A stretch of DNA of 53,984 nt, taken from Candidatus Oleincola secundus. GTDB lineage: Bacteria > Atribacterota > Phoenicimicrobiia > Phoenicimicrobiales > Stramentimicrobiaceae. Of the stretch, positions 1 to 53,984 are shown in pieces. Where the stretch lies: the NCBI GenBank assembly GCA_018400815.1, contig JAGYLS010000004.1, positions 1 to 53,984 on the forward strand, given 5' to 3'. The translations under genes were made by a program, and so were the position numbers. Below the pieces are notes generated by a model. It saw only the letters and a program-made list of their open reading frames with translations, was not told where the DNA came from and did no database searches. Positions within the stretch are counted from its first letter, which is position 1. Each line of letters opens with the position of its first letter.

Positions 1-62
1 AACAATAGATGTGATACCTAAATATTTTTCCTGAGGTCCTAAATAGAGGCAATATTGTATGA

Positions 63-79
63 CACCCGCTTTGCGGGTG
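63..79. repeat. REP-like GC-rich palindrome, copy 1
   Basis: CACCCGC-ttt-GCGGGTG; near-identical copy at 10237-10253. Confidence 0.7.
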
Positions 80-145
80 CGGTAGTTACTAGTTCTGAAA
101 ATCATTAGTTGCTTTTAATTAAAAAATATAAGGAGTTTATCTGTA

Positions 146-1903
146 GTGAGATATTCCGAAGATATATTAGACGAAATTAGAAATAGGTTGGATATTGTTG
201 AGGTAATTTCAGAATACGTTCCCTTGAAACAGAGCGGGAAAGGACATAAGGGATTATGTCCTTTCCATCAAGAAAAGACGCCCTCTTTTATGGTAGACAG
301 TGAAAGACAAATATTCCATTGTTTTGGGTGTGGAGAAGGTGGAAATATTTTTAGTTTTATTATGAAGATCGAGAAAGTAAATTTTCCGGAAGCAGTTAAG
401 ATGCTTGCTGAGAAAGCTGGTGTGCAGTTGCCTACTGTGAAAAACCAGGATGATAAAGTTTACCGTGAAAGAGATTTTATACTGCGTTTAAATGAAATTG
501 CAGCAAACTATTATCAAAGAAATTTATTTCAGGAACAGGGGAAAAATGCTTTCCTATATTTAGCAAAGCGTTACTTTAAAAAAGAAACAATCCAAAAATA
601 TCATCTTGGCTATGCGTTATCCGGATACGAACATCTTATTAGCTTGTTAGCACAAAAAAAGGTTAAAATACCAGATTTAATTAAGGCAGGACTAGCGGTA
701 AAAACTAAAAAAAGTGGTAATGTAATTGATTATTTTCGAAATAGAATCATCTTTCCAATTATGAATTTACAGGGAAGGATTATTGCCTTCGGAGGCAGGG
801 TATTGGATGATAACTTACCAAAATATATTAATTCTCCCGAAACCCCTGTTTACAGCAAAGGAAAACATCTATACGGTTTGTTTCAGGCCAAAAAGAGCAT
901 TCGACAAAAAAATCAGATTATTATTATGGAAGGATATACTGACGTTTTAATGGCTCATCAATATGGATTCGAAAATGCTGTTGCATCATTGGGGACCGCT
1001 CTAACAACTCAGCAAATTGATTTAATTAAAAGATATGCCGATGAGGTTATAATCGCTTTTGACTCTGATACAGCTGGTAAAAATGCCACTTTAAGAAGCC
1101 TTAATTTAGTAAAAAAGGTAGGAGTGAAAATCAGAATTATTTCTTTGCCCGCAGAAAGCGATCCAGCTGATGTTTTATTAAAAAAGGGAGACAAATATTT
1201 TAGCACTCTAATTAAAAAAGCCTTACCTTTAATTGATTATAAGCTAGAGGTTTTAATGCAACAATTCAATCCCGAAACCAGTGAGGGAAAAGTAGCGATT
1301 GTTCGGGAACTTTTTCAGGACCTAAATGGCATTAATAGTCAGTTGGAATTAGAGGCAGAAGTAAAGAAAATTGCTGAGAAGTTAGGGTTGGAAGAAGAAA
1401 GCATGCTTAAAGATTTAAGCCGTTTCCGAAAGGGTAATCGGACATTGCCAAATATCTCGGCTAAAAATGTTGCCGAAGAAACACATGTAAATGCAGAAAA
1501 GATATTAATTGGTAACATTTTACAAAATAGAGAAAATATCAAAAAAATATTTTCCGAATTGGAAGTTGATTATTTTACAGTTAAGGAACATCGGGAGATA
1601 TTATCTGTAATTAAGGGTTTTTATGAAAAAGGAGAAAAAATAGATATTCAGAAAATAATGGATAAACTTGATAATCAAAAAGAAATAAATTTGCTCTCAC
1701 AGATAATGATGAAAGATGTAGTTTCTTCGGATGAAGAAAGTTTTAAACGTTCTATCAATGCGATTAAGAAGTATAGACTTCAGTTAGAGTTAAAAAAAGT
1801 AAGCAGTAAAATTAAAGAAGAGGAAACTATAAAAAACCAGGTTACACCAGAACTTTTACAAGATTATCAGAACATTTTGCATAAAATAAAAACAATTGTA
1901 TAA
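146..1903 (+). CDS. dnaG: DNA primase
   Basis: CHC2 zinc finger (CPFH...CFGC), KYINSPET, TOPRIM EGYTD and DSDTAG; AAGGAG RBS before GTG start. Confidence 0.98.
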   Translation: MRYSEDILDEIRNRLDIVEVISEYVPLKQSGKGHKGLCPFHQEKTPSFMVDSERQIFHCFGCGEGGNIFSFIMKIEKVNFPEAVKMLAEKAGVQLPTVKNQDDKVYRERDFILRLNEIAANYYQRNLFQEQGKNAFLYLAKRYFKKETIQKYHLGYALSGYEHLISLLAQKKVKIPDLIKAGLAVKTKKSGNVIDYFRNRIIFPIMNLQGRIIAFGGRVLDDNLPKYINSPETPVYSKGKHLYGLFQAKKSIRQKNQIIIMEGYTDVLMAHQYGFENAVASLGTALTTQQIDLIKRYADEVIIAFDSDTAGKNATLRSLNLVKKVGVKIRIISLPAESDPADVLLKKGDKYFSTLIKKALPLIDYKLEVLMQQFNPETSEGKVAIVRELFQDLNGINSQLELEAEVKKIAEKLGLEEESMLKDLSRFRKGNRTLPNISAKNVAEETHVNAEKILIGNILQNRENIKKIFSELEVDYFTVKEHREILSVIKGFYEKGEKIDIQKIMDKLDNQKEINLLSQIMMKDVVSSDEESFKRSINAIKKYRLQLELKKVSSKIKEEETIKNQVTPELLQDYQNILHKIKTIV

Positions 1904-1960
1904 TAATGTTTTGGAGATAAGCATAGTATTTAATTTGTATATGAAGAGGGGCTGTTTTGT

Positions 1961-3070
1961 ATGGCAAAGAAAAAGAAAATAGAGGGTTTAATTAAGAAAG
2001 GAAAACAAAAGAACTATCTTACATTTCAGGAAATAGAAAATTACCTGGAGGATGAAATACTTAATATCAATAAGATTGAGGACCTGTATGACGCCCTTAA
2101 CAAATCTGGAGTTGATGTAATTGATGAGGAAGAAAAGCTAGAGGAAGAGGAAGCTGAGCCGAAAGGCAAAGCAAAAAAAACAGGAATAGATGTTATTTCT
2201 AAAAAAGATTTACCAACAGAAATAATTATTGGTAAAGGCTTTGAATTAGATGATCCGGTAAAGATGTATTTGAAAGAGATTGGGCAAATAAGATTATTAA
2301 CCGCGGAGGAAGAAATAGATTTGGCCAAGCGTATGGAAGCAGGGGATTTAGAAGCTAAAAGAATTTTAGTACAATCAAATTTAAGATTGGTTGTTAGTAT
2401 TGCAAAACGGTATGTAGGAAGAGGAATGCTTTTCTTGGATTTAATCCAGGAAGGGAATATGGGCTTAATCCGTGCGGTAGAAAAGTTTGATTATCGACGG
2501 GGATATAAGTTCAGTACTTATGCTACCTGGTGGATACGACAGGCAATTACCCGTGCCATTGCCGATCAGGCCAGAACTATTCGGGTTCCTGTTCACATGG
2601 TTGAAACAATCAATAAATTAGTGCGTGTATCAAGATATCTGTTACAAGAGCTAGGCAGAGACCCAACCATTGAAGAAATTGCTGAAAGGATGGAACTTCC
2701 TGTGGAAAAGATCAAGGGAATCATTAAAACAGCACAGGAACCGGTTTCCCTGGAAAGCCCGATTGGCAAAGAAGATGATAGTCATCTGGGAGATTTTATA
2801 GAAGATGAAGATTCCCCTGCACCTCCCAAGATAGCTTCTCATACTTTATTGAAGGAGCAGCTTGATGGAGTATTAAAAACCTTAACTCAACGAGAGAAAC
2901 GGGTTCTGGAATTGAGATTTGGGATTAGTGATGGACATCCGCATACTCTCGAAGAGGTTGGCAGAGAATTTGGTGTTACCCGGGAAAGAATTAGACAGAT
3001 TGAAGCCAAGGCACTTAGAAAATTAAGACATCCAAGTCGCAGCAAAAAACTACGGGATTATCTCGATTAG
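1961..3070 (+). CDS. rpoD: Primary sigma factor SigA/RpoD (short type)
   Basis: [43 protein letters not shown]; follows dnaG. Confidence 0.98.
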
Positions 3071-3144
3071 ATTATTGAAATGTTTAAAAAATAAATATTT
3101 CTTTTGATAAAAACAGTTAAGTAATAAAAATTCTATGATTTTTG

Positions 3145-3173
3145 TTGACCTTTTCAGCATTTTAGATTATAAT
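3145..3173 (+). promoter_or_regulatory. Sigma-70 promoter of tRNA-Asn
   Basis: TTGACC-N17-TATAAT, 14 nt before the tRNA. Confidence 0.85.
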
Positions 3174-3187
3174 AAACTTTGCGTTAT

Positions 3188-3262
3188 TCCTCGGTAGCTC
3201 AACGGTGGAGCATCCGGCTGTTAACCGGAGGGTTGTAGGTTCGAATCCTACCCGGGGAGCCA
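3188..3262 (+). tRNA. tRNA-Asn(GTT)
   Basis: Cloverleaf TCCTCGG...CTGTTAA...GGTTCGAATCC...GGGGAGCCA with encoded CCA. Confidence 0.98.
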
Positions 3263-3272
3263 GACATTCCAG

Positions 3273-3310
3273 TAGGCAGAATTTCCTTTATGGAGGTTCT
3301 GCCTATTTTT
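3273..3310 (+). terminator. Intrinsic terminator after tRNA-Asn
   Basis: TAGGCAGAATTTCC / GGAGGTTCTGCCTA hairpin followed by a T-run. Confidence 0.8.
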
Positions 3311-3368
3311 ATGCCACAAACTTTCTAATTGAGGAGAGTATTTTGTCCATTTCCTCACCTAAACAGGA

Positions 3369-3441
3369 GTTGCGAAAATCGTTCTGTCTGGGAAGCTTAC
3401 CAATCCTGGTCCTCCAGCATCATACTGATAGGCCTTTATTT
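3369..3441 (+). repeat. att-like repeat copy 1 (with 17-bp upstream arm)
   Basis: GTTGCGAAAATCGTTCT identical to 9881-9897, then gggaagcttaccaatcctggtcctccagcatcatactgatagg aligning with copies 2-4. Confidence 0.75.
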
Positions 3442-3450
3442 GTCCCTTAT

Positions 3451-3480
3451 TTGACTTTCTACTCCAATATTATGTATAGT
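3451..3480 (+). promoter_or_regulatory. Putative promoter of the 3544 ORF
   Basis: TTGACT-N18-TATAGT. Confidence 0.5.
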
Positions 3481-3543
3481 AATAACAAGTTAAACTCAAA
3501 AATACATGAGTTTATTCAATCTTTATAGAAAGGAGAAATATAA

Positions 3544-4152
3544 ATGGCTGATAATAAAGTAATAGGAAAAACAATGTTTTATATTGTAGTAGCCGTATTA
3601 GCAGTAGCGTTAATATGGGTGTTTAGTATTGCCAATACTGCCAATAAGATGGCCACTGAGAACGCTGATGCAGTACGAGTACCGGAATACAAGGTTTATC
3701 ATGTCGCAGGAGGACCTGGACGTTTTGCCTCAGAATTTGAGGGAGCTAGCGAAGGATTAGAAAATGTAAATCAGGGAGACTATCTGTGGAGTTCGATTAT
3801 CGTACAAAATGTTGGAGAAGAGGATGATGAGGATATTGAAATAAATATTACAGCAGCAATACCCATTGAAAAAGTTTATTTTGCAACTACAGACAGATTT
3901 GTTGGTGAAGTGGTAAGTCAGGAAGAAAATGCCAATGAAGTGACAATAAATATGGATGGATTTGATATAAATGAAAACATAATGGTGTTTATACCTATGT
4001 TACCGACGGGATACGAAAAACCATTTGACAAGCTTGACAATGAGGTATGGGGCAAGGAGTATCAGTCTTACTTAGAGAAAGTAACGATAGAATCTGATAT
4101 GAATGAAGTTACCACCATATATGCACCGGGTTATGCCGCTTTGTATGAGTAA
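3544..4152 (+). CDS. Hypothetical single-pass membrane-anchored acidic protein
   Basis: AAGGAG RBS; N-terminal hydrophobic helix; acidic, beta-rich-looking remainder; family not recognised. Confidence 0.85.
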   Translation: MADNKVIGKTMFYIVVAVLAVALIWVFSIANTANKMATENADAVRVPEYKVYHVAGGPGRFASEFEGASEGLENVNQGDYLWSSIIVQNVGEEDDEDIEINITAAIPIEKVYFATTDRFVGEVVSQEENANEVTINMDGFDINENIMVFIPMLPTGYEKPFDKLDNEVWGKEYQSYLEKVTIESDMNEVTTIYAPGYAALYE

Positions 4153-4213
4153 TATCTCGGTAAGATGAACCACATATGGGTAATATTCCTGAATGTGTGA
4201 ATTCTACTAAAGT

Positions 4214-4247
4214 CTGGTCGGTGAAAGAAAAGCCTTTCATCGGCTGG
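4214..4247 (+). terminator. Hairpin after the 3544 ORF
   Basis: GGTCGGTGAAAG / CTTTCATCGGCT stem; weak T-tail. Confidence 0.45.
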
Positions 4248-4644
4248 TCTTAAGGAACATAAATTATTTTATTATAGAATCTCTTCTTACGCTTCATTAT
4301 TTCATTATGATGTATTAATTATATTATTTTTCTTGATACAGTTTTTAAATTTGAAATATTAAGATATTATTAATTCCAATTAGATAATAATCGTAGTAGT
4401 AATAAAACGAAAACTGGATATAACAATTTAGTCAATCAGGACAGTTGTCCTTAATTTTTTTAGTCCATAATATAATAAGAATAAAAAGCAAATATATAAT
4501 GAAAGTTTTAAGGCAAATTGTAATTACGGCTTAAATTGTTAATATATAACAATTTCAATAAGATATTATTATTTTTCCATGTTTTAACCTATGCATATTA
4601 ATTTTAATTTTATCCTAAATTATTAAGCTTTCAGACACCAATCC

Positions 4645-4696
4645 GGGAAGCCAGCAAATTACAGCCCTTCAGCATCTTTGCTGAGGGATGTTTTTT
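4645..4696 (+). repeat. att-like repeat copy 2 (tRNA-3'-like end plus terminator)
   Basis: gggaagccagcaaattacagcccttcagcatctttgctgagggatgtttttt. Confidence 0.8.
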
Positions 4697-4881
4697 ATTA
4701 ATTTATCAGAAATAGGCCAAATTGAAAAATTTCTGGATAAATACAAAACGGTACAGTAAAATAACATAAAAATAATATATATGAAGAACCAGTTCAACAA
4801 TAAATATTCATTAAAATATATAACAATTAATCTCAATAATAGTTAATCTACACCAATATAAGTACGTTTTCGGAGGTCAAT

Positions 4882-4977
4882 ATGGGAAGCCAACAAAGGC
4901 ATGGCAAATTATCAAAGATATTGCAAGCAGTTTTAGATGAAAAGGGAGATTTCCAAAGAATGGACTGCCTGTGGTAA
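4882..4977 (+). CDS. Putative 31-aa small protein (not in ORF track)
   Basis: GGAGG 5 nt before ATG; MGSQQRHGKLSKILQAVLDEKGDFQRMDCLW. Confidence 0.4.
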   Translation: MGSQQRHGKLSKILQAVLDEKGDFQRMDCLW

Positions 4978-5037
4978 AATTAAAGAATAAACTATTAACA
5001 AAGAATATTATCCAACTAGAAGGGAGTTTTATTTAAA

Positions 5038-5208
5038 ATGCAAAAACATCAATGCAGAAAATGTAACAAAACATGGTACGGATGGGCAAGAAACAATATC
5101 TGTCCACACTGTGGTGGTGAATTAGTTCAAATAGAAAGAAACGATCATACCAAGAATGAAGATGTGAACAAGGAAACCAGGACTGAAATATCCAAGCCTA
5201 GATTTTAA
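5038..5208 (+). CDS. 56-aa zinc-ribbon small protein (not in ORF track)
   Basis: AAGGGAG RBS; MQKHQCRKCNKTWYGWARNNICPHCGGELVQIERNDHTKNEDVNKETRTEISKPRF with CxxC...CPxCGG. Confidence 0.8.
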   Translation: MQKHQCRKCNKTWYGWARNNICPHCGGELVQIERNDHTKNEDVNKETRTEISKPRF

Positions 5209-5255
5209 TCACAACCAACCCTGTTTTCCTGAACACGAAAGAAAGGAAAAAGGTA

Positions 5256-7148
5256 ATGGAGAAAAATTGCGGTGAGATCAAATTCGTAAAAGAAATAAAA
5301 ACACGGGATTCCAAGGAATTTTTCCAGACTCTATTTGATTATGCCCCGGATCCATATTACATCACTGATCTGGAAGGTAATTTTGTTGATGGCAATAAAG
5401 CTACTGAGAGGGTTACCGGATACCAAAAAAAAGAATTAACAGGTAAAAGCTTCTTTCAGCTGCATGTTCTACCTGCCGACGAACTCCCCAAAGCCCAACA
5501 GGCACTTGCGAGAAACCAACAGGGGCTTCCTACCGGCCCGGATGAATTTATCCTGAAACGAAAAGACAATAAGAAAATAACAGTAGAGATTTTCACTTAC
5601 CCGATAAAAATAGAAGATAAACTGCATGTCCTGGCAATCGCCCGGGATATCACCCAGCGCAAACAATCCGAACAAAGAACAAACCATCTCATTCAGATCA
5701 TTCGCGCCATCCGCAATATAAATCATCTTATTATCAGGGAAAAAGACCGGGATATCCTGATCCAAAAAGTATGTAATCTTTTAGTGGAACCCAATGGTTA
5801 CCACAATGCCTGGATTGTCCTGCTGGATGAAGATAAAAAATATCTAACCTCCGCTGAAGCAGGTTATGGTCCGGCCTTTGATCCCATGAGAACACAGCTG
5901 AAAAATGGTGATTGGCCAAGATGTGTCCGGGAAGTCTTACAGCGAAAAGAAATCCTGATTACAGATAATCCCAAAAGTACCTGTTATAACTGTCCTCTTT
6001 CACATTATCTCCAAAACCGCAGTGCCTATACCATCAGCCTCAGACAGAACAATATCCTCTATGGAATATTTTCGGCCTGTATCCCGGAATCCTTTGCAGA
6101 AGACAAAGAGGAACAAGCTCTCTTTAAAGAGACAGCTGAAGATATTGCCCTTTCCCTTTACAGTGTTAAGACAGAAAAAGCCCGCAGACAGGCAGTAGAG
6201 TCATTACGAAAAAGTGATGAAAGATTCCGAGTGGCACTAAAAAATTCCCCTATCATAGTCTGGAGTCAGGATAAAGAGCTACGCTATAACTGGATATACA
6301 ATCCCAATCCCGCATTCAATCCTGAAGAAGTTCTGGGCAAGAAAGATGAGAAAATGTTTCCTGCTGATGATGCCAGGGCTTTGACGGAGATAAAACAAAA
6401 AGTATTAAAAAGCGGCAAAGGCAGCAGGGAAGAGGTCAGGATGACAGTTAAGGGAACCCCCTTTTTCTATCAGCTGGTTACCGAACCCTTAAGAGACGCA
6501 CAGGGTAATCTAACAGGTATAACCTGTGCCTCTGTTGATATTACCGAATTCAGGGGAATCCAGCAAAAACTGGAAAAATCTTTTGATACCACCATTGAAA
6601 CCATGTCCAAAATTGTTGAGACCCGGGACCCTTACACTTCCGGACATCAGTCCCGTGTTAGTCAGCTGGCTACACGAATTGCTTTAGAGTTAAACTTGTC
6701 CCGGGAAAAGATAAAAGGAATAAGGATTGCTGCTTTAATCCATGATATCGGTAAAATCGCTATTCCCTCGGAGATTTTGACTAATCCTGGCAAGCTCGCA
6801 TTGTGAGTTTAGCTATGTAAAAAGAGTCATTCCCAAAAAGGTTATGATATTGTAAAGGGTATAAATTTTCCATACCAGATTGCTCCAATAATTTTACAGC
6901 ATCATGAAAGAAACGACGGTTCTGGCTATCCTAAAGGGCTGAAGGGTGATGAAATTTTATTGGAGGCCAAAATTATTGGTGTTGCAGATGTAGTTGAGGC
7001 CATGTCCTCACATCGGCCCTACCGGGAAGCCTTGGGAATTGATGTAGCCCTGGAGGAAATTTCCAAAAATAAAGGTATTCTCTATGAACCAGAAGTGGCA
7101 GATGCTTGTATAAAATTATTTAAAGAGAAAGGATTTAAATTTGAATAA
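5256..7148 (+). pseudogene. PAS-GAF-PAS-HD-GYP cyclic-dinucleotide phosphodiesterase, interrupted near 6795-6825
   Basis: RDPYTSGH, IHDIGK, then QHHERNDGSGYP and HRPYR in the same frame after two in-frame stops caused by a compensating indel pair; may be a sequencing error. Confidence 0.85.
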
Positions 7149-7175
7149 GATAAAAGAAAAATTCAAAGGAAATAA

Positions 7176-9074
7176 ATGATGAATATTTTACCGTTTCTCC
7201 ATTTTTTTACCTTCCTGGTTTATATTTCTTTGTTGTTTTTTATTCTATGGAACGATGCAAAACCCTTGCTTAACAGAGTTTGTGCTGCCTTTCTGGGCTG
7301 CTTTGCCCTGTGGAGTTTTGCTTTGATTTTTTTATATATTCCAGATACCTTAAAAGATACGGCGATACTATTTAACAAGATTGCCTCTATAGGGTGGATC
7401 GGGTTTGCCGGTTTCTTTTTATGGTTTGCACTTATTTTCGCAGAAAAGAAAAAAATATTAAAAACAAAATTTTTCTATGCGTTCTCTTTTCTCTGCCTCT
7501 CCTGTTTATCTATACACAGTGGTCTGATTTATTAACAGCAGATTATATTCAACACCCTTGGGGATGGGGAAAACTCTGGGCAGACTCGATTTGGACCTAT
7601 CTTTTTTATTTCTATTATATTTCATTTACACTAATAGGGCTTTATCTGATTTACTTTTTTGGGAAAAAGACCAAAAAACTCATAAAGAAAAAACAGGCGA
7701 TGCTAATATTTACTGCTGCCCTGGTTTCTCTTATACTTTCTACTTTGATAGAAGTAATATTGCCACTGTTGAATATTTTCACGATACCCTCTTTGGGTAA
7801 TATAGTCACCCTTATCTGGGCAGGAGGATTGGTTTATGCCATAGTTAAGTACGAATTTATGATTATTACCCCGGCTACAGCTGCTGAAAACATCTCTCCA
7901 CCATGGCTGATTCCTTAATATTACTGGACAGGGAAGGAAATATTGACACTGTCAATGAAGCCCTGTTGAATTTATCCGGATACCGCAAGAATGAATTAAC
8001 AGGTAAATCAGTGGAGATTTTTTTCCTGGAGAAAGATTTCAAAGATACCTTATTGGAAAAAGCCGACGAAAGCAACCATCAGAAATTATGAGCTTGATTT
8101 TCAAACAAAACAAGAAGAATGTCCCGGTCCTTTTTTCCAGCTCCCCCATCATTAAGCAAGGGATTATAGCCGGTATTGTCTGTATTATCAAAGGATATCA
8201 CCGAACGTAAAAAGCAGAACAAGCTTTACAAAAAAGCCAGCAGGAATTTGCCAGCCTCTTTCAGAGCAATCCGGAGGCAACTATTTATCTGGATAAAGGG
8301 CTTCTCAGAATATTGGTACCTTTAGCGAACTTTTCAGTTATGCCCTTGGGGGATAAAGGGAAACCTAGATAGTGGTTGATCAGCCCCAGATCAAATGAAA
8401 GGTCCGAAAAGGTGGCAAAAGCTATTAAGGGAGATTATATCAGGATTGAGACTGTCAGAAAGAAGAAAGACGGCACCCTGTTTCCGGTTCTTCTTTCAGC
8501 CTCACCTTTGTATATAGAGGGTAAATATCAGGGACTTATCGGGATATACCAGGATATCAGCAAAAGAAAAGAAATGGAAGAAAAAATAGCAAAACTGGTC
8601 CGGATTGATACCTTGACTGGTTGTTACAGCCGTGGATATGGAATTGAGCTGCTAGACAGACAGATAAAATTATCCCAGCGTAACAAATCCCCTCTATTGC
8701 TGGCTTTTCTGGATATTGATTACTTTAAGACCATCAATGATACCTTTGGCCATAATGAGGGAGACCAGGTCCTGAAAGAAGTAGTCGAGTTATTTAAATC
8801 TTCCCTAAGAGAAGTTGATATTATCTGTCGAATGGGTGGAGATGAATTTCTCCTGGCCATCCCGGATAGTTCTTTACAGGAAGTACCTTTAATCAGAGAT
8901 AGGCTGCAAAAGAATTTGACTCAACTGAATAAACAGATTGACAGAGATTACACTATAAGTTTGAGTATGGGATTTTCTGAATATGTACCGGACAAACCAA
9001 AGACTATGGATGAGCTTATTGCTATTGCTGACCAGGAAATGTATAAAGAGAAGGAAAAATACAAAGAAAAATGA
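7176..9074 (+). pseudogene. Membrane (HisKA_7TM-like)-PAS-PAS-GGDEF diguanylate cyclase, multiply frameshifted
   Basis: Hydrophobic ORF pieces 7176-7918, PAS pieces 7903-8570, [19 protein letters not shown], RxxD I-site (REVD) and GGDEF. Confidence 0.85.
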
Positions 9075-9123
9075 ATATCTTTTTTAAATATTTTACACTA
9101 AAATTTCTAAACCTGTCCACAAA

Positions 9124-9173
9124 GGGAGCCAGCCAATCTAAGCCCCTCAGCATCCAGCCGAGGGACTTTTTTT
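9124..9173 (+). repeat. att-like repeat copy 3 (tRNA-3' end plus terminator)
   Basis: GGGAGCCAG identical to the tRNA-Asn 3' end plus next base, then ccaatctaagcccctcagcatccagccgagggacttttttt. Confidence 0.8.
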
Positions 9174-9258
9174 ACTACGCTCAAACTTTAATAAACCAGT
9201 ATCCAAGTAAAGAGAATCTTAATTGTTTTGAGAGTAACAAAAGCTTGACTATTCGCAT

Positions 9259-9620
9259 CTACAATTTAGAAATTGGATAGGGCATTTCAGCACCTTCCGG
9301 AATTGTATCAATATATTTCTTACGAAAACCAGGGTCCTGCATACGACAAGTCTGTTTACATGAACAATGGGTAGGATGCTATAAAATCTTCTCCCACTAA
9401 TTTTTAAGGCTTTTCTCTTGTCACATAGGTAGCGATACCAGCCAGAAGCCCGGCATCTAAGGTATTCTTTACACCTTTCTGTAAAGACTGCCAGGAACCT
9501 TTAAAAATTCTAAGACTGTCATGTTCAGATGGATGAACTGAATCTGAGCTGATATGAACACCGAAGAATCCGGACTCATTCAGGGACTGTGCTCTTTGTG
9601 CAGTCCAAGGTCCTATACTT
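9259..9620 (-). pseudogene. Radical SAM/SPASM-like gene remnant
   Basis: Hand translation: AQSLNESGFFGVHISSDSVHPSEHDSLRIFKGSWQSLQKGVKNTLDAGLLAGIATYVTRE and CKQTCRMQDPGFRKKYIDTIPEGAEMPYPISKL*; no CxxxCxxC left. Confidence 0.65.
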
Positions 9621-9880
9621 AAAAAGAATCAGTCGTTGCCAATTCTTCATAATTCCTATATAATTAAAAAAATTACTGGTGTTCAATTTAATCAAATATC
9701 CAGTAAAGTTTATGTGCTAGATCAAAAATAAACAAACCCGTCTATTTATTTTTTTACTGTAGTGAAAGATTCCATAAACTTTCCTTTGGATATCTACTTG
9801 AGTCCCAATTATAGATATATATTTAATATTATTTATTCCAATATTTTGCAAATCTGATTTGATTCATTATTCCTGTAGTG

Positions 9881-9946
9881 GTTGCGAAAATCGTTCTATC
9901 CTAGGAAGTTTGCCCATTTTAGCTCTTCAGCGTTAAGCTGAGAGAG
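9881..9946 (+). repeat. att-like repeat copy 4 (with 17-bp upstream arm)
   Basis: GTTGCGAAAATCGTTCT-atcct-aggaagtttgcccattttagctcttcagcgttaagctgagag. Confidence 0.75.
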
Positions 9947-10209
9947 TATGGTATTTACTCTTATGCCGTGATATGATTGATATTAAATTCAAGTTTATTT
10001 GATTTATTTAACCATAAAAAACCACCTTTTTTTGAAGGTGGTACTGGTTAAATAAAATGGTTTTACCAGATAGACAAAGCTATACTAACTGAAATATTTT
10101 TTACCTTAAATCCTAAAAATAGAGGGAAAAATAGCATAAAAAGGCTCTTTTAAAAGATAGCCGAGAGATCAAGAGAAAAGTGCAGAGAAAAACTGTCTAA
10201 TAAAAACTT

Positions 10210-10228
10210 AAGCCTCTTTTAGAGGCTT
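10210..10228 (-). terminator. Hairpin downstream of ftsK
   Basis: AAGCCTCT-ttt-AGAGGCTT inverted repeat. Confidence 0.5.
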
Positions 10229-10236
10229 CTTAAGGC

Positions 10237-10253
10237 CACCCGCTATGCGGGTG
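10237..10253. repeat. REP-like GC-rich palindrome, copy 2
   Basis: CACCCGC-tat-GCGGGTG followed by CG, as in copy 1. Confidence 0.7.
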
Positions 10254-10267
10254 CGATATTTACACAA

Positions 10268-12481
10268 TCATTCATTTTCTTCCTGAGTATCATAATTATT
10301 TTTACGTGATAAATAATCATCCTTAGAAAGTAATATCTTTCTTGGGTTCCGACCATCATAAGGCCCAACCATTCCCTTTTTTTCCATAATATCAATCAAG
10401 CGGGCAGCCCTTGTATAACCTATTCTTAACTTTCTTTGCAATATTGATATTGAGGCCTGATTATTATTGATAATGGTGTCAACGGCATCTTCAAATAATT
10501 CATCTTCTTCTTCCTCATTTTCTTCTTCCATTAAGCTTTCCTGGGTTTTTTTATGACTAAGGATATTTTCCTGGTAATCAGGGGCAGGTCCGTTGTCTTC
10601 TAAAAAGGAAACAATATTTTTAATCTCTTTTTCGGAGACAAAAGTGCCCTGGGCACGTATTGGTTTAGATACATTTATAGGTGAGAACAACATGTCACCA
10701 TTTCCCAATAATTTTTCAGCTCCGTTAACATCCAAGATGGTCCTTGAATCTACCTGTGTTGAAACTGCAAAAGCAATACGTGATGGGAAATTTATCTTTA
10801 TCGAACCGGTAATAATATCAACAGAAGGTCTCTGGGTAGCAATAATTAAATGAATTCCGGTAGCTCTGGTCATTTGTGCTAATCTACATAATGCTTCTTC
10901 TACCTTGACTGGCGAAGATAGCATCAAATCTGCCAATTCGTCAATAATAATAACAATATATGGTAAAGGTTTTTCGTCGGTTTTTATGCTTTTTATATAT
11001 TCATGGTATCCTTGTAAATTACGGACACCTACTTCGGCGAATATTTTAAATCGGTTTTCCATTTCAGAAATAGCCCAGTTCAATACTTTGTCAACTTTTT
11101 TTGTATTGGTGATAATCGGAATAATCAAATGAGGTATTCCATTATAAACATTTAATTCAACCCTCTTTGGGTCAACCATCACAAACCTTATCATATCAGG
11201 TCCAAAACGATATATTAAACTTAAAATAATAGAATTAAGACATACACTTTTCCCGGAACCGGTAGAACCAGCAATAAGTAAATGCGGTAAATTAACTAAA
11301 TCTGCGATGATATTCTTTCCCCCAATATCTTTCCCTAATGCAATAGGTAAAATAAGTGAATTATTTTGATAGTCCTTTGATTCAATAATTTCCCTTAGTA
11401 ATACCGTATCTTTTTCTCTATTAGGCACTTCAATACCAATGGCATTTTTGCCTGGAATTGGTGCTTCAATTCTCACAGAAGCTGCAGCAAAGGCCAAAGC
11501 AATATCATTACTGAGATTGGTTATTTTTGACACTTTAACACCTGGTGCCGGCTGAATTTCATATCTTGTAACTGTCGGACCCTGTGTCGCCCCAATTACA
11601 TCTCCCTGGATACCAAAATTATCTAATGTTTTTTGCAACAAAGTGATATTATTCTTTATTTTTTCTTGACCTTTTGTTCTATGCTCTTTTTTTACCTCAT
11701 TTAATAAGTTAGTAGGTGGTATTATATATATGTTATCTTTGGCTTTACCATTCATATTATTCTTATTTTTAGCAGAGAAATCAATCCTCCCCTGTATCGC
11801 CGGCTCACTGTTTTTTTTCGCTTTTGAAGGTAATTTTTTGCTAAAAATAGGTTCTGACCTTTTTTTTGGTTCATCTTGCTTATCTGAATAAATACTAATA
11901 GTTTTTTCTCTATTTGGCCTTTCTATTATTTTTCGTTTTTTCATTATGCCAGAAAATATTTTACTGAATATCTGATAAATTTTACTGAAGAATAAACTAA
12001 TGGCATAAAGAAAAGAAACATCCGTTATAAATAGAATGGCAATTAGACCAAGAGCAATAAGGAAAAGATATGCACCAGTTAAACCAAAATAATTATTAAG
12101 ATATCTTGCTAGATAGAATCCATATAATCCGCCACCTGCTCCATCTCTTGCCAGTAAATAGGAATGATCAATAAAGATTAATTTTAGATGAATGAAAACC
12201 AGGATTATTAATACTAAAGTTGTAATCCCGAAAATTTTATTATAATAATTTTGAAAACGGTAATTAAATAAAAGGCTTAGCCCTTCTACTATTAAGAATA
12301 AGAAAATGAAATATTTACCAAGTCCTATTAATTTATTGATATAATTTGTAATAACATTGATAAATGTAAAGCTGCTTGCAGGAAATAATATGGCAAATAA
12401 ATAATAGACAGCAATTGCAATGATGATGATACCTAAAACTCTTTTTCTTATTGAGTAATGCTTTTTAATATTTTTTGCCAT
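10268..12481 (-). CDS. ftsK: DNA translocase FtsK/SpoIIIE
   Basis: N-terminal TM helices, Walker A GSTGSGKS, IIIDELADLM, gamma domain LQRKLRIGYTRAARL; start moved to MAKNIKK (RBS, avoids uppP overlap). Confidence 0.96.
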   Translation of the reverse strand: MAKNIKKHYSIRKRVLGIIIIAIAVYYLFAILFPASSFTFINVITNYINKLIGLGKYFIFLFLIVEGLSLLFNYRFQNYYNKIFGITTLVLIILVFIHLKLIFIDHSYLLARDGAGGGLYGFYLARYLNNYFGLTGAYLFLIALGLIAILFITDVSFLYAISLFFSKIYQIFSKIFSGIMKKRKIIERPNREKTISIYSDKQDEPKKRSEPIFSKKLPSKAKKNSEPAIQGRIDFSAKNKNNMNGKAKDNIYIIPPTNLLNEVKKEHRTKGQEKIKNNITLLQKTLDNFGIQGDVIGATQGPTVTRYEIQPAPGVKVSKITNLSNDIALAFAAASVRIEAPIPGKNAIGIEVPNREKDTVLLREIIESKDYQNNSLILPIALGKDIGGKNIIADLVNLPHLLIAGSTGSGKSVCLNSIILSLIYRFGPDMIRFVMVDPKRVELNVYNGIPHLIIPIITNTKKVDKVLNWAISEMENRFKIFAEVGVRNLQGYHEYIKSIKTDEKPLPYIVIIIDELADLMLSSPVKVEEALCRLAQMTRATGIHLIIATQRPSVDIITGSIKINFPSRIAFAVSTQVDSRTILDVNGAEKLLGNGDMLFSPINVSKPIRAQGTFVSEKEIKNIVSFLEDNGPAPDYQENILSHKKTQESLMEEENEEEEDELFEDAVDTIINNNQASISILQRKLRIGYTRAARLIDIMEKKGMVGPYDGRNPRKILLSKDDYLSRKNNYDTQEENE

Positions 12482-12498
12482 CTTCCCCACCTTTAGTA

Positions 12499-13317
12499 TT
12501 AAGTTAAATAAATAAAAATTACCGCGATTCCAATGATCCATAGATAATAACTGAATAATCTTAATCTAAATTTTGTTAGCATTTTTATAAAAAATATCAT
12601 AGCCCAATAACCTGATAAAAAAGCAGTTATTCCAGAAATGAGCAACAAATTAATATCAATATCAAGATGAAATATCTCTTTAACTTTAAATAACGAAGCA
12701 CCTATGATAATGGGAACTGACAAAATAAAAGAGTATTTTGCCGCAAATTCACGATCTATTTTTCTGCTAAGAGCCATCATTATAGTAAAACCTGAACGGG
12801 ATATGCCAGGAATAATCGCTAGTGCCTGCGCAAAACCAATAAAGATTGCATCAACACCATTTATCTCTTTTATTTTTTTGCTACCTTGTATCAAATATTT
12901 ATCTGTCAAAAAAAGGCAAAATCCGGTTATAATGAGCATTAAAGAAGTGACGACTGGATTCCCAAAAAGTTTTTCGAACGTAGTATTGAAATAATAGCCA
13001 ATTAGTGCTCCCGGTATCGTGCTTATAACCAATAACCAGGCAAATTTGCATTGCAGATCATCTCGAATGTGATTAAGTAATTTTTTGGGACTATATATTT
13101 TATTAAGGCTTTTACAGAAGGCGAGAAAAATTTCTTTTATATCATTTCTAAACAGAAAAATAACAGCCAATAATGTGCCAAAATGTACAAATGTTTCAAA
13201 GGCAACACCTGGTATTTGTAATCCTAGAAGGTACTGGGCAATTACCAGATGACCAGAACTGCTTACTGGAAGAAATTCGGTTAACCCTTGAATTAAACCT
13301 AAAATAACATAGTGCAT
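12499..13317 (-). CDS. uppP: Undecaprenyl-diphosphatase
   Basis: QGLTEFLPVSSSGH and PGISRSG motifs. Confidence 0.96.
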   Translation of the reverse strand: MHYVILGLIQGLTEFLPVSSSGHLVIAQYLLGLQIPGVAFETFVHFGTLLAVIFLFRNDIKEIFLAFCKSLNKIYSPKKLLNHIRDDLQCKFAWLLVISTIPGALIGYYFNTTFEKLFGNPVVTSLMLIITGFCLFLTDKYLIQGSKKIKEINGVDAIFIGFAQALAIIPGISRSGFTIMMALSRKIDREFAAKYSFILSVPIIIGASLFKVKEIFHLDIDINLLLISGITAFLSGYWAMIFFIKMLTKFRLRLFSYYLWIIGIAVIFIYLT

Positions 13318-13372
13318 TGGCTTCCTTACTTTTATTTTCCTCTGAATGATATTTCTGTATGATTGTTATCTC

Positions 13373-13852
13373 TTATTGATTAGTTTTAATTCCAGTATGT
13401 CCAAAACCACCAATGCCCCGCTTGGTATTGTCCAATTCTTTTGTTTCTATTAAAACTGGTTGAAATGTTCTTTGAATCACTAGCTGTGCAATGCGGTCTC
13501 CTCGATTTACAATAAATTTTTCTTTACCATGATTGATTAGAATTATCTTGATCACACCACGGTAATCTGAATCGATAGTACCTGGCGTATTGAGGACAGT
13601 AATACCATAACGATAGGCTAATCCACTCCTAGGTCTAACCTGGGCTTCAAAGCCTATCGGCAAGGCTATTTTAATGCCTGTTGAGACTAATTTTATCTCA
13701 CCTTTATCAATTTCAACAGCATCTTCTTCGGCAGAAAATAGATCAACGCCGGAAGCATGTTGACTGGCTGCTTTTGGTAAAGGTAAATCATCACAACCTT
13801 TATCCTTTTCTATTTTAACTTCTATTTTTTCTATTTCTTTATTCATCATCAA
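13373..13852 (-). CDS. dut: dUTP diphosphatase
   Basis: RPRSGLA, GTIDSDYRG, RGIGGFGHTG. Confidence 0.97.
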   Translation of the reverse strand: MMMNKEIEKIEVKIEKDKGCDDLPLPKAASQHASGVDLFSAEEDAVEIDKGEIKLVSTGIKIALPIGFEAQVRPRSGLAYRYGITVLNTPGTIDSDYRGVIKIILINHGKEKFIVNRGDRIAQLVIQRTFQPVLIETKELDNTKRGIGGFGHTGIKTNQ

Positions 13853-13872
13853 TAATTATATTTTGTATTATA

Positions 13873-16059
13873 TTACCTATATGAAGTATTTTTACGAGAG
13901 CGATTACTACCATTATCCTTATTATCCCTACTGGTTTTAGGAGTAAGCTCTTTTTTGCTTAAATCAATTTTGCCTTGTTGATCAACGCCAATCACTTTTA
14001 CCTGGAATTCATCGTTAACATTTATGACGTCTTCTACTTTGTCAACATGATAATGGCATAAATTTGATATATGTAAAAGACCTTCTACGCCAGGCAGTAT
14101 CTCGACAAAGGCACCATATTTGGTAATTCTTTTTACCTTTCCATTATATATTTCTCCGGCTTTTACTTCTCTTACCAATCCTTCAATAAGATACTTAGCC
14201 TTATCAATCTTTTCAGTAGTATCAGCAGTAATAAATATTTCCCCATTATCTTTTATGTCAATTCCAGTATCACTTTCTTCGATAATTTTCTTTATATTTC
14301 TACCGCTAGGACCAATAACACTCCCAATTTTATCAGGATTTACCTTCATGATAAACATTTTTGGAACATAATCAGATAAATTATCTTTTGGCTTTTCTAT
14401 TACTTTGTTCATTTTATCAAGAATATAATGACGCCCTTTTTTTGATTTTTCCATTATATCACGTAATATATCAATGGAAACACCGTCAATTTTTAGATCC
14501 ATCTGAATAGCAGTAATACCATCAATAGAACCTGCTGCCTTAAAATCCATATCACCATAATGGTCTTCAATACCTAAAATATCAGTTAATATTTTGTAAT
14601 TATCTTGCTCTTTTACAAGACCAAGCGCTATACCTGCAATTGGTTTTTTTATAGGAACCCCTGCATCCATTAAGGAGAGGCTGGTTCCACATACCGTTGC
14701 CATAGACGATGATCCGTTTGACTCTAGTATCTCTGAGACAACTCGAATAGTATAGGGAAAGTCTGTTTCATCAGGGATAAGAGCCTTAATAGCCTTTTCA
14801 GCTAGAGCCCCATGTCCAATCTCTCTTCTGGATTGAGATCTTCTTGGTTTAACATCACCCACTGAAAAGGGAGGAAAATTGTAATGTAAATAGAATTTTC
14901 GAGAAGCATCTTCTTCTAACGTATCAATAGACTGTTCATCTCTAACAGAACCAAGTGTGGTAATTACCAATGCTTGTGTTTGTCCTCGAGTAAAAAGTGC
15001 ACTGCCATGTACTCTAGGTAAAATTCCTATCTCACATTCAATTGGTCTTACTTCATCTATTTTACGGTGATCAATCCGCATTTCTTTCTCAACAATCAGT
15101 TTTCTCATTAATTCTTTGCATATTGAATCAAAGCTACTTTTTATCAATGAAATACTATATTCATTGTCATTTTCTTCATTATCATAGTGAGAGATTATTT
15201 CGTCAGATATTTTGTTTAAATTATCTTCTCTCTCTTTTTTTTCAAATATTGTCAAGGCTTTTTCAATCTTATCAGAGTAATTCTGTTTTATGAATTGATA
15301 AACCTTTTCTCTTTCTTGTATTAATATTTGGTCAGGCTGCCAGGATTTTTCCAGATTATCTTGTTTAATTTCCTTGGCAAATTGTATCTGCATATCTACA
15401 ATTTTATCAATTTCAACTTGTGCTTTTTCAATTGCGATTAAAATATCTTCTTCAGATAATTCTTTAGCTTCGCCTTCTAACATAATAACAGAATCTTTGG
15501 TTCCGGCTACAATTATATTAAGCTGGCATTCTTTTAATTCTTCTACAGATGGATTAATCAAATATTCTCCATTGAGATAACCCATTCTTACCGCTGCAAC
15601 CGGCTTATTAAATGGTATATCCGAAATATAAAGAGCACAGGAAGCACCTATGATTGAAATAATATCCGGAAGATTTTTTTGGTCATAAGACAAAACAGAA
15701 GTGATAATTTGCACATCATTACGGTAATCTTCAGGAAACAAAGGCCGCAAAGGCCGATCTATAAGCCGGGAAGTTAGGGTAGCGTTTTCGCTTGGTTTGC
15801 CTTCTCGCTTAAAAAAACCGCCCGGTATTTTACCAGCAGCATAGAACTTTTCCTCGTAATCTACCAGTAAAGGGAAAAAGTCTATTCCTTCTCGTGGCTC
15901 TTTGGAAGCTACAGCAGTCACAAGCACAACTGTTTCTCCACAGGTAAGCATAACAGCTCCATTTGCTTGTTTTGCTAACTTACCGGTTTCAATTTTAATG
16001 GTTTTTTCACCGATTTTAATTTCGGTTTTTCTAGTAACGGAATTGGTCATAAATTTCAT
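13873..16059 (-). CDS. pnp: Polyribonucleotide nucleotidyltransferase
   Basis: Two RNase PH domains (RLIDRPLRP, ESNGSSSMA, GDMDFK), KH and S1. Confidence 0.98.
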   Translation of the reverse strand: MKFMTNSVTRKTEIKIGEKTIKIETGKLAKQANGAVMLTCGETVVLVTAVASKEPREGIDFFPLLVDYEEKFYAAGKIPGGFFKREGKPSENATLTSRLIDRPLRPLFPEDYRNDVQIITSVLSYDQKNLPDIISIIGASCALYISDIPFNKPVAAVRMGYLNGEYLINPSVEELKECQLNIIVAGTKDSVIMLEGEAKELSEEDILIAIEKAQVEIDKIVDMQIQFAKEIKQDNLEKSWQPDQILIQEREKVYQFIKQNYSDKIEKALTIFEKKEREDNLNKISDEIISHYDNEENDNEYSISLIKSSFDSICKELMRKLIVEKEMRIDHRKIDEVRPIECEIGILPRVHGSALFTRGQTQALVITTLGSVRDEQSIDTLEEDASRKFYLHYNFPPFSVGDVKPRRSQSRREIGHGALAEKAIKALIPDETDFPYTIRVVSEILESNGSSSMATVCGTSLSLMDAGVPIKKPIAGIALGLVKEQDNYKILTDILGIEDHYGDMDFKAAGSIDGITAIQMDLKIDGVSIDILRDIMEKSKKGRHYILDKMNKVIEKPKDNLSDYVPKMFIMKVNPDKIGSVIGPSGRNIKKIIEESDTGIDIKDNGEIFITADTTEKIDKAKYLIEGLVREVKAGEIYNGKVKRITKYGAFVEILPGVEGLLHISNLCHYHVDKVEDVINVNDEFQVKVIGVDQQGKIDLSKKELTPKTSRDNKDNGSNRSRKNTSYR

Positions 16060-16105
16060 TTCTCCTTAAATTTATTTGCAAGAAGGTAAAAATATTTATA
16101 TTTTT

Positions 16106-16372
16106 TTACTTTCTTAATTTTAGCTGAGTAATTAGTTGACGATATTTATCAATATCATTATCTTTAAGATAATTAAGCAGACTCCTTCTTTTCCCAACCA
16201 TTTTTAATAGCCCATGCTTGGAATGAGAGTCTTTCTTGTTTTGTATTAAATGCTGGGTAAGGCTATTTATTTGCTCGGTCAAGATAGCCACTTGAACTTC
16301 TGTTGAACCAGTATCTTTCTCGTGATGCTGGTAACCTTTTATAATTTTATCTTTAACCTCTTTTTTAATCAT
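16106..16372 (-). CDS. rpsO: 30S ribosomal protein S15
   Basis: [26 protein letters not shown]. Confidence 0.98.
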
Positions 16373-16681
16373 TTCAACTTACTCTCTCTTTCTGTTATAA
16401 TGTTTATATAGGCATAATAATTAAATTTATTCAATTATTTTTCAATTTTTATAAATTTTTTTCTAGCATCTTCTTATTAAAATACTCAATAATGAAATAT
16501 GTTTTTCTATATTATTCAAATATATATTATACCATAATTAATTTCTTCATTCAAATTTATTTAACTTACTCTTAACACTTCAGAAAATAGATTATTTTAA
16601 ATTTATTCTTATTCAAAGAATATATTTTTAAAGAACTTTTGAATAAAAAAAGGAGTGAAGATTAACTTGTTTGGTAATATT

Positions 16682-17659
16682 TTAGCTCAAGCTATATTTA
16701 TATTCTCTAAAAAAATTTTCAGCAATTATTTTATCTTTTTTTATTTGCGTAGCCAAATCCCTTGCATCTGTAAATCTTTTCTCGTCTCTTATTCTTTTGA
16801 GCAACGAAATGGATATTTTTTTATTGTAAATATCATCACAAAAATCAAATATATATATTTCTACAGAAGTATCGTCTTTTTTATTTCTAAATGTAGGCCT
16901 AAACCCAATATTAACCAAACCATTGTATTTTTTACCTCCAGAATAGGCAAATGCAATATATACTCCATTTTTTGGTAGCAGTTTTTCTTTTGCTAAAGCT
17001 AAATTGGCTGTTGGAAAAGACAGAACAGTACTTCCCCTATTATCTCCATGAATCACTTTACCGGTAAGCTCATAAGGATATCCCAAAAGTTTATTGGCTT
17101 TTTCAATATTACCTTCTATTAAATTTTCCTTAATAATTGTGGTGCTTATTTTTTGTTTCTCATCTAATGTCTCTGGTTTCATAACATATGATTTAAAATT
17201 ATAATAGTTACTTAATTCTTTTATAAGTTTAATATCACCTTTTTTTTGGAAACCAAAACTATAATTGTAGCCAACAAAAACAGCACTCATATTAAATTTT
17301 TTTAACAATATTTCTACAATGAAATTTTCTGCGGTTATCTTCTGAAATTTATCATTAAAATTAATAATAATTATTTGCTGAAGTCCCAGTTCCCTAATTC
17401 GCCTAATCCTCTCTTTTAATGTTGTCAATAGATGAAAATTATTATAATTTTTAATGACCTTTTCTGGATGCTCATCAAATAAAATGGCAGTGCTAGTGGC
17501 ATTGGTCAATTTTGCCTCCTTCACACACCACTTCAATAAAGCCTGATGTCCTAAATGAATACCATCAAAAAATCCTAATGCTATATAATTTTTCAAGTTA
17601 TCATTATCGATACCATATTTTATTTTTTTATAAGTATGGTTGTCTTTAATAGTTTTCAT
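16682..17659 (-). CDS. ribF: Bifunctional riboflavin kinase/FAD synthetase
   Basis: GFFDGIHLGHQ, FPTANL, NIGFRPTF. Confidence 0.96.
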   Translation of the reverse strand: MKTIKDNHTYKKIKYGIDNDNLKNYIALGFFDGIHLGHQALLKWCVKEAKLTNATSTAILFDEHPEKVIKNYNNFHLLTTLKERIRRIRELGLQQIIIINFNDKFQKITAENFIVEILLKKFNMSAVFVGYNYSFGFQKKGDIKLIKELSNYYNFKSYVMKPETLDEKQKISTTIIKENLIEGNIEKANKLLGYPYELTGKVIHGDNRGSTVLSFPTANLALAKEKLLPKNGVYIAFAYSGGKKYNGLVNIGFRPTFRNKKDDTSVEIYIFDFCDDIYNKKISISLLKRIRDEKRFTDARDLATQIKKDKIIAENFFREYKYSLS

Positions 17660-18594
17660 GAAAATACTTTTTCAACCTTATATTTTTTTGTGTAATCAAA
17701 ATCTTCTACTTTTTTCCCTATCGCTAATAAATTGCCATCATAAGAACAAACCCTAAATCTATCGTTAAATTTATTATTACCTTCTTCATTAATTATTTCA
17801 CTTATTTCTCTCTCGGAGAATGGTCCTCCATTTTTTACCCTATCTTCAATTTCTTTATCTTTCAACAATATTATTTTGTTAAAATTATTTAAAGCTTTGT
17901 CAATAGATAATATATTTTTGTACTGCTCCTGGAGTGGCATCCTTAAAAATTTATCAAGATCAATTGATTGTTGTATATTATGGTTACCTATCTCAGTTCG
18001 TTCTAGTCGAGATAAAAAAGCGCCACAACCTAACTTTTGCCCGATATCATTACATAATGTCCTTATATAAGTACCCTTGGAACATTTGACCCTGAAGGTA
18101 ATACTTGGAAAATAATCATATTTTATTTTTAAAATACTTATTTGCTTTATGAATATTTTTCGAGGATCTAAATCAATTTCAATACCTTTTCTGGCAAGAC
18201 TATAAAGTCGTAAACCTTTGTGTCTAAGGGCAGAAAACATGGGAGGTTTCTGCCATATACTTCCCTGAAAGATTGCAAAAACCTCTTCAAGATTGTCAAC
18301 ATTGAGTGCCTGATGGTTAACATTTTTTATTTTCAGTACTTTACCTTTAAGGTCTTGCGTGTCTGTAGTAACACCCAGTACCATTATTCCAACGTATTCC
18401 TTATCTAAAACGGAAAGGTATTGAGCAATTTTGGTTGCACGATTAAGACATACAAGCAGAATTCCAGTTGCAAATGGATCTAATGTACCGGTATGCCCAG
18501 CTTTATTTAATTGTAATTTTTTCTTAATCTTTGAAACTGCTTTTGCTGAAGTAATTCCTTCAGGCTTATTAATATTTAAAATACCATTTATCAT
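17656..18594 (-). CDS. truB: tRNA pseudouridine(55) synthase
   Basis: GHTGTLDPFATG, SKGTYIRTL. Confidence 0.97.
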   Translation of the reverse strand: MINGILNINKPEGITSAKAVSKIKKKLQLNKAGHTGTLDPFATGILLVCLNRATKIAQYLSVLDKEYVGIMVLGVTTDTQDLKGKVLKIKNVNHQALNVDNLEEVFAIFQGSIWQKPPMFSALRHKGLRLYSLARKGIEIDLDPRKIFIKQISILKIKYDYFPSITFRVKCSKGTYIRTLCNDIGQKLGCGAFLSRLERTEIGNHNIQQSIDLDKFLRMPLQEQYKNILSIDKALNNFNKIILLKDKEIEDRVKNGGPFSEREISEIINEEGNNKFNDRFRVCSYDGNLLAIGKKVEDFDYTKKYKVEKVFS

Positions 18595-18638
18595 AATATT
18601 ATAATTGGAACCAGAATTAATTATTCATTTTGATTATC

Positions 18639-19631
18639 CTAATTATCAAGTTCAGTTTGTAATTTTGAAATGATTAGTTTGGTTGTTTCTTTTATAGTTC
18701 CCTTAACACTACAGCCTGCAGCATTTGGGTGACCACCCCCACCAAACATTCGGGCAAATTGGTCAACATTAAACTCACCCTTAGAACGAAAACTGACTTT
18801 GATATAACCATCCTTTGTTTCTCTAAAAAAAGCAGAAACCTTAACTTTTTTTATAGAAAGTATTTTGTCTACAATTCCTTCGATTTCCTCGTCTTTCGAT
18901 TTTGTTTCTATTAACATGTCTCTTGTAACAATTGTCCATGAGATTCTGGAAGAAGAATCTATTTTAATTTTACGTAGTGCTTCCCCCAATATTTTTAGGC
19001 TAGAAAGCTTATTGTTGTTATAAATATAATCTGTAAGACGACTCGGGTTCACACCAAGTTTTACTAAATCAAGGGCAATCTGAAAAGTACTTGCCTTTGT
19101 GTTTGCATAACGAAATGAACCAGTGTCTGTAACAATTGCCGTATATAATGAGATTGCCATTTGCTTGTTTAAGATACAGCCCATTTGCTTTCCTAATCCA
19201 TAAAGAATCTCACCAACTGAAGAAGCATGGGGATTTATATAATTATATTTACCATAAAAGGTATTACTGGGATGGTGGTCAATGTTGACAATAAAATCTA
19301 TTTGCTTTATATCGATATGAATTTTGCCTATTCTATCAAGATTACTCGAATCTAGAACGATCAATATTGTTTTCGGCTTTATATCAAAAAAATATTCTTC
19401 ATCAAGTTTTTCAGTACATGCTATTTCTTCAATACATGGTAAAAATTGATATATGTCTGGAGTTTTATCTTGGTTAATAACCCTTACATCTTTTCCTAGT
19501 TGCCTTAACATTAAATAGAGACCTATTTCAGAGCCCAGAGCATCACCATCCAAATGCACATGTGAACTAATTATAAAATTATTGTATTTCTTTAAAATTT
19601 CAGCTATTTCGCATAGTTTATTATTCTGCAT
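18639..19631 (-). CDS. nrnA: DHH/DHHA1 nanoRNase / pAp phosphatase
   Basis: DGDALGS, IDHH, DTGSF, GGGGHPNAAG. Confidence 0.92.
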   Translation of the reverse strand: MQNNKLCEIAEILKKYNNFIISSHVHLDGDALGSEIGLYLMLRQLGKDVRVINQDKTPDIYQFLPCIEEIACTEKLDEEYFFDIKPKTILIVLDSSNLDRIGKIHIDIKQIDFIVNIDHHPSNTFYGKYNYINPHASSVGEILYGLGKQMGCILNKQMAISLYTAIVTDTGSFRYANTKASTFQIALDLVKLGVNPSRLTDYIYNNNKLSSLKILGEALRKIKIDSSSRISWTIVTRDMLIETKSKDEEIEGIVDKILSIKKVKVSAFFRETKDGYIKVSFRSKGEFNVDQFARMFGGGGHPNAAGCSVKGTIKETTKLIISKLQTELDN

Positions 19632-19998
19632 CTTCTTTATCAGTTTCTTTCTCTTTTTCCAGTCTATACACCTGAGCCATAAGCTGATGTACTTTTTCTA
19701 ATTCTTTATCATAATGAAACGATATATAAGGTGTAAAACGATATTTCTTTAACCCAAAAGCCAATTCAGATCTAATAAATTTGGTAGCACTAAGTAAGCC
19801 ATTCATGCTCTTCTCTTGTTCTTCTTTGGTGCCAAGTACAGAAATAAATATTTTAGCATTATGCAAGTCATCAGATAAAACTATTCTGGTAACTGTTACA
19901 AAACCTATTCTTGGGTCTTTAGTTCTTTTTTGTATAATATGGCTTATATTTCTTTTTAATAATTTTTCAAAATGTTTCTTTTTTTGTTCCAAAACCAT
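19621..19998 (-). CDS. rbfA: Ribosome-binding factor A
   Basis: KDPRIGFVTVT motif; position after infB. Confidence 0.95.
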   Translation of the reverse strand: MVLEQKKKHFEKLLKRNISHIIQKRTKDPRIGFVTVTRIVLSDDLHNAKIFISVLGTKEEQEKSMNGLLSATKFIRSELAFGLKKYRFTPYISFHYDKELEKVHQLMAQVYRLEKEKETDKEDAE

Positions 19999-20022
19999 TA
20001 TAATTACTTATTATTTCCTTTT

Positions 20023-20193
20023 CTATCTATCTCTTATTAATTTTTTCCATATATTTTTTTGACCAATTTCTGAAATAGATATATTGTATTTTTCCCTTAG
20101 ATGAAACTTTATACTCTTAATTATACTTCTTTTGTCTTTTAGAGATCGACAGTCAGGTAAATATATAAAAAGTTCGCAAACTCCTACTAACAT
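20023..20193 (-). CDS. ylxP: DUF503/YlxP family protein, apparently C-terminally truncated
   Basis: AGGAG RBS, MLVGVCEL...SLKDKRSIIKS...YNISISE; only 56 aa before stop. Confidence 0.75.
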   Translation of the reverse strand: MLVGVCELFIYLPDCRSLKDKRSIIKSIKFHLREKYNISISEIGQKNIWKKLIRDR

Positions 20194-20203
20194 TCTCCTA
20201 TTT

Positions 20204-22135
20204 TTATCTTTCCACTTCTCTATAATTATAAAAAACAATAATATCTTTTACCTGGAGGTCATCAACCTTGGCTACATTTATACCACACTCGTAGCCAGCA
20301 TTCACCTCTTTGACATCTTCTTTAAATCTCTTCAAAGAAAATTCTTTACCTTCGTATATCTTGCTATCTTCATGATAGACACGAATGTAATCTTTTGTAG
20401 ATATTTTACCCTCAGTTACATAGCAGCCAGCAACGATTCCTATCTTAGGTATTTTGAATATTTCCCTAACTTCTGCTTTTCCGTTAACAACTTCTTCTAG
20501 TTTTGGTTTTAGATACCCCTTTAAAGCAGCTTTAACCTCATCAACTAAATCATAAATTATATTGTATATTCTTACGTCAATCTTTTCATTTTTTGCTAAT
20601 TTTTGTGCGTTGACATCAACCTTCACATTAAATCCTACGATTAACGCATTAGAGGCTGAGCCAAGCATGATATCGGTTTCAGTTATTGCTCCAATTCCAC
20701 TGTGAATAACTTTTATCTCAACTTCTTCATTGCCCATATTCGAAAGGGTACCTTTTATAGCATCCAGTGAACCTTGTGTGTCGCATTTTAAAATCATATT
20801 CAATTCTTTTATTTTACCCTTTGTCATCTCCTCGAACAAATTATCTAAAGAAACCTTTTCTTGACTCTTGTTTTGTTTCTTCTTTTCCTCTGACTCTCTT
20901 CCGTCAATAATTGTTTTTGCAAAATGATCATCAGCAACAACCTGAAAAATATCTCCTGCTAAGGGCATTTTGTTAAAACCAGTTATTTCAACAGGTGTTG
21001 AGGGACCAACGTGCTTTAAATTATTTCCTTTATCATCCATCATGCTCTTTACTTTCCCGTATGCTGTCCCAACAACAAAGTAATCTCCTATACCTAAATG
21101 GCCATCCTGAATCAATACTGTAGCAAGGATTCCTTTTCTTTTATCTAATTTTGTTTCAATTACTATTCCACTGGCCGGAAGCTCTGGTGTAACTTGCAAT
21201 TCTAACATTTCTGCCTGTATGGAAATCAATTCTAATAACTCATTAATTCCCTTTCCCTGTAGGGCAGATATTTCTGCTACCAGGGTATCTCCACCCCAGT
21301 CCTCTGGAACCAGTTGATATTTTGCTAAATCTTTTTTTACTTTATCAATATTAGCATTAGCTTTATCTGTTTTATTAATGGCAACAATAATAGGTACGTT
21401 AGCCGCTCTGGCATGATTTATAGCTTCAACGGTCTGAGGCATAACTCCGTCATCTGCTGCCACAACAAGGACAACAATATCGGTAGCCTTTACTCCACGT
21501 GCTCGCATGGTAGTAAACGCCTCATGTCCAGGAGTATCAATAAAGACAAATCTATTTTTTTTGAGTTCCACTACATAGGCACCAATATGTTGAGTAATAC
21601 CACCTGCTTCTTTTTTAGTAACATTAGTTTTCCTAATCATATCAAGAAGTGTTGTTTTTCCATGATCCACATGTCCAACAATTGTAATAGCCGGAGATTT
21701 TGATACTAATGCATGCTCAGTCTCTTTTATTTTTTTTGATTTAAGCACCTTCTTCAGTTTTGTCGAAATATCAACTTCGTAATCATATTGTTTGTAGACT
21801 TTTTGCGCAATTTGCCATGGTAATTCTTTGTCCACAGAATAAATATTGGCAAACTTAGAAACTTGTTGCATTGCTTTTGACAAAGGAATTTTCAAGTGTT
21901 TTGATAAGTCTTTCAGACTGGGCATTTTTTCTAATACAATTACTTTCCTTTTTTCTTTATCCTTATCTTCTTCCCTACTTTCTTCTGTAATAGCTTCTTG
22001 AATGATTTCTATTGTTTCATTGTCAAGGGTACTCATGTGATTTTTTACATTTATACCCTCTTTTTTTAGAAATATTATAAGCTCTTTAGTAGGTATTTTC
22101 AAATCTTCAGCTACTTCATATACTCTTTTTTTCAT
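20204..22135 (-). CDS. infB: Translation initiation factor IF-2
   Basis: [24 protein letters not shown]. Confidence 0.98.
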
Positions 22136-22196
22136 ACTCGATGTCCTCCATATAAACCGGAATCATTGCACTGTATTTAGATGAATCTATTTCTAA

Positions 22197-22481
22197 CTAA
22201 CTATTTCTTAGTTCTTTGTATTCTTCTTCTAATAATTTTATCGTTTCCGGTGAAATTTCTACCTTTAATGCTCTTCCCAGTCTATTTTTTTTAATTGCCT
22301 CTTCAAAACATTCCATATTATAGCACAAATAGGCTCCGCGTCCTGATTTCTTGCCTGTTAAATCTATTTCAATTCTACCTTCAGGCGTTCTGATAATTCT
22401 TAATAATTCTTTTTTCGGTTTTCTTAGCTGGCAGCCAATACAAGTCCTGTAAGATATTTTTTTAGAATTTTTCATTATCAA
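22197..22481 (-). CDS. ylxR: YlxR/DUF448 RNA-binding protein
   Basis: RTCIGC, GRGAYLC; between nusA and infB. Confidence 0.93.
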   Translation of the reverse strand: MIMKNSKKISYRTCIGCQLRKPKKELLRIIRTPEGRIEIDLTGKKSGRGAYLCYNMECFEEAIKKNRLGRALKVEISPETIKLLEEEYKELRNS

Positions 22482-22549
22482 TTCTCTAAATAAAATATAG
22501 ATATATTACAATTATTATTAATCGCTAATATTCTTAATTTTTTCATCAA

Positions 22550-23617
22550 TTATACATTTTGTTCATCTGTATTCTCTTTTTTGTATTGAGAATCACTCTT
22601 TATATCAATTTTCCATCCTGTTAATCTTGCAGCCAATCTAGCATTCTGGCCCTCCTTGCCGATTGAAAGGGATAATTGTCCATCATCGACAACTACTAAT
22701 GCTCTCTTTTCTTTTTCAAATAATCGAACAAACAAGACTTTTGCCGGATTAAGTGAATTCGCAATAAATACTTTATCATCCTCATGCCATTTAATAACAT
22801 CAATTTTTTCATCTTGTAGTTCTGTCATTATAGATTTTATTCGGGAACCTCGGTCACCGATACAGGAACCAATAGAATCAACCATATCTTCCCTGCTGTC
22901 AACGGCTATCTTTGAACGTTTTCCCGCTTCTCTGGCAATGCATTTAATCTCCACCAAACCTTCATGAATCTCAGGAACTTCCAATTCAAATAAACGTTTC
23001 AATAAATCAGGATGCGTTCTGGAAAGAACAATTCGCGGTCCTCTAGATGTTTTTTTAACCTCTATAACATATAACTTCATTCGTTTGCCTTTACTGTAAT
23101 TTTCTTTTTTTACCTGTTCGTTTAAAGGCAAGACCGCTTCGGCTTTTCCTAAATCTACAATAATATTATAGTTCTCTTGACGCTGTATAATTCCAGTCAC
23201 AATATCTCTGACTTTGTCAATATAACGTTCATAAATTGCCTTTCTCTCTGCTTCTCTGATTTTTTGAACAATAACTTGTTTGGCAGTTTGGGTGGCAATT
23301 CGACCAAACTCCTTTGGTGTTACTTCTATGTCAACCTCATCTCCTATAGCAACATCTCCCTGCTTATATTGAGTAGCATGCTCTATATCAATTTCCGAAG
23401 ATGGGCTTTTCACAATATCAACAACTACTTTCTTTGTAAATACCTGTACTCTACCGGTATCTTTACTAAAAAATATTTCTATATTATTTTTACCCTCTGC
23501 AAAATTCTTTTTATATGCAGATACAAGCGATGTTTCAATAGTATCAATTAAAACTTCTTTAGAAATGCCCTTTTCCTTTTCAATTTCGTCTAATATCTTG
23601 ATTAAATTTATATTCAT
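22550..23617 (-). CDS. nusA: Transcription factor NusA
   Basis: FGRIATQTAKQ, LFELEVPEI, IGKEGQNARLA. Confidence 0.98.
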   Translation of the reverse strand: MNINLIKILDEIEKEKGISKEVLIDTIETSLVSAYKKNFAEGKNNIEIFFSKDTGRVQVFTKKVVVDIVKSPSSEIDIEHATQYKQGDVAIGDEVDIEVTPKEFGRIATQTAKQVIVQKIREAERKAIYERYIDKVRDIVTGIIQRQENYNIIVDLGKAEAVLPLNEQVKKENYSKGKRMKLYVIEVKKTSRGPRIVLSRTHPDLLKRLFELEVPEIHEGLVEIKCIAREAGKRSKIAVDSREDMVDSIGSCIGDRGSRIKSIMTELQDEKIDVIKWHEDDKVFIANSLNPAKVLFVRLFEKEKRALVVVDDGQLSLSIGKEGQNARLAARLTGWKIDIKSDSQYKKENTDEQNV

Positions 23618-23704
23618 AGCTTAACCTTTTAACTCCTCCCCTTTTATTTTGGGAATGAAGATTTAGGATATTTTTGTAAATATTACAAATTAGATACTAA
23701 AATT

Positions 23705-23739
23705 ACAAAACAAAAGAGTGGTCCACAAACCACTCTTTT
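23705..23739 (-). ncRNA. rimP-leader-like terminator hairpin ahead of nusA operon
   Basis: AAAAGAGTGGT-ttgtgg-ACCACTCTTTTGTTTT between promoter and nusA. Confidence 0.7.
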
Positions 23740-23764
23740 AAAAAATTTTTTTGAAATTTATTAT

Positions 23765-23792
23765 ATTATAGCACAGAACAAAAAAATATCAA
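23765..23792 (-). promoter_or_regulatory. Promoter of nusA operon
   Basis: TTGATA-N16-TATAAT with extended -10 TG. Confidence 0.7.
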
Positions 23793-23897
23793 AACAATAA
23801 TATTTTCTTAAAATCCCATATTTTAATCAGTTTCTAAACTAATTTATATATATTATATTACATAACTAATATTATTTTTAGTCCCTTTCTAACAACT

Positions 23898-25217
23898 TCA
23901 AATTTTTTCTCCCTCAACATAAGAATCAAAAACCTCTTTCAATTTTAACTTTATCATTTGTCCTTTTTTTGCCTTTGTATCTGCAAGACATACTTTAATA
24001 TAATTATCGGTTAAACCGCAGATATAATTCTGATTATTTTTTAGTCCCCGATATTCAACTAAAATAGTTCTATCTTGCCCAATATTTTTTATAAAGAAGT
24101 CTTTTCTGAGTTCTTTAGACAAATTATTTAGTTTCTTGGTTCTTTTTTTAATAGTATCAGCTTCAACCTTACCTGGTAACAATGAAGCAAGGTTAAAAGG
24201 TCTCTCGGAATATGGAAAAACATGTATTTTGGCAAAGGCAAGTCTTTTTATAAATTGGTAAGTTCTTTCAAAAGACATATCATCTTCACCGGGGAAACCA
24301 ACGATAACATCTGTGGTGATGGCAATATTCGGGATTTTTTTCTTAATTTGCTTAACGATTTTTTCGAATTGGCCAGTGTTATATTTTCTATTCATTAAAT
24401 TCAGCATATTATCATCACCGCTTTGTAAGGGAATATGTAAATGGTGACAAATCTTTGAGGAATTATGAAAAGCATTAATCAATTCATCAGTAACCCATGG
24501 TAATTCAATTGAACTTAATCTAATTCTTTCAATACCCGATGTTTTTTCAATTTCTTGGATTAATTCTGTTAAATTAATATTCTCATCTTTCAAATCATTT
24601 CCGTAACTACCCAAATTAATTCCAAGCAAAACAATTTCTTTATAGTTATTGGATGTTAATTCATTAATTTCTAGGAATATCTCTTTTGACGTTCTGCTTC
24701 TTGATCTTCCTCTTAGATATGGTATGATACAATAACTACAAAATTGATTACATCCATCTTGTATTTTAACCAATCCCCTAATTCGATTACTTGTACTGTA
24801 AAAACCATTTTCAGCATAACGGGTAATTTGATTGGCAGGTTTGTAATGGATTAGTTTTTTAACGGATTTAAAAGACGAATTACAGAATATATTAAAAATA
24901 TCATCTTTGTAATAATTACTAACAATATGATATTTTGAATTATTACAATCTTTGATTTCCTGTAAATTGGCCTGGACACCGCACCCAGTCACAATTATAG
25001 TTCCAGAAGGGTTTAATCGGGCAGCCTTTCTAATCATCTGCTTTGATTTTCGTTCTGCTTCTTTGGTTACAGCACAGCTATTAATAACATAAACGTCTGC
25101 TTTTTCCTTAAAATCTGCTATACTATAACCATTTTTAATAAATGCCTGTCGCAGATTGCCTGTCTCATATTGATTTACTTTACAGCCTATTGTTTTAAAG
25201 GCGACTTTTTGATTCAA
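23898..25217 (-). CDS. mtaB: tRNA t6A37 methylthiotransferase
   Basis: GCKVNQYET, INSCAVT, QDGCNQFCSYCIIP, RIRLSSIE; after dnaJ. Confidence 0.93.
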   Translation of the reverse strand: MNQKVAFKTIGCKVNQYETGNLRQAFIKNGYSIADFKEKADVYVINSCAVTKEAERKSKQMIRKAARLNPSGTIIVTGCGVQANLQEIKDCNNSKYHIVSNYYKDDIFNIFCNSSFKSVKKLIHYKPANQITRYAENGFYSTSNRIRGLVKIQDGCNQFCSYCIIPYLRGRSRSRTSKEIFLEINELTSNNYKEIVLLGINLGSYGNDLKDENINLTELIQEIEKTSGIERIRLSSIELPWVTDELINAFHNSSKICHHLHIPLQSGDDNMLNLMNRKYNTGQFEKIVKQIKKKIPNIAITTDVIVGFPGEDDMSFERTYQFIKRLAFAKIHVFPYSERPFNLASLLPGKVEADTIKKRTKKLNNLSKELRKDFFIKNIGQDRTILVEYRGLKNNQNYICGLTDNYIKVCLADTKAKKGQMIKLKLKEVFDSYVEGEKI

Positions 25218-25304
25218 TTTTTCACCGGTTTTTGCTTTTAATTCTACAAGGTCCTAGTCAGCTCAGTAAATTATTTTCAGGCAGAGATATTTGATGAGAA
25301 TTTA

Positions 25305-26465
25305 TTATTTTTTGGTGAAACTTTCTTTTACTTTTTCAAAAAAATTTTTTTCACCTATTTTATCAATATCTTCACCGGTTTCCTGTGCCAATTCATATAT
25401 TAACTTTTTGGCATTATGATTCAGATTTCGTGGGATTTCGACAATAATTTTAACATGTTCGTCACCCCTAATTTTGGTACCTAATTTATAAGCACCTTTT
25501 CCTCTTAATCGAAAAACAGTATTACTCTGTGTGCCAGCAGGTATTCTCATTTTTACATTACCTTCTAACGTTGGAACCGTAGTTTCTGCACCTAAAATGG
25601 CTTTAGGCAAACTAATTTTATGGTCGCAATAGATATCAGTAGCATTTCGTTTGAAAACAGGATGTTCCTTAACGTTAAGAACAATAAATAGATCCCCGGA
25701 AGGACCACTGTTTTCACCAGGCTCACCCATTCCAGCAAGTCTGAGCCTATGTCCGCTTTCCACGCCTGCCAATATTTTTACATTAATAGTTTTCCTACTC
25801 TTTACCTTTCCGGTTCCATGGCATACCCTGCAAGGTGATTCAATAATTTGACCGATACCTTTACATCTGGGACATGTTTGTATATTGATTGATTGTCCGA
25901 AAAAGGTATTTTGTGCCATTCTTATTTCGCCTGTTCCGTTACATTCAGGACATGTCTTTTTAGAAGTTCCAGGTTCTGCTCCAGTTCCCTTACAATGGCT
26001 ACAAGTTTGCCAGGTTGGTATTTCTATCTTTTTTTCGGCACCAAATGCAGCTTCTTTTAAACTAATTTCTAAATTATATCTTAAACTAGCCCCTTTCCTG
26101 GCTCTCTCTGCTCGTCGATAATTTCTTCTTGAACTTCCACCACCACCAAAAAAAGATTCAAAAATATCACTAAAGCTGCCAAAATCATCCATGCCTTCCC
26201 CATAAAAATTCCTAAAATCGAATCCAGCGCCGTTATCAGCAGTATCAGCTGAACCAAATTGATCATATCTGGCCCTTTTTTGCGGGTCACTTAATATAGC
26301 ATAAGCTTCCCCTATTTCTTTAAACTTTTTCTCGGCCTCTTCTTTGTTATTGGGATTGGCATCAGGATGATGTTTTAAAGCCAATTTTCGATATGCTTTT
26401 TTAATTTCTTCCTGACTTGCGTCTTTGCTAACGTTTAGAATCTGGTAATAATCTTTATTTGCCAA
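25305..26465 (-). CDS. dnaJ: Chaperone DnaJ
   Basis: HPD J-domain, four CxxCxGxG repeats; TTG start. Confidence 0.98.
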
Positions 26466-26529
26466 AACATCAAACCTCTTCTAAGTAAAATTATTTTATA
26501 TTATTATTGAATTATTAAATCTATATAGC

Positions 26530-26654
26530 TAGTAAAATTATAACAGCAAAAAACTAATGAATCATAACTCTGTTATAATTTACTATCTAGCATATTTATT
26601 CGTTGAATTTCCCGAGTTCAAAAGTTTCTTTCTATCATACTCGGGAAATTCAAC
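26530..26654. repeat. Two long inverted repeats between dnaK and dnaJ
   Basis: Perfect 16-bp GTTGAATTTCCCGAGT/ACTCGGGAAATTCAAC (26602-26654) and a ~16-bp AT-rich IR (26530-26585). Confidence 0.8.
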
Positions 26655-26684
26655 AGTTATTATTAGAATTATAAATTATATTTA

Positions 26685-28637
26685 TTATTCTTTATTTTTG
26701 TTATCTTCATTCTCTTCATATTCGGCATCATAAACCTTTTCTTCTTTTTGGGAATCACTTGATTCCTCTTGGTCTTGGCTATCCGCAGAAGTACCAGCCT
26801 CATCGGTCTTCGCTTGTTGTTGCTCCTGGCTGGCAGATTGCTTATACATCTCTTCAGCTAATTTATGAGAAGAATTGGTTAGCTTTTCTATACCGGATTT
26901 CATTTGATCAATATCATCATCCTGCATAGCTTTCCTTAACTGACTGATATTATCATTGATTTCATTTTTCATACTATCATTTACTTTCTCACCGGCATCT
27001 TTTAATGTCTTTTCTGTTGTATATATAAGCGTATCAGCCTGATTGTGCAGTTCAACCTTTTCTTTTTGTTTGCGATCATCTTCGGCATACTGTTCTGCTT
27101 CCTTTACCTTTTTTTGTATTTCCTCTTCAGTTAAACCGCTAGAGTGTTTAATAGTAATTTTTTGTTCCTTACCTGTACCTTTGTCCTGAGCTTTAACATT
27201 AAGTATACCATTAGCATCAATATCAAAAGATACTTCAATTTGAGGAATACCTCTTGGTGCTGGTGGAATACCAACTAACTGAAAACGCCCCAAACTGGTA
27301 TTATCCTTCGCCATAGGTCTTTCACCTTGAAGTACATTTATATCAACTGCTGTTTGGCTATCTGTCGCGGTTGAAAATATTTGTTTCCGTGATGCCGGAA
27401 TGGTAGTATTCTTTTCAATTAATTTGGTGAAAACACCCCCCAATGTCTCTATTCCTAGCGATAGTGGAGTTACATCTAACAGTTGAATGTCCTTTACATC
27501 TCCCTTTAATTTACCTGCCTGGATAGCAGCCCCCATGGCTACAACTTCATCCGGATTAACTCCTTTATGAGGTTCTTTTCCAAATATTTTCTTAACTATT
27601 TCATGAACTTTAGGCATCCTGGTTTGACCGCCTACTAAAATAACTTCATCGATATCATTTGCAGTTAGTTTTGCATCAGCCAGTGCTTTTTTGCATGGCT
27701 CAATAGTTCTATCTAAAAGTTCGTCAGTCAACTGTTCTAGTTTTCCCCTTGTTAAGGTATAATTTAAGTGCTTAGGACCACTGGCATCTGCAGTAATGAA
27801 AGGTAAATTTATATCGGTTTCAATTGATGAAGATAATTCGCATTTTGCCTTTTCTGCTGCTTCTTTCAATCTTTGTAGGGCCATCTGATCTTTACTTAAA
27901 TCAATCCCCTGATCTTTTTTAAAGTTATCTATAAGCCAGTTAATAATACGTTGGTCAAAATCATCTCCACCTAAAAATGTATCTCCGTTAGTTGATTTTA
28001 CTTCAAATATTCCTTCACCTATATCAAGAATAGAAATATCAAAAGTTCCACCACCCAGGTCGAAAACAGCAATTTTTTCACTCTTTTTCTTGTCTAACCC
28101 ATAAGCCAAGGAAGCAGCTGTGGGTTCATTTATAATTCTAAGTACATTTAATCCTGCTATACGACCTGCTGCCTTTGTTGCTTCCCGTTGGTTATCGTTA
28201 AAATAGGCAGGAACAGTAATAACAGCATCTTTCACTTCTTCACCGATATGATCTTCTGCAGCCTGTTTTAAATTTTGTAAAATCATAGCTGAAATTTCCT
28301 GCGGACTATATTGTTTGTCCTTCACCTTTATCATAACATCAGTATGTTCACCCTCAGCAATATCATAAGAAAGCACTTTCTTGATTTGTTGTACCTCTGA
28401 ATCATTGTATCGTCTACCAATAAAACGTTTAACCGAATAAATGGTATTTTTAGAATTAGTCACTGCCTGTCTCTTTGCTAATAATCCAACAAGTCGTTCA
28501 CCTTTTTTGCTGAAAGCTACTACTGATGGTGTAGTTCTACTTCCTTCTTTGTTTTCTATTACAACAGGTTGCCCGCCTTCCATAACGGAAACAACCGAAT
28601 TTGTTGTACCTAAATCTATTCCAATTGCTTTAGCCAT
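26685..28637 (-). CDS. dnaK: Chaperone DnaK
   Basis: [25 protein letters not shown]. Confidence 0.99.
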
Positions 28638-28657
28638 AATTTCATTCCTCCTTAAAT

Positions 28658-29344
28658 CTAATCATTATTGTTATCATTATTTTTATTATTATCTATTGAA
28701 TTTTCAGAGCTATCCCTGTCAATATCATTGTCTTTATCTGTTCTTCCCTTAGAAACTTTTACGACTGATGGTCGAATTACATTGGATTTTAAGTAATATC
28801 CTTTAGTAATTTCTTCCATTACAGTATCTTCTGGATATTTATCCGATTCTACTTGCATGATTGCTTCATGGCAATAGGGGTCAAACTTTTCTCCAACTGC
28901 CTTAATAGGGATCAACCCTTCTTTTTCTAATATTTTACGAAACTCCTTTAAAGTTCCCTTGATTCCTTCCCTGATTGTTTCTGGCTGATGTTCTTTATTC
29001 TGAGAATAGGAAACAGCTCTTTCCAGATTATCCATCACAGACAATAGTTGGCATATTAAGTCTTTATTGGCATATCCCATAAATTCTCTTCTTTTCTTTT
29101 CTTCCCTTTTTTTGTAATTCTCAAAGTCAGCCTGCATTCTTATTAATTGCTCTTTATAATTTTTTTCATTTTCTTGCATATCAATAAGAGCCTTTTTAAA
29201 TTTTTCTAATTTTGCTTCCTTTTCTTTCAATTCATTATCATTATCAATTAGCATATCAACCAATTCATTTTTTTTTATTTTCCTATATTCTTCTTTATTT
29301 CTTATTATATTTTTATCCTTTTCTTTTTTCTGCTTGTTATCCAT
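28658..29344 (-). CDS. grpE: Nucleotide exchange factor GrpE
   Basis: [25 protein letters not shown]; start moved to MDNKQ (GGAGG RBS). Confidence 0.95.
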
Positions 29345-29386
29345 TTTTAGCCTCCATTCATGTAGATAAATAATATTACTCAACTC

Positions 29387-30415
29387 TTATTCAGACAATA
29401 TCTCACTTAAGCGGGTAGCAATAAAATCCAATATAGAAACTGCCTTAGTATAATTCATACGAGTTGGGCCAAGGACGCTGATAGCCCCCATGGGCTTACC
29501 TTTTATAGAATATTGTCGTGTAATTACACTACAATCCTTCATTATTTTCTCTCCCAATTCGCTTCCTATAACAATATCAAACTGTTTGTTCAAAAGAGAT
29601 TTTTTAATAATCTGTACTAAATTTTTTTCTTCTTCAATAAAATCAAAAAGATAATTTAATTTTTCAATTTCCTTAAATTCAGGTTGTCTTAACATATAAC
29701 AACGATTTCCTAAAAATATATTTTCTTCTTCATCTTGGAAATCAAAACAATTTTCAATTAATTTCCAAATTGATTCCAGTGTTTGATATTTAAAATAGTA
29801 TCGATAAATTTTCTCTAACATTTCATCATTGACAATTTCCAGGCTCTTGCCATAAAATTCTCTTTTTATTATTCTTGCAATTGCTTCCAGATTATCTTCA
29901 GATATATCAAAATTTATTTTCATAATTTTCTGGAAGAATAATCCGCTATTGGTAATCAAAGTAATCAAGACTCGGTTATTATCCAATGAGATAAAACGAA
30001 TATCTTTCAGCGTATCACTAACCATATTCGGTGCCAGCACAACCCCTAAGTTATTAGTTAACCTTGAAATCAATTTAGAGGTAACCCTCATGACTTCATT
30101 AAATTCTTTTCTTATTTTATACTGTTCAACTATTTCTCTTTGTTCAGCCCTGCTGAGATTAACAACATTTTTAGACATTAGATTGTCAACATAAAAACGA
30201 TAACCCTTATCTGTAGGCACACGACCGGCAGAAGTATGCGGTTTTTTTAAAAAACCAAGTTTTTCCAATACCAGCATGTCATGACGCACAGTAGCAGAGC
30301 TAACATTTAAACCATAATTTTTAACAATCATCTCTGAGCCAATTGGCTCTGCTGTAGTAATATAACGATAAACCACTGCATTCAAAATGGCTTTCATTCT
30401 ATCATTTATTACCAT
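29387..30415 (-). CDS. hrcA: Heat-inducible repressor HrcA
   Basis: SSATVR, HTSAGRVPTDKGYR, GPTRMNY. Confidence 0.97.
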   Translation of the reverse strand: MVINDRMKAILNAVVYRYITTAEPIGSEMIVKNYGLNVSSATVRHDMLVLEKLGFLKKPHTSAGRVPTDKGYRFYVDNLMSKNVVNLSRAEQREIVEQYKIRKEFNEVMRVTSKLISRLTNNLGVVLAPNMVSDTLKDIRFISLDNNRVLITLITNSGLFFQKIMKINFDISEDNLEAIARIIKREFYGKSLEIVNDEMLEKIYRYYFKYQTLESIWKLIENCFDFQDEEENIFLGNRCYMLRQPEFKEIEKLNYLFDFIEEEKNLVQIIKKSLLNKQFDIVIGSELGEKIMKDCSVITRQYSIKGKPMGAISVLGPTRMNYTKAVSILDFIATRLSEILSE

Positions 30416-30430
30416 ATTTATCTCCTCAAA

Positions 30431-30457
30431 TTAGCACTCTATTGATGAGAGTGCTAA
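30431..30457. promoter_or_regulatory. CIRCE operator
   Basis: Perfect TTAGCACTC-N9-GAGTGCTAA directly upstream of hrcA. Confidence 0.98.
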
Positions 30458-30467
30458 TTACTTAAAT

Positions 30468-30496
30468 AAGATAACACTCACCGAAATATTTGTCAA
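30468..30496 (-). promoter_or_regulatory. Promoter of hrcA operon
   Basis: TTGACA-N17-TATCTT with extended -10 TG. Confidence 0.8.
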
Positions 30497-30549
30497 GCCT
30501 CGACATAAAATATTTATATTGATATTTTTTATATATTATAAAGCTAATT

Positions 30550-31695
30550 TTAATCTAAAAATTCCATAAAAACAATATTAGACAACGATATTCCCTTTCT
30601 GGTTAAAAAATAGTGTGATTCATTATCATCTAACAAGCCCTGCTCTTTTAATCTTTTTAACTGTTCAGCAAAAACTGATTCTATGGGAACTTTAAAGCGC
30701 GCTATAAATTCACTCTTTGCCAGTCCTTCCATCATTCGTAAATGCAATATTACTGTCTCAGCCATTTCTTCCTTTAACGGAAGAATTTCTTTTGATTCAA
30801 TAGGTAAAATATTATTCACCAACAAATATATATATTGATTCAAATCACTAAAATTTTTAAAACGTATATTTTTAATATAAGAGGTAGAAGATGCTCCTAA
30901 TCCCAGGTATGGTTGATTTTTCCAGTATATCCGGTTATGAAAACAATACTTTCCGGGTAGCGCAAAATTTGATATCTCATATTGTTCATAACCATAGTTA
31001 TTAAAAAAATCAATCGCTTTTTGATACATAGCATAGGCAATATCATCTGAAGGTATTTTTAGTATTCCCTTTTCAAATAATTTTTCAAAGGGAGTACCTG
31101 GTTCAATAGAGAGACCATAAAGTGAGATATGTTCAGGATGAAGTTGCACAATTTCTTCTAAAGTCTTATTAAATTGCCTAATTGTTTGTCCCGGAAGCCC
31201 AAACATTAAATCAATGTTTATATTTTTAAATCCTATAGCTCTGGCTATATGATAACTGTTAAGTATTTCCTTTTTATCGTGAATTCTTCCTATATTTTTA
31301 AGTAACTTATTACTGAAAGACTGGGCTCCTATGCTAAGCCTGTTTACTCCTGCCTGGAAGATAATGCCTGCTTTTTTAAAATCAAATGTTGCAGGATTAC
31401 TCTCAATTGTTATTTCAATATCTTTATCAATTTTAAAATTTTTATAACATATCTCTAGTATCTCGACAATTAGTGGGCCGCTTAGTGTAGTTGGAGTTCC
31501 TCCCCCCAGATAAATAGATCGAATGACTGTTTCCGGATATTTTTGCCTGTAAATATTAATTTCTTTTTTTAAAGCATCAAGATAACTTCTTTTAATTAAT
31601 TCATTCTCAGCTACAATAGAAAAAAAACTACAATAAGGACATTTGGCATTACAAAAAGGGATATGTATATATAGACCTAATTTTATAAAATTCAT
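30550..31695 (-). CDS. hemW: HemN-like radical SAM heme chaperone
   Basis: YIHIPFCNAKCPYC, GGGTPT, YEISN; lepA-hemW-hrcA synteny. Confidence 0.92.
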   Translation of the reverse strand: MNFIKLGLYIHIPFCNAKCPYCSFFSIVAENELIKRSYLDALKKEINIYRQKYPETVIRSIYLGGGTPTTLSGPLIVEILEICYKNFKIDKDIEITIESNPATFDFKKAGIIFQAGVNRLSIGAQSFSNKLLKNIGRIHDKKEILNSYHIARAIGFKNINIDLMFGLPGQTIRQFNKTLEEIVQLHPEHISLYGLSIEPGTPFEKLFEKGILKIPSDDIAYAMYQKAIDFFNNYGYEQYEISNFALPGKYCFHNRIYWKNQPYLGLGASSTSYIKNIRFKNFSDLNQYIYLLVNNILPIESKEILPLKEEMAETVILHLRMMEGLAKSEFIARFKVPIESVFAEQLKRLKEQGLLDDNESHYFLTRKGISLSNIVFMEFLD

Positions 31696-31711
31696 AGCTA
31701 TGCTTCTATTT

Positions 31712-33514
31712 TTACTCTATCTTTAAAACACTCATAAATGCTTCTTGGGGTATTTCCACTTTTCCCACTTTTTTCATTCTTTTTTTACCGGCCTTTTGCT
31801 TTTCCAGTAACTTCCTTTTTCTGGTAATATCTCCACCGTAGCATTTTGCCAAAACATCCTTTTTTAAAGCCCTGACGGTAGAACGGGCAATAATTTTTTG
31901 ATTGATTTTAGCCTGGATAGGAACATCAAACATTTGCCTTGGGATTACGGTTTTGAGATTTTCCACCAATTTTCGAGCCCGCTCATGTGCTTTATCTTTA
32001 TGGCATATGAAGGAGAGATTATCTACCACATCCTGATTGACCAATAAATCAACCTTTGTTAAGGGTGAAGCTTGATAGTTAATGATTTGATAATCCAAAC
32101 TAGCATACCCCTTACTAATTGATTTAATTCTATCATAAAAATCAAGCATAATCTCATTCAATGGCAAATAATAGACCAATCGTGCCCTATCCTGATCAAG
32201 ATATTCTAAATTTTTAAATATTCCTCTCCTATCTTGAACAAGCTCCATAATGCCTCCCAGGAATTGGCTTGGTAGTACTACAGTCAACTCAATAAATGGC
32301 TCTTCGATAAAATCAATGGTATTAACTTCGGGCAATGATGAAGGATTATTTATTTCTATTATTTCTTTATCTTTTAAATGAACACGATATACAACACTTG
32401 GTGTGGTAGCGATTAATTGAATCTGATATTCTCTTTCCAATCGTTCCTGAATTATCTCCATATGCAGCAAACCTAAGAAACCACATCGAAAACCAAAACC
32501 TAAAGCAGGGGAGCTTTCAGCCATATAACTGATTGCTGAATCATTTAAGCTAAGTTTTTCAAGAGCATATTTAAGGTTATGATAATCATCATTTTCTACC
32601 GGATACATACTACAAAAAACAACAGGAGATACTTTTTTATAACCGGGTAACCTTTGTTCTGAAGGATGAATTGCATCAGTAATTGTATCTCCCACCTTGG
32701 TAAGGGTTATATCTTTAAAACCGGCAGTCAAATAACCAACATCACCAACTGAAAGTTGGTCAACTTTTTTTCTTTTTGGACTAAATATTCCAGTTTCAGT
32801 TACTTCATAGGTTTTCTTATTAGACATTGTCTGTATTTTCATGCCAGGTTTTACTGTCCCGTTTACAATTCGCAAATAAACAATAGAGCCTTGGTAGGAA
32901 TTGTAAACCGAATCAAAAATCAACGCTTGCAAGGGCTTGTCACCACTACCTCTTGGATGTGGGATATATTGTACAATAGCATCCAATACCTCTTTTATTC
33001 CTCTTCCATCTTTAGCACTAGTCAAAAATATCGGACTATTTTCCAGGCCTTTTATCTTTTTAATCTCTTCTCTTACTCTTTCCGGATTGGCAGTAGAAAG
33101 ATCAATTTTATTAATAATCAATATAATATTTAAATTATTCTCTAAAGCCATCTGAACATTGGCAATTGTTTGAGCCTGCACACCTTGAGCAGCATCTATT
33201 ACTAACAGGGCCCCTTCGCAGGCCGCCAAACTTCTTGATACTTCATAGGAAAAGTCAACATGACCCGGGGTATCAATTAAATTAAAAATATATTGACCTC
33301 CGTTATCAGTTTTATATAACAACCGGACAGCCTTTGATTTAATGGTAATGCCTTTTTCCCGCTCCAAATCCATATCATCAAGCACCTGATTTCTTCTTTC
33401 TCTTTCGCTTATTGTTTCGGTTAACTCTAAAATCCGGTCAGCAATAGTTGATTTTCCATGATCAATATGAGCGATTATGGAAAAATTTCGAATATCTTCT
33501 ATTCTAGTAGGCAT
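31712..33514 (-). CDS. lepA: Elongation factor 4
   Basis: [29 protein letters not shown]. Confidence 0.98.
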
Positions 33515-35099
33515 TTATATCCTCTTCCTTCAATTTTCCTTTAATCATTTTACCAATTATTTGTCGTGCGTTTCGAAATTCCGAGATACCCAATATTATA
33601 CCACTAAAGTAATAAACCATTAATCCTAAAATAACAGATATTATAACCTGCGCAAACTGTACTATTTTAACATTCAGGTCAAGCATAAAGTCAAAATATT
33701 GGGCAACAAGCCAACAGGAAATACCCATAAGAAAAGATGCCAAGCATATTTTCCAGAAAAAACTGAACAATTCTCCGGAAAATATTCCATTTACTTTTCT
33801 ATTTAAAACGACACTTAGGATAATCAAATGAATAATAGCGGCAATTGAGGTTGCCAGGGCTATTCCGGCATGGGCTAAATAACGTACCAAAATAAGGTCT
33901 AATATTATATTGAAGATAACTACAAAAATACCTATCTTTAATGGAGTTTTAGTATCTTTTAAGGCATAAAAGGTACTTATGACTAATCTTAAGGTTGCCA
34001 TAGCAAATAGTCCCACTGTATAACAAACCAGGGCTATTTCCGTTAAACTAGTGTCTTGTGAACTAAACAATCCATGCTCATAGAATAGTCGGATAATCGG
34101 ATGGCTTAGAACAATCAAACCGACAGTAGATGGTAAAATAAAGAAAGATAGTATTTTTACCCCGAAAGAGAAGCTATCTCTCATTTCCTCAAATTCTTTT
34201 TTTGCCACATGCCTGGAAAGTGTAGGTAAAATGGCAATGGAAAGTGCAATTCCAAATACGCCCAGTGGAAATTGCATTAGCCGATTGGCATAATACAAGG
34301 CTGAAATGCTGCCATTTGCCAAATAAGAGGCAATAATTCTGTCAACCACGAAATTAATCTTATCAATTGCCAGGCCAAACATTGCAGGCATCAAAAGCTG
34401 GAAAAGGTTTCTTATCCCCGGTTCATGAAAATCAACAATCAGCTGATAGTTAAAATGTTTTTTTATCAATGCCGGTATATGAATCAGTGCCTGGACTAAT
34501 CCGCCAATTATTACACCAAGAGTTAAGCTGTATATGCCCATTTTTGTTGAGTAAAAAAAAGCAAAGGACATTATTCCAATATTCAACATAGCCGGTGCAA
34601 ATGCAGGAATAAAAAATTGCCTGTAAGAATTTAGAATACCCATAAACAAAGCAGCTACCGCTGCAAAACCAATGTAGGGAAACATTATTTTAGTTAAACG
34701 TACGGTTAATTCAAATTTTTCAGGTTCTTGTTTGAATCCGCTGGCTACCATATTAACAATCAATGGTGCCCCCCAGATTCCCAGTAATATAATGACAACC
34801 AGGGTGATGATTAAAATATTAAGAACATTGCTGGCAAAAGCATCGGCTTTTTTTTGATTGTGATATGCCAGGTAATCAGAAAAAACAGGGATAAAAGTAG
34901 TATTGAGAGCCCCTTCCCCCAAGAAACTTCTTAATAAATTAGGGATCATAAATGCCACAAAAAACGCATCTGTCTCGAGCCCTGCTCCAAATTGATTTGA
35001 TATCACCATCTCTCTGCCCAATCCCAATATCCTGCATAATAGTGTTGCAACCATTACAATACCGGTATATTTCGCTACCCGGTAATTACTATTTGTCAT
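33504..35099 (-). CDS. murJ: Lipid II flippase
   Basis: [13 protein letters not shown]...[12 protein letters not shown]; many TM helices. Confidence 0.96.
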
Positions 35100-35148
35100 T
35101 CTTTTAAACCCCTCGATTTATTTACTTAACATACCTTTTTATAACTGC

Positions 35149-35177
35149 TTGATTTTAGGCATAAAAGATGTTAAAAT
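35149..35177 (+). promoter_or_regulatory. Promoter of rpsT
   Basis: TTGATT-N17-TAAAAT with extended -10 TG. Confidence 0.65.
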
Positions 35178-35219
35178 TTACCAGCAAAAATATTTTTTGA
35201 AAGGAAAAAGGATACTAAT

Positions 35220-35528
35220 ATGCCTATTATAAAATCTGCCATTAAAAGAGTTAAAATATCAGAAAGACAACGTCTAAAAAATTCTGCTTACAAATCAAAA
35301 GTTAAAACATTAATTAAGAAATTTGAAAATTCACTTAAAAGTGAAAATATAGAAGATGCTAATCAAAGTTATCACCAGTGTATTTCTATTTTAGACAAAG
35401 CGGCGCAAAAAGGAATTTTTGCAAAAAATACTGTTGCCCGAAAGAAATCATTATTAGCAAAGAAACTTAAAAATCTTTCCCAAAGCAAGCAAGATAAAAA
35501 TATGCAAAATGATAATGAAAAGAAATAA
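35220..35528 (+). CDS. rpsT: 30S ribosomal protein S20
   Basis: IKSAIKR, LDKAAQKG, KNTVARKKS. Confidence 0.96.
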   Translation: MPIIKSAIKRVKISERQRLKNSAYKSKVKTLIKKFENSLKSENIEDANQSYHQCISILDKAAQKGIFAKNTVARKKSLLAKKLKNLSQSKQDKNMQNDNEKK

Positions 35529-35541
35529 TGAAATTAATTAT

Positions 35542-36564
35542 CTAATTCGTAATTTTTATTACCAATTGTTCCAGCACCATAACAGGATTAAAATATCCTG
35601 TTTTTAATTTTTTTTCGGCATCTAACAGATGCCGAAAAATATTTTTCAATTTTTCTAATTTATACTTCTGCGATTGTTTGATTAACTTATCTACAACAAA
35701 AGGAGGGAGATGCAATTCTCCCTTTAGTTTTTCCTGGTTATCATAATATAATTTCGCCCTCAATATTAATTTTATTTGACGACTTATCATAGCCAATAAT
35801 GATAATGGATGATATTCGTTTTCTTCTAATTTTTCTAACAGTTTTAAGGCTAATTTTGTTTTTCTCTCACCAATTGCGTCTACAAAATCAAAAATATTGC
35901 CCCCCTCTGAACCAAAAAAGTTATTAATGATATCTTCCTTGTTTATCCTGGAAGAATTTTTACCCAAATAGCAGAATATTTTCTCTAATTCATTGTTCAT
36001 TCTACCTAAGTCATTATCTGTTAATCTTTGCAAATAATATAAGGCTTCTGGCGATATTTCTATCTGATTTTCTCGGCATTTTTGATTAGCCCATTGTTTG
36101 ATTTGGTATGACCTGGGCTTCTTCAGAGAAACTATGCTACCGTACTTCTTTATTCTTTCTAAGGATATACTGGTAGGCATTTTTTTATTTAAACTAAAAA
36201 TTAAAATGATTACGCTATCATCCTGAAATGATTTGCTCTTAATAAGCAAATCTAACTTTTTAGCATAAGAAGCATTCAGTTTTTCTAAATGCTTAAGAAT
36301 AATAATCTGTTTCTCAGTACCCAGAGGCAATATCTTAATAGAATTAACCAATCGGTTAAAATCAACATTTTCTCCATAAAATATTTCATAATTAACAGAT
36401 TGTTTATCATTACAGAAATGAGCTTTAATATTATCCTGTATTATATTATGAAGATAATTCTCTTCTCCATATAAAAGATAGATTGGCTTTAGAGAGTCAC
36501 TGTTTATATCCTTTTGCAGCTGAAAAAAATCAATAATCTGTTGTTTTGCCATATATTTTTTCAC
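35542..36564 (-). CDS. holA: DNA polymerase III delta subunit
   Basis: YLLYGEE, NELEK, IFDFVDAI; comEC-holA-rpsT synteny. Confidence 0.92.
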   Translation of the reverse strand: MKKYMAKQQIIDFFQLQKDINSDSLKPIYLLYGEENYLHNIIQDNIKAHFCNDKQSVNYEIFYGENVDFNRLVNSIKILPLGTEKQIIILKHLEKLNASYAKKLDLLIKSKSFQDDSVIILIFSLNKKMPTSISLERIKKYGSIVSLKKPRSYQIKQWANQKCRENQIEISPEALYYLQRLTDNDLGRMNNELEKIFCYLGKNSSRINKEDIINNFFGSEGGNIFDFVDAIGERKTKLALKLLEKLEENEYHPLSLLAMISRQIKLILRAKLYYDNQEKLKGELHLPPFVVDKLIKQSQKYKLEKLKNIFRHLLDAEKKLKTGYFNPVMVLEQLVIKITN

Positions 36565-39011
36565 CTTAGAATATTAATATAATATTTACTGCCATTACTT
36601 TTTACTATAATAGTTCCATTCATGTCAGTCCGAAATACTTTCTGACAATTTTTTTCTAATTTTTTAATTACTTTTGGATTAGGGTGTCCAAAGTTGTTAG
36701 AGCCAACTGAAATTATAGCAACTTCAGGTTTTACTTTCTCTAAAAATAAATCTCCTGTAGAGCTACCGCTGCCATGGTGTGCAACTTTCAATATATCACT
36801 TTTCAGCAAACTGTTCCTGGACAATAGATTTATTTCAGCGGTCTCTTCTATGTCACCTGTAAATAAAAAATCAGTATTTTTATAATGTAATTTTAGCACA
36901 ATCGAATTGTTATTGAAATCATTTTCAATCACACAATTAGATGTTTTGTAAGGATTTAAAATAAAAAACTCGATTTCAGGGGTTATTTGTATCACATCTC
37001 CTGCTCTGGTTTGATAGTAAGAAATATTTTCATCTTCCTTAATCAAAGAAAGAAAATCCAAATACGTTTTATCCTGATATTGTACACCACTATCCACTAC
37101 CAAATTAACTTTCATTTCTTTCAGTACAGGCAACAGTCCTTCCAAATGATCCATATCGGGGTGAGTTAAAAACATAATATCAATCTTATTGATGCCTTCC
37201 CGTCTTAAATAGGGAATAACTATATTTTTACCTACATCAAAATCACCATATGGTGTTCCACCACCATCGATTAAAATATTCTTTTTTTGTGGAGTTTGTA
37301 CTAAAATACAATCACCCTGCCCTACATTAATAAAATGTACTGCCAATAAAGATGATGGAAAAAGAATATTTATAAATAGCAAAATAAAACTGAAAGATAC
37401 TATCAGCCAAAATCTACGCTTTTTTACCAATAAATCATACTTGGACCAGAAGTGGATAGAATAAAAACCCATCAAAACAATAATGTAATAAAGAATTATC
37501 GAAGTTAAATCAGGTTGAGCAACATATTGATAGGCAAAAGGTAATGATGATAAGTTTTTCCCTACTATAAGCAATAAGGCAATCAAAACCTCATTAAAGA
37601 GTGAAAATAAACTAGCAATTGGCAGGAATAAAAATGATAAAAAAATAGAAATCAAAGCTAAAATAAGGATAACTCCGATGAGGGGAATTATTATAATATT
37701 GGATAGAATTCCAATAAAAGATATTTTATAAAAAAAATAAGCAGACAATGGAACCATTCCCAACCAGGCGGACAATGATACTGAGAAAAGTTTTCTAAGG
37801 TAGGAAGGCAGATATTCTAATTTACCTTCCAGGATCGGAGCAAGAAAAATAATAAAGAATGTAACCACAAAGGAAAGTACAAAACCGGCATCATATATAT
37901 ATAAAGGCTGCCATAATAATATTAAAAAAGCTGCCAGGTATAGGCTGTTATATATGTGGTAAGGTCGATTAAAGCATTTTGCAATAATAACAATAGCAAG
38001 CATCAGAGTCGCTCTACTTACCGAGGGACGAAAACCTGTCATAGAGGCATACCCTAACATGATGATAATGATAATAAGGTATTTAAATAGATCATTTATC
38101 CAATATTTCGGTATCAAATTAAAAATAAAAAGTAAAACTATAGCAATAATGCCTACATGCAAACCGGAAATAGCAAGTATGTGCATAATGCCTGCATCTT
38201 GAAAAAGATCGATCAACTCTCTGGATATTTCCGTTTTATCCCCTATTAGAATTGCTTTTATAAAACCTTTTCCAGGTGATTTATATATTTTTTCAATCTT
38301 CTGGGTTATCCGATTTTTAATACCATAAATAAGGGCATTAATGCTTAAATTTTTACTATGTCCAATAATTTCCAGCTTATTAATTTCAACACTATCGGTC
38401 AAAAAAATATTTTGTCTTGTCAGATAATCCCGATAATTAAATTCACCAAAATTACCAGGCAATTCCGGTTCTTGTAACAATACCTCTGCTTTTATAACAT
38501 CACCAAAATTAATAACCGGTTCAACACCGTATACTCTCAACAAGACACGACCGTTAGTTTGGTAACGCTTATCATATAGTTGGAAGAAGTTTGTGTTTAC
38601 TTGAATTTCCTGATAATTATATGTTTGCTTCATTTCTGCTTGACAGACAGTTCCAAAAAGTTTACCTTGCTCTCCGCTAAAATGATAGATATTGTTAGAG
38701 CCAGATGGCTGTAAATGATAGGATGTGTTTACCATACCTATAAATAGAAAGGATGATAAAAATAAAATTACGGTAATTTTCCAATCATTTTTATAGGACA
38801 GCCAACTTAGCAGACAAACAATTATGCAAATAATAAATAAACTGAAATAATCGAGAAACCCAAAAATATTGGCTAAAATAATTCCGGCAACATAGGATGA
38901 TAATAATAAAAGAAGGGGATTTTGTATGGAGGATAATGGGTGAACCTGTTTAATAGACAGTGATGTACTCCTTAATACTTTCGAATCTCTTTTCTCCAAT
39001 TCCTGAAACAT
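36561..39011 (-). CDS. comEC: DNA uptake channel ComEC/Rec2 (start uncertain)
   Basis: HILAISGLH competence domain, MBL domain VGQGD, THPDMDH, KVAHHGS. Confidence 0.95.
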   Translation of the reverse strand: MFQELEKRDSKVLRSTSLSIKQVHPLSSIQNPLLLLLSSYVAGIILANIFGFLDYFSLFIICIIVCLLSWLSYKNDWKITVILFLSSFLFIGMVNTSYHLQPSGSNNIYHFSGEQGKLFGTVCQAEMKQTYNYQEIQVNTNFFQLYDKRYQTNGRVLLRVYGVEPVINFGDVIKAEVLLQEPELPGNFGEFNYRDYLTRQNIFLTDSVEINKLEIIGHSKNLSINALIYGIKNRITQKIEKIYKSPGKGFIKAILIGDKTEISRELIDLFQDAGIMHILAISGLHVGIIAIVLLFIFNLIPKYWINDLFKYLIIIIIMLGYASMTGFRPSVSRATLMLAIVIIAKCFNRPYHIYNSLYLAAFLILLWQPLYIYDAGFVLSFVVTFFIIFLAPILEGKLEYLPSYLRKLFSVSLSAWLGMVPLSAYFFYKISFIGILSNIIIIPLIGVILILALISIFLSFLFLPIASLFSLFNEVLIALLLIVGKNLSSLPFAYQYVAQPDLTSIILYYIIVLMGFYSIHFWSKYDLLVKKRRFWLIVSFSFILLFINILFPSSLLAVHFINVGQGDCILVQTPQKKNILIDGGGTPYGDFDVGKNIVIPYLRREGINKIDIMFLTHPDMDHLEGLLPVLKEMKVNLVVDSGVQYQDKTYLDFLSLIKEDENISYYQTRAGDVIQITPEIEFFILNPYKTSNCVIENDFNNNSIVLKLHYKNTDFLFTGDIEETAEINLLSRNSLLKSDILKVAHHGSGSSTGDLFLEKVKPEVAIISVGSNNFGHPNPKVIKKLEKNCQKVFRTDMNGTIIVKSNGSKYYINILR

Positions 39012-39579
39012 TCATAATATCCTCTATATTCCTAAACAAACCATGATTCTTGCGATAAGCAAGAATACGCTCAGCTAAGGCCGGCCCGATGCCGGGCAAA
39101 GTTTCTAACTGATTAGAGGTAACGGCATTAAGATTTAATAAACTGCTGTTAAGGGAGTAATCATGCTGACGAACTTCTTCATTCGCTAGAGCATTTTGGT
39201 TAACTTCATCTCCCTTGTTTTCTGAAATAAATGGGATAACTATTTTTTGTCCATCATAAAGGTGTGCAGCTAGATTAACAGCATCAACATTTGCCTTTTC
39301 CATTTCCCCGCCAGCCATCTTCACAGCATCAATTATACGTTCACCTTCAGTCAATTGATACACGCCAGGCTGGTTAATTGCCCCCGAAATATGAACTATA
39401 CATATTTTTTTATCAATTAATTCTTTTTCTTCCCGGATATCACTTTCACCCATATCAGCAGTTGGTACTATGGTAATACTCTCTTTTTCTTTACTATATA
39501 ATTTCCAACTGAAAGTTATTAACAGTGCTGAAATAATAATCAGAAAAACAATTTTTTCCTGTCTGGAAAGATTGAACAT
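38950..39579 (-). CDS. comEA: DNA receptor ComEA
   Basis: N-terminal TM, SLBB (VHISGAINQPGVY), HhH LPGIGP and VSGIG. Confidence 0.95.
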   Translation of the reverse strand: MFNLSRQEKIVFLIIISALLITFSWKLYSKEKESITIVPTADMGESDIREEKELIDKKICIVHISGAINQPGVYQLTEGERIIDAVKMAGGEMEKANVDAVNLAAHLYDGQKIVIPFISENKGDEVNQNALANEEVRQHDYSLNSSLLNLNAVTSNQLETLPGIGPALAERILAYRKNHGLFRNIEDIMNVSGIGEKRFESIKEYITVY

Positions 39580-39633
39580 AATTGATTCTCCTCTTCTTTT
39601 CTGTTTTACTTATTTTCCTGACCACAATTTCTT

Positions 39634-40950
39634 TTACTCATAATTTTTCTTTTTGAGAAAATAGGCCTTTGCTTCTCCAACAGTGTACAATGAACCGGTT
39701 ACGCAAATTACACTATCTTTTTTAGCAATCCTGATAGATTCTTGAATAGCAGCATCAACAGTTGTTTTTTCTATTATTTTATCAGGATTAATATAACGGC
39801 CTGCTTCTCTAGCCAGTATATGGGTTGGTGTAGCCCGGGGATTGTTTGCCATTGTTATGATAATTTGGTCTGCAAAAGGAACAATATTCTTGAGAATACC
39901 TAGATAGTCTTTATCACTAAAGATACCCAAAACCGCTACAATTTTTTTATCCGGAACAAACTTCCTTAAATTTTTGCTGAATTGGTCAACTCCATTGGGA
40001 TTATGGGCGCCATCCAGGATAACCATTGGCTCTTTTTGTACAATTTCAAATCTACCCGGCCATTGGCTATCTCTTAGGCCATTCAAAATTGCTTGCTCAT
40101 TTATAACAAAATCCATCTTATTTAATAACTCTGTTACAGCAATGGCCATTGCAGCATTCTCAATCTGATATTCGCCCAACAACGGGATGTGCAAATCATT
40201 AAATTTATGATAAATTCCAGAGTAATTAAAATTGTTTCCTTCTAAATCAGAATAAGTTGGATATGGCTTGATCTCTTGCCCCACCGAATATACCGGAGCC
40301 TGTCTTTCTTCTGCTATAGATTTAATTACCCTATCTGCTTCCGGATATTGTTCGGCATTTATTACATATGTCTTATCTTTAATAATTTCCCCTTTTTCAC
40401 GAGCAATTTCAGTTAAAGTATTTCCTAACTTGTCCATATGGTCATAGTCAATATGACTAATAGCGGAAACAAGTGATTGGCAAACATTAGTAGCATCGAG
40501 TCGTCCACCTAAACCAGCTTCCATAATAGAAAAATCAGCCTTGCTTTCATAAAAATAAACAAACGCCATGGTAGTTATGACCTCAAAAAAGGTGGGATGC
40601 TGGTATCCTTCTGTTTTGGCTACTTTATCTATAGCTGGTTTTATCCTTTCCAAAAGAGAACATACATCATGCTGAGATATTAATTTTTCGTTTATCCTCA
40701 TTCTCTCCTGAAAATGAACCAGGTGCGGAGAAGTATACAAACCAACTTTATATCCGGCAGCTTTTAATATTGAAAATATCATTGCTGCTGTGGAGCCTTT
40801 GCCGTTTGTGCCGGCAATATGGATTACCTTGGTCTTTAAATGGGGATTATCAAAAAGGGAAAGTAAATAAGAAATGTTCTTGAGACCTAATTTAATCCCA
40901 TATTTGTTCAGACCATATATATATTCAATTGCTTGATGATAATCTATCAT
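39634..40950 (-). CDS. folC: Folylpolyglutamate/dihydrofolate synthase
   Basis: GTNGKGST, YTSPHL, EAGLGGRLDATN, DGAHN. Confidence 0.97.
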   Translation of the reverse strand: MIDYHQAIEYIYGLNKYGIKLGLKNISYLLSLFDNPHLKTKVIHIAGTNGKGSTAAMIFSILKAAGYKVGLYTSPHLVHFQERMRINEKLISQHDVCSLLERIKPAIDKVAKTEGYQHPTFFEVITTMAFVYFYESKADFSIMEAGLGGRLDATNVCQSLVSAISHIDYDHMDKLGNTLTEIAREKGEIIKDKTYVINAEQYPEADRVIKSIAEERQAPVYSVGQEIKPYPTYSDLEGNNFNYSGIYHKFNDLHIPLLGEYQIENAAMAIAVTELLNKMDFVINEQAILNGLRDSQWPGRFEIVQKEPMVILDGAHNPNGVDQFSKNLRKFVPDKKIVAVLGIFSDKDYLGILKNIVPFADQIIITMANNPRATPTHILAREAGRYINPDKIIEKTTVDAAIQESIRIAKKDSVICVTGSLYTVGEAKAYFLKKKNYE

Positions 40951-43615
40951 AGTGATTTTAGGGCTTTCAGATTTTTTTGTATTCTATCACGTATATCAGT
41001 TAGTTCTTTTATTTTTTCTTTTTCTTTTTTAATAATTTTATCAGGTGCCTTCTGGATAAAATCTGCATTGTTCAATTTTTTATTAATGATAATCATATCT
41101 TTTTCAATCTTCTGTAATTTTTTTTCTAAGCGATGTACCTCTGCATCCAAATCAATAACTCCTTTTAGGGGAACAAATATCTCTATATCTTCTAAAACCC
41201 CTGTAGCAGAGTATTCCGGTTTTTCCATTGAATCACTTACTTCAAAAGATTGAACATGAGCAAGATTTTTTATGAAAGACAAGTGTTCTTTTATCAATTT
41301 TCCCTTACTGCTGTCAACAACTTTAATAAAGACATCAATGCCTTTAGTAAGAGGAATATTCATTTCAGCTTTAATATTACGAATAGTTTTAACAACTTCC
41401 TGAATGGTAGATACTTTTTCTTCCAGATTCTTTTTTACTTTTTCCTTTTTATATTCCGGCCAACTGGAAATAGAAATACTTAATTCCTTATGTGGAATTT
41501 TTTGCCATATTTCTTCAGTAATAAAAGGCATAAAAGGATGTAATAGCCTGAGAATATTATCCAGTACAAACCATAAAACATATTGAGCCGTTTCCTTCTC
41601 CGGACTGCTGTCTTTACGATATAAAGTTTCCTTAATTAACTCAACATACCAGTCACAAAAATAGTTCCAGGTAAATTCATAAATAGCCATAGCTGCATCA
41701 CTAAATTTAAAATTCTGCAGACTATCAGATACTTTTTTAATGGTTTGATTTAATTGATTCAATATCCATTCATCAAATAAACTAAATTCCAGGTTTTCTT
41801 TCTTTACTTCCTGGGGATTAAACTCCTCAAGGTGAGTCAAAGAAAAGCGGGAAACATTCCATATCTTATTGGTAAAGTTCCGAAATGTCTCAATTTTATC
41901 CTTTGACAAACGAATGTAATTTGCCTGAATTGTTAGAGCAGCTAAGGTCATTCTTAAAGCATCAGCACCATATTGATCAATCATCAATAAAGGATCAATC
42001 ACGTTTCCTTTTGATTTACTCATTTTTTTCCCTTCAATGTCTTTAATTAAGGGGTTGATGAACACTTTTTCAAAAGGAATGTCTCCTCTGAACTTAATGC
42101 CCATCATCATCATTCGGGCAACCCAGAAAAATATAATATCAAATCCAGTAACCAATAAAGAGGTCGGGTAAAATTCTTCTAAATCAGGAGTTTGTTCAGG
42201 CCAGCCAAGCGTAGAAAAAGGCCAGAGTGCTGAACTAAACCAGGTATCAAGAACATCTTTATCTTGAACAATATTCTTGCTGTGACATTTGGAGCATTCG
42301 GAAGGGTCTTCCATCCTCACCATCATCTCGCCACAATCCTTGCAATACCATACTGGAATACGATGTCCCCACCACAACTGACGCGAGATACACCAATCCC
42401 TGATATTATACATCCATTCAAAATAAACTTTAGACCATCTTTTGGGAATAAAACTTGTTTCATTACTCTCGACAGCATCAATTGCCGGTTTTGCCAAATC
42501 CTTTATCTTAACAAACCACTGTTTTGAAAGATAGGGTTCAATCACTGTATCACATCTATAACAATGTCCTATTGAATGTTTGTAATTCTCTACTTTTTTT
42601 AAATACCCTTTATCTTTAAGGTCCTCCAGTACTTTTTTCCGGCACTCAAGAGCAGTCATATTAATATACTCTCCGGCATTTTGATTGGTGGTCCCATCAT
42701 CATTTAATATATTTATTTCCTCAAGTTTATGCCTCTTGCCTAATTCAAAATCATTTAAATCATGTGCCGGGGTAATCTTGACTGCACCGGTTCCAAATTC
42801 CGGGTCCACATAGTCATCAGCTACAATGGGTAGTTCTCTGCCAACCAAAGGCAATATAGCTATCTTACCAATATATTTTTCGTAACGCTTATCTTTAGGA
42901 TTAACGGCAATTGCGGTATCACCAAGCATCGTTTCGGGACGGGTAGTAGCAACAACAATAGTTTCTTCTACTGATTCTTTTAATGGATAAATGACGTAAT
43001 AGAGTTTGGCATTTTCTTCTCTCTGTTCAACTTCAATATCCGCTAATGCCGTTTTACAGCGAGGACACCAGTTAATTACATAATTAGAACGATAGATAAG
43101 GCCTTCCTGATATAATGTAACAAATACTTTTCTTACTGCCTTTGATAATCCCTCATCCAGTGTAAACCTTAAGCGAGACCAGTCACAGGAGCAGCCCATT
43201 TTTTTTAGCTGGTTTAGAATATTTGAGCCATATTTTTCACGCCATTGCCAAGCCCGTTTTGTAAACTCTTCCCTTCCAAGGTCATACTCTTGTTTTGCCT
43301 TCTTTGGCAATTTCTCTTCTACCACATTTTGAGTAGCTATACCGGCATGATCAGTTCCGGAAGCCAGAGAACATTATATCCTTGCATCCTTTTCCAGCGG
43401 ATAATAATATCTTGCAATGTATTATTCAGTGCATGTCCAATATGTAATGAACCAGTGATATTGGGCGGTGGCATGACAATAGAATAATTATTCCCCTTAT
43501 CTTTATTCTCTCTGGCAGTAAAAAGATCATTTTCTAACCAAAATTGATACCAGTGATCTTCCACTATTTTTGGATTATAAACAGATTGTAATTGACTTTG
43601 TTGTTGTTTTTCCAT
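40947..43615 (-). CDS. valS: Valine--tRNA ligase with a one-base frameshift near 43358
   Basis: HIGH in ORF 43337-43615, KMSKS in ORF 40947-43325; junction reads TGG CTT CC GGA ACT GAT CAT GCC GGT (WLPGTDHAG minus one base). Confidence 0.96.
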
Positions 43616-43671
43616 ACTATATTCTCCTGTATCTTCTTTTTGTTTTAGTAAAATTATGAGAATGTTTTCAT

Positions 43672-43888
43672 AAAAAAACCCTTTTCATCCTTTTTAAGGA
43701 CGGAAAGGGTTCGCGGTACCACCTTAATTCCTGTTCTCTGGTAATCACATGATAAGAACAGGCTCTCAATATAGTGTTAACGGTACAACCGATAAAACTT
43801 ACTTTTATATTTCGGGAAAAGGCTCAGGGAGGACATTCAATATAAACTGAATTTATCAGATTAATATTTACTAAATCCCTTCATTGCC
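43672..43888 (-). ncRNA. T-box riboswitch (Val) with terminator
   Basis: AAGGTGGTACCGCG T-box at 43712-43725, terminator plus T7, CCGTTA, Stem III, probable specifier GTC at 43832-43834. Confidence 0.93.
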
Positions 43889-43957
43889 AAGTTATTTAAT
43901 ACTGGTGATATGTTACAATGTTTGTGTCAAGATGTCAAGAAAGAGAAATTGCCTGTG

Positions 43958-45235
43958 TCAGGCAGTTTCTCTTTCTTTCTTAGTATTATTATCTTCAATT
44001 AATATTGGAATTTCATTATCTTCAATAACTTTTTTGGTAATAGTACATCCTTTGATATTCTTCAGTGAGGGAATCTGATACATGATATCCAGCATTGATT
44101 CCTCGATAATTGACCTTAGTCCTCTAGCACCTGTCTTTCTGCTCAATGCTTTCTTTGCTACTGCTTCTAAAGCTGGACGTGTAAATTTCAGCTCGACTCC
44201 CTGGTTACGCAATATCCGTTGATACTGCAGAGTAACTGCATTTTTCGGTTTAGTCAGGATATCTACCAGTGCTTCCTTTTCGAGATTGTTAATGGTTGAA
44301 ATAATTGTCAGGCGTCCGACCAATTCAGGAATTAACCCGAATTTTATTAAATCTTCCGGCAGTACACTGGGAAGGATTGATTTAATATTACTATATCTAC
44401 TACCATCACCATAAATGTCGGCATTAAAACCGATTTGGTGAGCCTGCATTCTACTCTTGATAATATTTTCTAATCCTTCAAACGAACCTCCACAGATAAA
44501 AAGTATCTGGGAAGTATCAATCTCAATATTCTTTTGATGGGGATGTTTTCTACCCCCTTGCATGGGCATACTGGAAACAGTGCCTTCTATAATTTTTAGC
44601 AACGCCTGCTGAACCCCTTCTCCGGAAACGTCTCGGGTAATAGAAGGGTTCTCTGATTTACGAGCTATTTTATCTATTTCATCAATATATATTATCCCAT
44701 TTTGAGCTTTATCGAGATCTTCATCTGCAGCATGATATAACTTTAATAGAACATTCTCCACATCATCACCGACGTATCCTGCCTCAGTTAGAGTAGTGGC
44801 ATCTGCAATAGCAAAAGGAACCTCAAGTTTTTTTGCCAATGTTCGGGCTAAAAGAGTTTTACCACAACCACTTGGTCCTAATAAAAGGATATTACTCTTC
44901 TCCATTTCGACAAAATCATCAGATTTTTTAGAATTTTTACCAACTTGACCCCCGGAAAGATTATTCTTAATTCTCTGATAATGGTTATAAACTGCAACAG
45001 AAAGAATCTTCTTGGCTTTTTCCTGTCCAATAACATATTGGTCAAGATATTTTTTAATCTCTTCAGGAATAGGAATATTCTTTATAGAAAAATGTTCATC
45101 ACTTTTCTTTTTTTTGTCCTCCTTCAGGATATAACTGCAAACTTGAATGCATTCACTGCAGATATTGACCCCATTAGGACCTGAAACAATTTTTTTGACT
45201 TCACTTTGGTCTTTCCCGCAAAATGAACATTTCAT
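43958..45235 (-). CDS. clpX: ClpX ATPase
   Basis: CSFCG zinc domain, [22 protein letters not shown] loop. Confidence 0.98.
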
Positions 45236-45265
45236 TTAAAACACCTCAATCTATTTTTTTAAAAA

Positions 45266-45850
45266 TCAAACACGCTTCCTAATCACTTCATCAACAACGC
45301 CATATGTTTTTGCCTCATCACCGGTCATAAAAAAGTCCCGGTCAGTATCTTTTTCTATTCTCTCTAATGGCTGATTAGTGTGATAAGTTAAAATCTCATT
45401 GATTTTTTTCTTAATTCTTAGTAATTCCTTGGTCTGAATTTCTATATCAGAAACCTGACCCTGAGCTCCGCCTAACGGTTGATGTAACATAATTCTGGAA
45501 TTAGGCAAAGAAGACCGTTTCCCTTTTGCACCGGAGGCAAGAATCAAAGCAGCTCCGCTGGCAGCCATGCCAATACAAATGGTTGATACATCAGATTTTA
45601 TATATTGAATAGTATCATAGATGGCAATGGTTGAACTAACCGAACCACCAGGACTGTTTATATAGATAAATATATCTTTTTCCGGTTCATTTGCTTCCAA
45701 AAACAGTAATTGAGCAATAATAATATTAGCAGCCTGGTCATCAATTTCTGTTCCCAAAAATATTATTCTCTCTTTTAATAAACGCGAATATATATCATAG
45801 GATCTTTCTCCCTGAGGAGTTTTTTCCACTACAATTGGTACTAAATTCAT
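45266..45850 (-). CDS. clpP: ClpP protease
   Basis: YINSPGG, GMAAS, MLHQP, DRDFF. Confidence 0.98.
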
Positions 45851-45865
45851 AGTAAAGGACCTCCT

Positions 45866-47161
45866 TTATTTTTCATTAACCTTAACTTGTTTGGATAATA
45901 TTTCAATTACTTTTTCTCTTTTAATCTGCTCTTTTATATTATCTAATGTTTTATTTTTTTCAAACATTGCCCTTACTTTCAACGGCTTTTGGTTGGTGCT
46001 TTCGGCAATTTCTTCAATTTTTTTATTGACATCTTCTTCAGTGGCAGTTATTTTATCATCTTGAATTATTTTGTCAAGAACCAATTCCTTTTTAATCTGC
46101 TTTTCTGCCAAAGGCCGATACTCTTTCTTTACCTTAGCTTCGTCGGCTTTAATCATTTTGTAATAGTCTTCCATGCTCATGTTTCTATTCTTTAAATCTT
46201 CTTGCAGATTACTCATCATATTTTCTACCTGTTTATCAATCAAAACTTCAGGTACTGCAAAATCACATTTTTCTGCTATTTTTTCCATCAAATTTTCATT
46301 GAATTCACTTTCCGCCTGATATTTTGCTTTCTCAGTTAGTTGTTTGTTAATGTGTTTCTTCAATTCCTCCAGGTTCTTATAATCACCTGAAATTTTGGCA
46401 AATTCATCATCTAAAGGTGGAAGTTCTTTTTCTTTTATATCAGCCAATTTAATCAGATATGTTATTTCTTTCCCGGCAACTTTCTTATCATTCACGTCTT
46501 CCGGAACTTTCATTTTTATTTCTTTTTCATCCCCAGGCTTTAAACCAACTAAATTTTCATTAAACTCCTTTGGAATTTTATCTCCCAGCTGAATCATTTG
46601 TTTTTCCTTTTTACCATCAGGAATTGGTTTATCATCAACAAAGGTATCATAATCAATAACTAAAAAATCACCCATTTTAGATTCTCTATCGGAAACCTCT
46701 TTTAATTTTCCATGGCTTTCCCTGATTCTTTCCAAATCTTCGTTTATCTCTTTCTCGGTAACTTTTGCTATTTTCTTTTCAATTACTATATCACTCAATT
46801 TGGGTATTTCAATATCAGGTTTTACTTCTAAATTCATTTTATAGATGAATGGTTTCTCTTTATCAATCTGCACCAGGTCAATTTTGGGTACATCAATTGG
46901 GTCAAGTTTACTCTGGTCTATTGCTTCAAGATAAGTTTCTTTAATGAGTTTTTCAGCAACTTGATGATTAATATATTCTTTACCCAAATTCATTTCCAAT
47001 ATATTAGTTGGAATACGACCTGTTCGGAATCCCGGTATTTTTACTTTTTGAGACAGTTCATGGTAAATATTGTTAAACTCCTGCTGAACCTGATCATGCT
47101 CAACGGTTACTTTAATTTCTATTTTATTGTTTTCTTTCTTACCTTTTTCAATATGAATCAT
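45866..47161 (-). CDS. tig: Trigger factor
   Basis: IPGFRTGRIP signature, FKBP-like middle domain; tig-clpP-clpX order. Confidence 0.96.
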   Translation of the reverse strand: MIHIEKGKKENNKIEIKVTVEHDQVQQEFNNIYHELSQKVKIPGFRTGRIPTNILEMNLGKEYINHQVAEKLIKETYLEAIDQSKLDPIDVPKIDLVQIDKEKPFIYKMNLEVKPDIEIPKLSDIVIEKKIAKVTEKEINEDLERIRESHGKLKEVSDRESKMGDFLVIDYDTFVDDKPIPDGKKEKQMIQLGDKIPKEFNENLVGLKPGDEKEIKMKVPEDVNDKKVAGKEITYLIKLADIKEKELPPLDDEFAKISGDYKNLEELKKHINKQLTEKAKYQAESEFNENLMEKIAEKCDFAVPEVLIDKQVENMMSNLQEDLKNRNMSMEDYYKMIKADEAKVKKEYRPLAEKQIKKELVLDKIIQDDKITATEEDVNKKIEEIAESTNQKPLKVRAMFEKNKTLDNIKEQIKREKVIEILSKQVKVNEK

Positions 47162-47200
47162 ATTTTTATTCTACCTCCACGGATATTTGCTCAATCACAA

Positions 47201-47224
47201 TAAAACCGCAAATGTTCTTTGCGG
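47201..47224 (-). terminator. Terminator-like hairpin between tRNA operon and tig
   Basis: CCGCAAA-gaaca-TTTGCGG-TTTT on - strand. Confidence 0.55.
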
Positions 47225-47322
47225 CAGATTTTTTGCACTATCATTTTTTCCTTTTATAAAATATTATTTTGAATGTTTTTAATTTTTTGTTTTCCTTGTG
47301 TATTATCACATTTTTTATTATC

Positions 47323-47407
47323 TGGTGCGAGAGGCGGGACTCGAACCCGCATGGAGTTACCCACTGGATCCTAAATCCAGCGTGTCTACCAATTCCACCA
47401 CCCTCGC
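47323..47407 (-). tRNA. tRNA-Leu(TAG)
   Basis: Type II cloverleaf, anticodon loop TTTAGGA, CCA end. Confidence 0.97.
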
Positions 47408-47424
47408 AGGTTTCTTATTAAAAT

Positions 47425-47500
47425 TGGTGGGCCGTACAGGTATCGAACCTGTGACACCCTGATTAAAAGTCAGGTGCTCTACCAACTGAGCTAACGGCCC
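47425..47500 (-). tRNA. tRNA-Lys(TTT)
   Basis: Anticodon loop CTTTTAA, CCA end. Confidence 0.97.
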
Positions 47501-47609
47501 AGAATATGTTCAGGGGAAGTCTCCCCTGAAACCCCTCAAAAACACAATAAAGACTTTAAAGAACTATTCTGGAAAACCAGAGTATGTTCAGGGGAAGTCT
47601 CCCCTGAAA
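47499..47609. repeat. Two 33-bp direct repeats containing a palindrome in the tRNA spacer
   Basis: CCAGA(A/G)TATGTTCAGGGGAAGTCTCCCCTGAAA at 47499-47531 and 47577-47609. Confidence 0.9.
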
Positions 47610-47619
47610 ACTCTATTTA

Positions 47620-47696
47620 TGGCGCGCTCGGAGGGAGTCGAACCCCCAGCCCTTGGATCCGAAGTCCACAGCTCTGTCCAGTTGAGCTACGAGCGC
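47620..47696 (-). tRNA. tRNA-Arg(TCG)
   Basis: Anticodon loop CTTCGGA, GCCA end. Confidence 0.93.
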
Positions 47697-47702
47697 TCAA
47701 AA

Positions 47703-47781
47703 TGGGGTGAGCGATGGGATTTGAACCCATGACCACTGGAGCCACAATCCAGGGCTCTAACCTGACTGAGCTACGCCCACC
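47703..47781 (-). tRNA. tRNA-His(GTG)
   Basis: Anticodon loop TTGTGGC, encoded G-1 and C73. Confidence 0.97.
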
Positions 47782-47804
47782 AAGTACGCTTACAACACTA
47801 TTCA

Positions 47805-47882
47805 TGGCGCGCCCGGAGGGAGTCGAACCCCCAGCCTACGGATTAGAAGTCCGTTGCTCTATCCTAATTGAGCTACAGGCGC
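47805..47882 (-). tRNA. tRNA-Arg(TCT)
   Basis: Anticodon loop CTTCTAA, GCCA end. Confidence 0.97.
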
Positions 47883-47902
47883 AGTTATAAATTTTCAAAA
47901 TA

Positions 47903-47978
47903 TGGAGCGGGAAACGGGTCTCGAACCCGCGACAACCAGCTTGGAAGGCTAGTGCTCTACCAACTGAGCTATTCCCGC
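47903..47978 (-). tRNA. tRNA-Gly(TCC)
   Basis: Anticodon loop CTTCCAA, TCCA end. Confidence 0.97.
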
Positions 47979-47981
47979 TCA

Positions 47982-48059
47982 TGGTCGGGGTGAGAGGATT
48001 TGAACCTCCGGCCCCCTGCTCCCAAAGCAGGTGCGCTAACCAAACTGCGCTACACCCCG
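47982..48059 (-). tRNA. tRNA-Pro(TGG)
   Basis: CGGGGTG acceptor, loop TTTGGGA, ACCA end. Confidence 0.97.
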
Positions 48060-48069
48060 AAACAAGAGT

Positions 48070-48098
48070 ATTATATAGTATATCATTAGAGAAGTCAA
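48070..48098 (-). promoter_or_regulatory. Promoter of tRNA operon
   Basis: TTGACT-N17-TATAAT, 10 nt before tRNA-Pro. Confidence 0.9.
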
Positions 48099-48203
48099 CA
48101 AAGTTCTCTTTCTTATTTTCCCCTCTTCCGGGAAACAGATAGTACTATTATAAAGAAAAATATCTATAAAATAAATAGTTTTAATAAAATAATTTATATT
48201 CAT

Positions 48204-48797
48204 TTATTTAAGTTTGAAATGTTCAACAATAATCTTAATCATTTTTTCCAGAGCAACAGCGCGATGACTTATCCTGTTTTTAACATTAACGCCAAGTTCA
48301 GCAAATGTCTGGTCATAACCATCGGGAATAAAAATAGGGTCATAGCCAAATCCTTCAGCTCCTTTCGGCGTAAGAGTGATTCTGCCTGAACATATTCCTT
48401 TTGTTTTGTAGTTTCCCTGTCCAGGTAAAACCAAACTCATAGCACATACAAAACGAGCCTCTCTTTGCTCACTTTTTGTATTTTGAAGAGTATCAAGAAC
48501 TTTTTTTATTCTTTCCTGGTCTGTTCTTCCCCATCTGGAGGAATAGATTCCCGGTTTTTTCCCAATATAATCAATCTCCAGGCCAGAATCATCGGCCAGA
48601 GCAGGCAATTTTGTCCATTTTGCAACTGTTTTTGCCTTTATTGAAGCATTTTCAGCAAATGTTTTGCCGATTTCCTCAATTTCCGGAATCTCGGGATAAT
48701 CCATTAGACACTCAACAATAACAGGATATTCTTTTAGTTTATACTTCATCTCTTTTATTTTTCCACTATTACGAGTAGCAAGAACTAATTTTAACAT
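48204..48797 (-). CDS. rdgB: dITP/XTP pyrophosphatase
   Basis: [23 protein letters not shown]. Confidence 0.96.
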
Positions 48798-49516
48798 AAC
48801 TCCCCGATGATTTCTTTTTCTTTTTCAACAACCTGCTGAATTCCAGTTTCAGCTAATTCTATTAATTGATTTAAGTTTCGCATAGAGAAAGGACGGTCTT
48901 CTGCAGTCCCCTGTATTTCAACAACTTCCTGCCTCTCGGTCATTACTATATTCATATCAACCTGTGCGCAGCTGTCTTCTTTAAACTCAAGATCGAGTAG
49001 CATTTCACCATCAACAATCCCTACGCTTGTAGCAGCAAGATAATGTTTAACAGGAATTTTTTCAATTTTCTTTTCAGATTTTAAATATTTTAACGCATCT
49101 ATCATAGCAATAAAGGAACCTATGATTGAAGTAGTCCTGGTTCCGCCATCTGCCTGAATCACATCACAATCAAGCCAAATCATCCTCGGACCAAGTATAT
49201 CCAGATCGGTTACAGCTCTTAAAGAACGGCCGACCAGTCGCTGAATTTCCTGAGCTCTACCATTTATTTTCCCTTTAACAGAATCTCGCATATTACGAAT
49301 CTGGTTTGCCCTGGGTATCATGGAGTATTCAGCAGTAATCCAGCCCTTTTGGGTTCCCCTCAAAAAAAGAGGTACCTTCTCTTCTACACTTGCCGTACAG
49401 ATAATTTTGGTATCACCCATTTCAATTAATACCGAACCCTCAGAATATTTTATATAATTACGAGTTACAGTAATCGGTCTAATCTGGTCATATTTACGAT
49501 TAAAAGATCTTAGCAT
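48791..49516 (-). CDS. rph: Ribonuclease PH
   Basis: [28 protein letters not shown]. Confidence 0.97.
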
Positions 49517-49582
49517 GTTTCCTCCCGTTCAATGAATATTTACAATGTAATTCTTTCAATCTTTCTTAAAAAGATAATATTT

Positions 49583-50443
49583 TTATTTTTTGCGGCTAAC
49601 TACAAAATCAGCCAATTCATAAAACAATTGGGCTTTCCCCCCAAATAAAGAAATACTTTCCTTGGCTTGATTACAATATTGATGTGCAACTTCTTCAGAT
49701 TTTTTTACTCCGAATATTTCTGGATAAGTAGGCTTATCATCAATTTTATTATCCTCCTGCAAGTCAATCAAATCATCGATAATTTGAAAAGCTAGTCCAA
49801 TCTTTTCACCATATCTTTCCAGGGCTTCAATTTGTTTTTTACTTGCCTTTAGTAACAAAGCCCCGGTTTTTAGTGATGCACAAATCAAAGCAGATGTTTT
49901 TCTTGAATAAATATCCTCTATAAAATCAGCATTATTTTTTTGATTATGCCAGCTAATATCATCCACCTGACCACCTAACATCTTCTGGGTTCCAAGCATT
50001 TCCAGAATATTTTGCACTACTTCAACAACAGAATCTTTTTTCACACCTTCTATTTGAGCATTTCGGCAAATAAAATCTAAACCCATAACTAACAGTGCAT
50101 CTCCGGTTAAAATTGCCATTGCCTCACCGAAAACTTTGTGATTGGTTAATTTTCCACGTCGATAATCATCATCATCCATACAAGGCAGATCATCATGCAC
50201 CAGGGAAAAAGTATGGATAAGTTCAATTCCGGCAGCAGCGGGTAATACTTTTTTATAATCTTGGCCTAATAACTCAGCAACCATCATGGTAAGTATGGGA
50301 CGTATTCTTTTACCTCCGTTTAAAACACTATAGCGGATAGACCTATGCACAATAGAAGGATTTTGATTTTCCAAAGGAAGTTCCTCTTCTAAATATCTAT
50401 CAATAATTCTTTTCTTTTCCTTCATATAGGAACTTAATTCCAT
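49583..50443 (-). CDS. ispA: Polyprenyl (farnesyl) diphosphate synthase
   Basis: GGKRIRP, HDDLPCMDDDDYRRG, FQIIDDLID. Confidence 0.93.
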   Translation of the reverse strand: MELSSYMKEKKRIIDRYLEEELPLENQNPSIVHRSIRYSVLNGGKRIRPILTMMVAELLGQDYKKVLPAAAGIELIHTFSLVHDDLPCMDDDDYRRGKLTNHKVFGEAMAILTGDALLVMGLDFICRNAQIEGVKKDSVVEVVQNILEMLGTQKMLGGQVDDISWHNQKNNADFIEDIYSRKTSALICASLKTGALLLKASKKQIEALERYGEKIGLAFQIIDDLIDLQEDNKIDDKPTYPEIFGVKKSEEVAHQYCNQAKESISLFGGKAQLFYELADFVVSRKK

Positions 50444-50713
50444 TTATTCTTTTTCATCCTCTTCATTATTCTGCACGGAAAATGGTTCGGTGTGATATTT
50501 ATTATTTCCCTCTTTGGTTATTTTTTCTACTTTTTGTTTAGATTCATTTAATTTTTCCATACATTTATCAGAAAATTCCATACCTTCTTCATATAATTTC
50601 AAGGCTTCATCCAGGCTTAGTTCACCCTTTTCTAATTCTTCAACAATTTCTTCTAATTTCTTTAAAGAATCTTCAAAAGATATTTCCTTAACTTTTTTCT
50701 TCTTATCATTCAT
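50444..50713 (-). CDS. xseB: Exonuclease VII small subunit
   Basis: SFEDSLKKLEEIV...LSLDEALKLYEEG. Confidence 0.96.
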   Translation of the reverse strand: MNDKKKKVKEISFEDSLKKLEEIVEELEKGELSLDEALKLYEEGMEFSDKCMEKLNESKQKVEKITKEGNNKYHTEPFSVQNNEEDEKE

Positions 50714-51939
50714 TTACAACTCTCCTTTCCTGAGACATTAGCTGAGATAATACCATCGCTAACCATGATTTCAATTAGATTGTTTTTTTCCACTTGTTCT
50801 GTTTTCTTTACAATTATTTTCTTAGGCATTTTGAAACAAATGCTATATCCTCGCTTCAATACAGCCTTGGGACTCAGAGTAATTATTTTTTCTTTATATT
50901 TTGCTAATAAATTTTCATTCATGCCAATAATATGCTTCATATTTAAATTTAAACGGTTAGTTAAATCATCAAGGGTCTGAAGGTGTTGCAATATTTTGTT
51001 TTTTGGGCTTTGATATTTCAAGTTCTCAACGATATTGAAGTATTGCTGTCTTTTTAGCTCCAAAATATGATTCATCATGCGGTTAAGTTTGCCTTTTAAT
51101 AAGCCAAGATGTATTAGCAGGCTCTCTTTATCCGGAATAGTCATTTCGGCTGCTCCGGAGGGTGTAGGAGCCCGAAGGTCTGCTACAAAATCCGAAATAG
51201 TAAAGTCCGTTTCATGACCAACAGCCGATACTATAGGAATCCTGGAAGAATAGATTTGCCTAGCTAATATCTCCTCATTAAAAGCCCATAATTCTTCAAT
51301 AGAACCTCCCCCTCTCCCTATAATAATAAAATCCAGGTCAGGTAAAGCTAGATTGAGAAATTTAATATTTTTAGCAATTTGTGAAGCTGCATCAGTACCT
51401 TGAACCTGAGCGGGAACTACTATAATATGAATATTGGGAAATCTTCGCAAAGTAACAGAAATGATATCTCTTATAGCTGCTCCTGTTGGTGAGGTTATTA
51501 CGGCTATTTTCCGGGGAATTTTAGGTAAACTTTTCTTGATTTCCTGCTTAAATAATCCTTCCGCTTTCAACTTTTCTTTTAAAGCTTCAAAGGCCGCAAA
51601 AAGTGCTCCCTTACCCGCCTCGGCCATCTGGAATACATAAAACTGGTATTCCCCTCTCTTTTCATAAACACGGACATCTCCCGTCGCTCTTACTTCCATT
51701 CCATCAGAGGGGTCGAAACTCAAGCCAAGGTTACTGCCACGAAACATGACACATCTTATTTGGCATTGGTCATCTTTCAATACAAAATACATATGGCCGG
51801 ATGAGTGATACTTAAAATTGCTTAATTCTCCAAGGATTGTTACATTACGTAAAAGCGGATCCGCATTAAATAGTTGCTGTATATGTCGAGTAATATTACT
51901 AACGGAATATACTTTTTTATTTAATTGGTTTGAAGACAT
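50710..51939 (-). CDS. xseA: Exonuclease VII large subunit
   Basis: SGHMYF, RGGGSIEELWAFN, GHETD, PTPSGAAE. Confidence 0.97.
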   Translation of the reverse strand: MSSNQLNKKVYSVSNITRHIQQLFNADPLLRNVTILGELSNFKYHSSGHMYFVLKDDQCQIRCVMFRGSNLGLSFDPSDGMEVRATGDVRVYEKRGEYQFYVFQMAEAGKGALFAAFEALKEKLKAEGLFKQEIKKSLPKIPRKIAVITSPTGAAIRDIISVTLRRFPNIHIIVVPAQVQGTDAASQIAKNIKFLNLALPDLDFIIIGRGGGSIEELWAFNEEILARQIYSSRIPIVSAVGHETDFTISDFVADLRAPTPSGAAEMTIPDKESLLIHLGLLKGKLNRMMNHILELKRQQYFNIVENLKYQSPKNKILQHLQTLDDLTNRLNLNMKHIIGMNENLLAKYKEKIITLSPKAVLKRGYSICFKMPKKIIVKKTEQVEKNNLIEIMVSDGIISANVSGKESCK

Positions 51940-51978
51940 ATTAAACCTGAATCTGAATCATTAAATATTTCATTATTA

Positions 51979-52401
51979 TTAATACTGGTTGCTTTTTTCA
52001 ATTTTCCCCAGTACTCCATTAACAAAACCAAAGGAGCCTTCAGTGCTATACTTTTTAGCTAATTCTACGGCTTCATTAATAGATACGCTTTTTGGTATAT
52101 TTTCAATAAAAACAATTTCATAGATGGCAATTCGCAATATATTTCTATCAATATTTGCCATCCTTTCAATTGTCCAATGGCTGGCATGTTCCTTAATCAA
52201 AGGATCAATATCAGTAAGATTACTGAGCACGCCTCTCACCAATTGCAGAGAAAAATCAATAATGGCATCAGGGTCATTGAGCTGCATAATTTGTTCAGTC
52301 TGAAATGTGTAGCTGCTAGCATCATCCACATTACAGTGAACCAAGTCTACCTGGAAAAGGATTTTGAGTGCCATTTCTCTGGATGTTCTTCTGTTTCCCA
52401 T
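51979..52401 (-). CDS. nusB: Antitermination factor NusB
   Basis: RRTSRE, DRNILR, INEAVELAK, FVNGVL. Confidence 0.97.
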   Translation of the reverse strand: MGNRRTSREMALKILFQVDLVHCNVDDASSYTFQTEQIMQLNDPDAIIDFSLQLVRGVLSNLTDIDPLIKEHASHWTIERMANIDRNILRIAIYEIVFIENIPKSVSINEAVELAKKYSTEGSFGFVNGVLGKIEKSNQY

Positions 52402-52446
52402 TGCTTCCTCTATTTTTTCTTGTCAAATTAATCTTCTTCTATTTCG

Positions 52447-52890
52447 TCAAAATATTTTTACAAACATTTCTGGAATTATCAATTTATCTTTATTTTGATA
52501 TTTATTAGGATAACGAATACCATTTATGTGAATATTAATTATGTTTATATCCAATCCAGCTACTTCCTTTAATTTTTCCTTTACTTTTGCCTGTATTTCC
52601 CAGGTTAAATCAGGAATTCTTATACCATAATTTATAATTAGGAAAAGATTTATGATAACGGAATCAGGCTTTATTTCAATTTTTATTTCCTGGGGGGTTC
52701 CTTCATTTTTCTCCTGTGTACTCTGCTTGATTTTATTGCTTAATTCCCTTAATCTTGTCTTTCCGGGTACCACAACACCCTTGATATCCTTTAATACCAG
52801 ATGGATTAATGATTCTATAGTCATTCTGGAAATATTTATATTCCCTTTATCAGTATTAACTGTTGCAAATTCCATAAAAATTCCTTTCAA
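52447..52890 (-). CDS. Asp23/Gls24 family protein (start may be 52875)
   Basis: GNINIS, YGIRIPDL...IQAKVK...INIHI; efp-asp23-nusB synteny. Confidence 0.88.
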   Translation of the reverse strand: MKGIFMEFATVNTDKGNINISRMTIESLIHLVLKDIKGVVVPGKTRLRELSNKIKQSTQEKNEGTPQEIKIEIKPDSVIINLFLIINYGIRIPDLTWEIQAKVKEKLKEVAGLDINIINIHINGIRYPNKYQNKDKLIIPEMFVKIF

Positions 52891-52926
52891 TGGATGATAT
52901 TATTATCCCCTTGAATTTTTTATTTC

Positions 52927-53487
52927 TTACTGCACTCTCTCCTGGTATTTCTTGTCTTTAGAATTAACTTTAATAATATCCCCTTCTTTAATAAAAAGTG
53001 GAACCTGGACAACTGCACCGGTTTCTAGAGTCGCTGGCTTCAATGCTCCTGATACTGTATTACCCTTTGCACCTGGTATGGTATTAACTACCTCCAGGGC
53101 AATACTGCCAGGAAGTTCTACACCCATAACTCTACCTTTCCAAAAAGTAATCTGCACATCATTGCCTTCTTTCAATAAATCCGCAGAATCTCCGATCTGG
53201 TCATGATTAATGGGAATTTGTTCATAATTATCTTTATCCATAAAGTAATAGTCATGTCCGTCATTATAGATATATTGCATATCTTTACGATCAACAATAG
53301 CCTGTTCAACCTTTTCACCGGCCCGGAAAGTTTTGTCAATAACCGCTCCGGTTTGAAAGTTTTTTAATTTCGTTCTGACAAAAGCTCCTCCTTTGCCCGG
53401 CTTTACATGCTGGAATTCAATAATAATATATAAATCCTGATCGAGCTCAATACTTAATCCGTTTTTAAAATCACTTGTGGAAATCAA
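52927..53487 (-). CDS. efp: Elongation factor P
   Basis: HVKPGKGGAF, KPATLETG, VPLFI; TTG start with AGGAGG. Confidence 0.98.
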   Translation of the reverse strand: MISTSDFKNGLSIELDQDLYIIIEFQHVKPGKGGAFVRTKLKNFQTGAVIDKTFRAGEKVEQAIVDRKDMQYIYNDGHDYYFMDKDNYEQIPINHDQIGDSADLLKEGNDVQITFWKGRVMGVELPGSIALEVVNTIPGAKGNTVSGALKPATLETGAVVQVPLFIKEGDIIKVNSKDKKYQERVQ

Positions 53488-53630
53488 TGACGATCCTCCT
53501 TCAACAATTAATTATTATAACTACAAAATAATTGTTTGATTATAACACATACTTACTAAAAAAGTCTTTGCTATTTAGTATTTAGTCGATAGTAAAAACT
53601 GTTTTTATTTATCAGTTATCAGTTAAAACT

Positions 53631-53828
53631 AGTATCAAGTATACAGTATCGTGTATCGAGTCAAAATACAATATAGTATTCTTGACAAGTAACAATCGAG
53701 CAACTATAAAACTAATAATTAAAGACAGACTTCTAATTCTCTAAATCCAACATATTTTTTTATTTCTTCAATTTTTGCTTGCAACTTATTCTCGCAGTAT
53801 TTGACTACATACTGCATACTCGATACTG
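53631..53828. repeat. Heptamer-periodic inverted repeat pair
   Basis: Left arm AGTATCA-AGTATAC-AGTATCG-TGTATCG-AGTCAAAATAC; right arm reverse complement AGTATCG-AGTATGC-AGTATGT-AGTCAAATAC. Confidence 0.8.
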
Positions 53829-53838
53829 ACGAATAATT

Positions 53839-53984
53839 TGTCATTAAGAGAATGGCTTTAGCCATTCATGGCAATCTCAGTTTTATAAATAACAGTATCG
53901 AGAAATTCGGAGATAGTGCCACAAACGGGAACTGTCACCATTATTTACCCTTTCCCTATATTTCCCTCTCCCCTCGGAGGGAGA
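53839..53984. repeat. Cluster of REP-like short palindromes
   Basis: GAATGGC-ttta-GCCATTC within TGTCATT...GGCAATCTC; GATAGTGCC...GGAACTGTC; CCCTCTCCCCTCGGAGGGAGA cut by the window edge. Confidence 0.55.

Follow-up and report, generated by a model that had tools for sequence, protein, structure and literature searches.

Direct repeats resembling the 3' end and trailer of tRNA-Asn delimit gene modules in one order of Atribacterota

Downstream of the tRNA-Asn gene of Candidatus Oleincola secundus, four repeats delimit co-oriented gene units in the stretch of 53,984 nt analysed here (the window; Table 1). Judged from their sequence, these repeats are homologous to the 3' end of tRNA-Asn together with its own trailer, because a covariance model of the repeats, R1, matches the end of the tRNA-Asn gene itself in relatives. 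We tentatively favour, at somewhat less than an even chance, the reading that the repeats are recombination sites that arose from the 3' end of a tRNA and are exchanged by a trans-acting recombinase, and that the window holds an old, eroded array.

Among direct repeats, the four copies, all on the + strand, formed the top-ranked family (D1, with 68-100% identity across 31 nt). An nhmmer profile made from the four window copies was searched against the whole 2.02-Mb assembly (G000). The window copies were recovered at E = 1.8e-12 to 3.6e-11, the latter value being that of copy 1. Outside the window, contig G000:C101 carried one more strong copy (E 4.1e-8) and one weak copy (E 0.0011), and the next match in the assembly had an E of 0.6; four of the six copies of this genome lie in the window, inside 6.8 kb. 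R1 was built from five of the G000 copies, so that its scores for its own copies (84.1, 66.7, 81.6, and 73.6 bits for copies 1 to 4) hold by construction. Across the window, no further + strand R1 match was present at E <= 1, and none at that threshold fell on the window's own tRNA-Asn gene or its 7 other tRNA genes. No Rfam 15 match at E <= 5 over the region covered any repeat, and the tRNA alone passed. A preliminary description of this DNA had claimed four same-strand degenerate repeats. Direct-repeat detection, nhmmer, and R1 bore this out, but the R1 placement of the copies gave a repeat of approximately 82 nt, exceeding the roughly 45 nt seen earlier.

Table 1. Features of the tRNA-Asn region, in positions of the window
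Feature	Positions	Strand	Description
tRNA-Asn (GTT)	3188..3262	+	ARAGORN; Rfam tRNA 68.2 bits
Hairpin 2	3274..3311	+	AGGCAGAA...TTCTGCCT plus T run; terminator-like trailer of tRNA-Asn in this genome
Degenerate upstream extension of type A arm	3313..3359	+	Aligned with G000:C101 and related copies
Repeat copy 1	3360..3442	+	Type A arm, core GGGAAGCT, decayed hairpin, without T run
Module 2 cargo	3544..4152	+	202-aa ORF, no Pfam family
Repeat copy 2	4616..4697	+	Short arm GCTTTCAGACACCAATCC, core GGGAAGCC, intact 9-bp hairpin, T run
Module 3 cargo	5038..9074	+	56-aa zinc-ribbon ORF, PAS-GAF-PAS-HD-GYP gene, and 7TM-PAS-GGDEF gene (Pfam, six-frame reading)
Repeat copy 3	9094..9175	+	B-like arm, core GGGAGCC, hairpin with one A.C mismatch, T run
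Module 4	9176..9871	.	Without intact ORF; 74-aa open stretch 9407-9628 (-)
Repeat copy 4	9872..9955	+	Type A arm, core AGGAAGTT, hairpin via compensatory changes, without T run

Each repeat consisted of three parts, namely a T-arm-like arm, a core GGGRAGCC corresponding to the acceptor 3' end of tRNA-Asn, and a linker with a terminator hairpin. GGGRAG(C/T)(C/T) was present in every copy, like the tRNA end GGGGAGCC, and a YCAGC...GCTGA hairpin followed in all copies, in agreement with the layout described earlier, in which a start like the tRNA-Asn 3' end leads into a hairpin. The pairing-preserving change attributed to copy 4 was likewise found, as C-G to U-A changes that keep the pairing, and copy 1, held to be the most decayed, had the most broken stem. 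The linker of copy 1, CCAATCC, matched the native tRNA-Asn trailer of family f1, the arm of copy 4 had GTTGCGAAAATCGTTCT in common with copy 1 (D16 repeat, 95%), and copy 3 began 20 nt past the GGDEF stop codon. Folds of the five own copies contained only a terminator hairpin of 9-11 bp and a short stem in the arm, and the site ends were unpaired with each other. Whole-motif folding of the own copies gave z-scores from -3.13 (copy 2) to +0.40 (copy 1), with -2.46 for copy 4, and consistently supported the terminator hairpin only. Moreover, copy 2 was flagged as terminator-like by a terminator scan.

The tRNA-Asn gene of the window is the sole one of the assembly (one Asn among 46 tRNAs) and ends in GGGGAGCCAG, the core common to the repeats. 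To the left of this core the window has the tRNA, and to the right it has hairpin 2. In most relatives, the trailer after tRNA-Asn was hairpin 1, unlike hairpin 2 of this genome. The order of tRNA-Asn and hairpin 2 was also found in G001 and G025, and in other repeat copies of relatives hairpin 2 followed the core. R1 matched the tRNA-Asn end and trailer directly after rpoD in relatives (15 genomes by coordinates), and the match at the tRNA-Asn end was confirmed by ARAGORN in L050, L057, and L058 and by sequence in L205; the hairpin part of the repeat is the native trailer of tRNA-Asn in relatives. The counterpart in relatives of the segment between hairpin 2 and copy 1 encodes an antisense 19-aa ORF, whose start codon was lost here according to the ORF scan.

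The array in the window is old, with decayed cores, two decayed hairpins, broken cargo frames, and no excision product seen. In module 3, the PAS-GAF-PAS-HD-GYP gene was interrupted near 6806 and the 7TM-PAS-GGDEF gene was spread over several frames. Indel variants at 7894 and 8190 were present in other public runs, so that some of the frame breaks of module 3 may be assembly or strain differences. Module 4 had been called a radical SAM remnant, a label that its best Pfam match (E 0.15, 12.7 bits), under the cut-off, does not sustain. The statement that the tRNA-Asn array has no integrase held: none was found in 3188-9955, no Phage_integrase domain occurred among the ORFs of 146-13852 (Pfam), and integrases were also absent from the 147 ORFs of 18 related loci.

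Breakpoints between strains had been expected at the repeats. In the same-genus genome G001, the divergence lay approximately 50 nt beyond the outer edges of copies 1 and 4 and not at their cores, and the G001 contigs stopped approximately 150 nt beyond the divergence points. The contigs of four public runs (X1-X4) were also compared over 2000-11500, with the low-cover parts of X3 and X4 (4219-4852 and 9291-9924) left out of the interpretation. Contigs of X2 and X3 spanned copy 3 and those of X1 spanned copy 4, with the layout seen in the window. A single weak joint, from 3324 to 9125, occurred in one contig of X4, its shorter side measuring 30 nt, and neither a circle junction nor a clean excision junction was found in the contigs of X1-X4 over this range. 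Since these data are short contigs, they speak neither for nor against excision.

In related genomes, the copy-derived model gave 215 matches (34 of 41 genomes). The phylum-wide scan limited the matches to two families of one Atribacterota order (f1, 16/21; f2, 22/30; five other families, 0/34). The concern that the repeat might be a generic genome-wide REP or terminator does not apply to this genome, given the concentration of its copies in the window. Searches of the Atribacteria literature on integrons, repeats, tRNA, genomic islands, mobile elements, and gene cassettes, and a term search within PMC10826368, turned up no account of the repeat. Same-strand arrays had six copies at G024:C83, seven at G008:C14, and five at G007:C82. 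The nearest upstream ORF was co-oriented with the repeat in 72 of 83 cases, as was the nearest downstream ORF in 73 of 83, and the repeat began a median of 183.5 nt past the upstream stop codon. The units, mostly of one to three genes, carried typical accessory genes (hydrolases, FMN reductase, HicA, HTH+Gp49, GNAT, methyltransferases, TspO, and OmpA). An array adjoined a tRNA gene in the window and at G008:C21, G009:C4, G027:C12, and G022:C93; most other arrays were on short contigs. The term "tRNA-anchored" fits the window but does not cover every array, as the 31 kb examined at G008:C14, which carries the seven-copy array, contained no tRNA gene. The G000:C101 copies were not beside a tRNA gene either.

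The hairpin type tracked the host lineage (TCAG in 27 of 41 for f1, TTTGG in 47 of 53 for f2), and the arm classes were found in both families. The arms belonged to a few conserved non-tRNA classes, one with a conserved antisense micro-ORF, and they were like the tRNA T-arm, with intermediate forms at L051:77 and upstream of L056:6735. A CTGTCT / AGACA inverted repeat surrounded the 8-bp core in some type A copies of f2 only. Searched for across 41 genomes, the 19-aa ORF had 55 matches, spread over 11 of them, and 54 of the matches were in open frames of 14-85 aa. The possibility that this ORF opens a longer coding sequence, for example that of an integrase, was rejected, as the lone match in a 158-aa frame was the weakest (E 1.07).

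In line with the earlier interpretation, modules were found reshuffled from genome to genome, and homology ended at the core. The same modules recurred beside other neighbours: F6 and F3 stood in opposite orders in G007 and G008, and F24, F14, F20, and F13 each occurred in differing contexts across genomes. The core occupies roughly positions 31-40 of R1, and four of the six informative homology ends were within a few bases of it, including F6 left (+35/+31), F5 left (+29/+31), and F24 right (+39/+39); the F6 right end (+25) is based on a truncated copy. The other two informative ends, F15-16 (+12/+11) and F3 (+67/+72), were off the core, and several left homology ends were near a gene start and not at the repeat. 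Usp-repeat-OmpA and some other loci were syntenic between genera, suggesting that many copies are old and stable.

The four repeats may, we propose, belong to a lineage-specific family of att-like recombination sites that arose from the 3' end of tRNA-Asn, of which they would be decayed copies. A site would comprise a T-arm-like arm of one of a few classes, an 8-10-nt core GGGGAGCC(AG), a linker, and a hairpin, in which the core would be the 3' acceptor strand of the tRNA and the hairpin the lineage's native tRNA-Asn trailer. A module would begin with the linker and hairpin, continue with the cargo gene or genes, and end with the arm. Such modules would be joined head to tail and exchanged by recombination with the crossover in or beside the core, and the tRNA-Asn gene end would be one entry site. 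Since the modules are without a recombinase, the proposed enzyme must act in trans. Our inference is that a site-specific, not a homologous, process underlies the exchange and continues in some lineages; against this, homologous recombination between 80-200-nt repeats also puts breaks inside the repeat. The serial capture by a trans-acting recombinase that had been suggested is supported in part, by the reshuffling of modules at the core, but no such recombinase was found. Approximately two Xer-like tyrosine recombinases were present per genome, with none on the array contigs.

Classical accretion and decay, the plainer alternative of eroded nested islands in the preliminary description, is a live rival, although we regard it as somewhat unlikely. 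Elements with integrases would have serially entered tRNA-Asn and duplicated its 3' end, the integrases along with most other genes would later have been lost, and the cargo would remain between partial-tRNA scars, as proposed for Prochlorococcus tycheposon islands in the part of a preprint consulted here, which has partial tRNAs and fragmented integrases scattered in islands (bioRxiv 10.1101/2020.12.28.424599). Consistent with accretion, a perfect 52-nt partial tRNA-Asn with trailer at G027:C37 was 2.2 kb from a tyrosine-integrase remnant, the window cargo frames were broken, and the genes directly after tRNA-Asn differed among the genera examined (G009, G008, G027, and G022). The same partial tRNA-Asn also adjoined a restriction-modification pair. 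However, this remnant was the single one near a repeat, with no integrase beside any other array, and most genomes had two or three tyrosine recombinase genes in all. Accretion is further disfavoured by the small units, by arms that are conserved non-tRNA classes common to two families and not decayed tRNA, and by at least one array without a nearby tRNA gene. In viral contigs, the pattern GGGGAGCC-N(8-13)-AGCCCTTYRGC occurred at 4 loci, of which none was confirmed by R1 and none had a tRNA; therefore, no phage attP was found in that viral collection.

A terminator-type repeat is a quite unlikely explanation. The unit of arm, core, hairpin, and T run, perhaps followed by a promoter, would be spread by conversion, homologous recombination, or MITE-like insertion and retained because transcription of the upstream gene ends there; it would resemble tRNA-Asn because one copy follows the tRNA gene, and homologous recombination between copies would shuffle the modules incidentally. 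The strong co-orientation with flanking genes and the distance from the upstream stop codon agree with this, as do the predicted stem and T run of copies 2 and 3 (copies 1 and 4 being without the T run), the lineage-specific hairpin variants, as under concerted evolution, and break points spread over more than one position. Furthermore, the hairpin was kept family-wide, with 89% of cells paired, changes on both sides in 8/8 pairs, and a covariation score reached by 0/500 shuffles, in an alignment fitted to the model. Nevertheless, the copies are clustered, conservation continues for 30-100 nt on the upstream side of the hairpin, more than a terminator requires, the T-arm-like arms have intermediates, and three homology ends fall on the 8-10-nt core. 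Regarding insertion, Y1_Tnp genes were present in 39 of 41 genomes, but just three fragments were near a copy. A REP/BIME with RAYT or a MITE was rejected, as the copies are few and clustered and no Y1 gene was flanked by repeats, the three Y1 genes of G000 all being on contigs without the repeat.

The reading of exchanged recombination sites brings integrons to mind. An integron attC site is approximately 60-150 nt and forms an imperfect inverted repeat over its whole length, with R''/L'' and L'/R' boxes. Integron cassette arrays and attC clusters without integrase are alike in their small, co-oriented, head-to-tail units that each end in a site and are reused in other orders, in having the recombinase outside the units, and in cargo (toxin-antitoxin genes, acetyltransferases, hydrolases, and unknowns). 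In contrast, the repeats here are without the imperfect-palindrome R/L-box layout, their core is a tRNA acceptor end, their proposed entry site lies at the end of a tRNA gene, and every site contains an intrinsic-terminator-like hairpin. None of the 41 genomes had an IntI above the TIGR02249 cut-off (265-bit), the best score being 133.6 bits. Identity with integrons is ruled out by this result and by the sites without attC architecture, and the earlier term "integron-like array" stands for the co-oriented, reused units. Integron-like gene capture built from different parts in this order is, taken as a whole, unlikely. Cassettes would end in a site of roughly 150-230 nt mimicking the tRNA-Asn T-arm, acceptor end, and trailer, the tRNA-Asn gene end would be the primary entry site, and the crossover would be in the 8-10-nt acceptor-end core. 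One chromosomal enzyme would serve all cassettes, the candidates being a Xer-like recombinase or a 260-330-aa Y1 (HUH) protein, and the antisense 19-aa ORF of the commonest arm class would belong to the system.

Accretion-formed cis-mobilizable elements and Xer-dependent modules (IMEX, pdif) are site-flanked units moved by an enzyme encoded elsewhere, and they resemble the present units in having no recombinase of their own. Unlike in IMEX and pdif, all sites here are direct repeats, and no helper element is known. A dif-like site consists of XerC and XerD arms around a 6-bp spacer; no such 28-bp site was recognised in the repeat by eye. The direct repeats copy the tRNA 3' part, as in tRNA-targeting islands, but an integrase inside the element is absent. 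According to the part of the preprint consulted, tycheposons encode a tyrosine recombinase together with further hallmark genes and leave plain partial tRNAs as scars (bioRxiv 10.1101/2020.12.28.424599). As far as that source goes, the two systems share a tRNA-adjacent island of variable content, partial-tRNA direct repeats between units, and cargo left without integrase. They differ in that no integrase-bearing element except the one remnant was found here, the sites combine conserved non-tRNA arms with a tRNA trailer hairpin, and the small units form arrays also away from tRNA genes. The tandem islands at the Dehalococcoides tmRNA gene, reported as site-specifically mobilised at ssrA in the portion of PMC3146451 considered, are similar in serial integration at one small RNA 3' end with repetition of that end, whereas the target here is tRNA-Asn and the units are without integrase.

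If site-specific exchange is true, the repeats would represent a second, independently evolved route to integron-like cassette arrays in a sediment phylum that is little known and mostly uncultured, and they would account for accessory-gene variation in small genomes without plasmids, prophages, or linked integrases. Two sites make a testable substrate, with a short list of candidate enzymes. If the rivals hold, the repeats are still a clean example of a tRNA trailer turned into a lineage-wide intergenic repeat. The repeats also break assemblies. Repeat-bearing short contigs occurred in bins labelled as unrelated phyla as well, a point that bears on the quality of metagenome-assembled genomes.

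The four same-strand repeats announced in the preliminary description were borne out. They formed the top direct-repeat family in a repeat scan of the window, and a four-copy profile run against the whole assembly (2,021,837 nt, 213 contigs, 33.8% G+C) recovered them with E-values of 1.8e-12 to 3.6e-11. Elsewhere, contig C101 carried the only two matches with E < 0.01 (4.1e-8 and 0.0011), the next best reaching E 0.6. The window repeats therefore lie well outside chance expectation and do not represent a generic repeat of the genome, the case that the description had set against its own reading. A covariance model of the repeat (R1; 82 positions, a hairpin of 8 pairs) was trained on the four window copies and the C101 copy, that is, on decayed copies of the window's own genome. 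At E <= 1, R1 had no further plus-strand match in the window, and no Rfam family covers the repeats.

Coordinates of the features described in the text (window positions unless a locus is named)
Feature	Location	Strand	Remark
tRNA-Asn	3188-3262	+	after dnaG and rpoD; ftsK then on the opposite strand
Unit 1	3263-3359		hairpin 2 and decayed arm extension
Repeat copy 1	3360-3442	+	R1 placement
Unit 2	3443-4615		202-aa ORF, no known family
Repeat copy 2	4616-4697	+	R1 placement
Unit 3	4698-9093		zinc-ribbon ORF, PAS-GAF-PAS-HD-GYP gene, 7TM-PAS-GGDEF gene
Repeat copy 3	9094-9175	+	R1 placement
Unit 4	9176-9871		no intact ORF
Repeat copy 4	9872-9955	+	R1 placement
Arm class A			CATACAAAAGTTGCGAAAATCGTTCTGTCT
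Arm class B			CCCTTAAAAGTTCTGAAAGCGTCCAATAG
Short arm class			GCTTTCAGACACCAATCC; example, copy 2
Small island	L195 (G027:C37) 2309-6848		cargo ornithine cyclodeaminase and EamA transporter; tyrosine-integrase remnant
19-aa ORF MSDETEKVYHKLEEVIGIC	L209:100-156	+	also L049, L055, L196, L204, L211 and others
15-aa ORF examples	L054:5130-5213, L046:4985-5066, L055:3827-3909
R1-confirmed loci in bins labelled otherwise	L073, L080, L088, L091, L103, L105, L106, L109, L135, L136

From 5' to 3', each copy consists of an arm of about 30 nt, the core GGGRAGCC, whose counterpart in the tRNA-Asn end is GGGGAGCCAG, an N-CAAT-CC-like linker of 9-11 nt, and a hairpin (AGCCCTTCAGC - loop - GCTGAGGGGCT), with a T run in copies 2 and 3. 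As had been noticed before, the change in copy 4 preserves pairing, the stem being retained via C-G to U-A changes, and copy 1 is the most decayed, with the most broken stem of all copies. Among 96 aligned family members, 89% of the hairpin cells were paired and 8/8 pairs showed both-side changes in some member, in an alignment that was fitted to the model and is thus biased towards hairpin conservation. The arms fall into few, conserved classes, namely A, B, a B2 variant and a short class; type A, the longer arm GTTGCGAAAATCGTTCT, is common to copies 1 and 4 and the C101 copy. They are not plain tRNA. Aligned to the T-arm, the classes show a larger loop, and intermediate forms were found at the fetched locus position L051:77 and in the stretch upstream of L056:6735.

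By coordinates, R1 matched the tRNA-Asn end and trailer right after rpoD in 15 relatives (G002, G005, G006, G008, G009, G010, G013, G014, G017, G018, G022, G024, G027, G029, and G038), and the overlap was confirmed by ARAGORN in L050, L057, and L058 and by sequence in L205. Hence, the repeat is homologous to the T-arm, the acceptor 3' strand, the native trailer, and the terminator. Another terminator, hairpin 2 (window 3274-3311), lies 3' of tRNA-Asn in the window genome, in the congeneric G001, and in G025; hairpin 1, the trailer of most relatives, and a linker of the native type first appear in the window after the arm and core of copy 1. At L043 (G008:C14) 15433-16927, a second sigma-70 gene (338 aa, without region 1.1) and a small basic ORF precede a type A repeat, an arrangement reminiscent of the rpoD-tRNA-Asn locus, though the tRNA is missing.

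Of 41 related genomes, 34 contained R1 matches, 215 in total and at most 20 per genome. A phylum-wide scan of 86 genomes, run with filters and at a stricter threshold, found matches in two families of one order (f1, 16/21; f2, 22/30) and in 0/34 genomes of five other Atribacterota families. At least 128 loci were returned by a pattern scan of a species-level genome collection, and R1 confirmed 24 among the 80 listed. Within these 24, 14 were titled Atribacterota, Atribacteria or Candidatus Sediminicultor, and the remaining 10 lay in bins labelled Promethearchaeota, Nanoarchaeota, Brocadiaceae, Eubacteriales, Actinomycetes, or unnamed bacterium, 9 of the 10 on contigs of 0.5-4.7 kb. The copies under other labels are probably mis-binned Atribacterota contigs, and the window genome itself probably belongs to a JS1-type Atribacterota. 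No prior description of the repeat in Atribacteria was found in the literature searched.

In arrays, the copies stand on the same strand at a spacing of 0.8-8 kb, with 6 copies on G024:C83, 7 on G008:C14, 5 on G007:C82, 4 on G040:C140, and 5 on G027:C92; the genomes compared are all fragmented metagenome bins and not independent samples. No tRNA gene was present within the 31 kb examined around the G008:C14 array, so arrays also occur away from the tRNA locus; most arrays other than this one are on short contigs. Among the 94 copies in fetched loci, 83 had an upstream ORF (ORFs >= 80 aa); the nearest upstream ORF was co-oriented in 72/83 and the nearest downstream ORF in 73/83, and the median distance from the upstream stop codon to the repeat start was 183.5 nt. 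The 147 ORFs of 18 loci were mostly of accessory types, such as hydrolases, FMN reductase, HicA, HTH plus Gp49-like, GNAT, methyltransferases, TspO, OmpA, PspC/LiaF, and beta-helix and CBM96 proteins. They included one partial Y1 transposase and no integrase or resolvase.

ORF clustering revealed that the same modules recur in changing gene neighbourhoods. For F6 (FMN reductase) and F3 (beta-helix), the order is F3-site-F6-site in G007 and site-F6-(degenerate site)-F3-site in G008, and F6 stands alone with one site on each side in G024. Module F24 lies before F3 in G003 and between other units in G024, and the contexts of F14, F20, and F13 vary too. Break points were taken as the BLAST ends of module DNA homology, which conserved repeat sequence may shift by several bases, and were compared with the core at about model positions 31-40 of R1. 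Homology began at +35/+31 of the upstream site for the F6 pair (84% identity) and at +29/+31 for the OmpA locus (F5), and it stopped at +39/+39 of the downstream site for F24; these ends enclose a crossover within the core. Other ends lay away from it, at +12/+11 for F15-16 and at +67/+72 for F3. The right end of F6 was at +25, but this is based on a truncated copy. Several left ends fell near a gene start and not at a site, which may reflect diverged intergenic DNA in between-family pairs. The F23-22 and F21 pairs were syntenic across whole sites and hence uninformative on break points.

Tentatively, we favour the reading that the sites derive from the tRNA-Asn 3' end, that modules were exchanged in or next to the core by a trans-acting enzyme, and that the window array is old. 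A module would then run from trailer through cargo and extension to arm, a crossover in or next to the core would exchange modules, and the recombining enzyme would act in trans; we infer site-specificity, such an enzyme, and present activity, whereas the anatomy, the tRNA-end and trailer homology, the arrays, the reuse of modules, and the placement of several break points were observed. The arm extension accompanies the upstream cargo, as with FMN reductase in G007, G008, and G024, which fits a module made of trailer, cargo, extension, and arm. The known systems that come closest include integron cassette arrays, attC clusters, and units without a recombinase that are moved in trans (cis-mobilizable elements, Xer-dependent modules). 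Comparable, too, are the islands reported to lie in tandem at ssrA of Dehalococcoides, and tycheposons, which are tRNA-flanked islands with partial-tRNA scars.

With the Pfam Phage_integrase model, each genome yielded about two strong Xer-like genes (~300 aa), and array contigs carried none of them; the integron integrase model exceeded its cut-off in 0/41 genomes. The IntI and attC tests were negative, so the array is not an integron. Y1 (IS200-like) domains occurred in 39/41 genomes, including a 260-330 aa class, with three fragments only near a copy. The Xer-like recombinases and the Y1-domain proteins of this size class are candidates for the trans-acting enzyme. On G027:C37, DprA, a methylase with an MjaI-type endonuclease, an integrase remnant, and two cargo genes precede a partial tRNA-Asn (52 nt, perfect) and its trailer, which form a classical attR-like scar; integrase-borne elements thus do target tRNA-Asn in this clade. 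This locus speaks for serial integration of integrase-bearing elements followed by decay, as in the tycheposon model; we consider that explanation rather unlikely, since an integrase is absent from the 147 array ORFs and the arms consist of conserved sequence that is not tRNA, which also sets the arrays apart from a plain tycheposon-type island.

The hairpin variants follow lineage (TCAG type in f1, 27/41; TTTGG type in f2, 47/53), and the arm classes are common to both families; this would fit hybrid sites in which an element's arm is joined to the trailer of the host or, equally, concerted evolution. A repeat of terminator type that homologous recombination or MITE-like insertion would have spread and shuffled, with which concerted hairpins would agree as well, seems more doubtful still. 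Some repeats of G003 (3/4) and G007 (3/12), both of f1, carry an f2-type hairpin, and G003 (68% complete, 4% contaminated) likewise contains the 19-aa ORF, in other cases an f2 feature; either bin contamination or inter-family transfer could account for this.

Returning to the window, the cassette units claimed at first stood as four units cut by sites, and the radical SAM remnant did not, its match reaching E 0.15 only. Both the PAS-GAF-PAS-HD-GYP and the 7TM-PAS-GGDEF genes are broken. In contigs of other runs, the sequence departs from that of the window after 6772, and one-base indels occur at 7894 and 8190; an extra A after 7894 was found in all X1 and X2 depth (contigs of two public runs). 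The gene breaks (6772-6830, 7156, 7894, and 8190) coincide with such variants, so assembly error or differences between strains may explain some of the damage, and the two genes may be intact in the population. G001 has rpoD, the tRNA, and hairpin 2 in common with the window as far as position 3312, as well as ftsK with a stretch to about 10,000 (93% identity). Between these points it is unlike the window, and its two contigs end ~150 nt past them; the break points bracket the array within about 50 nt and are not on cores. Contigs of four public runs (two studies) reproduced the arrangement at copies 3 and 4 and contained no clean excision product.

A repeat of ~265 nt with two terminator-like hairpins on the minus strand lies between copy 4 and the ftsK 3' end (window 9994-10261). 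Copies at 90% occur at G000:C152:4747-5011 and G000:C13:32589-32841 of the own assembly, with more in G007 and G013. Summed contig depth over this repeat was 390-870, compared with about 2-60 immediately upstream, and loose ends were numerous at 10227 and 10262.

Within the 60 nt upstream of type A arms, an antisense 19-aa ORF was observed whose start codon abuts the arm. Its entropy by codon position was coding-like (0.72/0.46/1.07 in 14 copies), and the adjacent arm and core had no codon period (0.58/0.62/0.69). The ORF lacks a Shine-Dalgarno box. A six-frame search returned 55 matches in 11/41 genomes. All but one sat in short open frames (54 matches, 14-85 aa), the exception being the weakest match (E 1.07), in a 158-aa frame; the start of a longer gene was thus ruled out. 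Type B arms have an antisense 15-aa ORF, MT(A/I/S)ENIRLNQLILQY (MTAENIRLNQLILQY), behind an AAGGGG/AAGGAG box, and ATT replaces ATG in many copies. Both ORFs are lost in the window.

After many f2 copies, 35 nt 3' of the T run are conserved (TTTATAAATTATTTTCAYAGAAAAAGAAGGATTT; e.g. L050:10030, L205:7595, and L204:115). Together with the hairpin 3' half, they resemble, by eye, TTGCTG-N17-TATAAA, a possible outward promoter. A short GTGAAGCCTGACCC-like stretch lies directly upstream of several copies (L194:2471-2530, L203:620-678 and 3660-3716, and L195:2400-2440), in one case where a truncated Y1 transposase gene ends; this stretch may mark the terminus of a further repeat family.
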